Source of the DNA: an uncultured Gammaproteobacteria bacterium
GTDB taxonomy: Bacteria > Patescibacteriota > Patescibacteriia > CAYZDG01
NCBI GenBank assembly: GCA_964536515.1
Contig: CAZHXI010000001.1
Coordinates: 31,480 to 95,479, forward strand
DNA length: 64,000 nucleotides
Reading direction: 5' to 3'
Every line of letters begins with the position of its first letter. The stretch's first letter is position 1. The notes under the pieces are model-generated. The model was not told the DNA's origin. It worked only from the letters and a program-made list of their open reading frames with translations, and did no database searches. The position numbers were made by a program, and so were the translations under genes. This document shows positions 1 to 64,000 of the stretch, in pieces.

Positions 1-1
1 G

Positions 2-127
2 GCGCCGGACGCAGAGGTGCAGGCAGCGGCGCTCGCGCTGGAGCCGGTGCAGCGCTCTTTGAAGGACCAGAAGCCGCAGCGCGTGGTGGTGGTGCAGGAC
101 AAAATTGTGAGCATCGTTACCGACTAG
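2..127 (+). CDS. 3' end of an upstream CDS (5'-truncated by window edge), unknown function
   Basis: Open frame from window start to TAG at 125-127 (…EVQAAALALEPVQRSLKDQKPQRVVVVQDKIVSIVTD*); no start codon in window. Confidence 0.3.
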   Translation, partial: APDAEVQAAALALEPVQRSLKDQKPQRVVVVQDKIVSIVTD

Positions 128-131
128 AGCC

Positions 132-1301
132 GTGTTCCACCGCCTCTCATTCATAAATAGCCTGCTGCCGATGCGGCTGAAGTCGGCGGTGCGTGACCTG
201 TACGTGGCCACCACCATCCAGAACTTCGCCCTGGCCATGGTGGCGGTGTTCGAGCCGGTGTACCTGTACCAGGCCGGCTACCGCCTGGGCACCATCTGCC
301 TGTTCTACGCCGGCGTGTACCTGCTGTACATCCTGCTGCTGCCGCTGGGCGTTAAGTTCTCGCTCCGCTTCGGCTACGAGAAGGGCATGGTGGTCGGCTC
401 GCTGCTGTGGGTGGCGCTGTACGTGCTGCTGGCGCTCTCGGTCGCCAACCACTGGTTCCTGCTGGCCGCGGTGGCGGTGTACGCCGTGCAGAAGATGTTC
501 TACTGGCCCGGCTTCCACGCAGACTTTGCCCAGTACAGCGTGGATGAAGAGCAGGGCCGCGAGCTGGGGAGCATCAGCTTTTTGCAGATGTCTGCTGCCA
601 TCGTGGGGCCGGCCGTGGGCGGCATCATTCTGGCGACCGCCGGGTTCACCACCCTGTTCACCGTGGTGGCGATGCTGCTGCTGGTTTCGAATACTCCCTT
701 CCTGCGGCGACCGGAGCGCTTCGAGCCCGAGACCATGCGCTACGGCGAGCTGTGGCGGCAGCTGTGCGCACGGGTGAATCGCCGCTGGACGCTCGCGAGC
801 TTGGGGTACGGCGAGGAGCTGGTGGCGTTGGTGCTGTGGCCCATTGCCATGGCTATAGTGCTGTCGCAGAACAGCGTGGCCCTGGGCGGCCTAATGGCTG
901 GCACCGCCCTGGTTACCGCAATTTCGGCGCCCATCCTCGGCAAGCTGAGCGACCAGGCTTCGCCCCGGCGCATCCTGCGTAATTCCTCGCTGCTCTACTT
1001 CGCCAGCTGGATCTGGCGCCCCCTGGTCGCCAACCCCCTGGGCATCCTCATCTCAGACACCCTTTCTCGGGTAGCGAAGAACGGCATCGGCGTCAGCTAC
1101 AGCCAGCTGCTGTACCGCCGGGCGCGCGACGACGGCCGGGTAATGGTTCGCGTGATGACGTTCGAGCTGGGCCTGGCCGTGGGCAAGGCCCTGGTCGCCC
1201 TGCTGCTGGTTGCCGCGTTCGCGCTGGGCGCGCAGCTGTGGCTCGGGTTCGCCGTTGCCGCGGCGTTCACCCTGCTCTACCTGGCGCTGGCAAAGGAATG
1301 A
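132..1301 (+). CDS. MFS-type transporter (multi-pass membrane protein)
   Basis: 389 aa with ~10-12 hydrophobic helices and Gly/Ala-rich transport-like motifs; stop overlaps rsmA start (ATGA). Confidence 0.55.
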   Translation: MFHRLSFINSLLPMRLKSAVRDLYVATTIQNFALAMVAVFEPVYLYQAGYRLGTICLFYAGVYLLYILLLPLGVKFSLRFGYEKGMVVGSLLWVALYVLLALSVANHWFLLAAVAVYAVQKMFYWPGFHADFAQYSVDEEQGRELGSISFLQMSAAIVGPAVGGIILATAGFTTLFTVVAMLLLVSNTPFLRRPERFEPETMRYGELWRQLCARVNRRWTLASLGYGEELVALVLWPIAMAIVLSQNSVALGGLMAGTALVTAISAPILGKLSDQASPRRILRNSSLLYFASWIWRPLVANPLGILISDTLSRVAKNGIGVSYSQLLYRRARDDGRVMVRVMTFELGLAVGKALVALLLVAAFALGAQLWLGFAVAAAFTLLYLALAKE

Positions 1302-2092
1302 TCATCCCAGACAAGTCCAAGGGGCAGCACTTCCTGGAAGACCAGCAGGTGGTGCGTGACCTGGTGGCTGCCGGCGGGGTAGCGGCGGGGGACCGCGTGG
1401 TAGAAATTGGCCCGGGCCCGGGGGCGGTAACGGCCGCGCTTCTGGCTGCCGGCGCCACGGTGGTAGCTGCGGAGCTAGACCGGCGGTTCGCCCGGGGGCT
1501 AGAGGCGCTATCTAGCCAGCACCCCGGCCGGCTGAAGGTGCTGTGGGGCGATGCGGTGGCGATGGGGCCAGCTGGCATCGCCGCCCAGTTCGCCCAGCCC
1601 GGGCCGTACAAGGTCGTGGCTAGCCTGCCCTACAATATTTCATCCAGCTTCTTCCGTGCCTTCCTGTGGAGCAACCCCTCGCCGGTGAAGATGTCGGTGC
1701 TGGTGCAGGCCGAGGTAGCCGAGCGGGTGTGCGCCGAGGCTGGCAGCGCCAGCCTGCTGACCCTGGCGGTGCAGCTGCGCGGCGAGCCCAGGATCGTTCG
1801 CTACGTGGAGCGTGACAGCTTCCAGCCGCCGCCGCAGGTACGGTCCGCAATTGTGGCAGTCGATGTGGCTCCCGGCGACGTCGTGGCCAGCGAGGAGCTG
1901 TGGCGGGTGGCCCGCATTGGGTTCTCTAGCCGCCGCAAGCAGCTGAAGAACCACCTCGCCGCCGGATTCGGGGCGAGCGTGGCCACGGCCAGCGACTGGC
2001 TGGAGTCCGTGGGCATTTCGGTGCAGGCGAGGGCCCAGGAGCTGTCGGTGGAGCAGTGGCGGGAGCTTGCCGAAAAGTCGTCGGCTAGCTAG
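1298..2092 (+). CDS. rsmA: 16S rRNA (adenine1518/1519-N6)-dimethyltransferase RsmA/KsgA
   Basis: KGQHFL…VVEIGPGPGAVT SAM-binding motif, LPYNISS motif, typical ~265 aa length; start taken at internal ATG 1298 with AAAGGAA SD. ORF track begins earlier at 1238. Confidence 0.85.
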   Translation: MIIPDKSKGQHFLEDQQVVRDLVAAGGVAAGDRVVEIGPGPGAVTAALLAAGATVVAAELDRRFARGLEALSSQHPGRLKVLWGDAVAMGPAGIAAQFAQPGPYKVVASLPYNISSSFFRAFLWSNPSPVKMSVLVQAEVAERVCAEAGSASLLTLAVQLRGEPRIVRYVERDSFQPPPQVRSAIVAVDVAPGDVVASEELWRVARIGFSSRRKQLKNHLAAGFGASVATASDWLESVGISVQARAQELSVEQWRELAEKSSAS

Positions 2093-2094
2093 CC

Positions 2095-2130
2095 ATACTC
2101 GCCATTGCGAGTATTCGGTATTTGTTTTGT
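2095..2130 (+). terminator. Rho-independent terminator after rsmA
   Basis: ATACTCGC-CATT-GCGAGTAT hairpin followed by T-rich tract (tcggtatttgttttgt). Confidence 0.6.
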
Positions 2131-2169
2131 AGTAAGTAGCTGTTTCGTTTCAGAATTAATTGTTGGAGT

Positions 2170-2200
2170 GGACAGTTCGTGGTATAATTTTTACCACTGT
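2170..2200 (+). promoter_or_regulatory. Extended -10 promoter (GACAGTTCGTGGTATAATTTTT), near-leaderless start of the TSP3/giant-protein operon
   Basis: TGgTATAAT at 2180-2189, ATG at 2201 only 11 nt downstream; near-identical motif at 17880-17905. Confidence 0.6.
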
Positions 2201-2755
2201 ATGCCCGGCTCGGCTCCGAATGCGTTCGTGCGGCGCTTTACCCAACCCGGGGTAGTGCTAGTCGCCGTCGCCCTCACCGGGGCCATGGGCCTGGTGGGTG
2301 GCTTTCGGCAGATCCGTTCGCAGATTCTAGATCCGTTCGCAATTCAATCTCCGACATCGAATGGGGCGGCTCCTGCAGCTGCGGTAGACACCGACGGCGA
2401 TGGCCTGAATGACGAGCTGGAGCTGCAGGCTTACGGCACCAGCCCCTACGTCGCAGACACCGACTCCGACGGCGTCTCTGATGGCAACGAGGTTGCGGCC
2501 GGCACCAGCCCAACCTGCGCCGCGGGCACTAGCTGCGACCCCCTGACGGTAACCGGGGGGTCATCCGCTGCGGCTACGACAACCCCCCAGGCGGGTTCAC
2601 CCACGGCAACGGCTCCGGCAGACGCAACCCCCGAGCAGCTGCGCCAGCTGCTGGTGCAGGCTGGCCTAGATAGCGCGCAGGTGAACAGCTTAACCGACGA
2701 GGAGCTAGCCGCTGCCTGGCAGGCGGCGGTGCAGCAGGCGGGCGGCGCCCAGTAG
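2201..2755 (+). CDS. Secreted/membrane-anchored Ca-binding protein with thrombospondin type-3-like Asp-rich repeats
   Basis: N-terminal hydrophobic segment (VVLVAVALTGAMGLVGG), then DTDGDGLNDELE…DTDSDGVSDGNE repeats and a Thr/Ala-rich tail. Start chosen at ATG 2201 right after the promoter; the track ORF begins at 2105. Confidence 0.55.
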   Translation: MPGSAPNAFVRRFTQPGVVLVAVALTGAMGLVGGFRQIRSQILDPFAIQSPTSNGAAPAAAVDTDGDGLNDELELQAYGTSPYVADTDSDGVSDGNEVAAGTSPTCAAGTSCDPLTVTGGSSAAATTTPQAGSPTATAPADATPEQLRQLLVQAGLDSAQVNSLTDEELAAAWQAAVQQAGGAQ

Positions 2756-2756
2756 T

Positions 2757-5700
2757 ATGGAGCGGCGACGATTGAGCGGCTTGATCCTGGGGACGCTGGT
2801 AGCAGCTGCACTGCTCGGCACAACCCTCATAGCTACGGTCAGCGTAGCCAGGCTGCGAGAGCGGGCGTTCGCCGCCGTTGGTTTCGGTGGAACTGGAGCA
2901 ATTCTGAAGACGATCACGCAGGGTTCCGGAGCCGCAATTGCCACGCCAGGATTCCCCGTCGTTGCAGACCCGGGTGTACGTACGCAGAACTTCTTAAGCT
3001 CGCTGGGCGATGCGATTGGCTCGGCGCTTGAGAGCAGCGGCAAGCTGCTGGTGAAGAATACGCTGTCGCGCTTCTTGGGTGAGCTGGCGCGCGGCACGGC
3101 GGAGTGGATTGCTACCGGCAGCCCGGGCCAGATGCCGCTGTTCGAGACGCAGGGTGGGTACGAGTTCATGGCGGCGACGCGTGACGCGGCTACCGCAGAG
3201 TTCCTAGATAGCCTGGGCAGCGCCTACGGCGTAGACGTGTGTAACCCCGAGCTCGGCGCCAAGCTGGTCATCCACTACAGCAGCCTGCCGTCTAGCCGTC
3301 TGGATACCCCCCGCTGCTCCCTGAAGCAAATTCAGGAGAACTGGGCTGAGCTGCTGCCGAATAACCAGGCCTTCCTGCAGCGGTTCAGCGCCGCACTGGA
3401 GCCAGACCAGAACGACCTGGGCATTGCGCTGACCCTGGAGAAGAAGCTGGTGGTAGAGCGCGAGACCAAGGCGAACGCCGCCATTCTGGAGCGGCTAGAG
3501 TCGCAGGGCCTCAAGCCCCTGAAGGACCTCGCCGGTAATATTGTGACCCCGGCGGCGGCGGTGAACGAGCAGATACGTCAGACCCTAGGCTTGAGCGCGC
3601 AGAAGGAGCTGTCGTTCATCGGCGACCCGGTGGCGGATGCCATTGGCATATTCACCAACACCCTGGGCAACAGGCTTCGAGAGAAGTGGCTGAAGCAGGG
3701 CTTCGTGAACATTGCCGACGTATTCAATCGCACCGGCAGCAGCGGCGGCCTGTTCGGCGGAGCCGGGCGCTACAGCGTGGCCGAGCCCCGGTTCGCTGCG
3801 CTGGCCGGTTTGGAGCTGGGAACCTCGGGATCAATCGACGTCGTCGGCGAGCTGTCTGCGTGCTCGGACCCCGCAGACCCGGGGTTCGGCAACCAGTGCG
3901 TGCTCGACCCCTCCTTCGCGCAGGCGGTGCAGCAGCAGCTGACGGTACGCGAGGCAATGGAGCGCGGCTTGCTACGGGGTGAGTGGGCGTTCGGCTACCT
4001 GCAGGACGGCAGCGAGCCTCGCTACGGCACCGGCTACCCGTACTCGGCAATGGTCGTCATGCGCACCAAGCGCATCGTTCCGGTCGGCTGGGAGCTGGCG
4101 GCGCAGGCAGCCAAGGCATTCGGGCAGGGCGTTACCTTGGACCACGTGCTGCACTGCTACGAAGATCCTGCGGCCGCCGGCGATGGATCGCGTCCGGTGG
4201 ACTGCCAGATTAACGGCATTAACCCGTTCTACCACCTGGTAGACCCCAACTGGCTGCTCAAGGTTCCGGCCACGTACTGCGTGCGGCGCGGCGCCAGCGC
4301 CGAGCTGCTAACCGAGGAGTACATCTGCAACCAGGACACGAACGGCGATAGCTTCGTGGACTGCGTGAACCTAGATTCGAACATCAACGGCATTGCCGCT
4401 CCGGTCGATGGGGATCCGAGCTCCAAGGATGAGTACCTCAGGGTGATCCAACGGGCCGAGTACTGCGCCGACGAGCAGAGCTGCATCGCCGAGAACGCCG
4501 ATGGTACCTGCCGCGCCTACGGCTACTGCTTCGAGGAGAAGCAGACCTTCAGCCTGGGGGACAATGCCTGCCCGTCGCAGTTCGCCTCGTGCGTGGGCGT
4601 AACCACGCCCAGCGGGCAGCAGACCGCCTACATCCAGGACAGCGTGCAGACCTGCCCCACCGGAGCCGCTGGCTGCCAGTGGTACAGCCGTCGCAAGAGC
4701 GGCGCCAACTGGAGCGTCGCCCCCACCGACCGCATCTACCTCAACTCCGAGGCGGCAACCTGCAGCCCCGACGACGCCGGCTGCCGCAAGCTGCTGCGCT
4801 TCGGCCAGGGCACCAACCTGGTACCCAACGGCGGCTTCGAACAGTACGACCGCCACCTGCCCAGCGATCCGAATGGCACAGATAACTTCTTCATCAACGG
4901 CGGCACGGCACGTGGACGGGCCTACACCAACGCGGCCGATGTGTACGAGGGGCAGGCATCGTTCCGCCTGACGCGGTCCGGTAGCATCAGCGTGCTGGCC
5001 GAAACGGGCAGCGAGGTAGCGGGCCGAACCTTTACCGCCTCGGTTGCCAGCAAGAACTGCACCGCCGGTTCGCTGTCGCTGCTGGACGGCGACGGGGGAG
5101 CCATTGGTGCTCCGGTCAACCTGCAGATTAGCGGGCCCGACACAGACAACGGCCAGTGGCACACCGCTACTATTACCGGCACCACGCAGGCGCCGGGCAC
5201 CAGCCTTACGGTGCAGGTTACCGGCCTCAATGCCTCGGTGGATTCCGACTGCCTGCTGGACTCGCTCGCCCTGACCGAGGGTTCGGCGAGGGCTACGCTG
5301 GCCTACGGCGCCGGACGTTCGGTGCACATTAGCAGCCGAGCCACGCAGTGCAGCCAGGACGACGTGGGCTGCCAGGCCTTCGTGCCGACGAGCGGCGACC
5401 CCACCGTGTTCGGCCGTATTACCGCCAACGATTACTGCCCGGCGCAGTGCGTGGGCTACCAGAACTACAGCCCCCTCATCAACACCTTCGAGGAGCGCGA
5501 GGGTGCGTCCGCCCCGGCGCCGTCTAACTTCATTCCCTCTACCGCACGCAGCTGCAGCGCCGTTGACGTGGGCTGCAGCGAGTTCACCAGCCTGGCAGAG
5601 GTGCCGGAAGGCGGCGAGCGGGTAGCCTACTTCAGCCAGGTGCAGCAGTGCGTGCCCGAGGCGACGCCGAGCGTGGGTACCTACTACACCTGGGAGGGCA

Positions 5701-8700
5701 GCGATACCGCCGGCTACCAGCTGCGCGTCTGGCAGCTGCTGCGTACCAATATCTCGGGGCCCCTGGCGCCGTGCACCAACCTCAGCTTAGACCCATCCAT
5801 TCAGCCGCCGGTCTGCTTGGATACGGCAGAAAACCGGGCGACCTGCGACCTGAATGCCGGTAACCCCGACTGCCGCGAGGTATTCGACTCCAATGCCACC
5901 AGCCACGGCGTGCTGTGGAGCCGCGTGGTGCAGGCGACGAACGACTGCCAGCAGTACCGTCGCACCGGCACCGACTTCGTGTACAACGTTTCGCCCCGAC
6001 TGGCGCGGCGCTGCCCGGCTGCGGCCAACGGCTGCCGCCAGTACCGCGGCGCCACCGGCGGCAACACCCGTACCGTTCTTCTGGCGGACTTCGAGACGTC
6101 ATCCGCCGCTGGCTGGGGCGGCACGCGCGTGGCGCTGACAACCGAGGCTCTGCAGGTCGGCGGGCACTCGCTGCTCGCTCTGGGCGCCAGCGGCAGCGTT
6201 ACGTTGCGCCGCACCGAGCCGCTAGCCATGCGTCCGGGCCACCAGTACATGCTCACCGTGTGGGTGAAGGGCTCAGACCGAGACATTCCGGCCGGCAACG
6301 TAACCCTACGCGGGGGCCTGCGCCGCCTGCTGGGCGCCCTGGGTGCAACCCCGGCGTCTGCCCAGCCCGGGCCTGCCGAGAACCTGGTATTCAACGCCGG
6401 GCCTACGCCCATCGGCGGCGAGTGGCAGAGGCTACAGATCGGGCCGGTTACGCCCACCACGCAGGCGAGCACCATGACGTTCGATATCACCGTGGCTATC
6501 GGCGGCCTTCGCAGCGCCTACTTCGACAACATCCAGCTGAAGGAGGTAACCAGCGATACGTTCGTGGTGCAGAACTCGTGGGAGACGCCGCAGGCCTGCG
6601 ATAACCCACCCGGCCTACCCAACGGCACCGACTCTAACCCCCGCACCGAGCCCGGCGCCATGGTGGGCTGCAGCGCCTACCGCGTGGCTGGCCGCCAGGT
6701 AACGCTGAGGTCTTTCAATCGGCTGTGCGCCGAGCGCAACGTGGGCTGCCAGGCGTTCATGGATACGGCGAACTCTGCCTCGCCGTTCGCCCAGCGTTTC
6801 AACTCAACCTGCAGCCTGGGCGCCCCCGTAGCCACGCCCACCGTCTGTAGCTCGGACGGGTACCAGCGCTGCGTGGTGGGAGCCGGCGAGGCGAGCTGCC
6901 GCTACACCCAGACCTCTGACTACGACCCCAGCTCTGCCGCGGAGCCGCTGGTAGCCGACGAAGACCAGGTGCCGGTGCTCGGCGACCGGGTTACCTACCT
7001 GGTAGACGACCCTGCGGCGTACTGCAGCGCCGAGGTAGCCGGCTGCACCCAGCTGGGCTTGCCCCGCATCAACAAGCAGGCGTGGTCTGGCAGCGGCGCA
7101 GCCCCGGCCAACGGCATCGTCAGCTGGCAGGACGTGTACAAGGTGGCGAACCCAGACCAGTTCAGCCGCAGCCTGTGCAGCGTCGGCCAGCTGTGGTGCG
7201 CGGCGCACCGCGTCTCGGGCGGCGGCACGCTTACCTTCCGCGACCCGCAGGGCAGCCTGGCGGGGGAGAGCCGTACCTGCGAGTACCGCACGGGCGTGCA
7301 GATTGGCAGCCAGCTGGTTACGGGCTGGTTCCGTACCGGCACCGACGACGGCTGCCGCGCCACGTCTAACTACAGCCTGCCGCTCAACGGCGGCCCGGGC
7401 TACGACCGCTTCGTGGGCATCTGCCCGGCGCAGTACAGCGGCTGCACCAACTACCGTAACCCGCAGCCCAGCGCCACCGGCGGCGAGCGCGACAACTACT
7501 TCCTGCGCAGCAGCGTAGATAGCAGCTCGTGCAACGGCCTGGTAGATGTGGCCGGCGGCTGCATGCTGTTCCGCGACCCAGCCCAGCCGGCGCTGTACAG
7601 CTCACAGTACAGCTACCCGCCCTACCGGCTGCCGGGCCAGGCGCCGGTAGCAACCTCGACGCTAGATAGCAACGTGGTCCTAAAGGTGCGGCGCGACCGC
7701 AGCTGCAGCCAGTGGTACAGCTGCGGCAGCAGCGTGGCCGTGCCCGGCAGCCCCACGGGGCAGCGGGTGTGCACGTCGCTCACCAGCTGCACGCGGCTGA
7801 ACCCCGCCACCAACCAGTGCGACAACCCCGGCGGCGGATCGTTCCCCGTCGGCAGCGCCGGCTTCCCCAACGAGTTCACCTTCGCCAGCCCGGATGACAG
7901 CACGCGGTGGCGTAACCTCTCCGGCTACACCGTACCCGGCATCCAGTTCACCGGCGGCCCGGGCCTGGTGAGCCGCGGCTTCACCCCCTACAGCAACATG
8001 GAGCAGATTGGGCTCTCCGCTACGGTCTCGAACGGCGGGTTCGACGACGCGGCAGACAGCCTAGCCTCCACCGACGGCGTGGGCTGGCATAGCTGCGACT
8101 CCGGCGCCCCGGCGGTACCGGCAGCGCAGGCTTGCAGCTACGTGGTTTCAGCCAACAGGGTTCGCGAGGGACGCGCGGCGCTGCGCTTCAGCTCTACGGT
8201 CGGCGCCGTAACCACCCTGCGGCACGGCGTCGTGGCCGTGGCTCCGAACTCTACGTACGCCGTCAGCGTGCAGCTGAACACCGTAGACCTGCTCGCCGGC
8301 GACGTGGCGCTCGAGGTGCTGGATGGCGGCGGCACGGTACAGCTGCGTCTGCAGCAGGGCTCGGGCCAGGGCTGGCAGACGCTGCTGGGGCAGTTCACCG
8401 CTACCGGCAGCGTTACCCTACGCCTGGTCGCCTCGGCTGATGCCAGCGGCAGCGCCTACGTAGACGACGTGAAGATCGAGCCGGTGCTGCAGGTGAACGG
8501 CGAGCCGCGCTTCGTGGGCCAGCAGTGCCGCGTCTACCCGCGCGGCGACGCACCGTCGTGCCGTTACACCCAGGCAGACGGCGAGTACCGGGGCATCACG
8601 GGCTACTGCCTGCAGCCCGACCCCCGCGACCCCAGCCGCTGCATCCAGTGGTGGCCGGTGGACGTGGTAGCCGGCCAGTCGTTCGACGTCTTCGGCGAGA

Positions 8701-10415
8701 CCATTAGCCTGAGCGGCCGTACGCCCCTGCGCTACTGCACCGAGGCTGCGGGAAACGCCTACGACGACAACCGCGATGGCACGAAAGAGTACTGGCGCGA
8801 TGCGGGGGTAGACGCGAATATTGATGGCGGCGGCACCGGCGGGGAGATAAGGGCTGCGTGCAACCCAGACCCCCTGGCGGCGTCGCCCTCTAGTACAGAT
8901 GATGGCTGCACGCTGGCTGAGATGAGCTCCGGGTGGGCGGTGGAGGAGCTTTCGGGTATGCACCTCTGGAACGTTCACTGGAGCCAGGTCGCCCGCATTG
9001 TGGCAGACGGCGACTACAACGCCTGCAATAAGCACTACTCCGTAATGCCAGAGCTACGTGAGTACACGTTCGAGATGCACGAGCCAACTAGGTCCGTTAC
9101 GCGTTTCGGCTTCTGGACAGACTGGCAGAACGACAGCGAGGGTGAGACCTGGGCTTTCTTCGGCGTCGACCGCGGCAGCGGACTCATCAACTACTTCATC
9201 GGCTACGTCAACGATACGGCGGGCAGCGGCGAGGACTGCACCGTGGACTTCAAGATCGTCACCAAGGAGCAGTGCTCGGTCGTCGCCGAGGTTCGGGCAG
9301 ACGATACGCACACGGCGTGGTTCGACCGTTTCAACGGCGGCACCTACTCCGACGCTAGCTTGGTCCCCGCCAACGATGCCGCTCCCTACGGCGCCCTGCC
9401 GGCTAACGCCGCTGCAGACCTGATGGGTGCCACCTGCGATCCCGATATCCTGGCAGCTTCGGACTCGCTGAGTATCGATGAGGGCTGCGCGTTGCCCATC
9501 GGCAAGTTCGCCCTGCGGGCCAACGGCTCGCAGGCCGAGCGCGGCGGCACGCCGCTGGCCTGTCCCGTGGGCGGGTGCGCCGTGCCGCAGTGCACCCTCG
9601 ACCGAGCCAACAGCTGCGGCACCGCTGGCCAGACTACCGCCTGCTTCGATGCACTGGCTACGCCGGGAATCGGCTTCTGCTCCGGCAACCAGGTGCCCAG
9701 CGCAGCGAACGAGGGAACCAGGGTCGAGGGCGCCGTGCGCCTATCGCAGATGTTCGCCCGCAGCTACTACACCTGGACCCTAGACCCCGCCACCCACCGC
9801 TACCGCATCAACGACTGCCTTAACGACGATACGATTCAGGTAGCCATTGCCGCATCCCCCACCGGGGTAGACTCCGGCAGCGGTTGCTGGGACAGGCGCA
9901 AGCTGCTATCCACGCCAGATCCTGCCCCCACCACGCTCCGCCCGCGGGTACCCGAGATTAGCATCAACGGCAATTCCAGCGACACGCCCGAGGTGGCAGC
10001 CAGCGTGGGCGATACTGTGGAGCTGCGCTTCAGCTCGCTGCTGAACGCCGACCGCCTGCCGCTGCGCTTCATCCTGGTTGACTGGGGCGACGGCGAGCGG
10101 ACCGTTACCTCGCGGCTGAGCATCAACCACCAGCCGTCCGTGGCTAGCGGCCACCTGTTCACGCACACCTACTCTACCCGGCCGACCACGACCTGTGGGT
10201 CCGACTTCTGCGCCACCATTCGGGTGCAGATCGAGGACAACTGGGGCTTCTGCAACGGCGCACTCCCTGCGACGAGCTACAATATCAACAATGGCAACAT
10301 GAGCCTCAACCAGAGTGGCGCCGGCTGCTTCATTGGGAACGCCACCGATAGCCTCCGCTGGACCAGGGCAACCACTACCCTCCGCTTCTCCACCGCGGTA
10401 GAGGAAGACGTCTAG
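2757..10415 (+). CDS. Giant (2552 aa) Cys-rich cell-surface protein with CBM-like beta-sandwich modules and a C-terminal PKD-like domain
   Basis: N-terminal TM/signal (LILGTLVAAALLGTTLIATVSVA). More than 10 repeats of C-x(8-15)-[DN]-x-x-G-C-[QRST]-x-[FYL], e.g. DDAGCRKLL, DDVGCQAFVP, VDVGCSEFTS, RNVGCQAFMD. Three NGGFE/NGGFD-type carbohydrate-binding-like modules. VDWGDGE PKD-like motif near the C-terminus. Confidence 0.7.
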   Translation: MERRRLSGLILGTLVAAALLGTTLIATVSVARLRERAFAAVGFGGTGAILKTITQGSGAAIATPGFPVVADPGVRTQNFLSSLGDAIGSALESSGKLLVKNTLSRFLGELARGTAEWIATGSPGQMPLFETQGGYEFMAATRDAATAEFLDSLGSAYGVDVCNPELGAKLVIHYSSLPSSRLDTPRCSLKQIQENWAELLPNNQAFLQRFSAALEPDQNDLGIALTLEKKLVVERETKANAAILERLESQGLKPLKDLAGNIVTPAAAVNEQIRQTLGLSAQKELSFIGDPVADAIGIFTNTLGNRLREKWLKQGFVNIADVFNRTGSSGGLFGGAGRYSVAEPRFAALAGLELGTSGSIDVVGELSACSDPADPGFGNQCVLDPSFAQAVQQQLTVREAMERGLLRGEWAFGYLQDGSEPRYGTGYPYSAMVVMRTKRIVPVGWELAAQAAKAFGQGVTLDHVLHCYEDPAAAGDGSRPVDCQINGINPFYHLVDPNWLLKVPATYCVRRGASAELLTEEYICNQDTNGDSFVDCVNLDSNINGIAAPVDGDPSSKDEYLRVIQRAEYCADEQSCIAENADGTCRAYGYCFEEKQTFSLGDNACPSQFASCVGVTTPSGQQTAYIQDSVQTCPTGAAGCQWYSRRKSGANWSVAPTDRIYLNSEAATCSPDDAGCRKLLRFGQGTNLVPNGGFEQYDRHLPSDPNGTDNFFINGGTARGRAYTNAADVYEGQASFRLTRSGSISVLAETGSEVAGRTFTASVASKNCTAGSLSLLDGDGGAIGAPVNLQISGPDTDNGQWHTATITGTTQAPGTSLTVQVTGLNASVDSDCLLDSLALTEGSARATLAYGAGRSVHISSRATQCSQDDVGCQAFVPTSGDPTVFGRITANDYCPAQCVGYQNYSPLINTFEEREGASAPAPSNFIPSTARSCSAVDVGCSEFTSLAEVPEGGERVAYFSQVQQCVPEATPSVGTYYTWEGSDTAGYQLRVWQLLRTNISGPLAPCTNLSLDPSIQPPVCLDTAENRATCDLNAGNPDCREVFDSNATSHGVLWSRVVQATNDCQQYRRTGTDFVYNVSPRLARRCPAAANGCRQYRGATGGNTRTVLLADFETSSAAGWGGTRVALTTEALQVGGHSLLALGASGSVTLRRTEPLAMRPGHQYMLTVWVKGSDRDIPAGNVTLRGGLRRLLGALGATPASAQPGPAENLVFNAGPTPIGGEWQRLQIGPVTPTTQASTMTFDITVAIGGLRSAYFDNIQLKEVTSDTFVVQNSWETPQACDNPPGLPNGTDSNPRTEPGAMVGCSAYRVAGRQVTLRSFNRLCAERNVGCQAFMDTANSASPFAQRFNSTCSLGAPVATPTVCSSDGYQRCVVGAGEASCRYTQTSDYDPSSAAEPLVADEDQVPVLGDRVTYLVDDPAAYCSAEVAGCTQLGLPRINKQAWSGSGAAPANGIVSWQDVYKVANPDQFSRSLCSVGQLWCAAHRVSGGGTLTFRDPQGSLAGESRTCEYRTGVQIGSQLVTGWFRTGTDDGCRATSNYSLPLNGGPGYDRFVGICPAQYSGCTNYRNPQPSATGGERDNYFLRSSVDSSSCNGLVDVAGGCMLFRDPAQPALYSSQYSYPPYRLPGQAPVATSTLDSNVVLKVRRDRSCSQWYSCGSSVAVPGSPTGQRVCTSLTSCTRLNPATNQCDNPGGGSFPVGSAGFPNEFTFASPDDSTRWRNLSGYTVPGIQFTGGPGLVSRGFTPYSNMEQIGLSATVSNGGFDDAADSLASTDGVGWHSCDSGAPAVPAAQACSYVVSANRVREGRAALRFSSTVGAVTTLRHGVVAVAPNSTYAVSVQLNTVDLLAGDVALEVLDGGGTVQLRLQQGSGQGWQTLLGQFTATGSVTLRLVASADASGSAYVDDVKIEPVLQVNGEPRFVGQQCRVYPRGDAPSCRYTQADGEYRGITGYCLQPDPRDPSRCIQWWPVDVVAGQSFDVFGETISLSGRTPLRYCTEAAGNAYDDNRDGTKEYWRDAGVDANIDGGGTGGEIRAACNPDPLAASPSSTDDGCTLAEMSSGWAVEELSGMHLWNVHWSQVARIVADGDYNACNKHYSVMPELREYTFEMHEPTRSVTRFGFWTDWQNDSEGETWAFFGVDRGSGLINYFIGYVNDTAGSGEDCTVDFKIVTKEQCSVVAEVRADDTHTAWFDRFNGGTYSDASLVPANDAAPYGALPANAAADLMGATCDPDILAASDSLSIDEGCALPIGKFALRANGSQAERGGTPLACPVGGCAVPQCTLDRANSCGTAGQTTACFDALATPGIGFCSGNQVPSAANEGTRVEGAVRLSQMFARSYYTWTLDPATHRYRINDCLNDDTIQVAIAASPTGVDSGSGCWDRRKLLSTPDPAPTTLRPRVPEISINGNSSDTPEVAASVGDTVELRFSSLLNADRLPLRFILVDWGDGERTVTSRLSINHQPSVASGHLFTHTYSTRPTTTCGSDFCATIRVQIEDNWGFCNGALPATSYNINNGNMSLNQSGAGCFIGNATDSLRWTRATTTLRFSTAVEEDV

Positions 10416-10418
10416 GAT

Positions 10419-13400
10419 ATGCTTCGTCTGCCATTGAATTTCAGCTCACCTCGCTTCGCCCGAGGCGTCGCGGTTGCGATGCTGGCCCTGGTCGCTATCG
10501 TAGCTGTGCCGGTGGCGTTGCCGGGCGGGGGAGTGAGCGATTCGGCGCCGGTGCGGTCGGCGATCGGCGTAGCTACGGTGCACGCGGTTACCGATACTGA
10601 TATTCAGATGCAGGCCGAAGCCAGGGAGGCAGCGGCGAACAAGACCGATAGTGACTCGTGGTTCACCCGGGTCATCAAGGAGCTGATGTACGCCATTATC
10701 CAGTTCTTCGGCTACATGACCGGGCTGCTGTTCAAGGTGCTAGAGATGATTGCCCAGTACAACGGGTTCACCACCGAGCCGATCGTGGTGAAGGGCTGGA
10801 CCATAGTCCGGGACGTCTGCAACATGTTCTTCGTCTTCGCCATGCTGCTCATTGCCTTCGGCACCATACTGCGCATCCAGGCCTACCACTACCGCAGCCT
10901 GCTGTTCAAGGTCGTGCTGATGGCGGTGCTCATGAACCTTTCTAAGTCTATCGTCGGCGTGCTCATAGACCTTTCGCAGATCGTAATGCTTTCGTTCGTG
11001 AGCGGGTTCAAGCACATGGTGGCGGGCAGCCTGGCCCAGGCCTTTGGCGTGGATAAGATACTAAGGTTGGTACCAACTGACTCCGGCACTAACGCTGTTA
11101 CCGCTGGGCAGGTGAACGATGCTCTGGGCGCAACCGGCGGCGACGGCGTGGTTGCCAGCGCGGGTACGCTGCTGGCGTCGTTCATTCTGGCTGCGCTCAT
11201 CATGGCTCTCATCTTCATTACCGTTCTAGCCATTACGGTGCAGCTCATAGTACGTGTGATAAAGCTATGGATTCTCACCATCATGGCGCCCATCGCCTTC
11301 GCCGGAACCCTGTTCAAGGGCCTGGGCTCAATGGCCGGCAAGTGGTGGGACGAGCTGACCAAGGAGCTGGTGGCCGGCCCCACGCTGATGTTCTTCCTCT
11401 GGCTGGTGCTGGCTATTAGCTCGGCTAACAGCGGCGAGGTGTTCGGCGCCGGCAGCCATGCGGCCGGCTCGTTCAACCCGCTGAACCTGGAGGCTGCCAG
11501 CGCCGGGAACCTAGTGAACCTGTTCGTGGTAGTGGGCTTGCTGTGGGCCGGCTTGGGAGCAGCCAAGGCGGGCGGTACCGCCGCCGCAGGCGCGGTAGGC
11601 TTCGGCCTGGGCAAGCTATCGAGCATCAGCCGCGGCTCTGCTCGCCTGGCGGGGAAGGGGGCAGCGGGCGTGGGCCGCTTCGGCCAGCGCTGGGCTGCGC
11701 AGGGCCTGTCTAAGAGCGGTATCCAGGCGCGCTACGAGATGGCCAAGGAAGGCATTCGAGAGTCTACCGCTGGCAAAGCGGTGCGCTTCTTTGGCAAGGA
11801 GGCTACCGAGCAGCGTTGGGCTGCCCGTAAGGCGATACGTCGGGAGCGCATTCTGACGCACATGGATACCGCGGCGAAGTCCGCAGACCTCGCGGGCCAG
11901 CCGATTGGGTGGATTCAGTCTGCCCGCCGTAAGCGTGAGCAAAAGTGGCGCGTCGAGTCTAACGTGGCTACCGCCAAGTACATGAAGGAGCTAGACGAGC
12001 AGGGGATCAACGACAATGCCAGCATTAGGGCGGCGCTGGCTTCCAATATGAAGGACGGCAAGGTGCAGAACGTAGATAAGCAGGCGGCGCTGCTGCGCCA
12101 GCTGGCGAGCAAGGGCAAGGTTCTGGATGCTAATCGCGACATTATCGAGAACACGGCGGGTATGTCGGATGGCTCCCGTGCCGCGCTGCTCGCTGCCTTC
12201 AAGGACCACGACACCAGCGCCATTAAGAGCGACGGCAGCATCCGTTCCGACGCCGAGGTAATGGAGGAGATGGAGTCGGCCATGAAGGGCGACGCCGATC
12301 GCGGCGCCAAGAACAAGAGGGTACGCGGCATTGCTGCCAAGGTCCGTGTGGACGAGAGGGGCCAGGTTGCCAACTCGACAGCCATCGCGACCCTCCGCAA
12401 CCTGGATGAGGACTACATTGAGCCGCTCGATAAGAAGCTGAAGGACGATATTAAGGGGGCTATCCTGCTGACGATCCACAACGCCAACCAGAGTGGCGAC
12501 ACCCAGCTGCGGGATGAAATGGAGAAGAAGTACAATCAGCTGTTCGCCCAGGGAACCGACAAGCAGGGCAACGCCCTCCCCAAGCTTGAGCTAGACAAGG
12601 ATACCGGACAGGTGAAGGACGACGCCATGCGTGCCGTGCAGCAGAAGGCTGCACGCAAGCAGGAGCGTGACCAGATCAAGGAGGTCAGCATGAAGCGTGA
12701 TAGCCTGGTACCCCTAGATGAGGGCGAGAAGGCGCTGCAGAAGCTGGTAGCCGCCATTGATGGCGCTCCAAAGAAAATTGAAGAGCTAAGGACTAAACTT
12801 GCGGAGCTATCAACCATCGACACGTCAACGAAGGCGGGACGTGGTTGGCATAAGCAGGCTACCATCGACGTAGCTCGCATACAGAAGGAGCTCGTCGACG
12901 GCGCTGAAAAACAAACAAAGGATGAGAATGGAAATCGAAAACCTGAGTTTGTCTACCGTGGCAACGACGGCTCGGTGATCGATCCTGGCGTCCTAGTCAA
13001 TCGAATGCTTGGTGGTAACCTTGAGTCTAGGCTCGATGCTGTCCGTGAGGATGTAGCTTGGAGCAGGGCTCAGCCCGATGATTCTAAGCGTCTCGCGTCT
13101 GATCAATTGCAGGTAATCTCTGCTCGATTCAACCGCATTCATAAGGTGGCTCCCCCGAAGGGTCCAGCATCGGCAGGTAGCCCGTCAGGTCGAGCGACTG
13201 ATACAAGGTACCTCGCCGGAGAGTTCGTCCAGCCACGGCAGGCGGTGAGTAGCATCGCCGATCCTTTGGTCAGTAAGGCACAGGGGGCGGTGAGGCAGGC
13301 ATTCCAGCAGATCGATCAGGGCCAGCGCGTAGCGAAGCTGGAGCCGGTGCTTAAGGAGGTGCAGGGTGCGATAAAGCAGATGCTGACTATTGATAAGCTC

Positions 13401-13535
13401 GACGAGGTTCAGAAGGGTGCGCTCACCGATATAGCAAAGGAGGCTGAAGATCTGAGCGGCAAGCTCGCTACCGCATCCGAGGCGGATGTATCAGCGATTG
13501 TCACCAAGATCAGCAAGCTGAAGAACCTAGCCTAG
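10419..13535 (+). CDS. VirB6/TrbL-like polytopic membrane protein with a ~600 aa charged coiled-coil-like C-terminal extension
   Basis: Signal/TM, then 6 or more hydrophobic helices (FFVFAMLLIAFGTIL, LIMALIFITVLAITVQLIV, etc.), then a long K/E/D/A-rich hydrophilic tail. Immediately follows the giant protein (stop, 3 nt, ATG). Confidence 0.55.
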   Translation: MLRLPLNFSSPRFARGVAVAMLALVAIVAVPVALPGGGVSDSAPVRSAIGVATVHAVTDTDIQMQAEAREAAANKTDSDSWFTRVIKELMYAIIQFFGYMTGLLFKVLEMIAQYNGFTTEPIVVKGWTIVRDVCNMFFVFAMLLIAFGTILRIQAYHYRSLLFKVVLMAVLMNLSKSIVGVLIDLSQIVMLSFVSGFKHMVAGSLAQAFGVDKILRLVPTDSGTNAVTAGQVNDALGATGGDGVVASAGTLLASFILAALIMALIFITVLAITVQLIVRVIKLWILTIMAPIAFAGTLFKGLGSMAGKWWDELTKELVAGPTLMFFLWLVLAISSANSGEVFGAGSHAAGSFNPLNLEAASAGNLVNLFVVVGLLWAGLGAAKAGGTAAAGAVGFGLGKLSSISRGSARLAGKGAAGVGRFGQRWAAQGLSKSGIQARYEMAKEGIRESTAGKAVRFFGKEATEQRWAARKAIRRERILTHMDTAAKSADLAGQPIGWIQSARRKREQKWRVESNVATAKYMKELDEQGINDNASIRAALASNMKDGKVQNVDKQAALLRQLASKGKVLDANRDIIENTAGMSDGSRAALLAAFKDHDTSAIKSDGSIRSDAEVMEEMESAMKGDADRGAKNKRVRGIAAKVRVDERGQVANSTAIATLRNLDEDYIEPLDKKLKDDIKGAILLTIHNANQSGDTQLRDEMEKKYNQLFAQGTDKQGNALPKLELDKDTGQVKDDAMRAVQQKAARKQERDQIKEVSMKRDSLVPLDEGEKALQKLVAAIDGAPKKIEELRTKLAELSTIDTSTKAGRGWHKQATIDVARIQKELVDGAEKQTKDENGNRKPEFVYRGNDGSVIDPGVLVNRMLGGNLESRLDAVREDVAWSRAQPDDSKRLASDQLQVISARFNRIHKVAPPKGPASAGSPSGRATDTRYLAGEFVQPRQAVSSIADPLVSKAQGAVRQAFQQIDQGQRVAKLEPVLKEVQGAIKQMLTIDKLDEVQKGALTDIAKEAEDLSGKLATASEADVSAIVTKISKLKNLA

Positions 13536-13536
13536 T

Positions 13537-14340
13537 ATGTCCGTAGACCGCGCCACCGTAGATGCTGCCCGAGCTGCCGCCGCCAGCGCCATTGCCGCGG
13601 CAGGGGTAGACGAGTCGCAGCGTGCCGCTGCGGCCGCGGCTTGCGATACGGTGCTGTGGGGCATTACCCCGTACGCCGAGCTGGCCAGCTACCTGCAGGA
13701 GGCAGCCAAGCTGCCGCCGCCCGTAGCCGAGGCTCTGGCTAGGCGGCTGGATGTCTCCGCTAAGCCAGCCTGGGAGCAGGTTTGGGCGGGCCTAGACCAG
13801 CAGCAGCGCCACTGGAACAAGCAGGACCTCTCCGAAGACTACGCTAGCTTCGCCGCAGACCTAGACGCCGAGGTGGCCGAGGCGGCGCCGGAGCTGGCGC
13901 AGCAGCCTTCGGTTACGCCGCTGCTAGCCGAGCTGCTGGACGGCGGCGACAGGTACGACGCCACGGCGCTGCTAGCCTGGCTGGCGCAGCAGGGTAGGCT
14001 CGTGGGCGTGTGCATGCAGGACCGTGACATTCGTGAGGACTTCACCGAGTGGGTTACGGGCGCTCTGGGCGGGGGACAGGGCAAGCCCGCCATCGTCATT
14101 CCGGGGCCAGACCAGTGGAGCGCTCCGCTGACGGCGCTGCTGCTGCAGTACCTGCTGGAGGTGCGGCTGGGCTGGAACGCCGAGCAGTCTGCCATGGCCG
14201 CCATGTACCTGGCGCAGCAGCTGGCCAAGGCCAGCGGCGAGCACCGCTACGCTACCGCCGTGTACGGCGACGAGGCTACGGGCGAATTCCGCTGGCGGCC
14301 GGTGCGGCTGGAGAACGGCCAGGTCGTGTTCGCGGATTGA
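13537..14340 (+). CDS. Hypothetical acidic Ala-rich protein (secretion-locus associated)
   Basis: 267 aa ORF starting 1 nt after the previous stop. No recognisable motifs. Confidence 0.45.
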   Translation: MSVDRATVDAARAAAASAIAAAGVDESQRAAAAAACDTVLWGITPYAELASYLQEAAKLPPPVAEALARRLDVSAKPAWEQVWAGLDQQQRHWNKQDLSEDYASFAADLDAEVAEAAPELAQQPSVTPLLAELLDGGDRYDATALLAWLAQQGRLVGVCMQDRDIREDFTEWVTGALGGGQGKPAIVIPGPDQWSAPLTALLLQYLLEVRLGWNAEQSAMAAMYLAQQLAKASGEHRYATAVYGDEATGEFRWRPVRLENGQVVFAD

Positions 14341-14355
14341 TGCCTACGTAATGCG

Positions 14356-14383
14356 GTAGAGACGCATTGCAATGCGTCTCTAC
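14356..14383. repeat. Palindromic repeat family copy 1 (GTAGAGACG-CATTGCAATG-CGTCTCTAC), likely a bidirectional terminator
   Basis: Perfect 28-nt palindrome between convergent genes 13537..14340(+) and efp(-). Confidence 0.7.
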
Positions 14384-14415
14384 GTTCGTATTACCGGCGC
14401 ACCGGCCGTCCCTAC

Positions 14416-14979
14416 CTAGGCTCGTTCGACGTACGAATCCGTCTCGGTATTCACGATAATCTTGTCGCCCGCGTTCACGAACATGGGCACGCGCAGCTCG
14501 GCGCCGCCCGCCAGGGTGGCTACCTTGGTGGCGTTTCCGGCGGTGTCGCCCTTGGCGCTGCCCGGCGTCTCGGCTACCTCCACCGCTACCTTGGTGGGCA
14601 GGGTAGCCGCCACGGGCTGGCCCTTGAAGTACAGCACGTCTACCTCTAGCCCCTCGGATAGGTAGCATCCCTTGCCGCCGAGCTGGGCGTCGCTGAAGCT
14701 GAACTGGTCGAAGTCCTCGGTGCCCATGAAGGCGTAGCTGTCGCCGTCGCGGTACAGGTAGCTAGCCTTGCGGCGGACGATGTCCGCCTCGGGGTAGGTG
14801 TCGGAGGGCTGCACGGTCCGCTCCAGCGTGGCTCCCGTTAGCAGGTTGCGCATCTTGGTGCGCAGCGTGGCGCCGCCGCGGGCCACCTTGATGTGCTGGG
14901 TGAAGATGACGGTCCAGGGGGCGCCGTCTACCTCGATGACCGTTCCCAGCTTGAGCTGGTTCATCGTTAGCTGGGGCAT
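14416..14979 (-). CDS. efp: Elongation factor P
   Basis: MPQLTMNQLKLGTVIEVDG…KGDTAGNATKVATLAGGAELRVPMFVNAGDKIIVNTETDSYVERA, a strong EF-P signature. Start at internal ATG 14979; the track ORF extends to 15075. Confidence 0.9.
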   Translation of the reverse strand: MPQLTMNQLKLGTVIEVDGAPWTVIFTQHIKVARGGATLRTKMRNLLTGATLERTVQPSDTYPEADIVRRKASYLYRDGDSYAFMGTEDFDQFSFSDAQLGGKGCYLSEGLEVDVLYFKGQPVAATLPTKVAVEVAETPGSAKGDTAGNATKVATLAGGAELRVPMFVNAGDKIIVNTETDSYVERA

Positions 14980-15028
14980 ATGGTTGGGGTCAGGTAGATC
15001 CCTCGCTCCGCTCGGGATGCTCGGGCAG

Positions 15029-15277
15029 CTAGTGCTGCCCTCGCACGTACGGCAGCAGGGCCATGAAGCGGGCACGCTTTATGGCTTCGGCTACGCCGCG
15101 CTGGTGCCAGGCGCACACGCCGCTCTTGCGACGCGGCACTATCTTGCCGTAGGAGCTGGTGAAGCGCTGGAGGATGCCCGTCTCCTTGTAGTCGATGCCG
15201 CTGAGGTTGTTGGCGCAGAAGTAGCAGAAGCGGTCGCGGGCGAGGGGGGATGCTGGGGCGGGGGTACGTCGGTTCAT
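15029..15277 (-). CDS. rpsR: 30S ribosomal protein S18
   Basis: CYFCANNLSGIDYKETGILQRFTSSYGKIVPRRKSGVCAWHQRGVAEAIKRARFMALLPY, a canonical bS18. Confidence 0.85.
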   Translation of the reverse strand: MNRRTPAPASPLARDRFCYFCANNLSGIDYKETGILQRFTSSYGKIVPRRKSGVCAWHQRGVAEAIKRARFMALLPYVRGQH

Positions 15278-15295
15278 AGCTGTGATGGTGGACGG

Positions 15296-15733
15296 TTAGA
15301 AGGGAATCTCCTCGACCTTGATCTCGCCCTCGTCGGGCGGCAGGTCGTGGGTGGGAGCGGGGCTGGCAATTTCGGGGCGGGACTGGGTGCCGCCGCCAGC
15401 CGGGGCGCGGTCGAGCATAATCAGGCCCTCGGCGATGATCTCGGTGCGGAACTTCTTCACGCCCGTCTGGTCGTCCCAGGAGCGGGTCTTGATGCGGCCC
15501 TCCACGTAGACGCGCATGCCCTTGTGCATGTACTGCTGGCAGATTTCCGCCAGCCGGCCCCAGGCCACGACGCTGTGGAACTCCGTCTCCTCCTGCTTCA
15601 CGCCGGCCTGGTTGGTCCAGGTGCGGCTGGTGGCGACGCCGAGCGACGCGACCGACTGCCCGCTGGGGGTGGTGCGCACCTCCGGGTCGCGGGTTAGGTT
15701 GCCGATGATCATGGCGCGGTTGAGGTTGACCAT
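15296..15733 (-). CDS. ssb: Single-stranded DNA-binding protein
   Basis: MVNLNRAMIIGNLTRDPEVRTTPSGQSVASLGVATSRTWTNQAGVKQEETEFHSVVAWGRLAE OB-fold signature; acidic C-terminal tail ending DEGEIKVEEIPF. Confidence 0.85.
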   Translation of the reverse strand: MVNLNRAMIIGNLTRDPEVRTTPSGQSVASLGVATSRTWTNQAGVKQEETEFHSVVAWGRLAEICQQYMHKGMRVYVEGRIKTRSWDDQTGVKKFRTEIIAEGLIMLDRAPAGGGTQSRPEIASPAPTHDLPPDEGEIKVEEIPF

Positions 15734-15863
15734 ATGGGTAGTGAGTCGTTAGTAGTTGGTCGTAGGTTCGTTGGTCGGAAGTTAGAAGGTCGTCGGGTTC
15801 GATTGTCGTTCGTCGAATTTCCAACAATCGAATTTTCGACAAACGACCAGCGAGCTTTCGAAT

Positions 15864-16364
15864 TTATACGTTCTCGGTGGGGGCGGAGAGGATCTCGTCC
15901 AGCTTCTGGTCGAGGTCCTTCAGCTCTACCTTGGGCTTGGCCGGAGCAGCGGCGCGGGGGCGCCGGGTGGTGTGGCGGTCGGCGCCACGGTCCGCCTCGC
16001 GGTCGCGCATGCGGCTGGCCATACGATCCTTGGCCTTCTGCAGGCGTCCCTGCTCCTCGGCGGTAACGGCGTGCTTCTCCACGATTAGGTAGCGCAGCAC
16101 GTTCGGCACCAGCTTGAGGGTACCCTGCAGCGTGGGCAGGGTGTGGGGCACGGCGCGGAACTCGGCCACGGCGTAGGTGCCGTAGCGCTGGCCCTCCACG
16201 GGGTAGGCTAGGCGGGTGCGGCCGATGGTCGCCCCGTTGAGGATGGTTACGCCAGCCTTCTGCAGGGCTGCCTGCAGGGCGTCGGTAACGGTGTTAACCT
16301 CGGTGTCCTCGACGCCGGGGTGGATGATGTAGGTGCACTCGTAGTGCTTCTGGTCTTCGCGCAT
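15864..16364 (-). CDS. rpsF: 30S ribosomal protein S6 with an extended charged C-terminus
   Basis: MREDQKHYECTYIIHPGVEDTEVNTVTDALQAALQKAGVTILNGATIGRTRLAYPVEGQRYGTYAVAEF, a bS6 fold signature. Conserved rpsF-ssb-rpsR order. Confidence 0.85.
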   Translation of the reverse strand: MREDQKHYECTYIIHPGVEDTEVNTVTDALQAALQKAGVTILNGATIGRTRLAYPVEGQRYGTYAVAEFRAVPHTLPTLQGTLKLVPNVLRYLIVEKHAVTAEEQGRLQKAKDRMASRMRDREADRGADRHTTRRPRAAAPAKPKVELKDLDQKLDEILSAPTENV

Positions 16365-16533
16365 GCGATTCTATGGTTACCTCGCCCGTGGGGGAGAGGA
16401 TCTGTCTCCCCGGTAAAGCCCAGGGTAGGCAGATATGGATAACGTTTGTGGCTGGAAATTACACGGGAATCGCCTCTCCGTCAAGGACGGTTCATGGGGG
16501 CGTGGTCCCGTGGGGCAATGGCCATTTGCGTCG

Positions 16534-16564
16534 CGTAGAGACGGGTTTAAAACCCGTCTCTACG
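16534..16564. repeat. Palindromic repeat family copy 2 (GTAGAGACG-GGTTTAAAACC-CGTCTCTAC)
   Basis: 31-nt near-perfect palindrome in the divergent intergenic region between rpsF(-) and the methyltransferase(+). Confidence 0.7.
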
Positions 16565-16603
16565 ACGTTTGGTACATTCGGCAACGTTTGTTATGGTGCC
16601 CCC

Positions 16604-17803
16604 ATGAACCGATACGTATTCCTCCTGGGCCGGGAGGCTGCCCTGGGCGCAGCCGAGGTAATTGCTACCGGCCGCTTCTCATCTATCGATGCTGCTGCCA
16701 GCGGCGGCGAGGTTCTAGTTGCCTCTACAGATACTGCCCTGGAGAACCCCCAGGCCTTCTTGGACCGTATCGGCGGGACGGTGAAGCTAGCAGGGGTTGT
16801 TTCGGAGGTCGAGGGACAGCCGTCTCTGGAAGACCTGCTAGCCCTGCTACCCGGCGAGGGCAAGGTTCACTTCGGCATCAGCTGGTACGGCGGGCAGGTG
16901 CCGGACCTAGAGAAACTGGGGCGCCAGATGAAGGCGGCGCTGCAGGCGCAAGATCGCTCCGCCCGTTTCGTCAGCAGCCGCAGTAACCCGCTGTCCTCCG
17001 TCATCGTGCGGACGCAGAAGCTGCTGGGCGCGAGGGGATGTGAAATCATAGTGGCAATCCTTAACGGTGGTGACGTAGGGTCGAGGCGCGCCTCGACCCT
17101 ACTGGGCCGGACCATCGCTGCACAAAATTTTATTGAGTACGGCCGGCGTGATGCCGGACGCCCCAGCCGCAACATCAACCGCGGCATGCTGCCGCCCAAG
17201 GTGGCGCAGGTGCTGCTGAATTTGGCGCAGGTTAAGCCGGGCGACACGGTGCTGGATCCGTTCTGCGGCACGGGCACGGTGCTGCAGGAGGCGCTGGTAA
17301 TGGGTGCCGGCAAGGCTATCGGCCGTGACGTAGATGACGACGCGGTGGAGGAGGCCACCGAGAACCTTTCGTGGCTGCCACGCCGCGCCCAGGTAGCGGG
17401 TACGTGGGAGGTCTACCGCCACGACGCACGCCAGGCCGACCGTAAGCTGCAGGATGGATCCATCGATGCGGTGGTAACCGAGCCGCTGCTGGGGCCGCTG
17501 CGGCCGCCGCGCCAGCACGAGGCGGTGGTCAAGCTGGTGGGGGAGCTGCAGCAGCTGTACCGGGCGTCGTTCGTGGCTGCGGCGGCCGCCCTAAAGCCCG
17601 GCGGCCGGCTGGTGGCCGTGCTGCCCGTGATCGGCGAGGTTTCCTCTGCCGACCTGGGTGGGCTGCCCGGCCTGAGCTCCGTCAGCCTGCTGCCCCAGGA
17701 CCTAGCCGCAAGGTTCGGCATCGACGTTGGCCAGCGATTGGTGTACCGCCGCCCCGGCCAGGCCGTAGGCCGCGCGGTGGTGGTTTTTGAAAAAAACCTG
17801 TAG
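16604..17803 (+). CDS. SAM-dependent RNA methyltransferase (Trm11/RlmL-like N2-G/N6-A family)
   Basis: DPFCGTGTVLQEALVMGAG SAM-binding motif I and a downstream VVTEPLLGPL (D/N-PPY-like) region. Start at ATG 16604; the track ORF from 16373 runs through the palindromic repeat. Confidence 0.55.
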   Translation: MNRYVFLLGREAALGAAEVIATGRFSSIDAAASGGEVLVASTDTALENPQAFLDRIGGTVKLAGVVSEVEGQPSLEDLLALLPGEGKVHFGISWYGGQVPDLEKLGRQMKAALQAQDRSARFVSSRSNPLSSVIVRTQKLLGARGCEIIVAILNGGDVGSRRASTLLGRTIAAQNFIEYGRRDAGRPSRNINRGMLPPKVAQVLLNLAQVKPGDTVLDPFCGTGTVLQEALVMGAGKAIGRDVDDDAVEEATENLSWLPRRAQVAGTWEVYRHDARQADRKLQDGSIDAVVTEPLLGPLRPPRQHEAVVKLVGELQQLYRASFVAAAAALKPGGRLVAVLPVIGEVSSADLGGLPGLSSVSLLPQDLAARFGIDVGQRLVYRRPGQAVGRAVVVFEKNL

Positions 17804-17830
17804 AGACGAGGCGCGCCTCGTCTCTACAGG
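17797..17830. repeat. Palindromic repeat family copy 3 (CCTGTAGAGACGAGGCG|CGCCTCGTCTCTACAGG), overlaps the methyltransferase stop codon
   Basis: 34-nt perfect palindrome; the TAG stop at 17801-17803 lies inside the left arm. Confidence 0.7.
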
Positions 17831-17879
17831 TCCGCCGTTGGCGTACCCGCCGCGCGGCCGCTTGCCCCGTTCATAGAAC

Positions 17880-17909
17880 GGACGATTCGTGGTATAATTT
17901 TTTCGTTCT
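17880..17909 (+). promoter_or_regulatory. Extended -10 promoter (GACGATTCGTGGTATAATTTTTT), near-leaderless start of the second secretion-locus operon
   Basis: TGgTATAAT at 17890-17899; ATG at 17910 is 10 nt downstream. 19/22 identity with the motif at 2171-2192. Confidence 0.6.
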
Positions 17910-19004
17910 ATGCCTACCGAGAATGCCGCGAAAGAGCAGCCGGCGAGCGTGGCGCCCGCGTCATCGCTGGGCGTGGTCGTGAGGGGCAGCGACGGCAGCT
18001 TCCGCGTGTGGCAGGACGGCGAGTGGCGGCTGCTGGCCGCGGCTCCCGTGGTAGCGGCGCCGTCTAAGCCGACGTTCGGCGGCCCCAATGCCGCTAGCTA
18101 CTTCAGCGCAGCCGACGAGCAGGAGGCCCGCCGCCTAGCCCAGCGCCTAGATACCGCTCCCGAGCACAAGCGCTACTCCCTCGCGAAGATTATTGGGCAG
18201 GTGCAGGAGAGGGCTAAGGTGAGCATTGCCGGGCCTGCGGCGGACGCCTTCCGCCGTGCCGTGCTCACCTTCCTGCGGGGTACCCGGGGGCCGGTAGACT
18301 TCGGCGCCGTGCTGGTGCGTCCGGCTGACCAGGGCGGCGTGGGGCTGACGTCCGCTGAGTCGCAGGCGCTGGTGGCAATACTCTCCGTCATAGGCGACAA
18401 GGTCCGCGCCGAGGGCGGCGAGGTGGTGGATGACCCGGCGTTGAATCCGCCGGCCGCGGCGCCCGTGCCGCCGAAGCCGTCGGTCAAACCCGACGTAGAG
18501 ACGAGGCGCGCCTCGTCTCTACCGCCCGCGTCACCAACCCCCGTCGCACCCGTGCCGCCGCGGCCGATTGCGCCCCCTCTGCCCCGTCCCGCGGTTCCCC
18601 TGACGCCGCTCGCCAAGCCCCAGGCGGTGAACGACGTTCGTCCGGCTGCTCCAGCCGCGCGGGTAGCTCCACCCCGCCGCCTGGTTGGGCCGGTGGACGA
18701 GCTCCGCCAGATGGACATTGCCACCTTCCGTACGCTCGGCGCTACGCCGGCAGACCAGGCGAACGCCGTCGTGGCCAAGGTGCAGGCGCTCGGCCGGGAG
18801 TCGCTCACCCGGCACGCCGAGGGCCTGGCAGCCTGGCGTGAGTGCCCCGTGTACACCGCGTACCGCGCCATCGGCCTGCAGAGCATCCAGGGGGGCAAGC
18901 CCGTGGCCCAGGTCGTCGCCGAGCTGTTCCGTGACGGCAAGGCTACGCTGACCGAGGCTGAGTTCAACGCCGTGGCCGACGCCAACCGCCGGCTTCGCCT
19001 CTAG
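17910..19004 (+). CDS. Hypothetical protein with a central Pro-rich linker (secretion-locus associated)
   Basis: 364 aa; PAPVPPKPSVKP…PVAPVPPRPIAPPLPRPAVPLTPLAKP linker. Contains an in-frame copy of the palindromic repeat (encodes DVETRRASSLPP). Confidence 0.5.
   Translation: MPTENAAKEQPASVAPASSLGVVVRGSDGSFRVWQDGEWRLLAAAPVVAAPSKPTFGGPNAASYFSAADEQEARRLAQRLDTAPEHKRYSLAKIIGQVQERAKVSIAGPAADAFRRAVLTFLRGTRGPVDFGAVLVRPADQGGVGLTSAESQALVAILSVIGDKVRAEGGEVVDDPALNPPAAAPVPPKPSVKPDVETRRASSLPPASPTPVAPVPPRPIAPPLPRPAVPLTPLAKPQAVNDVRPAAPAARVAPPRRLVGPVDELRQMDIATFRTLGATPADQANAVVAKVQALGRESLTRHAEGLAAWRECPVYTAYRAIGLQSIQGGKPVAQVVAELFRDGKATLTEAEFNAVADANRRLRL
18495..18522. repeat. Palindromic repeat family copy 4, located inside a CDS
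   Basis: GTAGAGACGAGGCGCGCCTCGTCTCTAC, a 28-nt perfect palindrome within the Pro-rich linker of the 17910..19004 ORF. Confidence 0.7.
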
Positions 19005-19009
19005 CGCAT

Positions 19010-19483
19010 ATGGCCCAGCTGCAGCACTTCGTCGTCCCCCAGTTCATAGATATCGAGAGCAAGATTCTGGGGCCCATTACCACCCGGCAGTTCCTGTGGG
19101 TGCTGGGCGCCGGGCTCATTTTCTTCATCGCCCTGCGCACGCTGCCGGTGCCGGCCTTCATTGCCGTAGCGGTGCTGGATGTAGCCGTGTTCGGCAGCTT
19201 CGCCTTCGTGAAGGTGAACGGCCAGCTCTTCCATAACTTCCTGGTCAGCGCCATTGCCTTCGGGCGGCGGCCGAGGCTGTACCTATGGACCGCCGGGGTA
19301 GAGGATGACGGAGTTTCCGTTGCCGCCGTCAGCCCGGCGGAGGCGGTGGGCCAGCGTCCGCTGATTCCCGCCGGCAGGCTGAACGAGCTGGCGCTGCTGG
19401 TAGACACCGGCGGCACCTACCAGGCCGTGACCGCATTCAAGGAAATACCGCCTATCCCCGAAGACCATGTCCCCCAAGCCTAA
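19010..19483 (+). CDS. Small two-TM membrane protein, PrgI/VirB3-like position upstream of VirB4
   Basis: 157 aa; hydrophobic hairpin FLWVLGAGLIFFIALRTLPVPAFIAVAVLDVAVFGSFAFV. Gene-order analogy to Gram-positive T4SS (PrgI then PrgJ). Confidence 0.45.
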   Translation: MAQLQHFVVPQFIDIESKILGPITTRQFLWVLGAGLIFFIALRTLPVPAFIAVAVLDVAVFGSFAFVKVNGQLFHNFLVSAIAFGRRPRLYLWTAGVEDDGVSVAAVSPAEAVGQRPLIPAGRLNELALLVDTGGTYQAVTAFKEIPPIPEDHVPQA

Positions 19484-20141
19484 GCTAAAGAGGGCTCCTG
19501 CTGCCGCCGCGCTGCCGTTCTCGTACCTGCGCGAGGGCAGCGTCATCATGCGAGACGGCAGCCTGCGCGCGGTGCTGCTGGCGTCGTCCATAAACTTCTA
19601 CCTGAAGTCTGAGACCGAGCAGAACGCTATCGTCAGCGGCTACATCGGCTTCCTCAACACGCTCAGCTTCCCGCTGCAGATCGTCATTCAGTCGCGCCGG
19701 CTGAACATAGACGGCTACCTGGCGCAGCTCGAGACTCTGGAGCGGCAGCAGACCAACGAGCTGCTGCGGCTGCAGACGGCAGACTACCGGCAGTTCGTTA
19801 AGGAGCTTCTGGAGCTGGAGGATATTATGACCAAGCGCTTCTACGTGGTCGTGCCCTACGACCCGGCGGGGGATAAGACGCGCGGCTTCATCAGCCGGCT
19901 GACATCTGCCTTCTCGGCGCCGGCTGCGGTGGCGCTGCGCGAGGAGAAGTTCCGTCGGGCCTCGGAGGAGCTATCCAAGCGGGTGGCGCTGGTGCAGAGC
20001 GGCCTGGGCCAGATCGGCATAACCACGGCGGCGCTCGACACCCCCAGCTTGATAGAGCTGTACTACCGAACCTACAACCAGGAGGTAGCCGACGTGCAGC
20101 CGCTGTCGGCCGTCGGTAAGCTGCAGGTAGATGCTTCGTAG
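19467..20141 (+). CDS. Hypothetical protein, possibly the N-terminal domain of a split VirB4-like ATPase
   Basis: 224 aa; overlaps the upstream gene by 17 nt and the downstream VirB4-like gene by 11 nt out of frame. Combined 224+637 aa approximates full-length VirB4 size. Confidence 0.45.
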   Translation: MSPKPKLKRAPAAAALPFSYLREGSVIMRDGSLRAVLLASSINFYLKSETEQNAIVSGYIGFLNTLSFPLQIVIQSRRLNIDGYLAQLETLERQQTNELLRLQTADYRQFVKELLELEDIMTKRFYVVVPYDPAGDKTRGFISRLTSAFSAPAAVALREEKFRRASEELSKRVALVQSGLGQIGITTAALDTPSLIELYYRTYNQEVADVQPLSAVGKLQVDAS

Positions 20142-22044
20142 TATGGATGACGCCCCACGCTTCACCCCCGCAGACCTCAGCCGGTCCCCTCGTCCTTCTG
20201 ACTCGGGGCAGGCTCCCTCGGTTCCGGCTCCCGAGCGTCGCCAGCAGCAGGCTGCCCAGCTGGAGGCCGAGCAGGTCTACCGCCGCGGCGTGGTCTCGGT
20301 GCGCGAGCTGCTGGCGCCGCCCAGCTTCAAGGTTGACTCCAGCTTCGTGCAGCTCGGCGGGGTCTTCGCCCGGACCCTGTTCGTCAGCGCCTACCCCCGC
20401 TACCTGACGGTGGGCTGGTTCGCCAGCGTCATCAACTACAGCGCCACGTTGGATATCGCCATCTACTTCTACCCGCTCGCCGCCGACGTGGTTCTCAAGA
20501 AGATGCGCAAGAAGGTGGGCGAGCTGGAGGCGCAGCTGTCCGAAGACAGCGAGCACGGCGCCCCGCGCGACCCCGCCCGTGAGGCAGCGGTCCGCGACCT
20601 CGAGCAGCTCCGCGACGACCTGACGCAGGGAACCGAGCGGTTCTTCCAGGTCGGGCTGTACGTTACGCTCTACGCGCCGTCGGCGGCCGAGCTCAACCGG
20701 CTAACCGAGCGTATAGAGGGCGTCATCGGCAGCCGCCTGGTCTACACCAAGCGAGCCTTCTTCCAGGCCGAGCAGGGCTTCAATAGCACGCTGCCGCTCG
20801 CCGACGACGAGCTGGGGCTGCCGCTGAACCTGAACACCTCGCCGGCAGCCGCCAGCTTCCCGTTCACCTCGGCTGACCTCACCGGCGACAGCGGCATCAT
20901 GTACGGCATCAACCGGCACAACAATAGCCTCATCATCTTCGACCGGTTCTCGCTGCAGAACGCCAACATGGTGGTGTTCGCCACGGCCGGCAGCGGCAAG
21001 AGCTACGCGGTGAAGCTAGAGATCCTGCGCAGCCTGATGCTGGGCACCGACGTCATCGTCATCGACCCCGAGATGGAGTACCGCCACCTGTGCGAGGCGG
21101 TGGGCGGCACGTACATCAACGTATCGCTTACGGCCGACACCAAGATCAACCCGTTCGACCTGCCGGCGGCGGCCCCGGGCGGCGAGACCAAGGCCTCCGA
21201 CGTCATCCTGACCGCCGTCATCGCCATCAAGGGCCTGCTGCGGCTGATGGTGGGCGGCCTGACCCCGCAGGAGGATTCGCTGCTCGACCGCGCCATCCTC
21301 GAGACGTACGCCAAGAACGACATTACCCCCAGCGCCGACCTGACCAAGGTTACCGCGCCGCTCATGTCCGACCTGGTGCAGGTGCTGGGCGGCCTCACCG
21401 GCGGCGAGAGCATTGTGCAGCGGCTGGTGAAGTACACCTCGGGCACCTTCTCGGGCCTGTTCAATGCCCCCACCAACGTGCGCCTCTCCAACCAGCTGGT
21501 CGTCTTCTCGGTCCGCGACCTGCAGGACGAGCTGCGGCCGCTCGCCATATACAACATTATCCTGTTCATTTGGAGCGTCGTGCGCAGCGAGCTGAAGAAG
21601 CGGCTGCTTGTAATCGACGAGGCCTGGTGGCTTATGCAGTATGAGGACTCAGCTCGGTTCATCTACGCCCTGGTGAAGCGCTGCCGCAAGTACTACCTGG
21701 GCATCACCACCATTACCCAGGACGTGCAGGACTTCCTCAAGTCGCCCTACGGCCCCGCCATCATCAATAACTCAGCCCTGGCGCTGCTGATGCGCCAGCA
21801 CCCCAACGCCATTAGCATGGTGCAGCAGTCCTTTTTGCTCACCGAGGGCGAGAAGTACCTGCTGCTCGAGGCGAACGTGGGCGAGGGTATATTCTTCGCC
21901 GGCAGCCGCCACGCCGCCGTTAAGGTCATGGCCTCCTACGGCGAGGACCAGCTGATTACCACCGATCCGCGCCAGCTGCTGGAGATTGAGCACGCCAAGC
22001 AGGCCTTCGCCCAGGCGCAGGATGCGGCGAAGCCTAACAGTTGA
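20131..22044 (+). CDS. VirB4/TrbE/PrgJ-like type IV secretion ATPase
   Basis: Walker A VVFATAGSGKSY, then IDPEMEY, Walker B LLVIDEAWWLM, then TQDVQDF, the typical VirB4/TraC family motif order. Low-complexity ~80 aa N-terminus. Confidence 0.8.
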   Translation: MLRSMDDAPRFTPADLSRSPRPSDSGQAPSVPAPERRQQQAAQLEAEQVYRRGVVSVRELLAPPSFKVDSSFVQLGGVFARTLFVSAYPRYLTVGWFASVINYSATLDIAIYFYPLAADVVLKKMRKKVGELEAQLSEDSEHGAPRDPAREAAVRDLEQLRDDLTQGTERFFQVGLYVTLYAPSAAELNRLTERIEGVIGSRLVYTKRAFFQAEQGFNSTLPLADDELGLPLNLNTSPAAASFPFTSADLTGDSGIMYGINRHNNSLIIFDRFSLQNANMVVFATAGSGKSYAVKLEILRSLMLGTDVIVIDPEMEYRHLCEAVGGTYINVSLTADTKINPFDLPAAAPGGETKASDVILTAVIAIKGLLRLMVGGLTPQEDSLLDRAILETYAKNDITPSADLTKVTAPLMSDLVQVLGGLTGGESIVQRLVKYTSGTFSGLFNAPTNVRLSNQLVVFSVRDLQDELRPLAIYNIILFIWSVVRSELKKRLLVIDEAWWLMQYEDSARFIYALVKRCRKYYLGITTITQDVQDFLKSPYGPAIINNSALALLMRQHPNAISMVQQSFLLTEGEKYLLLEANVGEGIFFAGSRHAAVKVMASYGEDQLITTDPRQLLEIEHAKQAFAQAQDAAKPNS

Positions 22045-22056
22045 TAGACTGCAGCT

Positions 22057-22620
22057 ATGGACCGCCGCCGCATGGTGATCATCTCCGGAGCAGCCCTGCT
22101 CGCCATCGTCGCCGTGGTGCTGTGGCTGGTGCTCCGGGGTAGCCCGACCACGCCTCCGCCGGCTGGAGTAACGCCCACGACCACGCCAGAGGATACCTCC
22201 AATCTGCCGCCGCCGGTCAGCACGCCGACGACCCCCGAGCCCGACCGGACCGGGGCGGTGGTAGCGGCACGCGTCTGGGCCGAGCGGTTCGCCAGCTGGT
22301 CTAACGAGGATGGCTTCACCAACCTGCAGCAGCTGGGTAGCCAGTCGACCGCCCAGGTTCAGTCTTTCCTGGCCACCTACCGCCAGCAGCTGCAGCAGCG
22401 GTACCCGGTGGCCGATGGCTACCGCGGCGTAACCGGCCGGGCGCTCTCGCCCAAGCTAGACGCCTTCGATGCAGGCGCCGGCACGGCCCAGGTGAGCGTG
22501 GCCATGCAGCTGGCCGAGAGCACGTCTACATCGCCCACGGTGTACAACCGTACGCTGGACTTACGCCTGCTGCGCAGCGGCGAGGCGTGGCTGGTGGACT
22601 ACGTGAAGTGGGAGGAGTAA
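22057..22620 (+). CDS. Membrane-anchored protein (N-terminal TM, Pro/Thr linker, ~120 aa globular domain); VirB8-like role is speculative
   Basis: MVIISGAALLAIVAVVLWLVL TM, then PTTPPPAGVTPTTTPEDTS linker. Confidence 0.4.
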   Translation: MDRRRMVIISGAALLAIVAVVLWLVLRGSPTTPPPAGVTPTTTPEDTSNLPPPVSTPTTPEPDRTGAVVAARVWAERFASWSNEDGFTNLQQLGSQSTAQVQSFLATYRQQLQQRYPVADGYRGVTGRALSPKLDAFDAGAGTAQVSVAMQLAESTSTSPTVYNRTLDLRLLRSGEAWLVDYVKWEE

Positions 22621-23084
22621 TGCCGACCGAGGAAGAGAAGTTAGTAGCGGATGCCGAACGGCAGCAACGTCGGCAGTCGCAGGCTGCGGCCGAGAGCGAG
22701 AAGCCCAGCGGGGCGGGCGAGGCGATCGGGGGCATAGTCGCCAAGGTTTCGCCCACGGCAGCGGCGCTCCAGTTCGCCTGGAGGTTCTACCTGCCCTCGT
22801 TCACCCTCACGTCCATCTACATTGTGCTGCACATCTTGCTGCGGTACGTATTCCAGTTCAAACTCTTCTGTCGAGCAGATGAGGGCTCTCCCCTGGGGGG
22901 AGTCGGCAAGTCGGCGGCCTCAGCGTTCGGCGCGGGTGGCGGGACGAGCGAGAAGGCTTGGATTGCCCTCGGCCTTGCCTCGGGTCTGCCGCTGGCGTTC
23001 GCCTGCGTTCTCCTGTACGCCATTGCCTACGCCATGGAGCACCCGCTATCTACGCTGTACGCGTTGCTGACCGGCAACCTATAG
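22620..23084 (+). CDS. Small polytopic membrane protein
   Basis: Start ATG overlaps the upstream stop (TAATG); 2-3 hydrophobic helices (FTLTSIYIVLHILLRYVF; IALGLASGLPLAFACVLLYAIAYA). Confidence 0.4.
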   Translation: MPTEEEKLVADAERQQRRQSQAAAESEKPSGAGEAIGGIVAKVSPTAAALQFAWRFYLPSFTLTSIYIVLHILLRYVFQFKLFCRADEGSPLGGVGKSAASAFGAGGGTSEKAWIALGLASGLPLAFACVLLYAIAYAMEHPLSTLYALLTGNL

Positions 23085-23120
23085 CGAGACGGCGCTCGGG
23101 CTTTACGCTACACTAATTCC

Positions 23121-24299
23121 ATGTCAAACCTGCGGCGGATTCTGCTCTCACTGGCGTTGCTGGCCGCAGCTGGAGCCATGGGCTTCGGCCTCTACTGGCT
23201 CTTCTTCCGCGTGCCTACGCCCTCGCCGGTAACGCCGCCCCCCGGCGCCGGCGGAGGACAGTTCCCGCCGTCGGGGCAGGGCGGCGGAGGCACGGCCGCT
23301 ACCGGCACCGGCCGGTTCCCCATTACCCCGGCCGACGGCGTCGGGCCGTACGTTACAGCTAGCACCACGGATGGCGTAGCCGGCGCCGTAGCTGCCCCGG
23401 ACGGTAGCATCCGCTACTACGATTCCATCCGCAAGCAATTCGTTAACCTAGCTGCCGACGGCAGCATTCAGCCGCTCTCGCCCGACCGATTCTTCGGCGT
23501 CTCCGACGTTACCTGGGCGCCCGGCAATTCTCGCGCGGTCGTGGCCTACCCGGACGGCAGCAAGGTGCTGTACGATTTCGCCACCCAGCAGCAGTCCACC
23601 CTGCCGCGTGCCATGCAGGACGTCTCCTTTGACCCCTCCGGCACCAAGCTAGCTAGCCTGTACCTCGGCTCGACCAAGGAGGAGCAGTGGCTGGTAACCT
23701 CCAACGCCGACGGCAGCCAGATTCAGCTGGTGGAGCCGGTCGGCGGAAAGGTGAACAACTTCAAGCCCAGCTGGTCGCCGAGCGGCCAGATTGTGGGGCT
23801 GTTCGCCGAGGCGGTAGACGGCGAGCGTCAGGAGGTGGTGCCCATCGGCCGTAACGGCGAGAACTTCCGCTCATTCGTGGCGCCCGGCCGCGGATTCACC
23901 GCCGAGTGGTCGCCCTCGGGCGAGCGTATCCTCTACAGCGTGTTCAACTCGGCTAGCCAGGGCCGGCCCGAGCTGTACCTAGCCGACGGCCGCGCCGATA
24001 CCTTCGGCGCGAACAGCACCAGCCTGGGGCTATCTACCTCTGCCGACTGGTGCTCATTCTCGGGAGGCAGCGTGTACTGCGCGGCGCTCGACACACCGCC
24101 GGCCCTGCTGGGTTCGTACCCCGAGCTGGCGCAGGGGCAGGCGTCGTCGCTGTGGCGAATAGACCTAGCCAGCGGCCAGCGCACCCGGGTCGCCCAGCTG
24201 CCGCAGGGCTTTACCCCCAGCCGGGTAACCGCCGACGCCGGCGGCGTGTACGTAGCCGACCAGTCTACCGGACGTCTCTATGCTGCGCCGACGCGGTAG
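23121..24299 (+). CDS. TolB-like (PD40/WD40-like) beta-propeller protein with N-terminal membrane anchor
   Basis: N-terminal TM, then repeated YPDGSKVLYDF / SWSPSGQIVGLF / EWSPSGERILYSV PD40-type repeats. Confidence 0.5.
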   Translation: MSNLRRILLSLALLAAAGAMGFGLYWLFFRVPTPSPVTPPPGAGGGQFPPSGQGGGGTAATGTGRFPITPADGVGPYVTASTTDGVAGAVAAPDGSIRYYDSIRKQFVNLAADGSIQPLSPDRFFGVSDVTWAPGNSRAVVAYPDGSKVLYDFATQQQSTLPRAMQDVSFDPSGTKLASLYLGSTKEEQWLVTSNADGSQIQLVEPVGGKVNNFKPSWSPSGQIVGLFAEAVDGERQEVVPIGRNGENFRSFVAPGRGFTAEWSPSGERILYSVFNSASQGRPELYLADGRADTFGANSTSLGLSTSADWCSFSGGSVYCAALDTPPALLGSYPELAQGQASSLWRIDLASGQRTRVAQLPQGFTPSRVTADAGGVYVADQSTGRLYAAPTR

Positions 24300-25365
24300 C
24301 CTGCTCTTGCTCGCCGCGCTCGCCACGCTGGCGGTAGCCGTGGGCACATCCGCCGTGGCAACGGCGCAGACTTCGGGCCCGAGCAACAGCAGCGGCCAGG
24401 TTGAATTCTGGCCCAGCATCTACTTCCCGGGGCTGGAGCAGATCGAGGGCGTTAGGCAGGATACTGCGACGGGGCGGTACTCCGTAACCGTTACGCCAAC
24501 TACCCTCGGCGAGTACATCGTTGCGCTGTACAAGTTCTTCACCGGGGCAACGGCCATCGTGGCCATGTTCATGGTTACCTACGGAGGGCTGCTGTGGCTC
24601 CTCGCCGGCGGCAACCAGGGCAGCATCAGCCACGCCAAGGAGGTCATTACCGGGGCTATCGCCGGCATGGTCATTGCGCTGCTGTCGTACGCGCTGCTGG
24701 CTACCATCAGCCGGGGGCTGGTGGAGTTCAAGAGCCTAGACACCAGGCTGGAGGCGAGGCTGGGGCAGGATAGTACCTCGTCCGGCCCAGACCTGGGCTG
24801 CGCGAATCCGCAGTTCCAGGACATCATCACCACGGACGCCATAGACGCTACCAGCGGCGGCGCCTCGTTTACCTGCGCCAACATCGGCGCAGTCGAGTCG
24901 CTGGTGGTTGCGGCGCAGAATACCTTCGATCAGACGAATAGACGGGTGCTGCTGACCAGCGCCTACAGGTCTCGTACCAGGCAGGAGCAGCTCTACGATG
25001 AGAACACGCGCAATAGCGCCTGCCGTCGAGACCACCCCGCAGACTGGAAGACCCAGTGCGGCTCGGGCGACGCCACCCCGCCCACCTGTAACCCGTGGCT
25101 ATCTCGGGGCTGCCCCCACACCACCGGCTACGCCCTAGACGTCCGCTGCTCTGGGCAGCCTGAGTACGGCGAGTGCCAGCTCGCCCTGGAGCAGAGCATG
25201 ATCGAGCAGGGTTTCTGTAGGCTGGCGAATGAGACCTGGCACTTCGAGAAGCCTCCGGTCTCATCCAACTGCGTCGGCGGCCCCGTTGACGGCACCGGCT
25301 ACCGCAGCGGCTGCCCCACTTGCTGCAATAGTTTGACCAACGAGCACTGCGAGGGAAGAGAGTGA
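24280..25365 (+). CDS. Fusion of a VirB2/TrbC-pilin-like N-terminal module with a C-terminal M15 (VanY-like) zinc D,D-peptidase (peptidoglycan hydrolase)
   Basis: Signal peptide, then VAMFMVTYGGLLWLLAGGNQGSISHAKEVITGAIAGMVIALLSYALL (TrbC/VirB2-like). C-terminal SAYRSRTRQEQLY…CPHTTGYALDV…ETWHFE (S-x-H-x(n)-D … W-H-[FY]-E M15 motifs). Confidence 0.55.
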   Translation: MLRRRGSLLLLAALATLAVAVGTSAVATAQTSGPSNSSGQVEFWPSIYFPGLEQIEGVRQDTATGRYSVTVTPTTLGEYIVALYKFFTGATAIVAMFMVTYGGLLWLLAGGNQGSISHAKEVITGAIAGMVIALLSYALLATISRGLVEFKSLDTRLEARLGQDSTSSGPDLGCANPQFQDIITTDAIDATSGGASFTCANIGAVESLVVAAQNTFDQTNRRVLLTSAYRSRTRQEQLYDENTRNSACRRDHPADWKTQCGSGDATPPTCNPWLSRGCPHTTGYALDVRCSGQPEYGECQLALEQSMIEQGFCRLANETWHFEKPPVSSNCVGGPVDGTGYRSGCPTCCNSLTNEHCEGRE

Positions 25366-25421
25366 AGCCGGTAGCGCTCTGGAATAAAGAAGAGCAGCGG
25401 CCGTTGGGCCGCTGCTGTTCG

Positions 25422-25868
25422 TTACTTCTGCTTCGTTACTACACGCTGGGGTACAGCATTGCGCTGCATATTCCAGGCGCTGGTCATGCTCGTATCGACG
25501 AAGATTTTTGAGTGGGGACCCAGGTGGTCACGGTGCACTAGGCACCTGTTGCATGCGTCCCTGTCGGTTGCCACAACGGCAAAGTCGTGGTCTTCTCCAT
25601 CGTCAGATGAGACACGGACCACGCCAATGCACTGTAGCGTGCTGCCGTATTGCTCGCAGAGTTCGGCGAGTTCACGTGGCGACTGGGGCGAGGGGTGCGT
25701 AATGTTCACGGTTAGCCTGCTGTCGCGGACCACGTGCTCTCGCAGCTCTCCCCTCGGGGTTGGCAGCGCCTCATTGATGCGAACCTGACTGACGCCCGCC
25801 CCAAATAGGCGAGTTCGTACGAAGCTTTGCAGCCCCTCTCCTGGGGCCACTGGAATGAAAGAATCCAT
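25422..25868 (-). CDS. Hypothetical protein in a lower-GC island
   Basis: Start at internal ATG (MDSFIPVAPG…); no recognisable motifs. Region 25380-26190 is visibly lower GC, with an AT-rich upstream tract at 25860-25990. Confidence 0.35.
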   Translation of the reverse strand: MDSFIPVAPGEGLQSFVRTRLFGAGVSQVRINEALPTPRGELREHVVRDSRLTVNITHPSPQSPRELAELCEQYGSTLQCIGVVRVSSDDGEDHDFAVVATDRDACNRCLVHRDHLGPHSKIFVDTSMTSAWNMQRNAVPQRVVTKQK

Positions 25869-26193
25869 TTTTTCTGCTCGGTTTTTTGTTTTTCGGTTTT
25901 GAAAATCGAGATAGTTTCCGCCACCTTTCCGTTGGCGGTTTAGTTTCGGGTTATATATTTGAAGTCTTGTAGGGGTTAATTTTGGGTCGGCCGGGGCGCC
26001 GGGCAGCGGAACCGAAAACCGCTGCCCGGTGCTGGCGGCGCACGGAAAACTCGATGGCGTTTGTAGCTTTCGCGGCGAACACGGCACAGCGTGCTCCCGA
26101 CCGACCCTTAGTGAGTTGAACTCAGATCATTCCCTTAGGAATTCAATGAGCTTACGCCAGGATAGTGCTACTAAGCTTAAGAAATGTCAAGCC

Positions 26194-28293
26194 TCATTCG
26201 AGGTGGCTGGTCGTCTCTAGCCGCTGCAATGCTGTGGCCAGCAGGGGGCTACGGGCTAGGCTGGGGTCATTCGCCAGCAGGGCCTCGGCTTCGGCCGCTG
26301 CGGCGCGGACCAGCTCCTGGTCTGCCAGGCTGGCAACCTTCAGCTGGGCCATCTGCCCGGACTGCTCGGTGCCCAGCAGCTGCCCTGGCCCGCGGATCTG
26401 CAGGTCTGCCTCGGCGAGGGCGAAGCCGTCGTCGTAGCGTTCCAGCAGCAGCAGGCGCTGCAGCGCATCTGGCCTTCCCGTTTCGCACAGTAGGTAGCAG
26501 CTGCTGGCGTGCTGCCCGCGTCCAATGCGTCCGCGTAGCTGGTGGAGCTGGGCTAGGCCGAACCGCTCGGCGCCCTCAATCGCCACGAGCGTCGCATTGG
26601 GTACGTCCACGCCTACCTCGATGACCGTGGTCGTTACCAGTACGTCCAATTCTCCGGCGGCGAACTGCCGCATGGCCTCGGACTTCTGCTTGGGGCGTAG
26701 CTGGCCGTGCAGCAGGCCCAGCCGTAGGCCGGATAGGGGGCCGTCGCGTAGCCGCTCGAACTCCGTGGTCGCCGCGCGCACGCCCATGGTGTCTGTCTCT
26801 GCCACCCTGGGGCAGACGATGAAGGCTTGGCGCCCAGCCGCCACCTCGCGACGGATGGCGGCGTACAGGTCGTCTCGTCGGTGGGGCGGCAGCACGTGCG
26901 TGGCGATCGGCGTGCGGCCCGCCGGCTTCTGCCGCAGCGTGGAGCACTCCAGCTGGCCGTACAGCAGCAGGGCGAGGGTGCGGGGGATGGGGGTGGCCGT
27001 CATGGTCAGCAGGTGGGGTGTTAGCCCATCCGCGTGCTGGCGCAGCGCAGCCCGCTGGTTAACGCCGAAGCGGTGCTGCTCGTCTACCACCACCAGCGCC
27101 AGCCTATCCAGCGGTACGCCCTCGCCTAGTAGCGCGTGGGTGCCGACGGCGATGGAGACCTTGCCCTGCTTCAGCCGCTTAGCTACGTCCGCCTTGGTCC
27201 CGACGTAGCTCTGCCCGCCCCGCTCAGCGGGGTCTCCGTCCCACCACTCACGCCGCGTCGCCGTCAGCAGGCATACGCCAACGTTCTGTCCAGCTAGCAC
27301 CTTGGTCAGCGTAGCCCAGTGCTGCTCGGCCAGGACCGCGGTGGGGGCCAGCAGGCAGGCCTGGAATCCAGCCTTGGCTGCAGCCAGGCAGGCGATTGCT
27401 GCCACGGCTGTCTTGCCCGAACCCACGTCGCCCTGCAGCAGCCGCTGCATCGCCTGGGGCTCGGCCATGTCCTTGAGTATCTGCCACGCGGCGGACCGCT
27501 GGTCGTCCGTAAGCTTGAAGGGTAGGCCGGCTACCATCTGCTGGACGGCGGGTATATCTGCATCTACGGAGGGGGCTGTGGCGCCACGGCTAGCCGCCAG
27601 CGCCATGCGGCCGCGTAGCGACAGCAGCAGCAGCTCGTCGAACGCCAGGCGGCGGCGCGCCGTTTCCAGCTGCTCGGCGCTATCGGGGAAGTGGTACCAG
27701 CGGACGGCGTCCCCCCGGGGGGCGAGCTCGCGCTGCTTTCGGATGCTCTCGGGCAGGGGGTCTGGCAGGTTGGCGGCGAGGGCAATTGCCTCGCTCACCA
27801 GGAACCGCAGCTGCTTCTGCGACGCTCCGTCCGTTGCCGGGTACACGGGAACCAGCCGGCTGGTGTGCGTGGGCGGCCGGTCGTCCGTCAGCCGTTCGTA
27901 CGTAGGGCTGGCCATGGAGAGCTGCAGCGTATTCCCGTCCACCCTTCCCGCCAGCGACACCTTCGTCCCGGGCGTAAGGATCTTGGCGACGTACGGCTGG
28001 TGGAACCAGGCTACCTTGAGCTGCCCCGTGTCGTCCGCTACCACGGCTTCGGTTACCACCATGCGTCGCCGGAACGAGCGGCGGCTGGCGATGAGCTCCA
28101 CCCGGCCGTGGACCGTAGCCGTTTCACCGGGGACGAGCTCGGCTATTGGCACCACCCGGGTGAGGTCGTCGTGGCGTACCGGCAGGTGGTTCAGCAGGTC
28201 GGCCGCGGTGCGTAGACCCAGCCTAGCCAGGGCGGCTCCGGCAGACTTTCCTATGCGGCCCATGCCGACGATTGGGGTGTCTAGGGTTAGCAT
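26194..28293 (-). CDS. recG: ATP-dependent DNA helicase RecG
   Basis: 699 aa. N-terminal wedge domain; helicase motifs DVGSGKT (Walker A), VVDEQHRFG (DEQH box), and C-terminal RGRIGRG. Confidence 0.9.
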   Translation of the reverse strand: MLTLDTPIVGMGRIGKSAGAALARLGLRTAADLLNHLPVRHDDLTRVVPIAELVPGETATVHGRVELIASRRSFRRRMVVTEAVVADDTGQLKVAWFHQPYVAKILTPGTKVSLAGRVDGNTLQLSMASPTYERLTDDRPPTHTSRLVPVYPATDGASQKQLRFLVSEAIALAANLPDPLPESIRKQRELAPRGDAVRWYHFPDSAEQLETARRRLAFDELLLLSLRGRMALAASRGATAPSVDADIPAVQQMVAGLPFKLTDDQRSAAWQILKDMAEPQAMQRLLQGDVGSGKTAVAAIACLAAAKAGFQACLLAPTAVLAEQHWATLTKVLAGQNVGVCLLTATRREWWDGDPAERGGQSYVGTKADVAKRLKQGKVSIAVGTHALLGEGVPLDRLALVVVDEQHRFGVNQRAALRQHADGLTPHLLTMTATPIPRTLALLLYGQLECSTLRQKPAGRTPIATHVLPPHRRDDLYAAIRREVAAGRQAFIVCPRVAETDTMGVRAATTEFERLRDGPLSGLRLGLLHGQLRPKQKSEAMRQFAAGELDVLVTTTVIEVGVDVPNATLVAIEGAERFGLAQLHQLRGRIGRGQHASSCYLLCETGRPDALQRLLLLERYDDGFALAEADLQIRGPGQLLGTEQSGQMAQLKVASLADQELVRAAAAEAEALLANDPSLARSPLLATALQRLETTSHLE

Positions 28294-28337
28294 GGGATGG
28301 GGGCTCGATTCTTGTTATAGTACGGGTATAAATCGTC

Positions 28338-28952
28338 GTGTCCAAGCTTAACCGGCAACCTATGTACGAACCCAAGCCGCTGCCCCACGGTACCCAGCTC
28401 GAGGGCATATCCGAGAAGACCCATACCATCCACCACGGCAAGCTGTACACCGGCTACGTGAACAAGAGGAACGAGATCGTGGATAAGCTGAAGGCGGTAG
28501 ACCTGGGCGGCGCCAACGCTACCTACAGCGAGCTGCGTAGCCTGAAGGCAGAGGAGACGTTCGCCGCCAACGGCGTGGTGCTGCACGAGGTGTTCTTCGA
28601 CGTCGTGGGCGAGCCGGGCGGCGAGGCGCCGCAGCTGCAGGCCAGGCTAGCTGCAGACTTCGGGTCGCTAGAGAGCTGGCAGCAGCTGTTCGCCGCCTGC
28701 GGCATGGCTGCGCGCGGCTGGGTGGTGCTGGCCTGGGATACGAACGACGGCAAGCTGGCGGTGTACACCGGCGACGCCCACAACCAGGGCGGCGTCTGGG
28801 GCTGCATCCCCATCGTTACGTTGGACGTGTACGAGCACGCCTACTTCATAGACTTTGGCAGCGACCGCAAGGCCTACCTGGAGGCGTTCTGGAAGAACTT
28901 TAATTGGGCTGCCGCCGAGCGTAGGTTCCTGGCGGCGACTAACGCAGCGTAA
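28338..28952 (+). CDS. sodA: Fe/Mn superoxide dismutase
   Basis: HHGKLYTGYV, WGCIPIVTLDVYEHAYFIDF (the D-x-W-E-H-A-Y-Y family motif) and metal-ligand His positions. Confidence 0.85.
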   Translation: MSKLNRQPMYEPKPLPHGTQLEGISEKTHTIHHGKLYTGYVNKRNEIVDKLKAVDLGGANATYSELRSLKAEETFAANGVVLHEVFFDVVGEPGGEAPQLQARLAADFGSLESWQQLFAACGMAARGWVVLAWDTNDGKLAVYTGDAHNQGGVWGCIPIVTLDVYEHAYFIDFGSDRKAYLEAFWKNFNWAAAERRFLAATNAA

Positions 28953-28954
28953 GT

Positions 28955-29989
28955 ATGGCCAAGCCATCCGTCGTCTTCTTCGACCTCCGTCCCTGGGAGC
29001 AGGAATACCTGCAGCGTAAGCTGCCGGGCTACCGTGCCCAGTTCACCGCCGACTACGCCCACCGGGCAGACCTGAAGCAGTACCGTTCGGCCGAGGTGGT
29101 ATCTACCTTCACCAAGTCCAAGCTGGGCTCCGAGGTGCTGGCTAAGTTCCCCAAGCTCAAGATGGTCGCCACCCGTACCACGGGCTTCGACCACATCGAC
29201 CTCGCCTACTGCGCCAAGCGCAAGGTGATCGTTTCCAACGTCCCCAGCTACGGCGAGAATACCGTGGCCGAGCAGGCCTTCGCCCTTCTGATGCACCTCA
29301 CCCGCAAGGTGGCGGACGCCCAGCGGCGCGTGAGGGCGGGGGACTGGTCGTTCGACGGGCTGCAGGGCATCGACCTGAAGGGCAAGACAATGGGCGTGAT
29401 TGGCCTGGGTAGGATTGGGGCGCACGCCGCCCGCATCGCCCGCGGCTTCGGCATGGATGTCCTGGCCTACGACGTCATCCACCACCCCGAGTTGGCAAAG
29501 GAGATTGGCTTCCGCTACGTCGCGCTGCCCGAGCTGCTGAAGTCTAGCGACGTGGTGAGCGTGCACACCTTCCTCGCCCCCGAGACGCAGCACCTGCTGG
29601 ACCGTAGGGCGATCCGCTCCATGAAGCGGGGGGCGATTCTCATCAATACCGCCCGTGGCCCCATAGTGGACACCGCCGCGCTGGCGGAGGCGCTGCTGGA
29701 TGGCCACCTGGCCGGCGCTGGGCTCGACGTGCTGGAGGGGGAGGAGTACCTAGCCAATCCCAGCCTGCTGACCAAGGAGAAGCTAGCTGCGGCGCAGGTT
29801 CGCTCGCTGATGTTCGCCAACCTGCTGCTGGCTATGCCCAACGTGGTGGTGACGCCGCACAACGCCTTCAATACCGGCGAGGCAATCCGCCGTATTCTAG
29901 ATACGACCGTCGCCAACATTAAGGCGTTCGCCACTGGTAAGCCGGAGAACGTGGTCCCATCGGGCCCCGTGCCAAAGGCTCGGCGCTAG
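28955..29989 (+). CDS. D-isomer-specific 2-hydroxyacid dehydrogenase (LdhA/SerA-like)
   Basis: GKTMGVIGLGRIGAHAARIARGFGMDVLAYD NAD-binding motif; catalytic R/E/H region (…INTARGPIVD…VTPHNAF). Confidence 0.8.
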   Translation: MAKPSVVFFDLRPWEQEYLQRKLPGYRAQFTADYAHRADLKQYRSAEVVSTFTKSKLGSEVLAKFPKLKMVATRTTGFDHIDLAYCAKRKVIVSNVPSYGENTVAEQAFALLMHLTRKVADAQRRVRAGDWSFDGLQGIDLKGKTMGVIGLGRIGAHAARIARGFGMDVLAYDVIHHPELAKEIGFRYVALPELLKSSDVVSVHTFLAPETQHLLDRRAIRSMKRGAILINTARGPIVDTAALAEALLDGHLAGAGLDVLEGEEYLANPSLLTKEKLAAAQVRSLMFANLLLAMPNVVVTPHNAFNTGEAIRRILDTTVANIKAFATGKPENVVPSGPVPKARR

Positions 29990-30003
29990 CGTATAGTAGC
30001 CCT

Positions 30004-30492
30004 ATGTCCAACGACTCACCGCGAACGCCCAGCACAGCCCAGGACGTCTTCCTGCACCTGGGGATATTCGTAACCCTGTACACGGCCGTCATCAGCCTCG
30101 GCGGCGTAGTCTTCCAGCTCATCAATAAGCTGGTGCCAGACCCGCTGGTCAGCCGCTACCCGTCCTACGCCGAGGGCATTAGCCAGGCGCTGCGTATCTC
30201 GGTGGCGTCTCTGGTCGTCGCCGTGCCGCTCTGCCTGTGGCTGGGGGCGATTGCCGCGCGGCAGCTGCGGCAGGAGCCAGCTAAGCTGCGGCTGGGAATT
30301 CGCCGCGGACTCATCTACTTCACGCTGTTCGTCGCCGGGGCCGTGATGATGGTTACCCTCATCACCGTCGTGAATAGCCTGCTGGGCGGCGACCTAGAGG
30401 CCCGCTTCATCCTCAAGGCTCTGACCATTCTCGTCTTGGGCGGCGCCACCTTCGGCTACCATATGTGGGAGGTTAAGCAGCACGGGGTATGA
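30004..30492 (+). CDS. Hypothetical polytopic membrane protein
   Basis: 162 aa with 4 hydrophobic helices. Confidence 0.4.
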   Translation: MSNDSPRTPSTAQDVFLHLGIFVTLYTAVISLGGVVFQLINKLVPDPLVSRYPSYAEGISQALRISVASLVVAVPLCLWLGAIAARQLRQEPAKLRLGIRRGLIYFTLFVAGAVMMVTLITVVNSLLGGDLEARFILKALTILVLGGATFGYHMWEVKQHGV

Positions 30493-31004
30493 ACGTCCGT
30501 CGCATCGCAGCTCTCACCCTGGCCGGCGTCAGCGCCGTTGCGGTGGTCGCCAGCTTAGCCATTGCCGGCTCGCCCTCCAGGGCGCGCCTGCAGCGGTACG
30601 ACTACCAGCGGGTAGCTGACCTGCAGACCATAGACGGCGCGGTGGTAACCTACGCCAGCCGGCAGTACCGCCTATCCGGTGAGGCCGGCCTACCTACCGG
30701 CGGCGCGCTGCTGCCCGAGAACCTAGCGGCGCTACGTCAGATGCCCGGCTACGGCGAGCTGTTCCTGCAGGACCCCATTACCGAGCAGCCCTACACCTAC
30801 CGCGTGGTGGACGGCGTTACCTACGAGCTGTGTGCGACTTTCCAGGCTGCCAGCCAAGAGCAGGCAGAGGATAGCCCCCTGGCTCCAACCTGGAGCCACG
30901 GCGTTGGGCCGACCTGCTTCACTCGGTCTATTGATCCCGTGCAGTTCGGTTCAGAGGGCAGCGGGTACCCGATTGGGGTACCGAAGCCGCTACCGCTGCA
31001 GTAG
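30489..31004 (+). CDS. Hypothetical membrane-anchored/secreted protein
   Basis: Overlaps the upstream stop by 4 nt; N-terminal signal-anchor AALTLAGVSAVAVVASLAIAG. Confidence 0.4.
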   Translation: MNVRRIAALTLAGVSAVAVVASLAIAGSPSRARLQRYDYQRVADLQTIDGAVVTYASRQYRLSGEAGLPTGGALLPENLAALRQMPGYGELFLQDPITEQPYTYRVVDGVTYELCATFQAASQEQAEDSPLAPTWSHGVGPTCFTRSIDPVQFGSEGSGYPIGVPKPLPLQ

Positions 31005-31457
31005 GGTAATCGCTGCGGCGAGCGTTGCCAGCTGCACGCCGTAGCCAATCCACGGCCGCACCAAGCCCCGCCCCAGCAGGCGGTGTGCCTTCAGGTGCAG
31101 CTGCTCGAACCAGCGCAGCCAGGGAATCCCCGGGCGCAGCGCAGCTATGCCCCAGAGTAGGTCTGGCAGAGCTGCGCCCGCTGCTGCCGCAATAGCTATC
31201 GGTCCGACGACGACGCCAGACCTCACCAGCCAGGCTAGGAGGATAACCCAGGTCGCGATATCCGCTGCGCCGAAAGTAATTACGAACCTCCGTGTGCTCC
31301 ATCCCCGTGCGTGGAGCCGGTCCAGCAGGTAGTCGTCGCCGTGGGGGATCATGTCTAGGATGAAGTGGCTCGCCAGGCCGAATAGCCCGGCCAGCGCGGG
31401 GCTGCCCAGGTTCTGCGTGGCGGCAATTGCTGCCGCGGCGTGCACTGCTATGAACAT
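30990..31457 (-). CDS. Membrane-bound metal-dependent hydrolase-like (YdjM/DUF457-like) protein
   Basis: HFILDMIPHGDDY motif within a 4-TM protein. The start may be internal, since the ORF abuts a tRNA. Confidence 0.4.
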   Translation of the reverse strand: MFIAVHAAAAIAATQNLGSPALAGLFGLASHFILDMIPHGDDYLLDRLHARGWSTRRFVITFGAADIATWVILLAWLVRSGVVVGPIAIAAAAGAALPDLLWGIAALRPGIPWLRWFEQLHLKAHRLLGRGLVRPWIGYGVQLATLAAAITLLQR

Positions 31458-31467
31458 TTCGTAGGGG

Positions 31468-31544
31468 TGGTAGCGGGGGGCGGAGTCGAACCGCCGACCT
31501 AAGGGTTATGAATCCTTCGCTCTTACCACCTGAGCTACCCCGCC
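31468..31544 (-). tRNA. tRNA with CAT anticodon (elongator Met or Ile2-lysidine)
   Basis: Cloverleaf GGCGGGG-TA-GCTCAGGTGGTAAGAGC-G-AAGGA-TTCATAA-CCCTT-AGGTC-GGCGGTTCGACTCCGCC-CCCCGCT-A-CCA (minus strand); encoded CCA. Confidence 0.8.
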
Positions 31545-31584
31545 ACGGGACGGATGAATCTACCTCGGTATCAAAGTATAAACT

Positions 31585-31660
31585 TGGTAGCGGGGGCGGG
31601 ACTCGAACCCGCAACCTCTTGGTTATGAGCCAAGCGAGCTGCCAATTGCTCTACCCCGCA
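31585..31660 (-). tRNA. Second tRNA with CAT anticodon (Met/Ile2); 1-72 position is a U-U mismatch
   Basis: TGCGGGG-TA-GAGCAATTGGCAGCTC-G-CTTGG-CTCATAA-CCAAG-AGGTT-GCGGGTTCGAGTCCCGC-CCCCGCT-A-CCA (minus strand). Confidence 0.75.
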
Positions 31661-31716
31661 ATAGTGGAAGGCGCACCCGTAGGTGCGCCCCCCATAGTAC
31701 TGGCTGGAATGGTTCT

Positions 31717-32001
31717 TTACAAGACCGCGTCCTTGGCCGCCTTGGCGACCCGGAACTTGACCACCGTCTTGGCGGCAATCTTAATCGACTCGCCGGTCGC
31801 TGGGTTGCGGCCCATGCGGGCGGGGCGGTCGATCTTCACCAGCTTCCCGAGGCCGGGAATGGTGAACTCGCCGGCGCGCTTCACCTCCTTGTAGGCGCCC
31901 TCTACCAGGGCGTTCAGGAAATTAGCGGCATCCTTCTTCGCGCCGCCGGTGCTGGTAGCCAGCATATCCAGCAGCTGCGACTTCGTTAGCTTCTGAGCCA
32001 T
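31717..32001 (-). CDS. hup: HU/IHF-family nucleoid-associated DNA-binding protein
   Basis: MAQKLTKSQLLDMLA…FTIPGLGKLVKIDRPARMGRNPATGESIKIAAKTVVKFRVAKAAKDAV, the HU arm signature (R-N-P-x-T-G). Confidence 0.85.
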   Translation of the reverse strand: MAQKLTKSQLLDMLATSTGGAKKDAANFLNALVEGAYKEVKRAGEFTIPGLGKLVKIDRPARMGRNPATGESIKIAAKTVVKFRVAKAAKDAVL

Positions 32002-32086
32002 AGCTTTAGGTTACGGTTTAGGTTAGGCCTGTATTATAAGGCTTTTTCAATAAAGGGAAATCCCCAGGCTAGGGGATTCGTGTACA

Positions 32087-32809
32087 ATGCCAGCAGGTAT
32101 GACCATTTCGTTCGTGGTGCCAGCCCGGAATGAGGAGCGGTACATAGAGCAGACGCTCCGTGCTATTTTGGCTCAACCGAGCGAATTGATTAAGGAAATA
32201 ACGTTGGTAGACAACGGCAGCACCGACCGAACCGTGGCCCTCGCCACGGCTCTGGATCCCCGCATCAAGGTCCTCTCGCAGCCCCGCCCGGGCATTGCCC
32301 CGACCAAGGCCGCTGGCATTGCAGCTGCCCAGGGGGATATTGTGGCCTGCATCGACGCCGACACCGTAATTCCACCCCACTGGGCCGCCCGGGTCGTATC
32401 CGCCTTTACCCACCAGCCCCAGCTGGCGGCAGTTTCTGGCCCCTACGTCTTCGATATGGAACCCGTGGGCCGTGCCCTGAATGCCCTGTACCAGGTAATC
32501 GGCTTCGTTCCGCTGCACGCCCTGGTGAACTGGCTCGGCTTTATGGCTGTAGCTAACGGCGGCAACCTCGCCATACGTCATTCAGCCTGCCGCGACCTGG
32601 GCGACTACGTAGACGTGGTCAAGTTCCACGGCGAGGATGCCTACCTCATTCGCCAGGTTCGCCGCCGTGGCCCGGTGCTGTTCAGCCCCAGGTTCGCCGC
32701 CTTCTCCAGCGACCGCCGCCTACGTGCCAATGGCCGCCTCAAGGTAGTGGGGGATAACGCTATAAGCTGGCTCTCGGTGGCGCTGCGCGGCAAGCCAGCA
32801 GAGCTGTAG
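32087..32809 (+). CDS. Family-2 glycosyltransferase
   Basis: ISFVVPARNEERYIEQTLRAILAQ…VDNGSTDRT…IDADT (GT2 DxD region). Confidence 0.75.
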   Translation: MPAGMTISFVVPARNEERYIEQTLRAILAQPSELIKEITLVDNGSTDRTVALATALDPRIKVLSQPRPGIAPTKAAGIAAAQGDIVACIDADTVIPPHWAARVVSAFTHQPQLAAVSGPYVFDMEPVGRALNALYQVIGFVPLHALVNWLGFMAVANGGNLAIRHSACRDLGDYVDVVKFHGEDAYLIRQVRRRGPVLFSPRFAAFSSDRRLRANGRLKVVGDNAISWLSVALRGKPAEL

Positions 32810-32811
32810 CT

Positions 32812-33180
32812 ATGGATACGCTGCGCGACGTCGTTTCGGTTCAGTTCGTGGCTGCATGCCTGGGCGCGGCGCTGGTTCTGGTGGAGATATTTCGCCAGGG
32901 TGGCCGCTACAGCATTAAGCTGGTGACGGGCATTGGCCTGGGGTCTGCCCTGGTCTTAGCTATCGGCTCTGGCTACCTAGAGCTCACGGCGTTCTCCGTC
33001 CGCATCGTCGTCTTGAGCTGGCTCAGCTTCTTCGGCGGCTACCTGGGCGCGGCGCTGCTGGTGGCCCTGTACGCCGTGGCCGTGGTCAGCCTGTGCCTGG
33101 CCGTTGTCGGTCTCAATCGGACGTGGGGTTGGGTAAGCCAGCGGCTGACGCGTCCGCGAAGCCGTACTGTCCCTCACTGA
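32812..33180 (+). CDS. Small polytopic membrane protein (GtrA-like partner of the glycosyltransferase, by position)
   Basis: 122 aa, 4 hydrophobic helices; the start follows the GT2 stop by 2 nt. Confidence 0.4.
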   Translation: MDTLRDVVSVQFVAACLGAALVLVEIFRQGGRYSIKLVTGIGLGSALVLAIGSGYLELTAFSVRIVVLSWLSFFGGYLGAALLVALYAVAVVSLCLAVVGLNRTWGWVSQRLTRPRSRTVPH

Positions 33181-33183
33181 ATT

Positions 33184-33270
33184 TGGTGCCGGGGGAGGGG
33201 GTCGAACCCTCACGATCTTGCGATCTCGGGATTTTGAGTCCCGTGCGTCTGCCAGTTTCGCCACCCCGGC
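33184..33270 (-). tRNA. tRNA-Leu (CAA) with long variable arm
   Basis: GCCGGGG-TG-GCGAAACTGGCAGACGC-A-CGGGA-CTCAAAA-TCCCG-AGATCGCAAGATCGT-GAGGGTTCGACCCCCTC-CCCCGGC-A-CCA (minus strand). Confidence 0.8.
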
Positions 33271-33332
33271 TCGACGTCAGTCCACCATACCCTTGGGGCA
33301 GCGTCAACGCGACGGTATACTGACTGCCTGCT

Positions 33333-34106
33333 ATGAGCCGAACGATTGCCATCGTCAACCAGAAGGGCGGGGTGCGCAAGACCACTTCGGCCGTTACCAG
33401 GAGCCCAGCACTGGCCCGCCCGGGTTTCCGCGTGCTGCTGGTCGACGCAGACCCGCAGGGCAACGCTACGTCAGGCCTGGGCATAAACCCGCACGAGCTT
33501 CCGCACAGCCTGTACGATGTGATCGCCGAGGGGCCGACCACCGTCGCCGACGTACGGCTAGGCACGACCGTAGACAAGCTGCACGTGGTGCCCGCGCGGC
33601 CCGACCTAGCCGGGGCCAACGTAGAGCTGGTGGGCATGCCCGAGCGAGAGTTCCGCCTGCACCGGGCCCTGCAGCCGATTGCGGATGACTACGACTTCAT
33701 CATCATAGACAATCCTCCGTCTCTCGGCTTGTTGACCATCAACGGGCTGGTAGCGGCCCACGACGTGCTGATTCCCGTGCAGTGCGAGTACTACGCGCTG
33801 GAGGGGCTGGGCCAGCTGCTGCGCACGGTGGAGCTGGTCCGCAGCAACCTCAAGCCGGACCTCAACATACTCGGCGCTGTGATGACCATGTACGACGGCC
33901 GCAATAAGCTCAGCGAGGCGGTGTTCAACGAGCTGTACCAGTACTTCCCCAACCGCATCTTCCGCACCGTCATTCCGCGGACGGTCCGCTTGGCCGAGGC
34001 GCCCTCGCACGGGCAGGACATTGGCGTGTACGAGCCCGAGGGTAGGGCCGCCCGCGCCTACGGCAAGCTGGCCCAGGAGGTAGCTGCGGCGTACAGGGGC
34101 TGGTAG
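33333..34106 (+). CDS. parA: ParA/Soj chromosome partitioning ATPase
   Basis: Deviant Walker A AIVNQKGGVRKTT; VLLVDADPQGNATS; IIIDNPPSLG. Confidence 0.85.
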   Translation: MSRTIAIVNQKGGVRKTTSAVTRSPALARPGFRVLLVDADPQGNATSGLGINPHELPHSLYDVIAEGPTTVADVRLGTTVDKLHVVPARPDLAGANVELVGMPEREFRLHRALQPIADDYDFIIIDNPPSLGLLTINGLVAAHDVLIPVQCEYYALEGLGQLLRTVELVRSNLKPDLNILGAVMTMYDGRNKLSEAVFNELYQYFPNRIFRTVIPRTVRLAEAPSHGQDIGVYEPEGRAARAYGKLAQEVAAAYRGW

Positions 34107-34107
34107 G

Positions 34108-34173
34108 GGGAGGACTGAGGACGCAGGACTTAGGACATAGAACCCCAATCGTTTCCCGTCCTATGTCCTAAGT
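34108..34173. repeat. Heptameric direct repeats (gaGGAC tgaGGAC gcaGGAC ttaGGAC atagAAC) overlapping a 13-bp inverted repeat (ACTTAGGACATAG … CTATGTCCTAAGT, 20-nt spacer) between parA and parB
   Basis: Read directly from 34108-34173. Confidence 0.6.
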
Positions 34174-34196
34174 TCTGTTTCCTGTATTCTACCTGC

Positions 34197-35069
34197 ATGG
34201 CATCACCACTCGGCCGAGGACTGGGCGCAATCATTCCCTCGGCGAACCCTGTCCCGACTACCCCCGCTCCGGCCGTCGTTGCGCCGTCATCCGACGACCA
34301 GGTGTTACACCTGGCGCTGGGGCAATTGAAGCCAAACCCCCACCAGGCTCGCCAGGTATTCGACCCCGCCAGCCTGGATGAGCTGGTTTCGTCCATCCGT
34401 GAGCACGGCATTCTGGTGCCGCTCGTCGTTACCCCGACCGGGGACGGCTCGTACTACATTGTGGCGGGGGAGCGGCGGTTCCGCGCCGCTGGCCAGGCCG
34501 GGCTAGACACCGTGCCCGCCATTGTGCGGCAGGCCTCGGACCTGCAGCGCATGGAGCTGGGCCTAATCGAGAACATCCAGCGCACCGACCTGAACGCCGT
34601 TGAGCTCGCGCACGCCTACCAGAAGCTGGCAGACGAGTTCTCGCTGACGCAGGAGCAGATAGCGCAGAAGGTGGGCAAGGCGCGCCCCTCGGTGGCCAAC
34701 ACGCTGCGCGTGCTGCAGCTGCCGGACGAGGTCCAGCACGCCATAGCGGACGGCAAGATTACGTTCGCCCACGCCAAGGTGCTGCTCTCCACGCCCGAGG
34801 CCGAGCGCGACGCGCTGTTCCGCAAGATGCTGTCTGGCCAGCTATCGGTCCGTGCCTCGGCTATGGCAGCCGAGCCCAGCACCATCGTGCACAGCCACCG
34901 ACGCCGCAGGGGCAAGAGCCCGCAGCTGCAGGAGCTAGAGAAGCAGCTGCAGGATAAGCTGGGTACCAAGGTGCGCATCGGCGCCCAGGGCAACGGCGGC
35001 GAGATTAGCGTTACCTACTACGACCAGGCGGAGCTGGCGCGCATCAGCCGCCAGCTGCTGGGGGAGTGA
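34197..35069 (+). CDS. parB: ParB/Spo0J chromosome partitioning protein
   Basis: LVPLVVTP…YYIVAGERRFRAAGQAGLDTVPAIV ParB box; HTH region; C-terminal dimerisation segment. Confidence 0.85.
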   Translation: MASPLGRGLGAIIPSANPVPTTPAPAVVAPSSDDQVLHLALGQLKPNPHQARQVFDPASLDELVSSIREHGILVPLVVTPTGDGSYYIVAGERRFRAAGQAGLDTVPAIVRQASDLQRMELGLIENIQRTDLNAVELAHAYQKLADEFSLTQEQIAQKVGKARPSVANTLRVLQLPDEVQHAIADGKITFAHAKVLLSTPEAERDALFRKMLSGQLSVRASAMAAEPSTIVHSHRRRRGKSPQLQELEKQLQDKLGTKVRIGAQGNGGEISVTYYDQAELARISRQLLGE

Positions 35070-35085
35070 TAATCTTGCATGTCAT

Positions 35086-35102
35086 GCCGGGCTCGACCCG
35101 GC
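35086..35102 (+). terminator. Hairpin after parB (GCCGGGC-TCGA-CCCGGC)
   Basis: Perfect stem immediately 3' of the parB stop. Confidence 0.45.
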
Positions 35103-35108
35103 ATCTAT

Positions 35109-35138
35109 TTGACACCCCTCTAGACGGAGGGGTATAGC
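35109..35138 (+). promoter_or_regulatory. Sigma70-like promoter TTGACA-[CCCCTCTAGACGGAGGGG]-TATAGC with palindromic GC-rich spacer, followed by a ~95 nt hairpin-rich leader
   Basis: -35 TTGACA 35109-35114, 18-nt palindromic spacer, -10 TATAGC 35133-35138. Leader hairpins CTGCTCCT…AGGAGCAG and GGCTCG…CGAGCC. SD AAAGGAAAGG before ATG 35236. Confidence 0.5.
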
Positions 35139-35235
35139 TACCGAGCACTTGAATCTGCTCCTTGAAATTTCACAAAGTAGGAGCAGCCGTTGGCTCGTCG
35201 GACTCGAGCCGTAAGCAAGAAAGGAAAGGTGTGTC

Positions 35236-36087
35236 ATGGCTTTCCATGGTGCGTCTCCACATTTCTATGAATCTCCCGAAGTCGTTGAGGAATTCGGAAG
35301 AGATGGCGGCCTCATACATGAGGTCGTTGTAGCTGGACGGAAACAGGGAATCGGCAAAAAGTTTTGGGCATACCTAGCCCACAGCCCCGAGGTGTTCGAG
35401 GCTGTCATACAGTTCGTGAACGAAGGTAGGGCACGACCCTGCATTGAGTACAGGAGAGCCATTGGGCTACTGGAATCTGTTAATTCAATTGATGCCCAAC
35501 AGGCAGGGTACTGTTGGCTGGAGAAGCCACAGAATTACGGTGTCCACTACACCAAGGCTACGCTCGACGTGTGCATGGTCGAGAATGCCCAGGGTAAGGC
35601 TGACTGGCGTTTGGTATACCTATTCAACCTTAGCTTGAGCAATATTGTTAAGAAGCTAGAGCCGGGTAGCGTACACTACGTGCCGTTCGGTCTCGTTCTA
35701 GAGCGTCCGCCGTTAGGCGATTGGTCCCACGGGGCAAAGCCGGAGGGGTACTACCTAATTAACTTCAAGCCGCAATTCCTTGGGTGTAATTGGTCAGCCA
35801 AAGTTGAAGAGATGGAGAAGCTCGATGGTAGGTTCTTTTGGCCCAATCCTGCATCCATTGCTCAGGCGATTATGTCCGCGGGTACCATTCCCGGTGCCGA
35901 CCCGACCCAAGTGGGTCGACCGGAGAAAAAATTATTGCTCCGACATGGTGCACACGTAGCGTACGACGGGAATTTTGTTAGCATTACCCGCTGGCTCGAT
36001 GAGAAGAGCGTGCAGTGGTCGCCAATTGAAAAGGATGACGACCTCGCGAGCAGCGCTGGCGTATGCATTGGTTTACGATGGGAGTAA
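35236..36087 (+). CDS. Hypothetical protein, visibly lower GC than its neighbours (accessory gene)
   Basis: 283 aa; a GRKQGIGKKF segment vaguely GNAT-motif-A-like but misplaced. No confident family. Confidence 0.45.
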   Translation: MAFHGASPHFYESPEVVEEFGRDGGLIHEVVVAGRKQGIGKKFWAYLAHSPEVFEAVIQFVNEGRARPCIEYRRAIGLLESVNSIDAQQAGYCWLEKPQNYGVHYTKATLDVCMVENAQGKADWRLVYLFNLSLSNIVKKLEPGSVHYVPFGLVLERPPLGDWSHGAKPEGYYLINFKPQFLGCNWSAKVEEMEKLDGRFFWPNPASIAQAIMSAGTIPGADPTQVGRPEKKLLLRHGAHVAYDGNFVSITRWLDEKSVQWSPIEKDDDLASSAGVCIGLRWE

Positions 36088-36143
36088 CTGCCTGCTAGAG
36101 GCAGCCAAGGCCCCGGGAAAATCCCGGGGCCTCATTCTATTCT

Positions 36144-37637
36144 CTAGCTATCGTTCCGGCCGGGGAGGAAGCGGCGGAGTAGGCCGAGGTTGTCGTTGCG
36201 CAGCCTCTGCTTTATCTTGGCGCGGGCCTGGTTTGTAGCTACGAACTCTAGCCAGTCCTGCTTGGGCTTGCCGCCGGCCTTGTTGGCCGCGATTTCAACA
36301 ACGTCGCCGCTGTGCAGGTGGTGGGAGAGTGGAACCTGCATGCCGTTCACCCGCGCCCCGATGCAGCTGTCTCCCAGCTGGGTATGCACGTGGTAGGCAA
36401 AGTCTACGGGCGTGGCGCCCTCGGGCAGGTCGATTACGTCACCCTTGGGGGTGAACACGAACAGCCGGTGCGAGAACAGGTCCAGCCGCAGCCCCTCTAG
36501 GTACTGCTCGTGCGTCGGCGCCTCTTCCTGCCAGGCTTTGAGCTGCGTCAGCCACTCCCGCTGCCAGCGGCTTAGCCGCTTGGCGCTGCCCTCCTTGTAG
36601 CGCCAGTGCGAGGCTAGGCCGAACTCGGCCTGCTCGTGCATCTCGCGGTCGCGTATCTGGAACTCCACCACGTGGCCCTTGTCCGCGAATACGGTGGTGT
36701 GCAGCGAACGGTAGCCGTTGGACTTGGGCTGGGCAATGTAGTCTTTTATCCTGCCCTTCAGCGGCGTCCACAGGCGGTGCAGCACGCCCAGGCAGACGTA
36801 GCAGTCCGCCACCGTGGGCACCACTATGCGCAGGGCCACCAGGTCGTACACCTTGCTGGGGTCGTCGCCGTGGCGCCGCAGCTTGCGGTAGAGCGAGAAG
36901 CGGTGCTTGACCCGGCCCTCCAGGCTGATGATGGGCACGCCGTTCTGCTTCAGAGCCTTAACCGCCTCGTGCCTAATCTGCTCTAGGTACTTCTTCTCCG
37001 CCGGTAGCGCCTTGGCCATTAACGTATCCACCGACCTGGCGCCGTCTGGGTCGGCGTAGGGGAAGGCGGCGTCCTCCAGCTGGCCGCGTAGCTCGCCCAT
37101 GCCCAGCCGGTCCGCGATGGCGGCGTAGATGTCTATGCTCTCGCGGGCGATGCGCTGCTGCTTAACCGGCGGCAGCACGTCCAGCGTGGCTAGGTTATCT
37201 AGCCTATCCGCGAACTTGATGAGTATCACCCGCACGTCGTCCGCCATGGCCACGAACATCTTGCGTAGGTTCTCGGCGTAGCGTTCTAGCCCGCGGTACT
37301 TGAGCGTGCCCAGCTTGGTGATGCCGTCCACCAGCTTGGCTACCTCCTTGCCGAAGCGTTCCTGCACCTCGTCCTGCGTTCGCTCCGTGTCCTCCGGCAC
37401 ATCGTGCAGCAGGCCGGCCACGACCGTGGGCACGTCCATGCCCCAGCGGGCCAGGGTTAGGGCGGTGCGGGCGGGGTGGTTTATGTAGGGCTCGCCGCTG
37501 TGGCGCCTCTGGTCGCCGTGGGCCTCGGTCGCAAAGCGGTAGGCGTCCGCGATGGGCTGCACGTCGTCGCCGGGCCGCTGCTGCCGCACGGCGTTCAGTA
37601 TTTGCTCCAGCGTTGGCGCGGGCGGGGGCGTAGGCAT
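36144..37637 (-). CDS. rel: Bifunctional (p)ppGpp synthetase/hydrolase Rel (short form: HD + synthetase + TGS, no ACT)
   Basis: HD motif LLHDVPEDT; synthetase RIKDYIAQPKSNGYRSLHTTV; TGS-like VFTPKGDVIDLPEGATPVDFAYHVHTQLG. Confidence 0.85.
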   Translation of the reverse strand: MPTPPPAPTLEQILNAVRQQRPGDDVQPIADAYRFATEAHGDQRRHSGEPYINHPARTALTLARWGMDVPTVVAGLLHDVPEDTERTQDEVQERFGKEVAKLVDGITKLGTLKYRGLERYAENLRKMFVAMADDVRVILIKFADRLDNLATLDVLPPVKQQRIARESIDIYAAIADRLGMGELRGQLEDAAFPYADPDGARSVDTLMAKALPAEKKYLEQIRHEAVKALKQNGVPIISLEGRVKHRFSLYRKLRRHGDDPSKVYDLVALRIVVPTVADCYVCLGVLHRLWTPLKGRIKDYIAQPKSNGYRSLHTTVFADKGHVVEFQIRDREMHEQAEFGLASHWRYKEGSAKRLSRWQREWLTQLKAWQEEAPTHEQYLEGLRLDLFSHRLFVFTPKGDVIDLPEGATPVDFAYHVHTQLGDSCIGARVNGMQVPLSHHLHSGDVVEIAANKAGGKPKQDWLEFVATNQARAKIKQRLRNDNLGLLRRFLPGRNDS

Positions 37638-37690
37638 GGGGGAATAGTATCCCGAACCAGAGGCGCGCTGCTAGGCGACCTCGGTTCGGG

Positions 37691-37801
37691 ACCCCGCACC
37701 GGACGTAGTCCTGGTGCGGGGCAGGACTGGGGACGGAGGACAGAGGGCGGGATTTAGAACATAGAACTGAGAACACAGAGAGGGCGCCGCGAAGCGGCGC
37801 C
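37691..37801. repeat. Near-palindrome (CCCCGCACCGGAC…GTCCtGGTGCGGGG), then a heptamer direct-repeat array (cAGGAC tgGGGAC ggAGGAC … ttAGAAC atAGAAC tgAGAAC), then a GGGCGCCGC-GAA-GCGGCGCCC hairpin
   Basis: Read from 37691-37801, between the rel start (37637) and the end of paralog A (37818). Confidence 0.55.
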
Positions 37802-37817
37802 CCACATGTGTTTTGAC

Positions 37818-38246
37818 CTAGACTGCCTTGTCACGTTTCTTGTCTTCGGCCTCATCGCGTCTTCCTACGGCCGTACGTACCGTTATGAGCCCGAGGTCGT
37901 TGTTCAGCTCGGCATTTTTTTCCCAGACATGAATCGCCCTGCTCATCTCAGCGTGGTCCTTGAATATTCCAATGATGACGCGGCTACGGCGTAGCCCTAC
38001 GGGCAGATTCCTCCCAAGTAAGCTTTCTAGGTCAGCTTGGTATACATCTCCCGGGAAGATGACTAAGCAGCCGTCGAGCCGTTTTCCCTTGTCGTTACTA
38101 CCGCTGAGGTAGATGAAGGCAAAGAAGCTATTGGAGCTGATCCTTTTGGCCCGATCGATGTCTCTCAATGCTGCTCTGTGGAGGTCTTCCCAGACAAGGA
38201 TCTCAAACGAACCACTGGCGTTGCTGGTGGTGTATTCAATGAACAT
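37818..38246 (-). CDS. Hypothetical small protein, paralog A of a tandem pair (lower GC)
   Basis: Start at internal ATG 38246; the track ORF uses TTG at 38288, which overlaps the predicted -10. Shares an F-AF-Y-x-G…PGD-Y-A-L core with paralog B. Confidence 0.5.
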   Translation of the reverse strand: MFIEYTTSNASGSFEILVWEDLHRAALRDIDRAKRISSNSFFAFIYLSGSNDKGKRLDGCLVIFPGDVYQADLESLLGRNLPVGLRRSRVIIGIFKDHAEMSRAIHVWEKNAELNNDLGLITVRTAVGRRDEAEDKKRDKAV

Positions 38247-38282
38247 ATCTCTTACCGCCCTTTTGTTGGTTCTGTACGAATG

Positions 38283-38320
38283 GCGCAACGTTAAACCCCG
38301 CGGGTGCGGGTGTCAATCGT
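38283..38320 (-). promoter_or_regulatory. Promoter of paralog A: TTGACA-[CCCGCACCCGCGGGGTT]-TAACGT (minus strand)
   Basis: -35 at 38311-38316, 17-nt GC palindromic spacer, -10 at 38288-38293. Near-identical copy precedes paralog B. Confidence 0.55.
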
Positions 38321-38370
38321 TGGGGTGATGAAAGGGCGGCGCTTTTGCGCCGCCCTCAGGTTTAGCTTGC

Positions 38371-38778
38371 CTAGCTCGGAATGAGCTTCGTTCGTTCAGC
38401 GCTCTTTCGGTTCTCGATAGCAGCTTCTAGACGATCGTTGGCTTCGCGTCCGCAATCGAGCCTAAAGCTTTGTATCAAGGCAACCTCGTTACGTAGCGCC
38501 CCAAAGCTCACCTTGCAGGTCGTCAGATCATCGGCGACGATATGCATCGTTATCTGCCTCAGCGAGTCTGCGTAGCTATCTCCAGGCTTTACTAGCAGTG
38601 ACTCGCGTACCAAGCTGTTGGTTCCCGTCAGGCCCTCAACGTACACGAATGCCGCAAAGGTATCTGGAAACTGGGTAGCCATCTGGTTCAGGGCCTTCCT
38701 TATCTGGTTTGGAATTTGCTTGCGGGCAAGCCTATCAGCCCCTGCCTCAGGGTCTCTGCTGACGAAAGTAGTTACCAT
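38371..38778 (-). CDS. Hypothetical small protein, paralog B of the tandem pair
   Basis: 135 aa; ATG with perfect AGGAGG SD 5 nt upstream. FAAFVYVEGLTGTNSLVRESLLVKPGDSYADSL core aligns with paralog A. Confidence 0.55.
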   Translation of the reverse strand: MVTTFVSRDPEAGADRLARKQIPNQIRKALNQMATQFPDTFAAFVYVEGLTGTNSLVRESLLVKPGDSYADSLRQITMHIVADDLTTCKVSFGALRNEVALIQSFRLDCGREANDRLEAAIENRKSAERTKLIPS

Positions 38779-38814
38779 TGTTCCTCCTGGAGGATTGAAT
38801 ATTACGGTGCAATG

Positions 38815-38850
38815 GGCGCAACTTAAGCCCCGCGGGTGCGGGTGTCAATG
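38815..38850 (-). promoter_or_regulatory. Promoter of paralog B: TTGACA-[CCCGCACCCGCGGGGCT]-TAAGTT (minus strand)
   Basis: -35 at 38843-38848, 17-nt spacer, -10 at 38820-38825. 35/38 identical to the paralog A promoter. Confidence 0.55.
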
Positions 38851-38864
38851 CGCGGGCCGGCTAC

Positions 38865-39770
38865 CTACCGGTTGATGAGGTAGACGCCGGCCAGCAGCAC
38901 AGCCAGCGAGGCAGCCTTGCGCAGCAGCGTTGCTCTGCCGATGTCCTCCCTGCCCAGCTTGGGAACCAGCAGCGTAATGCCCAGGCCGATGAGGAAGGCG
39001 AACACCGGGTGCAGTCCGTTCACCAGCTGCACCAGGGCCAGGGGCGCCATCAGCGAGGCGGCCGCCAGCAGCAGCACGCCTACTGCGCTGATGATCTCGT
39101 TGATTGCGTTGAGCGCCAGCACGCCGGAGGTATTCGTCCGTACAGCTGCCACGAATTCACGGCGGTAGGTTGGAACCAGAGCGACAAGGGAGACTCCGGC
39201 TGCGGCGTAGCCCACGTACTGCCAGAAGGCGGTAACCCAGTAGCTCGCCTCAATGGCGACCAGCTTGAACAGGAGGTTGGTGGTCGCCAGTATCGCCGAT
39301 GCGAGCAGCATCTGCAGCAGCGGCTTCACCCGAACCTTTCCGGTTCCGGGCTGGAACATGAAGGCAACGGCAGCGCCGACGATGAGCAGGCCTCCCGTGG
39401 CTTGCGTTCCGGTTAGGGATTCGCCGAGGAAAGCTGCAGCGAGGATGAAGCCGAACAGTGGAATAGTCTGGAATGCAGGCACCACGTTGGAGGCGTCCTC
39501 GTGCTGCAGGGCGTACATGTACGGCAGCAGCGAAACAATGAAGAGCGCGCCGCTGCCGACCATTACCAGCGCCGGCAGCCAGCCAATGGCTAGCACGTCC
39601 GCGCCGAGCAGGGGGATAGCCAGGGCGATGGGTAGCCCGATGGCCGCCGAGAACAAAACCAGGGCGCCTATCCCCAGGCTGCGTGCGTACCTGCCGATGA
39701 GGTACTTATCGATGTGGTTGCTAATCGCCCACAGCACCGGGGCGCCGAGGGCGAGCAGGAACCAGTGCAT
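38865..39770 (-). CDS. EamA/DMT-family transporter
   Basis: 301 aa, 10 TM helices, two EamA-like halves. Confidence 0.65.
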   Translation of the reverse strand: MHWFLLALGAPVLWAISNHIDKYLIGRYARSLGIGALVLFSAAIGLPIALAIPLLGADVLAIGWLPALVMVGSGALFIVSLLPYMYALQHEDASNVVPAFQTIPLFGFILAAAFLGESLTGTQATGGLLIVGAAVAFMFQPGTGKVRVKPLLQMLLASAILATTNLLFKLVAIEASYWVTAFWQYVGYAAAGVSLVALVPTYRREFVAAVRTNTSGVLALNAINEIISAVGVLLLAAASLMAPLALVQLVNGLHPVFAFLIGLGITLLVPKLGREDIGRATLLRKAASLAVLLAGVYLINR

Positions 39771-39773
39771 ACT

Positions 39774-42023
39774 TTAGCTTACACCCGCCTCTCGTTTGTA
39801 CGCGCAGCCCTTCCTCGAGCACTTGATAGTATCCTTTGGCCCCTGGATGAGCGGCCAGCCGCAGTCCGGGCAATTCTCGGCCATGGGCTTGGCCCAGATG
39901 GCGCATTTACATTCGGGGTAGCGATCGCAGGAGTAGAACAGCTTGCCGCCGCGGCCACGCTTGCCCACCAGCTCACCCTGCTTGCATTCGGGGCACGTAA
40001 CGCCGGTCTTGTTCTGCGTCTTCTTGATGTACTTGCAGTCTGGGTACCTGTCGCAGCCGAAGAACACGCCGAAGCGGCTGCGCTTCTGCACCAGCTTGCC
40101 CTGGCCGCACTCGGGGCAGGCCTCCACAGGTGCGTTCGGATCTGCCTCGGGCGCCGCCTCCTCGTTCTTGCCGGCGATGGGCTTCTTGTACTTGCAGTCG
40201 GGGTAGCCGGTGCAGGCGTAGAACTTGCCGTAGCGCCCCAGCTTAATGATCAGCGGCTTGCCGCACTCGGGGCACTTCTCGTCCGTAGCCGTTTCGGTCG
40301 CCTCCTTCTTGGTGACCTCTTTTTCTTTCACCACTAGGTTCGCCTTGAACGGGCCGTAGAAGTCTGCCAGAACCTTGTGCCAGTCGGCCTCGCCCTCGGC
40401 GATGTCGTCGAACTTCTGCTCTAGGTCTGCCGTGAACTTTAGGTCCACCACGTGCGGGAAGTGTTTGACCAGCAGGTCGTTGATGGCGATGCCCATGTCG
40501 GTGGGGTGAAGGCGGCGTTCCTCGCGGGTAACGTAGTGGCGGTCCACCAGCGTGGTGATGGTTGGTGCGTAGGTGGACGGGCGGCCGATGCCGTTGGCCT
40601 CCAGCGCCTTCACCAGCGTGGCCTCGGAGTAGCGAGCCGGCGGCTCGGTGAAGTGCTGGCTGGGCTCTACCTTCTGCACCTCCACCGCCTGGCCAACCGC
40701 CAGCGCGGGCAGCGTGGTCTCCTCGTACTTGGTGGGGTAGACCTTGAGGAAGCCGTCGAACACGCAGCGGTTGCCGGTGGCGCGGAAAACCAGCTCCTCC
40801 TTGGGCGAGGCAAGGTCCACGCTGGAGGAGGCGAACTGCGCCTCGGCCATCTGGCTGGCTACGGCCCGCTGCCAGATGAGCTGGTACAGCTTGAACTGCG
40901 GCGCGGTCAGGTAGGCGTGGATGGAATCGGGCGTGCGGGAAGCCTCGGTGGGGCGGATAGCCTCGTGCGCCTCCTGCGCGCCCTTGCTCTTGGTCTTGAA
41001 GCGGCGCGGGTGCTCGGGCAGGTAGCGCTCACCGAACTTCTCCTCCACCACGCTGCGCGCCCCGGCCAGGAAGTCGTTGGAGAGGTTCATCGAATCCGTA
41101 CGCATGTAGGTGATGAGGCCCGTGCTGCCCTCGCCGGGCAGGTCTACGCCCTCGTACAGCTGCTGGGCCAGCTGCATTGTCTGCTTGACGCTCATGCCCA
41201 GGCGGTGGTTGGCCTCCTGCTGCAGGGTAGAGGTGGTGAACGGCGCAGCCGGGCTGCGCTTGACCTTGCCCTCGCCCACGTCCGATACGACGAAGCGGCA
41301 GGCGCAGGCTGCCGCTACAATTTCTTTCGCTCGGGCTTCTGTGGCGATATCAAACTTGTCCAGAATTTTCCCGTCTACGGCGCGTAGGCTGACGGGGAAC
41401 TTCTCGTGCGCGGCCACGCCCGTGGCCTCTACGGTCCAGTACTCGCGGGCGACGAACGCCTCGATCTCACGCTCTCGCTCCACGATGATGCGCAGCGCCG
41501 CAGACTGCACGCGGCCAGCCGATAGTCCGTACTGCACCTTGCGCCACAGGAAGGGCGACAGCTCGTAGCCCACCAGCCGATCCAGAATCCGCCGGGCCTG
41601 CTGCGCGTCTACCAGGTGTAGGTCTAGCTTGCGGGGCGATTCCAGCGCGTGCTCGATAGCCGTCTTGGTGATCTCGTGGAAAACGATGCGCTTGGCGCTG
41701 TCGTGGGGAATATCCAGCAGCGCGTGCAGGTGCCAGGCAATGGCCTCGCCCTCGCGGTCTTCGTCAGTCGCGTACAGGATCTCGCCGCTCTTCTTGGCGG
41801 CAGCCTTAATCGCCGCCACGGCCTCCTTGGCCTTCGCCGGCACCAGGTACGTGGGCTCGAAGCCATTCGCCACGTCTACGCCGATCTTGCTCTTGGGCAA
41901 ATCGCGCACGTGGCCGTAGCTGGCCAGCACGGTGTAGCCGCTGCCCAAGAAGCGCGTGATGGTGCGCGCCTTGGTGGGTGACTCTACTATCACCAGCTTC
42001 TTCTTCTCCTTCGTGGACGGCAT
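39774..42023 (-). CDS. topA: DNA topoisomerase I with C-terminal zinc-ribbon repeats
   Basis: KLVIVESPTKARTITRFLG TOPRIM start; active-site Tyr region GLITYMRTDS; three C-x2-C…C-x2-C zinc ribbons at the C-terminus. Confidence 0.9.
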   Translation of the reverse strand: MPSTKEKKKLVIVESPTKARTITRFLGSGYTVLASYGHVRDLPKSKIGVDVANGFEPTYLVPAKAKEAVAAIKAAAKKSGEILYATDEDREGEAIAWHLHALLDIPHDSAKRIVFHEITKTAIEHALESPRKLDLHLVDAQQARRILDRLVGYELSPFLWRKVQYGLSAGRVQSAALRIIVEREREIEAFVAREYWTVEATGVAAHEKFPVSLRAVDGKILDKFDIATEARAKEIVAAACACRFVVSDVGEGKVKRSPAAPFTTSTLQQEANHRLGMSVKQTMQLAQQLYEGVDLPGEGSTGLITYMRTDSMNLSNDFLAGARSVVEEKFGERYLPEHPRRFKTKSKGAQEAHEAIRPTEASRTPDSIHAYLTAPQFKLYQLIWQRAVASQMAEAQFASSSVDLASPKEELVFRATGNRCVFDGFLKVYPTKYEETTLPALAVGQAVEVQKVEPSQHFTEPPARYSEATLVKALEANGIGRPSTYAPTITTLVDRHYVTREERRLHPTDMGIAINDLLVKHFPHVVDLKFTADLEQKFDDIAEGEADWHKVLADFYGPFKANLVVKEKEVTKKEATETATDEKCPECGKPLIIKLGRYGKFYACTGYPDCKYKKPIAGKNEEAAPEADPNAPVEACPECGQGKLVQKRSRFGVFFGCDRYPDCKYIKKTQNKTGVTCPECKQGELVGKRGRGGKLFYSCDRYPECKCAIWAKPMAENCPDCGWPLIQGPKDTIKCSRKGCAYKREAGVS

Positions 42024-42071
42024 TCAGGTTTGTATGTACCTGGCGGTTGTAGCACGCGCCTTTTCGACGCG

Positions 42072-43163
42072 TCAAATTTTCTGCAGCGAGCTGCCCACGC
42101 GCGACGCGGCTCCGCACAGCTCTAGCTCGGTGATTGCGGCGGCGAGTTCGACGGCTCCTATGCCCAGCGATTCACCAATAGAATCAATGGCCATTGGCTC
42201 GTGGTTAGGCAGCGCCGCGTACACCTGTTCTGCGGCCGGGGTGAGGTCCAGCTGGGCACGCCGCGGCGCCTCAGCAACTCGAGTCGGGGCCGACGACGCG
42301 CCGATGGCCTCCAGCACGTCCGCCGCGTCGGTGCAGGGTGCGGCACCCCGCCGCAGCAGCCTATTGGTCCCCGCCGAAGACGGGCTGGTAATGGGGCCGG
42401 GCACGGCTAGGACCTCGCGGTTCTGCTCCAGCGCCAGGTGGGCTGTTAGCAAGGCGCCAGACTTTTCGCCCGCCTCTACCACCACCGTTGCGGCGCACAG
42501 CCCGCTTACGATCCTGTTCCGGCGGGGGAAGTGGCCGCGCAGCGCGGGCATTCGCAGGGGGTGCTCGCTGACTATGCATCCGCCCAGCTCAAGCATCTGC
42601 TCCGCCAGTCCGCGGTGCTCGACTGGGTACATTACATCCCACGCTAAGCCGGTGCCGACCACGGCTACCGTTCTGCCACCCGCTTCCACCGCGCCGGCGT
42701 GCGCTGCAGCGTCTATGCCGTACGCCAAGCCAGAGACGACGGTAATCCCGCTGCCCGATAGGTCACGCGCCAGCTGCTTTGCTACGTCCAGTCCGTACTT
42801 GGTGCACCGCCTGGTGCCGACGATTGCTACGCACGTTCCCGTCGGCCGCGTCCCCCGGTACGTAAGTAGCGGCGGGGGAGCGGGAATCTCGCGCAGCAGA
42901 GACGGGTAGCCGTTGTCCGCTATCGTTACGACGTTCACGCGGTTATCCACCAGCTCCTGCCAGGCAGAGGAAGGATTGATCGTGGATCGTTTTTTGTTAA
43001 TGGCTCTAACGACGTTCGGTCTAATGCCGATAGCCGTGAGCTGATCCTCTCTAGCTGCCCACGCATCATCCGGATCCGCGAACGAATCCATAATCAGACG
43101 CAGCGACTTCGGTCCGACCTCGGGAATGCAGGTGTAGGCGTAGAGGAGTTGGGGGAGGGTCAT
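42072..43163 (-). CDS. dprA: DNA processing protein DprA (Smf)
   Basis: Rossmann-like core SGLAYGIDAAAHAGAVEAGGRTVAVVGTGL…HFPRRNRIVSGL. The start is uncertain (GTG at 43193 in the track; ATG candidates at 43178 and 43163). Confidence 0.8.
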   Translation of the reverse strand: MTLPQLLYAYTCIPEVGPKSLRLIMDSFADPDDAWAAREDQLTAIGIRPNVVRAINKKRSTINPSSAWQELVDNRVNVVTIADNGYPSLLREIPAPPPLLTYRGTRPTGTCVAIVGTRRCTKYGLDVAKQLARDLSGSGITVVSGLAYGIDAAAHAGAVEAGGRTVAVVGTGLAWDVMYPVEHRGLAEQMLELGGCIVSEHPLRMPALRGHFPRRNRIVSGLCAATVVVEAGEKSGALLTAHLALEQNREVLAVPGPITSPSSAGTNRLLRRGAAPCTDAADVLEAIGASSAPTRVAEAPRRAQLDLTPAAEQVYAALPNHEPMAIDSIGESLGIGAVELAAAITELELCGAASRVGSSLQKI

Positions 43164-43172
43164 AGATCGCTC

Positions 43173-43292
43173 TGTCATTTCGAACCCGAGCACAGCGAGG
43201 GTGAGAAATCTAGCTCACGGCTACGTTAGATTTCTCGTCGCCCCCTCACCTTTCGCTTCGCGAACAGGTGTGAGGGCTCACTCGAAATGACA
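43173..43292. repeat. Structured element with 11-bp terminal inverted repeats (TGTCATTTCGA … TCGAAATGACA) and nested internal inverted repeats, upstream of dprA
   Basis: Arms at 43173-43183 and 43282-43292; internal GGTGAGAAATCTA…TAGATTTCTC…CTCACC pairing. Confidence 0.45.
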
Positions 43293-43375
43293 ATTATGGT
43301 TTTGGTGGATAGAAAAATGAGGACAGCGTTGAGCTGACCTGGGGAAAGTATACACGGGTCGTTCGAATACGAAAA

Positions 43376-43399
43376 CGCTGCGGGAATTCCCGCAGCGCT
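43376..43399 (-). terminator. mfd terminator hairpin (CGCTGCGGG-AATT-CCCGCAGCG) with T-rich run on the minus strand
   Basis: Perfect palindrome 3' of the mfd stop. Confidence 0.55.
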
Positions 43400-43417
43400 G
43401 ATCGTCGTAGCAGAAAT

Positions 43418-46400
43418 TTATCCAGCCAAGAATCGCAGCGCCTCTTCGATCTTCGGCAGCACCTTGCCGCCCAGGGCGTCTTGCCTGGCGCGCAGCACCG
43501 CATCCTTTGCCTTGAACTCCCACTCGGGGTGCAGCTCCATCCAGCGCAGGGCCGAACCCACGGCGGCGTCGTGCCCCAGCTTGATGCGTACCCAGCGTGT
43601 CTCGATTCCATCGAAGCCGCGGCTGGCGGTGCTGTCTACGCCGACTACGCCGGCGGCGCGGCACAGGACCTTCAGCTTCAGCACGGCTAGCAGGTTATCC
43701 AGCGCGTCCAGCGGCATGCCCACGAAGCGCGCGTGCACGTCGTCGGCGTAGCGCTGCAGGCCTGCCTCGTCCTCGTTGGCCAGCTGCTGGTACAGCCGCA
43801 GGCGGTTGGCCTGGTCTGGCTCCACCTCTGCGGGAATGTACGCGGAGAGCGGCAGGTCAACGGCCACCTCCTGCTCGTCCGGCGGGGGACGGTTGTCGCG
43901 CATGCCCAGCAGCGTCTCCTCCAGCAGGCGGCTGTACAGGTGCAGGCCCACGCTCACCGCCGGGCCGTGCTGCTGCTTGCCCAGCGCGTTGCCCACGCCG
44001 CGTAGCTCCATGTCGCGCACGGCAATTTGGAATCCAGACCCCAGCGCGTTGTGCTGCAGCAGCGCCTTCAGCCGCTCGTTGGCCTGGCCCACCAGCTTCT
44101 GGCTGGGGTAGAGGAAGTAGGCGAAGGCCTGCTTGCCGCCGCGGCCCACGCGGCCGCGCAGCTGGTACGCCTGCGCCAGCCCCAGCGCCGGCGCGTTCTC
44201 GATGATGATGGTGTTCACGTTGGCTAGGTCCAGGCCGTTCTCCACGATGGTGGAGCACACCAGCACGTCTACCTCGCCCTCGTCGAAGCGGTGCATCACC
44301 TCCGCCAGCTTGTTCTCTGGCATCTGGCCGTGGCCGATGTCGAACCGCGCCTTGGGCACCAGCTTCTGTAGCTGCTCGGTGATCAGCTTGATGCGCGCCA
44401 CCTTGTTGGAGACGAAGTAGGCCTGGCCGCCGCGGGCTAGCTCCCGCTCCAGCGCGTCTTTGACCACGTCGTCGCTGTACGGCAGCACGTTGGTCTCGAT
44501 CGGCAGGCGCCCCGGGGGCGGCGTCTCGATGGTCGAGATATCCTTGAGGCCGGACAGCGCCATGTTCAGGGTGCGCGGGATGGGCGTCGCGCTGAGCGCG
44601 AGAACGTGGCAGCCGGTACGTAGGTTCTTTAGCTGCTCCTTGTTCTTCACGCCAAACTTCTGCTCCTCGTCGATGATTGCCAGCCCCAGGCGCGAAAACT
44701 GCACGTCCTTCGAGAGGATGCGGTGCGTGCCGATGGCGATGTCCGCCGAGCCCTCGCGGATCGCCTTCACCGCTGCCTTCTGCTCGGCGCTGGACTGGAA
44801 GCGGGTGAGGGCGACGCAGCGCACGCCGAACGGCTGCAGCCGCTTGTTGAAGGTGTCTAGGTGCTGGGTGGCGAGCACGGTGGTGGGGCAGAGCACGCCC
44901 ACCTGCTTGCCGCCGCGCACGGCCTTGAAGGCGGCGCGGATGGCGACCTCGGTCTTGCCGAAGCCTACATCGCCCGCCAGCAGCCTATCCATGGGCGCGT
45001 CGCGGCGCATGTCGGCTAGGATCTCGTCTACCGCCTGCTGCTGGTCTGCCGTGGGCTGGTAGGGGAACGACCCGGCGAGCTTAGCTTCGTCTGGGTGGTC
45101 CGGCAGGCCGAAGCCGCCGTGCACCTGCCGCTTCGCCGCAGCCATTAGAATCTGCCGGGCCAGCTCGCCCGCCTCTACCTTTACCTTCTTCAGCGCCGCG
45201 GCCCAGGCGCCGCCGCCGTCCAGCTTAGACAGGGGCGGGTTAGCCTGGCCCAGGTAGCGGGTGATCCTATCTGCCTGCTCCACCGGCAGGTACAGCTTGC
45301 CGCCGCCGGCGTAGTCCAGCTGCAGGTAGTGGCGGACGGCGCCGTCCAGCGGCTTCTCGCACAGGCCGGCGAACCTGGCCACGCCGTGGTCTACGTGCAC
45401 CACGTAGTCGCCCTCCTTCAGCGCCTGGGCCGTAGCCTTGGCCAGCTTGCGGCGGCGGTCCTGCACGTCGTGCCGGCTGCCCAGCAGCTCGAAGTCGGTG
45501 AGCACCATGATGCGGTTACGCTCGTCGCGGAAGCCGGTGAGACCGCGTACAGATTCCGGCAGGCTGGCCACGGCAACGTCCGATATCCCGTGTCCGGCTA
45601 GCTGCTGCTTCAGCTCCGGCGCCTGGCTGGAGAGGGCCAGAACCTGCCATCCGTCTGCGCCAATCTGGTCGCAGTCGAACTTCAATTCGTTCCAGCGACG
45701 GTGGTACACGCGTACGGGCTGGCCGAATCCATCCGCTCCCGCCGTCCACGTTACGTGGCGTACGCCGGGGTTAACGCGGAACCCCAGCTCGGCGTTCAAA
45801 GCTGGGGTGGTGAGCAGCGTGCTGCGCTCGGATAGGTACGACAGGCCGGTAGCTGCCTTGGCGTAGGCCGGCATGTTGGGGGGAGTAATGGCGACGCTGG
45901 TAGCGGCCTCCAATTTACCGTCTGCCCCCACCAGGCTAATTCGCTCAACCGACTTGGCGGAGAACTCAATCCGTGCGGCGAGGTTCAGCTTCTCTAGCCA
46001 TACGTCCACGGTGCCGCCGCGCACGGCTACCAGCCCGGGCTGGTCTGCCAGCGTGGCCCGGCTGAAGCCCTGGGGGATGAGGCGGTCCAGCAGGTCTGCC
46101 GGTCGCATCCTGGCGCCGGCGTGCACGGTTACCACGCTGCTGCGGAAAGATTCGGGGTGCATGGCTTTGCCCGTGAGCGCGGCGATGGTGGTTAGGATGA
46201 TGGCCGGCTCGTTCAGCACCAGGCGGTGCAGGACCACGGGACGAGGCGGCTGCACCGCGGGCCAGACGGCAATGCGATCGCCGTCCGCAAGCCAGCTGCC
46301 AGCCAGCTGTTCGCCCCATAGCTTCAGCGCCTCCTGCGCCAGCTTCAGCTGCCACTCGTCCTCTACCAGCCAGAACACCGGGCCGGCCGGTCCGCCGCTG

Positions 46401-46531
46401 GGCCAGCTCGCCACCACCAGGGCCTGCTGCGTCAGCGTCAGCACGCCGGGGAGCACGGTGTTGCTCCCGCTCTGGCTGAGCGGGTGGTTCTTCCACGTGA
46501 GCTTAAGTTTTTGCTCGGATTTTTCGGGCAC
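43418..46531 (-). CDS. mfd: Transcription-repair coupling factor Mfd
   Basis: 1037 aa. UvrB-homology N-terminus; RNAP-interacting domain; SF2 translocase motifs (GDVGFGKTEVA, IIDEEQKFG, QLRGRVGRG); C-terminal TRCF domain. Confidence 0.9.
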   Translation of the reverse strand: MPEKSEQKLKLTWKNHPLSQSGSNTVLPGVLTLTQQALVVASWPSGGPAGPVFWLVEDEWQLKLAQEALKLWGEQLAGSWLADGDRIAVWPAVQPPRPVVLHRLVLNEPAIILTTIAALTGKAMHPESFRSSVVTVHAGARMRPADLLDRLIPQGFSRATLADQPGLVAVRGGTVDVWLEKLNLAARIEFSAKSVERISLVGADGKLEAATSVAITPPNMPAYAKAATGLSYLSERSTLLTTPALNAELGFRVNPGVRHVTWTAGADGFGQPVRVYHRRWNELKFDCDQIGADGWQVLALSSQAPELKQQLAGHGISDVAVASLPESVRGLTGFRDERNRIMVLTDFELLGSRHDVQDRRRKLAKATAQALKEGDYVVHVDHGVARFAGLCEKPLDGAVRHYLQLDYAGGGKLYLPVEQADRITRYLGQANPPLSKLDGGGAWAAALKKVKVEAGELARQILMAAAKRQVHGGFGLPDHPDEAKLAGSFPYQPTADQQQAVDEILADMRRDAPMDRLLAGDVGFGKTEVAIRAAFKAVRGGKQVGVLCPTTVLATQHLDTFNKRLQPFGVRCVALTRFQSSAEQKAAVKAIREGSADIAIGTHRILSKDVQFSRLGLAIIDEEQKFGVKNKEQLKNLRTGCHVLALSATPIPRTLNMALSGLKDISTIETPPPGRLPIETNVLPYSDDVVKDALERELARGGQAYFVSNKVARIKLITEQLQKLVPKARFDIGHGQMPENKLAEVMHRFDEGEVDVLVCSTIVENGLDLANVNTIIIENAPALGLAQAYQLRGRVGRGGKQAFAYFLYPSQKLVGQANERLKALLQHNALGSGFQIAVRDMELRGVGNALGKQQHGPAVSVGLHLYSRLLEETLLGMRDNRPPPDEQEVAVDLPLSAYIPAEVEPDQANRLRLYQQLANEDEAGLQRYADDVHARFVGMPLDALDNLLAVLKLKVLCRAAGVVGVDSTASRGFDGIETRWVRIKLGHDAAVGSALRWMELHPEWEFKAKDAVLRARQDALGGKVLPKIEEALRFLAG

Positions 46532-46683
46532 AGTCGTGCGCTAACCAGTCATCCTCCGCCCCTTGGGGGGCGGTCGGTAGATAAATACTAGGGTAGGGGC
46601 GGCGGTTTAGCAAGCGGGCTTGATATCCGACCGGGCCCGGGTCTAGTCTTAGCGCGTCGCCCTTTCACCAACCCGGAGACAGC

Positions 46684-46854
46684 ATGGCTGCCAACAGATC
46701 GTTCGACCCGAACCATCCAGTGTTCTCCCGCTATCCGAACTGCACTAAACGCTTCGCCTGCGCCGCCCTCGGCCGTCGCCAGAGCCACAAGCTGCGGTGG
46801 CGCCGTATTCGATCGCACATCAGCGAGCGCGCGTTCTCTTTCAAGAAGTGGTAA
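46684..46854 (+). CDS. Small highly basic 56-aa protein (candidate nucleic-acid-binding protein or peptide), not in the ORF track
   Basis: GGAGA SD 6 nt upstream of the ATG. MAANRSFDPNHPVFSRYPNCTKRFACAALGRRQSHKLRWRRIRSHISERAFSFKKW; followed by a CTCCCCCGTT-CC-AACGGGGGAG hairpin at 46862-46883. Confidence 0.4.
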   Translation: MAANRSFDPNHPVFSRYPNCTKRFACAALGRRQSHKLRWRRIRSHISERAFSFKKW

Positions 46855-46900
46855 CCGTAACCTCCCCCGTTCCAACGGGGGAGTTAGCTATACCCTAGTA

Positions 46901-46929
46901 TTGACGAAATATGATAAATGTGCTAATAT
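46901..46929 (+). promoter_or_regulatory. Strong sigma70-like promoter in a very AT-rich island (TTGACG-17-TAATAT)
   Basis: -35 at 46901-46906, -10 at 46924-46929; AAAGGAG SD before ATG 46978. Confidence 0.55.
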
Positions 46930-46977
46930 ATATTTATTAGGTAAACCTTGAAAACCAGTTCCAAAAAGGAGAAAAGA

Positions 46978-47646
46978 ATGGAAGCTTGGATTTTTGCAAA
47001 CAAACTGACGGTAGGTTTCTGGTCGGCCATCGTGGCCAGTGGATTCTTAGCCCTGTGCTTCGTGACCGTGCTCGTGACTCGTGCCATCAGAGCCAGATCG
47101 TTCAGGCGCGCGACGCTGGCGAAGCTCAGCAGCGTAGCAGCAGAGCTCGGCCAGCTCGCTGGCCAGTTGCAGTCGAACGACTTCGTCCGCAAGCAGGCGC
47201 TGGATCGTATCGTTGACTTCTTCGATACGGTCAGCCGATGGCACGACCGAGATGCCGAGCTGGCGGCGATCATTGCCGACCTGACGGCGTTGAACAGGCG
47301 GAATGATTACGACGGCGTGCTGCGAGACCTGGCCACGCTGCGGGCTCACCTCAACAATGCCGGCCGCTCGCCATACGGCTTGAACAGGACTAAGCCGGGA
47401 GAGCGGGTTACAGCTGACAGCGTCTACCTGGGTGATATCTTCGGCCTGTGGACCAAGACGGTTGCGTACTGGAAGACGACGGCCAGCGAGCCGAAGGACC
47501 AGTGGCGCGGCGGGATGTGGGCTGGGCACAACGGCGTGGCGGGCAAGAACTGCTACGACGTCGTCTCCACTCAGGCCGCAGATTTCATGGCCGGACACAT
47601 CGGACCGATCGTCGAGCTGGCGGGCAAGGTTCAGCAAGCGCGTTGA
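46978..47646 (+). CDS. Hypothetical single-pass membrane protein (accessory)
   Basis: N-terminal TM WIFANKLTVGFWSAIVASGFLALCFVTVLV then a ~180 aa soluble domain. Start at ATG 46978 with SD. Confidence 0.5.
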   Translation: MEAWIFANKLTVGFWSAIVASGFLALCFVTVLVTRAIRARSFRRATLAKLSSVAAELGQLAGQLQSNDFVRKQALDRIVDFFDTVSRWHDRDAELAAIIADLTALNRRNDYDGVLRDLATLRAHLNNAGRSPYGLNRTKPGERVTADSVYLGDIFGLWTKTVAYWKTTASEPKDQWRGGMWAGHNGVAGKNCYDVVSTQAADFMAGHIGPIVELAGKVQQAR

Positions 47647-47653
47647 ACTAACA

Positions 47654-47681
47654 GGCCCCGGTCGCAACTGCGACCGGGGCC
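47654..47681. terminator. Bidirectional terminator hairpin GGCCCCGGTCGC-AACT-GCGACCGGGGCC between convergent genes
   Basis: 12-bp perfect stem between 46978..47646(+) and the dsbA-like gene(-). Confidence 0.6.
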
Positions 47682-47745
47682 TTAACTCTATCAAGCTAGA
47701 TCTCTCGGCTCGTCGCTACGCTCCTCGCTCGGGATGACGAGCCTT

Positions 47746-48486
47746 TTAGCTGGCCAGCAGCTGGTCCAGCGCGCTCTTGATCTGCGCGAAGGGCACGGCG
47801 CCCTCCAGCGGAATCTTCTGGTCGCCGGTCAAAATGACGCTGTAGGGCGTACCCTGGGCGCCGGCTGCGGCAGCGGCGGCAATATCGTCCTGGATCTTCT
47901 GGCTGTACTTTCCCGAGCTCAGGCAGCTCTCGAACTTGGCGCGATCCAAGCCGACCTGCTGGGCGATCACCGGCAGCTGCGCTGCATCTAGGCCGTTGTT
48001 CGCCGGCGTTACCTCGTAGATCTTGTCTAGGAAAGCCCAGAACTTCTCGGGGCCGCCCAGCTCGTTGGCGCACTCCGTAGCCTCGGCCTCCTTGACCGCC
48101 TTGGGGTGGATAGAGGTCAGCGGGAAGTGGCGGTAGACCCAGGCCACCTGGTCGCCGTACTCGGCGACTACCTGCTTGAGCGTGGGGTGGAAGTCCTTGC
48201 AGAAGGGGCACTCGGTGTCGGAGTACTCTACGATCGCCACCTTGGCTTTGCTCAGGTCGCCGCGGACGTGGTCCGCATCCGTTACCGGCGCAATGACGAT
48301 GTTGCCCTGGCCCTGCTGGCCGGTATTGTCCGTGGGTAGGTTGCCGCCGTTGCCACCGAACTTGGTGCCGGTGTCCTTGGTCAGCGTCCAGACGAAGCCG
48401 GCGGTTCCGGCAATGAGTAGGCCGAACACCAGCCCGACCAGGAAGATGTTGAGCGGCGTAAGTTTGAACGGGGACTGTTCGTCCAT
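47746..48486 (-). CDS. DsbA-like thiol:disulfide oxidoreductase (membrane-anchored thioredoxin fold)
   Basis: N-terminal TM; CPFCKDF CxxC active site; VYRHFPL…HP region. Confidence 0.75.
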   Translation of the reverse strand: MDEQSPFKLTPLNIFLVGLVFGLLIAGTAGFVWTLTKDTGTKFGGNGGNLPTDNTGQQGQGNIVIAPVTDADHVRGDLSKAKVAIVEYSDTECPFCKDFHPTLKQVVAEYGDQVAWVYRHFPLTSIHPKAVKEAEATECANELGGPEKFWAFLDKIYEVTPANNGLDAAQLPVIAQQVGLDRAKFESCLSSGKYSQKIQDDIAAAAAAGAQGTPYSVILTGDQKIPLEGAVPFAQIKSALDQLLAS

Positions 48487-48557
48487 GTTGATTCTCGGTT
48501 AGTGAATTCGTGGGAGCAGTATACAGGAAAGGGAGGCGAGGAAGTAGCGGAAATTGG

Positions 48558-48580
48558 TATCATTGACACTAATTAGCATA
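48558..48580 (+). promoter_or_regulatory. Promoter-like motif TTGGTATCATTGACAC (shares TGGTATCATTGAC with the 56861 motif)
   Basis: 13-nt identity with 56866-56878. Lies in the AT-rich divergent region between dsbA-like(-) and 48640(+). Confidence 0.4.
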
Positions 48581-48639
48581 TATGATATAAAAGTTACGTA
48601 ATTGAACCAGAACGACCAAATTAGAGAGTAGGAGGAGCA

Positions 48640-49233
48640 ATGAGCTCAAGTAAAAGACGGCTCGGCGGCTGGGGAATGTGCGGTATTATTGGCCTCGCGG
48701 TAGTGGCGCTGATTGCGCTCACGAACCTCAACCCAGGCCTGTGGCAGGCGATGAAGGGAGCGGGAATTCGGACGAATTCGGCGATGGCGTACATCGCCAT
48801 TTCACAGCCCCAGGCTGTCCACGCGTTGCTCGAGGGTGAGCTGGAAGAAGTCGCCTCCGACGATCCCGGTGTGGACCTGTGGTCTCCTGATCGATTCAGA
48901 GAAGCGCGCAGCATCAACGAGAGCTGCTGGACGAGGTCTAACTACGGCCTGCTACGCATCGATCGCCGCGGTGGCCGCAGTTACCTGGAGCTCTCCCCGA
49001 ACGGCAACCACACGGTATGGGAGACGTACGGGGAGCTGACGGCGGCAACGGAGCAGTCCGTAGCTGCAGCGGGCAAGCCCAATTTGGAGACGTTCCTCTC
49101 CGGCGGGCGGGTAGCCTGGGGGACGCTCAGCGTCCACCTGGCTGGTAGGAACCCCGACGACGCGACGGCGATCGCGGCAATGTTCATTCCGTACGGGACG
49201 CCCGAGGATTTCGTTCTCACCCCCGACGAGTAG
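48640..49233 (+). CDS. Hypothetical membrane-anchored protein
   Basis: AGGAGG SD; N-terminal hydrophobic anchor MCGIIGLAVVALIALT. Confidence 0.45.
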   Translation: MSSSKRRLGGWGMCGIIGLAVVALIALTNLNPGLWQAMKGAGIRTNSAMAYIAISQPQAVHALLEGELEEVASDDPGVDLWSPDRFREARSINESCWTRSNYGLLRIDRRGGRSYLELSPNGNHTVWETYGELTAATEQSVAAAGKPNLETFLSGGRVAWGTLSVHLAGRNPDDATAIAAMFIPYGTPEDFVLTPDE

Positions 49234-49291
49234 TGAAGCAATTCAACAGGAGCCGCACGTTAACCGTGCGGCTCTTCTGCATTCCGGCCTA

Positions 49292-49855
49292 TCAATTGAA
49301 CCTGTTCTGCACGGCATCCAGCGGCTCGTGGATGAGCGCGGTTGCCGCCTCTGCCGCACGCTGGATAGCTGGGGCGACCAGGGCCCGCTCGTCCATTTGT
49401 AGCTGCCACTTAGATGTAACGAACTCCTCGGCCGCAGACGGCTGGCCGCTGGGTGGCAGCACGCCCACTCGGACGCGGATGAAGCTGCGGCTGCCCAGGT
49501 GGGCCAGCAGCGACTCGATGCCGTTGTGGCCGCCGCTGGATTTGAACTCGCCCACGCGCAGCGTTCCCAGGGGCAGGGCGAGGTCATCGTAGACTACGAC
49601 GATGCCGGCGTGCGGATCGTTCTTCAGCAGGGCGCGGACCGCGGTTCCAGACTCATTCATGAAGGTCTGGGGCTTGGCCAGCTGCACACTGCCGTCGTCC
49701 GTGGCGCAGACCAGGGCGTTCGCCGATTTATCCAGCTTCCACTCCGAAGCGCCCAGCGCCTCGGCGACCCTGTCCACGGCGGCGAAGCCCACGTTGTGCG
49801 GGGTGTCGTCGTACCGCTTGCCCGGGTTGCCCAGGCCTACCACCAGCCAGCGCAT
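49292..49855 (-). CDS. pth: Peptidyl-tRNA hydrolase
   Basis: MRWLVVGLGNPGKRYDDTPHNVGF…, the canonical Pth N-terminus and catalytic His. Confidence 0.9.
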   Translation of the reverse strand: MRWLVVGLGNPGKRYDDTPHNVGFAAVDRVAEALGASEWKLDKSANALVCATDDGSVQLAKPQTFMNESGTAVRALLKNDPHAGIVVVYDDLALPLGTLRVGEFKSSGGHNGIESLLAHLGSRSFIRVRVGVLPPSGQPSAAEEFVTSKWQLQMDERALVAPAIQRAAEAATALIHEPLDAVQNRFN

Positions 49856-49857
49856 AC

Positions 49858-51249
49858 CTAGTAGCGCCTGACGGCGGGCTTGAACTTCTTCTTAACCCGG
49901 CCGCCGCCGACGGAGGCCTGCTGCAGGTCGATGTGGATGGGTACGCCCACGAAGCCGAACTTCTGGCGCAGGGCGTTCTGCAGGTAGCGCACGTAGGCGG
50001 GGGAGAGCGGGTGGGCGGCGCGGACCTGCATCTCGAATCGCGGCGGGTTGGTGCCCACCTGCTTGAAGTCGGATAGGAACGGCTTGTGCTTGCCGCTGGA
50101 GGTGAGCGGCTTCTGCTTGGCCATCGCTGCCTTCAGGAACTTGCCCAGGGCGTTGTCGGTGATGGTGCGGCCACGCTCGGCGTGCACCTCGCGGATGGTG
50201 GCCAGCAGCTGCGCCACGCCCTGGCGCGAGGCGGCAGAGGTGAAGGCAATTGGCGCCCAGGTGAGGAAGGGGAAGCTGGCGCGGTAGGCTGCCGCCCACT
50301 TCTGCGGCGCCTTCTCGTCTTTGGCCGGCAGCAGGTCCCACTTGTTGGCGACGATGATCAGGCCGCACTTGACCTCGCCGGCGAGGCCGGCCAGGTGCCT
50401 ATCCTGGTGCGTCAGCGGCTCGCTGGCGTCGGTTACCAGCAGGGCGACGTCGCAGCTATCCAGCGCCGCCAGGGTCTGCGCCTGCGCCTTCTTGGCCACG
50501 GGGTCGTGCGTGGGGCTCCGGTTGATGCCGGCGGTATCCGTAATCTCGAATAGCTCGCCGTGGTCAACCAGGTTCACGCTGATGGCGGTGCGCGTGGTGT
50601 GGGGCTGGCTGCTTACCACCAGGCGCTGCTGGCCGACCAGCGCGTTGCCCAGAGACGACTTGCCCACGTTGGTGCGGCCGAGCATGGCGATGCGAATGGA
50701 TGGCGCCGCCGCCTCTGCGGGGGGCTGCTTCAGCTTGCGGCTGGCGAGGCGGCGGAATACCTCGTCGAGCAGGTCGCCCACGCCGCTGCCGTTGGTGGCC
50801 GAGGTAGGGTAGGCCTGGCCCAGGCCGAGCGAGGCTAGCTCGGCGGCGTCCGCGTGCTGCGTCGGCCGGTCTGCCTTGTTCGCTACCACCACCACGCGGT
50901 CCTTGCCCAGCTTCCTGCGTAGGTCCGCTGCCAGGCGGCGGTCGTCCGGCATGGCCCCGTCGCGTACGTCGAGCACGAAGAGGATTAGCTGCGCCCGCTC
51001 CATCGCCAGCTTGGCCTGCTCGGTGATGGCGCGCTCCAGCTCGGTGCCGTTCGGCAGGTCTAGCCCGCCGCAGTCTATGAAGGTGGCGCGGCGGCCAGCC
51101 CAGAAGACCACGCCCTCGTGCCTATCGCGGGTGGTGCCCGCTACGCCCTCCACCAGCGCAGCACGCCGCCCGGTGAGGCGGTTGAACAGGCTAGACTTGC
51201 CGACGTTGGATCGCCCCACCAGGGCGACCGTTGCGGGGGTTTTCTCCAT
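49858..51249 (-). CDS. der: Ribosome-associated GTPase Der/EngA
   Basis: Two tandem GTPase domains (GRSNVGKSSLFN and GRTNVGKSSLGN) plus a C-terminal KH-like domain. Confidence 0.9.
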   Translation of the reverse strand: MEKTPATVALVGRSNVGKSSLFNRLTGRRAALVEGVAGTTRDRHEGVVFWAGRRATFIDCGGLDLPNGTELERAITEQAKLAMERAQLILFVLDVRDGAMPDDRRLAADLRRKLGKDRVVVVANKADRPTQHADAAELASLGLGQAYPTSATNGSGVGDLLDEVFRRLASRKLKQPPAEAAAPSIRIAMLGRTNVGKSSLGNALVGQQRLVVSSQPHTTRTAISVNLVDHGELFEITDTAGINRSPTHDPVAKKAQAQTLAALDSCDVALLVTDASEPLTHQDRHLAGLAGEVKCGLIIVANKWDLLPAKDEKAPQKWAAAYRASFPFLTWAPIAFTSAASRQGVAQLLATIREVHAERGRTITDNALGKFLKAAMAKQKPLTSSGKHKPFLSDFKQVGTNPPRFEMQVRAAHPLSPAYVRYLQNALRQKFGFVGVPIHIDLQQASVGGGRVKKKFKPAVRRY

Positions 51250-51257
51250 ACCCCTCG

Positions 51258-52616
51258 TTATACCCCGCCGGCGAAGTCTCGGCCAATGAGCACGACGAAG
51301 TCTGCCGTAGAGGTGCCGTTGCCCGTCAGCACCAGGCTGCCGGGGAACAGCTCGGCTAGGCGGCTGCGTGCCAGCGGGGCGTCTCCGCCCGAGTGGTCGT
51401 AGATTACGGTGCGCGCCACGTCCTGCCGCTGGGCGTTGCCGAAGCTGGAGACGTGGAACTGCTCGGCGGCCAGGCGGTCTGCCACGCGAACGGCGAGGCC
51501 GGCCACGTCCGTTCCGTTCTCCACGGCCACCGTTACGTCGTCCGCCGCGGACGAGGCATCGAACAGCTGGGCGACGGCGCGCTGGATGAGGGCGAAGCTG
51601 CCGCCCCGCGGCGTGAGCAGGAATGCCCCGTCTGGCCCGATGGCGTTGTTCAGGAAGCCGTTGGCGCTGTCGTCTATCACCAGCCGCGGGGCGGCGTCGG
51701 GGTCGGCGTTCTGGAACTGCAGCGCAACGTCTACGGCGTCGCCGATCGGCAGGTCGGTATCCAGCGAGTCGTTCAGCAGGTCTGCCAGGGCGCGGAGCCT
51801 GCGTGGGCTGGCGAGCGTACGGAGCTGCAGCGCCTCGCGCATCAGCGACACGGCGACCAGCTGCTGCCGCCTGGCTCGGGCGAAGTCGGAGTTCTCGCCA
51901 TTGCTGCCGTGCCGTGAGCGCGAGTACTCCAGGGCGGCGGCGCCGTCCAGCCGCTGACGGCCGGCGGTGAAGGAGACCGTCTTAACGCCGCCGCGCCCGT
52001 CGGGGTAGGTGTAGTCGGTGAAGGTGTTCGGCACGTCCACGGTGACCCCGCCGAACGCCTCGATGAGGCGCTCGAACCCGTTGAAGTTGATGACGGCAGC
52101 GTACGAGATCGGCGCGCCGGTAACGGAGGACAGCGCCTGCTTGAACGCCGGCAGGCCGCTGCCGGGCTCGCTGGCTTCGGCGAGGGCGTAGACCGAGTTC
52201 ACCTTGCGGAAGGCGCCTGCCTGCGTCGCCACGGCTAGGTCGCGCGGCACCGACACCAGGCCGAATTGGCCCGCCTTCGGCTTGAGCACGAGCAGCATTA
52301 TGGTGTCGGTCAGCAGCGGGCCGTCGTTGCCCACGCCGCTGATGCCGCCGACGGCGATGTACACCGTATCGCGGCTGGCGATGGGCGTTATGTCGGGATT
52401 GATGAGCCTCGCTACGTCGCGTACCACCGGCAGGTGCCGCAGCAGGCTAGCGAGGGGGTCCGCCGCCGGCGCGGCCAGCTGGTAGGCGGTGGCGGCTGCG
52501 GCTAGCACGGCTGCGCCCAGGCTGAGGACGATGAACGCCTTGGCCCAGCGGCCGCGCCGCCTGGGACGTGGCGCCACGTGGTTCGGGTCTAAAAAGTCGT
52601 TGGCGTCGTCAATCAT
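51258..52616 (-). CDS. LytR-CpsA-Psr (LCP) family cell-envelope phosphotransferase
   Basis: N-terminal TM, then LCP core (…DTIMLLVL…VSVPRDL…VINFNGFERLIEAFGGVTVDV…). Confidence 0.8.
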   Translation of the reverse strand: MIDDANDFLDPNHVAPRPRRRGRWAKAFIVLSLGAAVLAAAATAYQLAAPAADPLASLLRHLPVVRDVARLINPDITPIASRDTVYIAVGGISGVGNDGPLLTDTIMLLVLKPKAGQFGLVSVPRDLAVATQAGAFRKVNSVYALAEASEPGSGLPAFKQALSSVTGAPISYAAVINFNGFERLIEAFGGVTVDVPNTFTDYTYPDGRGGVKTVSFTAGRQRLDGAAALEYSRSRHGSNGENSDFARARRQQLVAVSLMREALQLRTLASPRRLRALADLLNDSLDTDLPIGDAVDVALQFQNADPDAAPRLVIDDSANGFLNNAIGPDGAFLLTPRGGSFALIQRAVAQLFDASSAADDVTVAVENGTDVAGLAVRVADRLAAEQFHVSSFGNAQRQDVARTVIYDHSGGDAPLARSRLAELFPGSLVLTGNGTSTADFVVLIGRDFAGGV

Positions 52617-52726
52617 TGCGCGTGTGGTGCAGCTGCCCCTGCAGCGTACCCGGCGCAGCGCATGCCGGTCAACGGAAATGGGTTGCAGCGGCGTGTTTCC
52701 GGTGCTACCGTTGGCCTGCTCGGTAT

Positions 52727-52803
<77 letters not shown>

Positions 52804-52927
52804 TGCCTCGTTAAGATCAGTCGGTTCTGCGCCGGAGGCGCACCCGCCTCTGGCGGGGAACCCAGGTGCGACCACCAGGCATTTGCCCCGGAGGGGGCTT
52901 AGGCGGTACCATTGCCGCTGCATACCT

Positions 52928-53566
52928 ATGGCTAAGAACCTAGATTCACTCCAGACGCCGGCCGACGAGCAGCCGCGGCGTTCGGTGCTACGCGAGGTAG
53001 GCTCGTTCCTGTTCGACGTCGCCAAGGTGGCGGCAATTTCGCTGGCCATCATCATTCCCGCGCGCACCTGGCTGGTGCAGCCGTTCTTCGTGCAGGGCGC
53101 CTCGATGGAGCCGAATTTCTTCGAGCGCGAGTACCTGGTCGTGGACGAGATAAGCTACCGTTTCGGCCCGCCGCAGCGGGGCGACATCGTGGTGTTCCAT
53201 CCGCCGCAGCGGCCGGAGGAGTTCTACATCAAGCGCGTGGTCGGCCTGCCGGGCGAGACGTTGAGCCTGCGGGCGGGCAGGGTTTTCGTCGCCAACGCTG
53301 CGCACCCCGAGGCCGTTGCCCTGGACGAGAGCGCGTACCTACCGGCCGGCACCGTTACCCGGGCCACGTCGGCGCAGCTCGCCGAGGGCGCCTCGCTCAC
53401 GCTCGGCGACAGCGAGTACTTTGTGCTCGGCGACAACCGCGGCAACAGCCAGGATTCCAGAGCCTTCGGCCCGCTGGAGCAGTCCCACATCGTGGGCAGG
53501 GCTTGGCTGCGTGGCTGGCCGCTCAGCCGGGCGGGCAGCGTGCCGGCCCAGCAGTACGGCCTGTAA
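52928..53566 (+). CDS. lepB: Signal peptidase I
   Basis: Catalytic Ser region VQGASMEPNF; box motifs GDIVVF, YIKRVVGLPGE, GDNRGNSQDSR. Start at ATG 52928 (the track uses TTG 52883). Confidence 0.85.
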   Translation: MAKNLDSLQTPADEQPRRSVLREVGSFLFDVAKVAAISLAIIIPARTWLVQPFFVQGASMEPNFFEREYLVVDEISYRFGPPQRGDIVVFHPPQRPEEFYIKRVVGLPGETLSLRAGRVFVANAAHPEAVALDESAYLPAGTVTRATSAQLAEGASLTLGDSEYFVLGDNRGNSQDSRAFGPLEQSHIVGRAWLRGWPLSRAGSVPAQQYGL

Positions 53567-53603
53567 CGTTTGACCCGGGGGGTGGCCGGGCGTATGCTCG
53601 GCC

Positions 53604-54866
53604 TTGATTATGAGTGATGCGAAGCGCCGACGACCCGCAGCTGCCAAGGCGGCGCCGCGGATCGTCCGTGGAGCGAGGGGCGCCAGCGGCGCCGAGCTCG
53701 ACCCAGCCTGGCAGCGGTGCCGGTCGGTGTTCGACCGTACCGCGGAGGGGTACGGCTTCAGCCGGGTCGACCTGCCCGCCTTCGAGCTAGCTACGCTCTA
53801 CCGCCGAGCCTGGGGCGGCGACGATCCGGCCGTCGCCGAGCTGGCGACGGTTACCAGGGGCGATGAGGAGCTGACGCTGCCCGCCTCGGGGCGAGAGAGC
53901 TTGTGCCGTCTGCTGCTGGAGCGAGCGGCGGGCGAGCAGCCGGCTGGAAAGTTCTCGTACTGGACGCCGACCTTCGTCGGCGGAGCCGCCGCGCAGCAGT
54001 CGTGGCAGTACGGCATCGAGCTCTACGGCGAGCCAGATCCAACGGCGGATGCCCAGTGCGCCATCGTCGCCTGGCGCCTGGCGCAGTCGCTGCGGGTCGG
54101 CGCAACTCTGCACCTGAACTCTTTCGGCTGCGCTACCTGCCGTCCGCCGTACCTCAAGGCGCTGGGTGAGTTCTTCCGTCGGCAGCGGGGCGCCCCCGCG
54201 GGCAAGCAGCCCTGGCGGGCGCTGGCAGACCTCTCGGCCGAGGAGGCCGCTGCAGCCCCGCAGACCGTAGACTTCCTGTGCCCCAGCTGCAACGCGCACC
54301 TGGTGCAGGTTCTGGAGTACCTAGATGAGGTGGAGGTTCCGTACGCACTGGACCCCACCACCGTCGCCCCGTTCGACTACGCCAGCCGTACCGTCTTCAC
54401 CGTTACGCCACCCGAGGCCAGCACGCCGCTGCTGTTCGGCTGCCGGTACGATGAGCTGTGCACCCGCCTGGGCGGTAGCGGCAGCGCCGTGGGCTTCGGC
54501 GGCGACGTGGCAGCCCTGGCGCAGCAGGCAGCGGCGGGCACCGGCAGCCGCCACGCCCCGCACGTGCTGCTGGCCCAGCTGGGGCCGGAGGCTCGCAAGC
54601 ACGCTATCGTCCTGTTCGAGCGGCTGCGTGCAGCCAACATTACGGTCGCTGCCCACCTGGGCGGCGGGGGGCTGAAGGGCCAGCTGGAGGAAGCCGGCCG
54701 CCTGGGCGTGCGCTACGCCGCCATTATCGGCCAGCGCGAGATTCTGGACGGCACCGTGCTGCTCCGCGACATGGAGAATGGCATCCAGGAGACGGTCACG
54801 CGCGAGCGGCTGGCCGCCGAGATAGCCAAGCGCCTGGCACGCGAGGCCGCGCTGCCGCTGGCTTGA
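53604..54866 (+). CDS. hisS: Histidyl-tRNA synthetase (class II)
   Basis: Class II core with HisRS motif-3-like FGCRYDEL (GGRYD family); C-terminal anticodon-binding domain (…HVLLAQLGPEARKHAIVLFERLRAANI…). Confidence 0.65.
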   Translation: MIMSDAKRRRPAAAKAAPRIVRGARGASGAELDPAWQRCRSVFDRTAEGYGFSRVDLPAFELATLYRRAWGGDDPAVAELATVTRGDEELTLPASGRESLCRLLLERAAGEQPAGKFSYWTPTFVGGAAAQQSWQYGIELYGEPDPTADAQCAIVAWRLAQSLRVGATLHLNSFGCATCRPPYLKALGEFFRRQRGAPAGKQPWRALADLSAEEAAAAPQTVDFLCPSCNAHLVQVLEYLDEVEVPYALDPTTVAPFDYASRTVFTVTPPEASTPLLFGCRYDELCTRLGGSGSAVGFGGDVAALAQQAAAGTGSRHAPHVLLAQLGPEARKHAIVLFERLRAANITVAAHLGGGGLKGQLEEAGRLGVRYAAIIGQREILDGTVLLRDMENGIQETVTRERLAAEIAKRLAREAALPLA

Positions 54867-54869
54867 GCT

Positions 54870-55144
54870 CGTGAAGCCAGTGAGGGATGGAGAGTTAGAT
54901 GTTATGATTGACTTATCATAGTAAATATGCTACTATAGAATTATAGTATATACTTTGAAAAATTTGATTTTTCGATAATGTCACCCATAGCTTTAGCGAA
55001 GGGTGGTAGCCCTAGCCACGAGGTCAGGGAGGGGTCATCCTCTCGCTGCGTCCTGGCTACGGCTACCTAGGTTGGAGCCCACTGGCGAGTAACAGACGTG
55101 TCCCCAACTGTGGGGACGGGTCAAAAAACAAGAAGGAACGTGTC
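54870..55144 (+). promoter_or_regulatory. Very AT-rich promoter island followed by a ~190 nt GC-rich hairpin-rich leader
   Basis: AT-rich 54890-54990 (…gctactatagaattatagtatatactttgaaaaatttgatttttcgataatg…); hairpin GTCCCCA-ACT-GTGGGGAC near 55095-55115. Confidence 0.4.
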
Positions 55145-55813
55145 ATGAGAAATGACGAGTTAGTTCTAGGAGCTACGCAGGCGTACGAGCTCCAGGCGAG
55201 TTTGCGCAAAGCCGGGTACACGGACGGAGAGCTCAAGGCCCTATCTGGCACCCCGTTTCTGTCGAAGGTGCTCACGGTCATTCGTGGGCAGGCGACCATC
55301 CAGGCTCTGCCGCCCGCCGAGCAGGCGCCCGTCACGCCGTTCGAGCCCAAGGTCTTCAAGACCATCAAGCTGGGCGAACACAAGTCCCACAAGGACTACC
55401 GCAAGGCCATGGAGAAGGCGGGCTTCCGCATCGGCGACTACGCGGTCCAGATTCTGGAGAAGGTCACGGTGGCGAGCGAGCCCACCGAGCTGGACCTGGT
55501 GGTCGTGACGGTCGGCGAGCTCGGATTCAAGGACGGCGCGCGGCGAGACGCCATCTACGAGAAGGCCCTGAGCCTCGGGCTGCAGCTCTGCCCGAACGAA
55601 GTCGGCCCGGCACTGCGCCTGGCGCACCCGGACCAACCCATGAACGAGTGGCTGCGCGTCGGCATGGAGCCCCTCACGGACTCGGGCGGCGGCCTCTACG
55701 TCTTCTGCGTGGACCACGACGGCAACGGGCGCTGGCTCGACAGCTACTACGGCGAGCCCGACCTCGTTTGGAACGCTGTCAACCGCTGGGTGTTCGTCCA
55801 GCCCCGCAAGTAA
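55145..55813 (+). CDS. Hypothetical protein (accessory)
   Basis: 222 aa; no recognisable motifs. Confidence 0.45.
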   Translation: MRNDELVLGATQAYELQASLRKAGYTDGELKALSGTPFLSKVLTVIRGQATIQALPPAEQAPVTPFEPKVFKTIKLGEHKSHKDYRKAMEKAGFRIGDYAVQILEKVTVASEPTELDLVVVTVGELGFKDGARRDAIYEKALSLGLQLCPNEVGPALRLAHPDQPMNEWLRVGMEPLTDSGGGLYVFCVDHDGNGRWLDSYYGEPDLVWNAVNRWVFVQPRK

Positions 55814-56062
55814 GCACTTTGACCCTCGGCTCGGCACTCGGTCCCTTGGGCCTTGGCCCTTCCCCCCGCGCAACGCGCGGTCGGTTCCCAACAACAGAAG
55901 CCCCCGCCATCCGTGGCGGGGGTTCTTTGTTTGTCGCAGCGTGTCACCACCTGGGGTAATTTTGGCGCCATCCTTGACCTTCCCACCTCCGCATGGCAGC
56001 ATAGAGCCGTCCCGAATGGGACGATATTCATCCTATAATTCTAGAAAAGGAGGTGACCACCC

Positions 56063-56311
56063 ATGGTTGAGACCAAGCGTAAAGTGAACGAGAGCTTCGA
56101 GAGCCTGGTGCGACGGTTCAACCGCCAGGTGGTGCAGAGCGGACGGCTGCTACAGGCCAAGAAGGTCCGTTTCCACAAGCGCGACAAGAGCGTCGCGGTA
56201 CTGCGCAGCAGCGCCCAGCACCGTGCGGCGGCCAAGGCGCGCCTGGAGTACCTGCGCAAGATTGGCAAGGCCGTTGAGCCTGCCCCGCGTCGCCGTTCGT
56301 TCGGCGGCTAA
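56063..56311 (+). CDS. rpsU: 30S ribosomal protein S21
   Basis: Basic 82 aa; MVETKRKVNESFESLVRRFNRQVVQSGRLLQAKKVRFHKRDKS…, a bS21 pattern. Confidence 0.8.
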   Translation: MVETKRKVNESFESLVRRFNRQVVQSGRLLQAKKVRFHKRDKSVAVLRSSAQHRAAAKARLEYLRKIGKAVEPAPRRRSFGG

Positions 56312-56314
56312 CGT

Positions 56315-56758
56315 ATGTACGTCGGCGAGCAGCTAGCAGCAGACGTCCTGGAGGCGCAGAAGCGCCGCGACCAGTCTGCCGTAGATATCCTGCGGCAGCT
56401 TCGGTCTGCGTTCCACAATGCCGAGATTGCGGCGCGTGGCCAGCTCGACGATGCGGCGACGATCAAGTTCTTCCAGCAGCAGCTGAAGCAGCGCGAGGAG
56501 GCGTCGGCGGTATTCCGCAAGGCTGGCCGCATAGAGCTAGCCGAGAAGGAGGAGGCCGAGGCAGCCGTCATCCGAGGCTACCTGCCGCCGGCGATGACGC
56601 CGGAGCAGCTCGACCAGCTGGCTGCCGCTGCCGTGGCCGAGGCTGGCAAAGACTTCGGCGCGGCGATGAAGCTGGCCGTAGCCAAGGCTGCCGGGGCTGC
56701 CACGGGGCAGGAGGTATCGGCGGCCGTGCGCCGGGCAATAGAGGGTGCCGGCACGTAA
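56315..56758 (+). CDS. yqeY: GatB/YqeY-domain protein
   Basis: Conserved rpsU-yqeY arrangement; YqeY-like helical sequence (…IRGYLPPAMTPEQLDQLAAAAVAEAG…). Confidence 0.75.
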   Translation: MYVGEQLAADVLEAQKRRDQSAVDILRQLRSAFHNAEIAARGQLDDAATIKFFQQQLKQREEASAVFRKAGRIELAEKEEAEAAVIRGYLPPAMTPEQLDQLAAAAVAEAGKDFGAAMKLAVAKAAGAATGQEVSAAVRRAIEGAGT

Positions 56759-56781
56759 ATCAATCCGAGATTGGAATTGTA

Positions 56782-56811
56782 CGTAGAGACGAGGCGCGCC
56801 TCGTCTCTACG
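56782..56811. repeat. Palindromic repeat family copy 5 (CGTAGAGACGAGGCG|CGCCTCGTCTCTACG)
   Basis: 30-nt perfect palindrome downstream of yqeY; acts as terminator and/or insulator before the giant adhesin promoter. Confidence 0.7.
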
Positions 56812-56860
56812 GCGTTTGGCATCGCCACGCACCGCCGCCGTGCGTAGCCCTGCGGAGGGT

Positions 56861-56881
56861 ATAGGTGGTATCATTGACGTC
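56861..56881 (+). promoter_or_regulatory. Extended -10 promoter AGGTGGTATCATTGACGTC, leaderless start of the giant adhesin gene
   Basis: TGgTATCAT at 56866-56874; ATGATG at 56882 is 7 nt downstream. Confidence 0.5.
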
Positions 56882-59800
56882 ATGATGCCTTCGTTGCGCT
56901 CCTGGCTAACAGTTCGAACGGGCATTGCCGTGGCCAGCGCGGCTGCGCTGGCATTGGGTACCTGGCTCGTCGGCAGCCAAATTGGCGTGCAGGCAAACCC
57001 ATCGGTCAATGGGGTCTGCGATGGCGCAGACCGCTGCCTTGAGCCGACCGAAGTCTCAACATTCTTGGGGCGGGCGATAGAGTCGGACCCAGACCAGGCT
57101 GTGGGCAAGCACGAGTGGGACTTCACGGGCACCGGCACCTACGGCAACGTCGTAACCTGCGTCGGCGCCGCCTGCCGGCAGAGCTGCAACGACCTGGCCC
57201 ACCCGCTGTGGCAGGACTGCTCTGCTACCGACTACAGCTACAGCAGCGAGGCTTTCTTCGCCTCGACGAATGAGCGGCAGGTTACGGTAGGAATGCGGGG
57301 CGTCGATACCGAGGGCGCAGCTGGAGTGGCCCAGACCCGCAAGGTCGGCGTGGCCATTGCCTACGTCGGCCCCGACCGAGGCAGCAGCAACCTAGCCGTC
57401 AGCGGCGTGGGCGCCGGCAGCTTCACCGTAACCTGGCGAGACGTTACCGATGTTCCCGGCAGCGCCTACACCCTGCACGTGGATAACCTTGACGACGGCA
57501 CGGGGGACACGATACCGGTTACCAACGACAAGGCTATCGGCGACGCCTACAGCGTGGCGTACACAGCTGATCCATCCACCGACTACCTCGTCTGGGTGGT
57601 GGTTTACTACCCCACGCCGACGGGCTCTATCGTGCGGCAGAACCTGCCCCCATCAGACCCCATCGTCGGCGTGCCCGTTACCACGCCGGCCAACGGTCTG
57701 CCGACGCTGACTATCCAGCGTCAGCCAGGAAACGTGCCGCCGGCGGCTGCGGCTCCGCACTACCAGCTGCTGCGGCAGGCCGGCAACGTGCTCACCCTCA
57801 ACATAACCGTGGCCGACCCAGACGGCGACCAGCTGGCCGAGCTACGCATCGACGGCCTAGCTTCGTTGCCCGGCGCAACGTTCAGCGGCTTCAGCACGCC
57901 GACCCCCGGGCCGGTGACCAGGACGATGACGTGGAACTTGAACATGGCGCCCCCGCCGAGCGGGGACTACTCCATTAACGTGGTCGCCCGCGACGTGGTC
58001 GGCGGCACGGCCAGCCGCGCCGTGGTCATTCGGCTTAACTCCAACCCCGATGCGCCGACCAGCCTGCAGGTGAACACCAACGATGCTACCTCGGGCCTGG
58101 CATCTGGCGACCCCAGCCCGGTGGCCCAGGTTATAGACGATAACCTGGCTGACCAGAACCTGAAGTTTACCTACCGCCACGCCGACCCAGACGGCGACGC
58201 CGCCGCCAACTACCGTATCCAGGTAGATACGGACTCTGCCTTCGCCAGCCCCCAGACGTGGGACTCGGGCAGCCAGAGCTTGGCGGTGGCCAACGGCACC
58301 CGCTCCGCTAACGTTACCTACACCGGGCCGGCGCTAGCCTATAGCACGGACTACTGGTGGCGGGTGCAGGTCGGCGACGGCAACGGCAACCTCAGCTCCT
58401 ACGGCGCCGGACGCTTCCGGCTGCGCCCCACCAACTACGCGCCCGTGCTCGACCCCATCGGCAACCGGTCTGTAGACGTGGGCGCCACCCTGACGTTCAC
58501 CATGACCGCTTTCGATCAAGATGTAGCCGACGGCATCCAGACCCTGAGCTACCTGGCCCAGGGCGGGCTGCCGTCCCCGCGCATGGCGCTCAACCCGCTC
58601 ACCGGGGCTTTCACCTTCACGCCTAGCTCGGCTGACCTGCCGCCGGCTAGCCCCTACACCGTTACGCTCTGCGCCCGCGATAGCTTCACCCCGACCCCGG
58701 CGCAGGACTGCGAGACGATTACCATCACGGTCAACCTCAACCTGGCCGCCCCGACCGGACTGAGCGTGAGCTTCACCAGCCCCACGGCCGGCACCGCGAC
58801 GTGGACCCACAGCGCCCCGGGCGAGGACGGCTTCCAGCTCGACCAGACCGCGCCGGTGAGCACCCCGAACATCCTCTCGGTAGCGGCGAACGTTACCAGC
58901 GGGAGCTTCACCTTCAACCAGTGCGGCAGCACCTCGACCGTCGGGTTCCAGGTGCGCGCCTTCGTAGATACCGGCGTGAGGCAGTTCAGCGCCGCCGCGA
59001 GTGGCTCGGCTAGCCGCCCCGGCTTCGCCACTCCCACCGGCCTCTCCGTCGCCGCGACCGGCAACACCACCGCTCGGCTATCGTGGACCCCGGGTACCAC
59101 CGGTCAGACCGGCTACGCCGTGTACAACGGTGGCACGCGGCTCGCCGACGCTCCGGCTGCGGCGACCAGCTACGACTTCTCCGGCCTCACCCCAGCTAGT
59201 AGCTACACCTTCCGCGTGCGGCCGCTGGTTGGCATCACCGGCTGCCTGCCGGGCAACGAGGCGCTGGGCGCCACCGCCAGCGTGGCCTGGACGCAGCCCA
59301 ACCCCGCCCTCACCGTTACGCCGTCCAGCCTCGCCTTCGGCAACGTGGTCAAGGATGCAAACTCGGCTACCCAGACCGTTACCGTTCGCAATACCGGCGG
59401 GGTGGTGCTGACGGGCATCACGGCGGCTATCGCGGGTGCAGATGCCGGCCAGTTCAGCCTGCTCAATACGCCGCCGGCCAGCCTGGCGCTCAACGCAACT
59501 TGGGATGCCCAGGTCCAGTTCCGTCCCACGTCGTACGGCGCCAAGTCTGCCCAGCTGCAGATTGCTGCGCCAAGCTTCGGCCTATCATCCAACGTAGCGC
59601 TGACGGGAACCGGGGTGCCGACCGCTCCGGTCATTACATCGGCGAGCTGGGACGCGAACGAGCCGAGCAGGTACAGCCTCGCCTGGACGTGGGGTCCCGG
59701 CGACCCGGATGACTTCTCGATACAGATGCCGCTGGGAACAGAGCAGTTCCGGCTGACCCTGGGCAACCAACGGGCGCGCAACAACCAGCTGCTGACGTCC

Positions 59801-61873
59801 AGCTACTGCTACTCCGCTACCGGCACGACCCACACCATCAACCTGCTGGCTTTCGACGGAGGCTACTCGGTACCGGCTACGGCGAACCTCGGCACGAGGC
59901 CCGGCTGGGAGGCCATGGGTGGGCCAACTTCGACGGTATGGCTATCGGATACGTCGGCTCGTCTGACATGGGCTGACCCCGCGCCCGCCCGTAGCCGCTA
60001 CGAGGTGCGGGTTTGGACTACCGCGCCTTCTCCCGTAGCGATCTTCAGCGCCACCACGACCGACGACGCCACGAGTATAGATCTCACCGGACTGGTGGCA
60101 GGTACCAACTACAACGTAACCGTGCGGCCGTTACGGTTGCCCATTGATTTGCCCGGGTGCTCCGCGCCGATTTACGGGAGCAGGGTTAGCTTCGCCTACC
60201 GTCAGCCGATTGTGGATATAGAAGTCTACGTGCAGGATACACCGGCAAGTTCGCCGCAGATATTTGAACTCGATGGGGGCGGAGTATTGCTGGGCGACGC
60301 TCTCTCGTTCCCATTACGTATCAAGAATAACGGCGACCCGATCGTCATCGGTGGATTCAGCTCAGAGATTACCGGCGGCGGAGTTCCGGGTGGCATTAGC
60401 CTCTCGACCAGCTGGCCAGTTACCGACTGCGGGGGTGGGGTGTTCGGCTTCTGTGGCGGAGCTACTTGGAACACCAACGTTCAGCTCGGCGTTTCTGGGA
60501 TGACTGGACCAGAGCTCGAGGTACGCGTTCAACTTGAGACTGGGGTGTACGGGCGGGTACTAGATTTCCCCATTCGGATGGTCGCACTTAGTAGCGACCC
60601 GGCAACCGATCAGGAAATATTTGTTACCGCAGCTGGGCATATCGGCGACTTCGGAAATAGCCAGGCACAGGCAGAGCAGGTCTCAAATGATTTCTGCATG
60701 GCGGACACCCGACGGAACCCCCTCAAGAGCTACAGGGCGTTGCTCTGGTACAGCAATAGCCCGTTGCCGGGAGTTCTGAGCCCGGGGACTCTGTATTTCA
60801 ATCGGTCGGGTGAGTTTGTATTCGGTACACGGCCGTCTGACGTTACCCCGCCCTATACCGCCCACCGACCCATATGGGGTGTGAGCCCGAGCGTCTGGTC
60901 TGGGCGAGGCATTGGAGGCGAAGCCTATAACTGTAGCGAATGGACCGGCAATGGTATGGCTACCGGTGCGACAGTCAACCCCAGCAGTTTGGGTCAGTGG
61001 AGCTTGGGCAGCGGCGCCAGTGTATGCTTTACAAATTCGAAGCCAATTTACTGCGTTTCCTACCCGACTACCAGCGTAACCGTGAGTCCCCTTACCCATG
61101 ATTTTGGATTCGTTCAGTTCAGTTCACCTGCGGCCACGCAGCAGGTGGTTATAACGAATACCGGATCGTCAAATGTTACGCTGACGAGCGTCAGCATTGT
61201 CGGCGGAGGGGGGGATTTCTCCCTCGTATCGCCCGTAGCGCTCGGCAGCTTCTCTTCGGGCCAAACGAGGACAGCTAATGTGCAGTACGATCCTGCGGGC
61301 ACACCTGGTTCGAATACGGCAACTCTAAGAATCGTGACTACGGAGGCCGGCACCATCGACGTTGCTCTGTCGGGTCACGGAATTCAGACGTTGAAGCGAA
61401 TTGCATTGGTGAATCCCCCCAACAATGGAGGTTTCCTTGCAGTCGGCGTCGGTACCCCCGAGCAGCGAGCTGATGCAATTTGTCAGGCGGATCCGTTGAT
61501 CGCGAGTTTGGGTGGAACTTGGAAGGCCCTGCTGAAGGCGAGCGACGCTTTCGTGGGAACTGCGTTGCACGGCGGCGTTACCTATGCCTCAGCTACCAAT
61601 CCGGGGTCGGTGCTATTCACGGCTGCCACGGATAACGATGTGAGCCAGCCTATGATATCCCCGTTAACTGGGAGCACGACTTACGTCTGGACTGGCGACT
61701 ACGATTTCGTAGGTGACTGCAATGCTTGGACCAGCAACAACGCTGGTAGCGGTGGAGCTGGGCGAGCCTGGACAGCTGCCTGGACACCCGCCGATCAGTT
61801 GCGTTGGTTTTCAGGAGGACTAGGGATAGCCTGCTACGGCTCAGTTCAAAAAATATACTGCGTGGAGCAGTAG
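56882..61873 (+). CDS. Giant (~1660 aa) surface adhesin-like protein with FN3, ASH/PapD-like (choice-of-anchor-type) Ig domains and an internally duplicated Cys-containing C-terminal module
   Basis: Signal-anchor MMPSLRSWLTVRTGIAVASAAALALGTWLVG. FN3 (LSWTPGTTGQTGYAVYNGG…YTFRVRPL). ASH-like (…LAFGNVVKDANSATQTVTVRNTGGVVLTGI… and …FGFVQFSSPAATQQVVITNTGSSNVTLTSV…). Duplicated ~130 aa modules ending …KPIYCVSYP and …QKIYCVEQ. The track start at 56771 lies inside the palindromic repeat. Confidence 0.65.
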   Translation: MMPSLRSWLTVRTGIAVASAAALALGTWLVGSQIGVQANPSVNGVCDGADRCLEPTEVSTFLGRAIESDPDQAVGKHEWDFTGTGTYGNVVTCVGAACRQSCNDLAHPLWQDCSATDYSYSSEAFFASTNERQVTVGMRGVDTEGAAGVAQTRKVGVAIAYVGPDRGSSNLAVSGVGAGSFTVTWRDVTDVPGSAYTLHVDNLDDGTGDTIPVTNDKAIGDAYSVAYTADPSTDYLVWVVVYYPTPTGSIVRQNLPPSDPIVGVPVTTPANGLPTLTIQRQPGNVPPAAAAPHYQLLRQAGNVLTLNITVADPDGDQLAELRIDGLASLPGATFSGFSTPTPGPVTRTMTWNLNMAPPPSGDYSINVVARDVVGGTASRAVVIRLNSNPDAPTSLQVNTNDATSGLASGDPSPVAQVIDDNLADQNLKFTYRHADPDGDAAANYRIQVDTDSAFASPQTWDSGSQSLAVANGTRSANVTYTGPALAYSTDYWWRVQVGDGNGNLSSYGAGRFRLRPTNYAPVLDPIGNRSVDVGATLTFTMTAFDQDVADGIQTLSYLAQGGLPSPRMALNPLTGAFTFTPSSADLPPASPYTVTLCARDSFTPTPAQDCETITITVNLNLAAPTGLSVSFTSPTAGTATWTHSAPGEDGFQLDQTAPVSTPNILSVAANVTSGSFTFNQCGSTSTVGFQVRAFVDTGVRQFSAAASGSASRPGFATPTGLSVAATGNTTARLSWTPGTTGQTGYAVYNGGTRLADAPAAATSYDFSGLTPASSYTFRVRPLVGITGCLPGNEALGATASVAWTQPNPALTVTPSSLAFGNVVKDANSATQTVTVRNTGGVVLTGITAAIAGADAGQFSLLNTPPASLALNATWDAQVQFRPTSYGAKSAQLQIAAPSFGLSSNVALTGTGVPTAPVITSASWDANEPSRYSLAWTWGPGDPDDFSIQMPLGTEQFRLTLGNQRARNNQLLTSSYCYSATGTTHTINLLAFDGGYSVPATANLGTRPGWEAMGGPTSTVWLSDTSARLTWADPAPARSRYEVRVWTTAPSPVAIFSATTTDDATSIDLTGLVAGTNYNVTVRPLRLPIDLPGCSAPIYGSRVSFAYRQPIVDIEVYVQDTPASSPQIFELDGGGVLLGDALSFPLRIKNNGDPIVIGGFSSEITGGGVPGGISLSTSWPVTDCGGGVFGFCGGATWNTNVQLGVSGMTGPELEVRVQLETGVYGRVLDFPIRMVALSSDPATDQEIFVTAAGHIGDFGNSQAQAEQVSNDFCMADTRRNPLKSYRALLWYSNSPLPGVLSPGTLYFNRSGEFVFGTRPSDVTPPYTAHRPIWGVSPSVWSGRGIGGEAYNCSEWTGNGMATGATVNPSSLGQWSLGSGASVCFTNSKPIYCVSYPTTSVTVSPLTHDFGFVQFSSPAATQQVVITNTGSSNVTLTSVSIVGGGGDFSLVSPVALGSFSSGQTRTANVQYDPAGTPGSNTATLRIVTTEAGTIDVALSGHGIQTLKRIALVNPPNNGGFLAVGVGTPEQRADAICQADPLIASLGGTWKALLKASDAFVGTALHGGVTYASATNPGSVLFTAATDNDVSQPMISPLTGSTTYVWTGDYDFVGDCNAWTSNNAGSGGAGRAWTAAWTPADQLRWFSGGLGIACYGSVQKIYCVEQ

Positions 61874-61895
61874 CAGCCTGTACACTTAATCACCA

Positions 61896-64000
61896 TGCGC
61901 CGTTCGTCCATCGCCACCGCAATCGCCCTCGCCCTGCTGGTGCCGGGCGTTGCCCTGGCGCAGGATGCCAACTTCGGCCTGGACCAGCTGAGCAGCATCG
62001 AGATCGGCCGGCAGTCGCTGGTCGAGACAATTTCCGACATCGTCAACGTGGTGCTGGGCATACTCGGCATCGTGGCGTTCATCATCATCCTGTACGGCGG
62101 CTTCCTGTGGATGACCTCGAAGGGCGATGAGAAGATCATCGCCAAGGCTAAGAAGGTCATCATCGACGGCGCCATTGGCCTGGCCATCATTCTCGCCTCG
62201 TGGGCGATCGCCGCGTTCGTGCTCAACCTGCTGGGGCGGGGGACCGGCGTCGGGGGTAACGGCGACGGCGGCCCCGACGATGACGGCGGCAATACGTCTA
62301 CCTTCCGCTACCTAATGTGGACCGACCGTTCGCCGGACCCCAGCGATCCAGCCGCACCAAGGAACAGCCTGGCGGTGGTTACATTCAACCAGGATCTAGA
62401 CTGCACATCGGTTACGTCCGATTCGGTGGTACTGACCGGCCCCTCCGGCGTAGTCAGCAACGTGCACCTGCGCTGCAGCGGCCGCAGCATCACCATCCGT
62501 TCCGGCACGCCCTGCCCGGCGCCGCTGGACCGCGAGCCCGTGCCCACGGCGCAGCCCAACGTCTGCGGCAGCACGCCGCCCATTGCCCAGTGCCTGCGCC
62601 CCACGGCCTACTCCACCACGCCGCCGGCCGAGAGCTGCCAGCCGCTGGACCCCGCCGGGGCAACGGTGGCCCAGTGCCCCGGCCTGCGCAGCTGCGGCTG
62701 CTACGCCGCCGGCACCTACACGCTGCTGCTGAGGGGCGGGGCCAGGAGCGCGCTCAACCCGAACGTGCTGGAGGGTACCGACAGCCGCCGCCGCTTCATG
62801 CAGGCCGATGTGAGCTGGGACTTCGCCCTCTCCAATGAGCTAGACACCGAGGCGCCGCGCATCGAGAGCGTAACCCCGGCGCCAGACACGACGCAGCCGC
62901 GGAACATGAACGTTACCGTGCGCTTCACCCGTCCCATCGATCCGGCGACGGTCAACGATACGACGCTGCGCATTACCCAGGACGGCAGCCCCGTGCCGGG
63001 CCGCATCGTCGGCCTAACCACCCGCAGCGTCCGCTGGAAGCCGACCGGGGTGTGCGGCGGGGGAGCGCCGGCAAGCTGCGGCTGCTTCAACCCCAACGCC
63101 GATATTCGCGTGGAGGTGCACGACGGGCCCGACGGCATCCGCGGCGCCAGCTGCCTGGGGCTCGATACGTCCACGGGCCCCGCGGGCATGACGTGCACGG
63201 CCGGAGACATGTGCCGCTACAATTTCCGTACCAACGGCAGCGTCGACCTAGAGGCGCCCACGCTCAACCGAACCCAGCTCTACCCATCCGAGGGCGCCAC
63301 CGACGTAGACCGAGCCCTGCAGGTCGGCGCGCTGTGGCCCGGCCGGGTGCTCGCCACCCTCGACGATAGCAGCGGCATTGCCCTGGATACCGTGGACTAC
63401 ACCACCTACCTAATGTCCAACGATGTGCCGACCCGACAGGTGAGCGTCGGTGCCGTTACGCCAGATCGAGCTCAGTTCGGGCTGCTGCCCGGCACCGAGG
63501 TGCTGGCGCCCAGCCGTACCTACCTGCCCAGCCTGTACGGCCGCGGCGGCCTGTGCAGCGACGACGTGATGGGCATTACCGATAACGCGGGCAACGCCCT
63601 GGCGGGCCGGGTACGTTGGCAGTTCCGCACCGGCGAGAGCGTGAATGCTGGGGCGCCGCTCATCACCCGCGTCAGCCCCAACACCGGGCCGCACGGCCAG
63701 TGCGTCACCATCTTGGGTTACAACCTGGGCTGCTACAGCGGCGCGGGAGACGGCCCGGCCCAGGCGGGCCAGTGGACCGGCACGCAGTGTCAAACCGCCG
63801 CCGCAGCGGGGGAGGTAAAGGTTACCGATAGCTCGGGCAACCTGGTTACGGTGCCGGCCGGCGACATCCTATCGTGGGACGAGGTAGATCGGCCCGAGCC
63901 GTGCACGCCCGGCTCGAACTGCCCCAGCAGCTGCCAGGCAAGCACCTGCGCCGGCTCCTGCGGCAGCTGCGCCCTGGTGCCGAGCCCAGCGGCAGATAGC
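61896..64000 (+). CDS. Second VirB2/TrbC-pilin-like N-terminal module fused to a large Cys-rich Ig-like (Big/IPT-type) ectodomain; 3'-truncated by window edge
   Basis: MRRSSIATAIALALLVPGVALA signal. IVAFIIILYGGFLWMTSKGDEKIIAKAKKVIIDGAIGLAIILASWAIAAFVL, paralogous to residues ~95-150 of the 24280 ORF. Frame stays open to position 64000. Not in the ORF track because no stop lies in the window. Confidence 0.6.

Follow-up and report, generated by a model that had tools for sequence, protein, structure and literature searches.

The gene at 56882..61873 (+) of the 64,000-nt stretch of DNA analyzed here (64 kb; the window) encodes a 1,663-aa protein (ORF list and translation) that is read, with a probability of about 0.7, as a Sec-exported fibrillar surface protein, in which a stalk of immunoglobulin (Ig)-like domains would carry an exchangeable, endostatin-like binding tip. 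The giant stalk-plus-tip surface architecture that an earlier note on this DNA had proposed is borne out by the domain anatomy. The gene is also a mosaic, a new result, and its pattern points to a tip that has been swapped between lineages with the stalk and the pilin-like neighbor kept. A role of the giant protein in adhesion is suggested by domain analogy.

The start codon agrees with the choice of the gene callers on a 100%-identical Logan contig, and orthologues are 40-71% identical to the protein. The N-terminus (aa 1-38; 56882..56995) forms a signal peptide or signal anchor around the only hydrophobic segment of the giant (aa 13-32, Kyte-Doolittle scan), with possible cleavage between VQA and NPS; the sequence NPSVNGVC, directly after this site, is invariant in three orthologues. 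No LPXTG-type motif was seen when the C-terminus, which ends in IYCVEQ, was read by eye, and the scan found no other hydrophobic segment. The following domain (aa 39-165; 56996..57376) is conserved and without a Pfam match, and its six cysteines (Cys 46, 52, 93, 98, 102, and 113) are invariant in the orthologue alignment, making it a candidate docking or anchoring domain.

The stalk (aa 166-1107; 57377..60202) consists of about nine β-sandwich domains of FN3, PhoD_N/Rha78A-like Ig, cadherin-like and ASH-like types, with Pfam matches to fn3 (more than one copy), Ig_Rha78A_N, PhoD_N, and Cep192_D4, and weak ones to cadherin and filamin. The fn3 family matches the whole protein with E=8e-19, and a further copy is located at about aa 1021-1082 (29.9 bits). 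ASH-like Ig domain 1 (aa 808-911; 59303..59614), which includes the motif FGNVVKDANSATQTVTVRNTGGVV, matches Cep192_D4 with 41.5 bits against a cutoff of 35.5. The next Ig-like domain (aa 1108-1240; 60203..60601) precedes the tip modules and is delimited by the neighboring domains and the orthologue alignment; it shows no Pfam match at E≤10, and identity to P0002 is down to about 40% there. A second ASH/HYDIN-like Ig domain (aa 1399-1500; 61076..61381) is found within the tip, where it acts as a spacer between the two modules; its match (aa 1402-1495), inside which the motif FGFVQFSSPAATQQVVITNTGSSNV falls, reaches 25.2 bits for HYDIN_VesB_CFA65-like_Ig (cutoff 25.5), with DUF1573 and ASH also sub-threshold. 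Pfam annotation thus recovers the FN3 and two ASH-type Ig domains that had been proposed (fn3, Cep192_D4, and the second Ig just below threshold).

The two tip modules are M1 (aa 1243-1395; 60608..61066; Cys 1272, 1351, 1382, and 1391) and the terminal M2 (aa 1504-1663; 61391..61870; Cys 1534, 1613, 1651, and 1660), which ends in IYCVEQ before the stop codon. They share 27% identity over 141 aa (BLASTP E=4e-8), with all four cysteines aligned. The duplication proposed in the earlier note is therefore real, though old, with near-identity confined to the C-terminal motifs; the modules are about 150-160 aa rather than ~130 aa long. The paralogy of the domains was detected by domain-wise BLAST. 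By this approach, Ig domain 2 is 35.5% identical over 107 aa to the first ASH-like Ig (aa 806-912; E=2e-8). Since the Ig of the tip is closest to aa 806-912 and not to aa 1108-1240, an origin of “Ig+M2” as a tandem copy of “Ig+M1” was rejected.

Both modules are related to the DUF1554 family, as the “DUF1554-like” label had guessed, and this relationship becomes visible at the profile level. Pfam DUF1554 matches M2 with 22.4 bits (E=1.2e-4), below the gathering score of 27.5; M1 gave no hit at E≤10, and the family was unreported when the whole giant was scanned. However, a profile built from M1, M2, and the module of P0001 retrieved 410 proteins among 1.84 billion representatives, and in a sample of 72 short hits Pfam DUF1554 is recognized at E≤0.001 in 64 (best E 5e-42); Pfam Endostatin is also matched by 13 of 74 sequences scanned. 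An independent HMM of 72 DUF1554-family proteins, from which the window sequences were left out, scores 86.7 bits on M1 and 87.9 bits on M2. These relatives came out only by exhaustive profile search: the C-terminal 421 aa matched a single fragment, P0001, in a word-indexed set of 5.8 billion proteins, and a PDB sequence search with M2 returned nothing meaningful. No DUF1554 module was found elsewhere in the 64-kb window, outside this gene.

Of the four Cys columns in the 74-sequence module alignment, three show no variation and the remaining one is at least 90% conserved. The separations in residue number between the second and third and between the third and fourth cysteines are 31 and 9 in M1 and 38 and 9 in M2, so that the modules combine four conserved cysteines at endostatin-like spacing with a C-terminal YC(V/F)(E/Q)Q-type end. 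Each module probably contains two disulfide bonds, whose pairing we take to be that of endostatin. The AF2 model made from the 74-sequence alignment has an endostatin-like fold with a pLDDT of 91 (47 with a three-sequence alignment), and the top four Foldseek hits are endostatins.

DUF1554 (PF07588) corresponds to the Len proteins, leptospiral surface adhesins for laminin, fibronectin, and factor H (PMC2387172). The tip modules resemble Len proteins and Lp95 in their length of ~150 aa, their four conserved cysteines, the predicted endostatin-like fold, and the ...YCVEQ end; the Lp95 reverse primer (PMC4109591), translated in this analysis, encodes ...ILCVEQ before a stop. By contrast, Len proteins are ~200-aa, one-module lipoproteins of a diderm spirochaete, whereas the giant displays a multi-Ig stalk of a 1,663-aa protein and two divergent modules, both under the Pfam cutoff, in exchangeable tandem tips, and belongs to an unrelated and probably monoderm-like organism. 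A domain functionally known only from Leptospira adhesins thus also occurs on giant proteins, as a modular tip. Intimin and invasin share the arrangement of an Ig-like stalk and a C-terminal C-type-lectin-like tip, but the giant has no sequence relationship to them, lacks their β-barrel or LysM N-terminal anchor and their Big_1 domains (Pfam), and its tip is of the endostatin subtype and duplicated. As described by Monzon and Bateman (PMC8286594, PMC9210967), fibrillar adhesins are likewise long, multidomain proteins with a repeated FN3/Ig-like stalk and a terminal candidate adhesive domain, and evolve fast. The giant differs in its N-terminal anchor combined with a C-terminal tip, in that no anchor motif, of the sortase type or of another known kind, was seen, and in its linkage to a VirB2-like fusion gene; it may represent a new variant within the fibrillar adhesins, with adhesion suggested by this analogy.

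Through this arrangement, the N-terminal signal anchor and the six-Cys domain would hold the giant at the cell surface, and about ten FN3/Ig-like domains would form a stalk several tens of nanometers long. The distal tip, two endostatin-like modules of C-type-lectin-like fold split by the Ig spacer, would be responsible for ligand binding. The precedents of intimin, invasin, and the endostatin-like adhesins of Leptospira make it most likely that the ligand is a protein or glycan carried by another cell. Gene content (the combination of PrgI, VirB4, and PF18895, and the housekeeping genes) suggests that the organism is an epibiont of the Patescibacteria type; in that case the other cell would be its host or partner.

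The distribution of sequence conservation within the giant also bears on a different, unlikely explanation, namely that it is a structural component of the envelope or matrix, or is secreted for glycan binding or scavenging, with modules that recognize polysaccharide from the environment or wall polymers of the producing cell itself. Most of aa 151-1150 is 64-90% identical to P0002, and about 25-38% identity is left over the last ~260 residues; a conserved N-terminus with a variable distal C-terminus fits outward-facing recognition, although the variation of the tip could also be drift or evasion of phages or predators, as surface proteins diversify under phage pressure too. C-type-lectin-like folds, here with weak hits, often bind carbohydrate, yet the sole characterized DUF1554 proteins are adhesins. 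The failure to find an anchor motif in the giant and the presence of LytR_cpsA_psr and other envelope genes nearby would suit a matrix or secreted protein; against this stands the tight linkage of the gene, which is partly fused in a relative, to a membrane-anchored pilin-like protein.

This neighbor (61895..64000, +, cut by the window end) had been anticipated as pilin-like and immediately downstream, and its product matches Pfam T4SS_pilin above cutoff (39.8 bits against 26.6, aa 40-108), as well as Big_5; its start is at 61895, not 61896. The hydrophobic segments of the protein (aa 3-25, 41-75, and 87-116 in the scan) correspond to a signal peptide and two transmembrane helices, and a VirB2-like pilin domain is fused to Big_5/Cys-rich extracellular domains. 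A C-terminal extension of ~630 aa is atypical for VirB2. The complete protein of 745 aa is P0155 in locus L092 and is 81-82% identical to the L003 orthologue; the T4SS_pilin domain is kept in all orthologues. The genes for the giant and the pilin fusion lie side by side in L003/4, L005-7, L089/93, L090, L091, L092, and L094, and together with genes for two further exported proteins (~1,400 aa with Big_5/PKD, and ~340 aa) they form a conserved operon, which sits among housekeeping genes with conserved synteny in every relative. In the syntenic locus L052 a single 2,847-aa protein starts with T4SS_pilin, ends with a DUF1554 module, and is homologous in parts to the ~1,400-aa and ~340-aa proteins of the operon. 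A scan of JGI metagenomes with the pilin-fusion alignment recovered 80 loci, and the DUF1554 module occurs only in L052 (1/80); the pairing of giant and pilin fusion is therefore a feature of a narrow clade and not general. The same metagenomes gave no matches to the giant alignment, and GTDB genomes none to the tip, while a GTDB scan with an alignment of three giants recovered one 6-kb contig, from a MAG labelled “uncultured Gammaproteobacteria.”

The window also contains a T4SS cluster (~17.9-25.4 kb). Across the window, PF18895 pilin-like proteins occur together with PrgI/VirB3 and a VirB4-like ATPase, as has been described for Patescibacteria (PMC12102498). The Se T4SS pilins are essential (PMC10633639), the paralogues in patescibacterial pilin arrays are highly variable and thought to aid adaptation to different hosts (PMC12102498, PMC10633639), and one study reports that its dataset yielded no adhesin of the PrgB kind (PMC12102498). 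The locus of the giant differs from these arrays in two respects: its pilin-like domain makes up the N-terminal part of a 745-aa protein encoded outside the T4SS cluster, and here the pilin fusion is the conserved partner, with the variability in the tip of the giant.

It is conceivable, but quite unlikely, that the giant is a T4SS-dependent adhesin at the pilus tip or along the pilus, with the VirB2-like fusion polymerizing on this T4SS and the giant displayed on the filament; in essence, this is the single secretion machine proposed in the earlier note. The above-cutoff T4SS_pilin domain in the next gene, the PrgI and VirB4-like ATPase within the same window, the L052 fusion of pilin domain to DUF1554 tip, and the essential, variable pilin arrays for which a dedicated adhesin has not been found all agree with such an arrangement. 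The operon, however, lies 31 kb from the T4SS cluster, beside housekeeping genes in every relative, and a Sec-type signal or anchor is present on each of the operon proteins that were examined; owing to its Sec-type N-terminus the giant need not be a T4SS substrate. The two-TM hairpin of the fusion may be a mere membrane anchor, and we know of no characterized precedent for polymerization of a VirB2-like pilin with a 600-aa C-terminal extension.

For the Sec-exported stalk-and-tip protein favored here, the operon products probably make one surface appendage. In a tentative extension of this reading, the operon would encode a composite host-recognition appendage of an ultrasmall epibiont, made up of the giant, the VirB2-like pilin-Ig fusion, the ~1,400-aa Big_5/PKD protein, the ~340-aa protein, and TSP3-repeat proteins, in which the Ig-domain stalks would sit on a filament or membrane hairpin of pilin type. 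The tips would set host range and be traded among strains as recombination cassettes at the invariant IYCVEQ codons, and the appendage might be the missing adhesin of the patescibacterial T4SS. If so, it would be a cellular equivalent of the swapping of phage tail-fiber tips; the giant differs from the swapped tips of phage tail fibers and Bdellovibrio fibers in that it has no phage context or trimeric fiber signature. The locus bears on how ultrasmall host-dependent bacteria recognize their hosts. The sole genetically tractable epibiont cannot do without its T4SS-like system and the pilins of that system (PMC10633639), and a dedicated adhesin tied to the patescibacterial system has so far not been reported (PMC12102498). 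A stalked protein with cassette-exchanged endostatin-like tips and a conserved pilin-like partner is a concrete, testable candidate.

A parallel had also been drawn between this pair of genes and a 2757/24280 unit in the same window, and it finds no support. The proteins at 2757, 10419, and 13537 gave no hits to the operon of the giant in all-against-all BLASTP (E≤1e-4), and the 2,552-aa protein at 2757 has neither a Pfam hit nor a DUF1554 module. The pilin-like gene at 24280 (T4SS_pilin sub-threshold) is located inside the T4SS cluster, 14 kb from the end of the 2757 gene.

The proposal of modular, exchangeable cassettes, by contrast, gains support, because the locus varies among its relatives in the composition of the tip. 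The tip architectures of the orthologues are M-M-M, M-Ig-M, or a single M. M1 and the first module of the orthologues share 53-56% identity; among the closer orthologues, identity within the module classes M1, M2, and M3 is 46-61%, but the M2 of the window is only 24-33% identical to all orthologue classes. Nucleotide homology to the closest orthologue locus, L003, breaks off at 60340 and reappears at 61856 (BLASTN). This stretch overlaps almost entirely with a tract of foreign base composition, recognized by a drop in GC3, that covers the whole tip (codons ~1081-1663; 60122..61873): GC3 is 0.606 for codons 1101-1663, against 0.826 upstream in the gene, 0.867 in the next gene, and 0.80-0.90 in most window genes. 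The 3' exchange junction was localized by BLASTN and MAFFT against L090 to the last seven codons (IYCVEQ and the stop; 61853..61873), and it is sharp: the two sequences are unalignable before these codons and 98.7% identical from there downstream, where L090, a 1.2-kb contig, shares just 158 nt of flank with the window. Despite this flank, the L090 tip is only 37% identical to that of the window. The 5' junction is diffuse, at codons ~1000-1100.

L094, from another sample, combines the window-type tip (73%) with a pilin gene at 72%, whereas L003 has a different tip, yet its pilin gene (81%) is nearer to that of the window. Since the divergence of the L094 tip and pilin gene roughly matches, part of the pattern could be an ancient polymorphism rather than a recent transfer. 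Under the proposed mechanism, the tip would be a recombination cassette whose 3' junction falls in the conserved IYCVEQ codons at the end of the gene, and each replacement between lineages would change the binding specificity and leave the stalk and its partners in place. Such an exchange would be expected for a determinant of host or ligand specificity. With its GC3 step and sharp junction, the gene is a clean natural case of intragenic mosaicism, which could be used for mapping specificity determinants.

An artefact such as chimeric metagenome assembly or erroneous binning is a very improbable explanation for the low GC3 of the tip and for the L090 junction. Every sequence is metagenome-derived, the same-sample Logan assembly breaks within the gene (L001 ends at 58541 and L092 starts at 61311), and L090 is just 1.2 kb long. 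Nevertheless, the reading frame is intact across the junctions, an identical 1,663-aa protein (P0151) comes from a 158-kb NCBI contig, the independently assembled L092 contains the last 186 aa and the downstream genes at 100%, and L094 displays the same tip type and GC3 drop beside a high-GC3 pilin gene. Diversity-generating retroelements (DGRs) are common in uncultured lineages with small genomes, and their target proteins often have a C-terminal variable region of C-type-lectin fold; Foldseek also matched Mtd, very weakly (E=3.9). However, the tips differ by whole-domain replacement, with 25-37% identity and altered domain order, and not by adenine-specific substitutions, and with no template repeat of the gene 3' end (60-62 kb) anywhere in the 64-kb window and no reverse transcriptase among the window ORFs scanned with Pfam, an origin of the diversity in a DGR or other local hypermutation was rejected as barely credible. 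A phage origin was also rejected, because a scan of viral contigs found no relatives of the giant.

The giant contains 22 cysteines, and a DsbA-like thiol-disulfide oxidoreductase (47746..48486, -; Pfam Thioredoxin_4 and DSBA), conserved in the syntenic L003, is a possible accessory protein for them.

The giant gene (56882..61873, + strand) encodes a surface protein of 1,663 aa, in which a multi-Ig stalk carries two endostatin-fold modules at its distal end. Its start codon is called identically on a 100% identical Logan contig of the same sample (L001), and an NCBI contig of 158 kb encodes an identical protein (P0151). The sole hydrophobic segment in a hydrophobicity scan (aa 13-32) is directly followed by an N-terminal domain with six cysteines, invariant among orthologues, and the N-terminus is of Sec type. 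A DsbA-like gene lies 8 kb upstream, and is also found in L003, the locus of the closest orthologue. Pfam detects multiple fn3 copies (E=8e-19), an Ig_Rha78A_N/PhoD_N domain (aa 405-512), the ASH-like Ig domain Cep192_D4 (aa 808-911, over the cutoff) and a second ASH/HYDIN-like Ig (aa 1402-1495, slightly under it). FN3 and two ASH-type Ig domains had been claimed by the earlier note, and the two Igs are true paralogues of each other, 35.5% identical across 107 aa (E=2e-8).

The distal tip has the topology M1-Ig-M2, in which the modules M1 (aa 1243-1395) and M2 (aa 1504-1663) contain four cysteines each. Over 141 aa they are 27% identical and all their cysteines line up (BLASTP, E=4e-8), and the internal duplication proposed earlier is therefore genuine but old. 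In Pfam, M2 scores below threshold for DUF1554 (22.4 vs. 27.5 bits) and M1 has no DUF1554 match. The initial guess that the modules are "DUF1554-like" is borne out by family profile and HMM scores and by the modelled fold. An exhaustive search of 1.84 billion representatives with a profile built from M1, M2 and a further homologous module retrieves 410 proteins at E<=1e-3; Pfam DUF1554 is matched by 64 of 72 short profile hits sampled (E<=0.001; best E 5e-42), and Pfam Endostatin also by 13 of 74 sequences scanned. Against an HMM of profile-hit proteins made without window sequences, M1 and M2 reach 87-88 bits. The AlphaFold2 model of M2, built on an alignment of retrieved DUF1554-family homologues, has a pLDDT of 91, and its best four PDB matches in Foldseek are human and murine endostatin. 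[quoted passage not shown] The IYCVEQ* end of the giant shares its ...CVEQ* with Lp95, as encoded by the Lp95 primer (PMC4109591; translated in this analysis).

The next gene (61895 to beyond 64000; 745 aa at full length, P0155) is the pilin-like neighbour claimed earlier, and encodes a signal peptide, a VirB2-like T4SS_pilin domain (39.8 bits, above the 26.6 cutoff) and Big_5 (Pfam). A second Logan contig of the sample, L092, is 100% identical over 61311-64000 and extends the window with, in order, a 1,392-aa Big_5/PKD protein, a 337-aa protein, a TSP3-repeat protein, a 393-aa protein, YbeY, FtsA and FtsZ. The Big_5/PKD protein of ~1,400 aa (L092 2824-7002; L003 17364-21467) carries a signal peptide of its own and is Cys-rich at the N-terminus. 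In L092 and related loci its gene begins 1-2 nt past the stop codon of the pilin fusion, and the 337-aa gene comes next, at most 6 nt further on; these spacings suggest a tightly coupled operon. Upstream of the giant are signal peptidase I, HisRS, an extra 222-aa ORF, S21 and YqeY. The extra ORF (55145-55813, +), between HisRS and S21, has no Pfam match and a native-like GC at third codon positions (GC3) of 0.88, and is missing from the syntenic loci L003 and L005.

Giant and pilin fusion are adjacent in the related loci L003/L004 (giant 71% identical to that of the window), L089/L093 (57%; L093 is a groundwater sample), L091 (47%), L005-7 (40%), L094 and L090. The GC of loci bearing the pair ranges from 0.42 to 0.68, and the pair sits downstream of S21-YqeY wherever the contig reaches far enough upstream. 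The pilin fusion is better conserved than the giant (82% and 52% vs. 65% and 41%). Of the 80 metagenome loci that the pilin-fusion alignment retrieves, L052 alone contains a DUF1554 module. This locus keeps the synteny, with HisRS and YqeY upstream and a TSP3 protein downstream, and encodes at 5538-14081 one 2,847-aa protein with an N-terminal T4SS_pilin, three Big_5, InlB B-repeats and a C-terminal DUF1554 module, and with stretches of homology to the operon proteins of ~1,400 and ~340 aa; the fusion argues for joint action of the operon products. The sole GTDB species-representative contig with an orthologue (74% over the N-terminal 449 aa) is the 6-kb CAYZDG010000035.1, which may be mis-binned; its MAG is labelled "uncultured Gammaproteobacteria".

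The giant makes a good and testable candidate determinant of host recognition. Its tip would, by analogy with Len proteins, intimin and invasin, bind a ligand on another cell. M1 and M2 would each form two disulfides, and the conserved N-domain might dock on the cell or on operon partners. An envelope protein that binds its own cell or polysaccharide was considered as well, as was an adhesin borne on a T4SS pilus. Elsewhere the window holds many housekeeping genes and a T4SS cluster that includes PrgI and a VirB4-like ATPase; this combination of a monoderm-type T4SS and VirB2-like PF18895 pilins is the one known from Patescibacteria (PMC12102498; PMC10633639). The parallel "2757/24280 unit" of the earlier note finds no support, because the 2,552-aa protein at 2757-10415 (+) and its neighbours have no similarity to the operon of the giant and no DUF1554 module. 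That protein, directly upstream of the T4SS cluster, and the following 1,038-aa (10419-13535) and 267-aa (13537-14340) proteins lack Pfam hits. By the VirB4 cluster, the 361-aa product of 24280-25365 (+) scores below threshold for T4SS_pilin (21.8 bits) and for a VanY-like domain (20.9 bits), and may join a pilin-like hairpin in the membrane to a peptidase for peptidoglycan.

On sequence comparison, the distal ~560 residues of the giant have been exchanged between lineages, which would alter binding specificity. Modular cassettes had been suggested earlier, and among relatives the tips do differ in architecture: M1-Ig-M2 in the window and L094, M1-Ig'-M' in L090, M-M-M in the orthologues P0002, P0152 and P0003, and a single M in P0153. 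Module classes M1, M2 and M3 share 46-61% identity among closer orthologues (32-37% for the first module of the distant P0003), and the window M2 merely 24-33% with every orthologue module. The nearest orthologue matches the bulk of the stalk (aa 151-1150) at 64-90% identity, aa 1150-1400 at 38-60% and the remainder at about 25-38%; nucleotide homology to L003 is lost at 60340, returns at 61856 and continues through the pilin gene at 80%. GC3 falls from 0.826 (codons 1-1100) to 0.606 (codons 1101-1663), a step of ~10 standard errors as estimated from these values, against 0.867 in the pilin fusion and 0.80-0.90 in most window genes. In the L003 orthologue, whose genome has a similar GC, the tip holds 0.70-0.86, and the donor of the window tip was probably of lower GC. 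The 5' boundary of the exchanged tract is diffuse (about codons 1000-1100). At the 3' end, the 1.2-kb contig L090 from another sample aligns with the window over 158 nt, of which 156 are identical; this stretch begins with the final seven codons of the giant, crosses the spacer and enters the pilin gene, and in it L003 and L090 share only 78%. Just upstream L090 and the window are unalignable and their encoded tips 37% identical. This sharp junction falls at TATACTGCGTGGAGCAGTAG, encoding IYCVEQ*, and these conserved terminal codons are read as the 3' crossover point. L094 has a window-type tip (73% identical) of low GC3 (0.64-0.76) beside a pilin gene of 0.905; its pilin protein is more distant from that of the window (72%) than is that of L003 (81%), despite the different tip of the latter, and tip distribution is therefore phylogenetically incongruent.

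That this mosaicism is an assembly artefact is unlikely, because L092 and L094 independently reproduce the tip features. Hypermutation by a diversity-generating retroelement (DGR) was rejected as the source of tip diversity, since the 64-kb window contains no template repeat. The Logan assembly of SRR12487045 breaks within the giant (L001, 48618-58541; L092, 61311 onward). A search for nucleotide repeats found none in the unassembled 58542-61310, and the break may stem from strain heterogeneity around the tip.

The domain families and the stalk-plus-tip design are all already known, and the giant is therefore not categorically new. Relative to the literature searched, in which DUF1554 comes up in four papers only and none of the ranked papers links endostatin with Patescibacteria, the new aspects are DUF1554 modules as tandem, exchangeable tips on a giant protein, the conserved pairing of such a protein with a VirB2-like pilin fusion, to which it is occasionally fused, and a clear GC3 step and junction inside one gene.

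A perfect 28-nt palindrome, GTAGAGACGAGGCGCGCCTCGTCTCTAC, occurs in at least three copies (17800-17827, 18495-18522 and, between YqeY and the giant gene, 56783-56810), with variants at 17075-17102 and 14353-14385, and resembles a family of REP-like or terminator hairpins. The copy at 18495 lies inside ORF 17910-19004, which makes that gene call questionable. Four ORFs of low GC3 (0.58-0.67 vs. 0.80-0.90 for most), at 25422-26087 (-), 35236-36087 (+), 37818-38288 (-) and 2105-2755 (+), could represent additional foreign or fast-turnover genes; the one at 2105-2755 encodes a TSP3-repeat protein related to the TSP3 proteins downstream of the operon in relatives.
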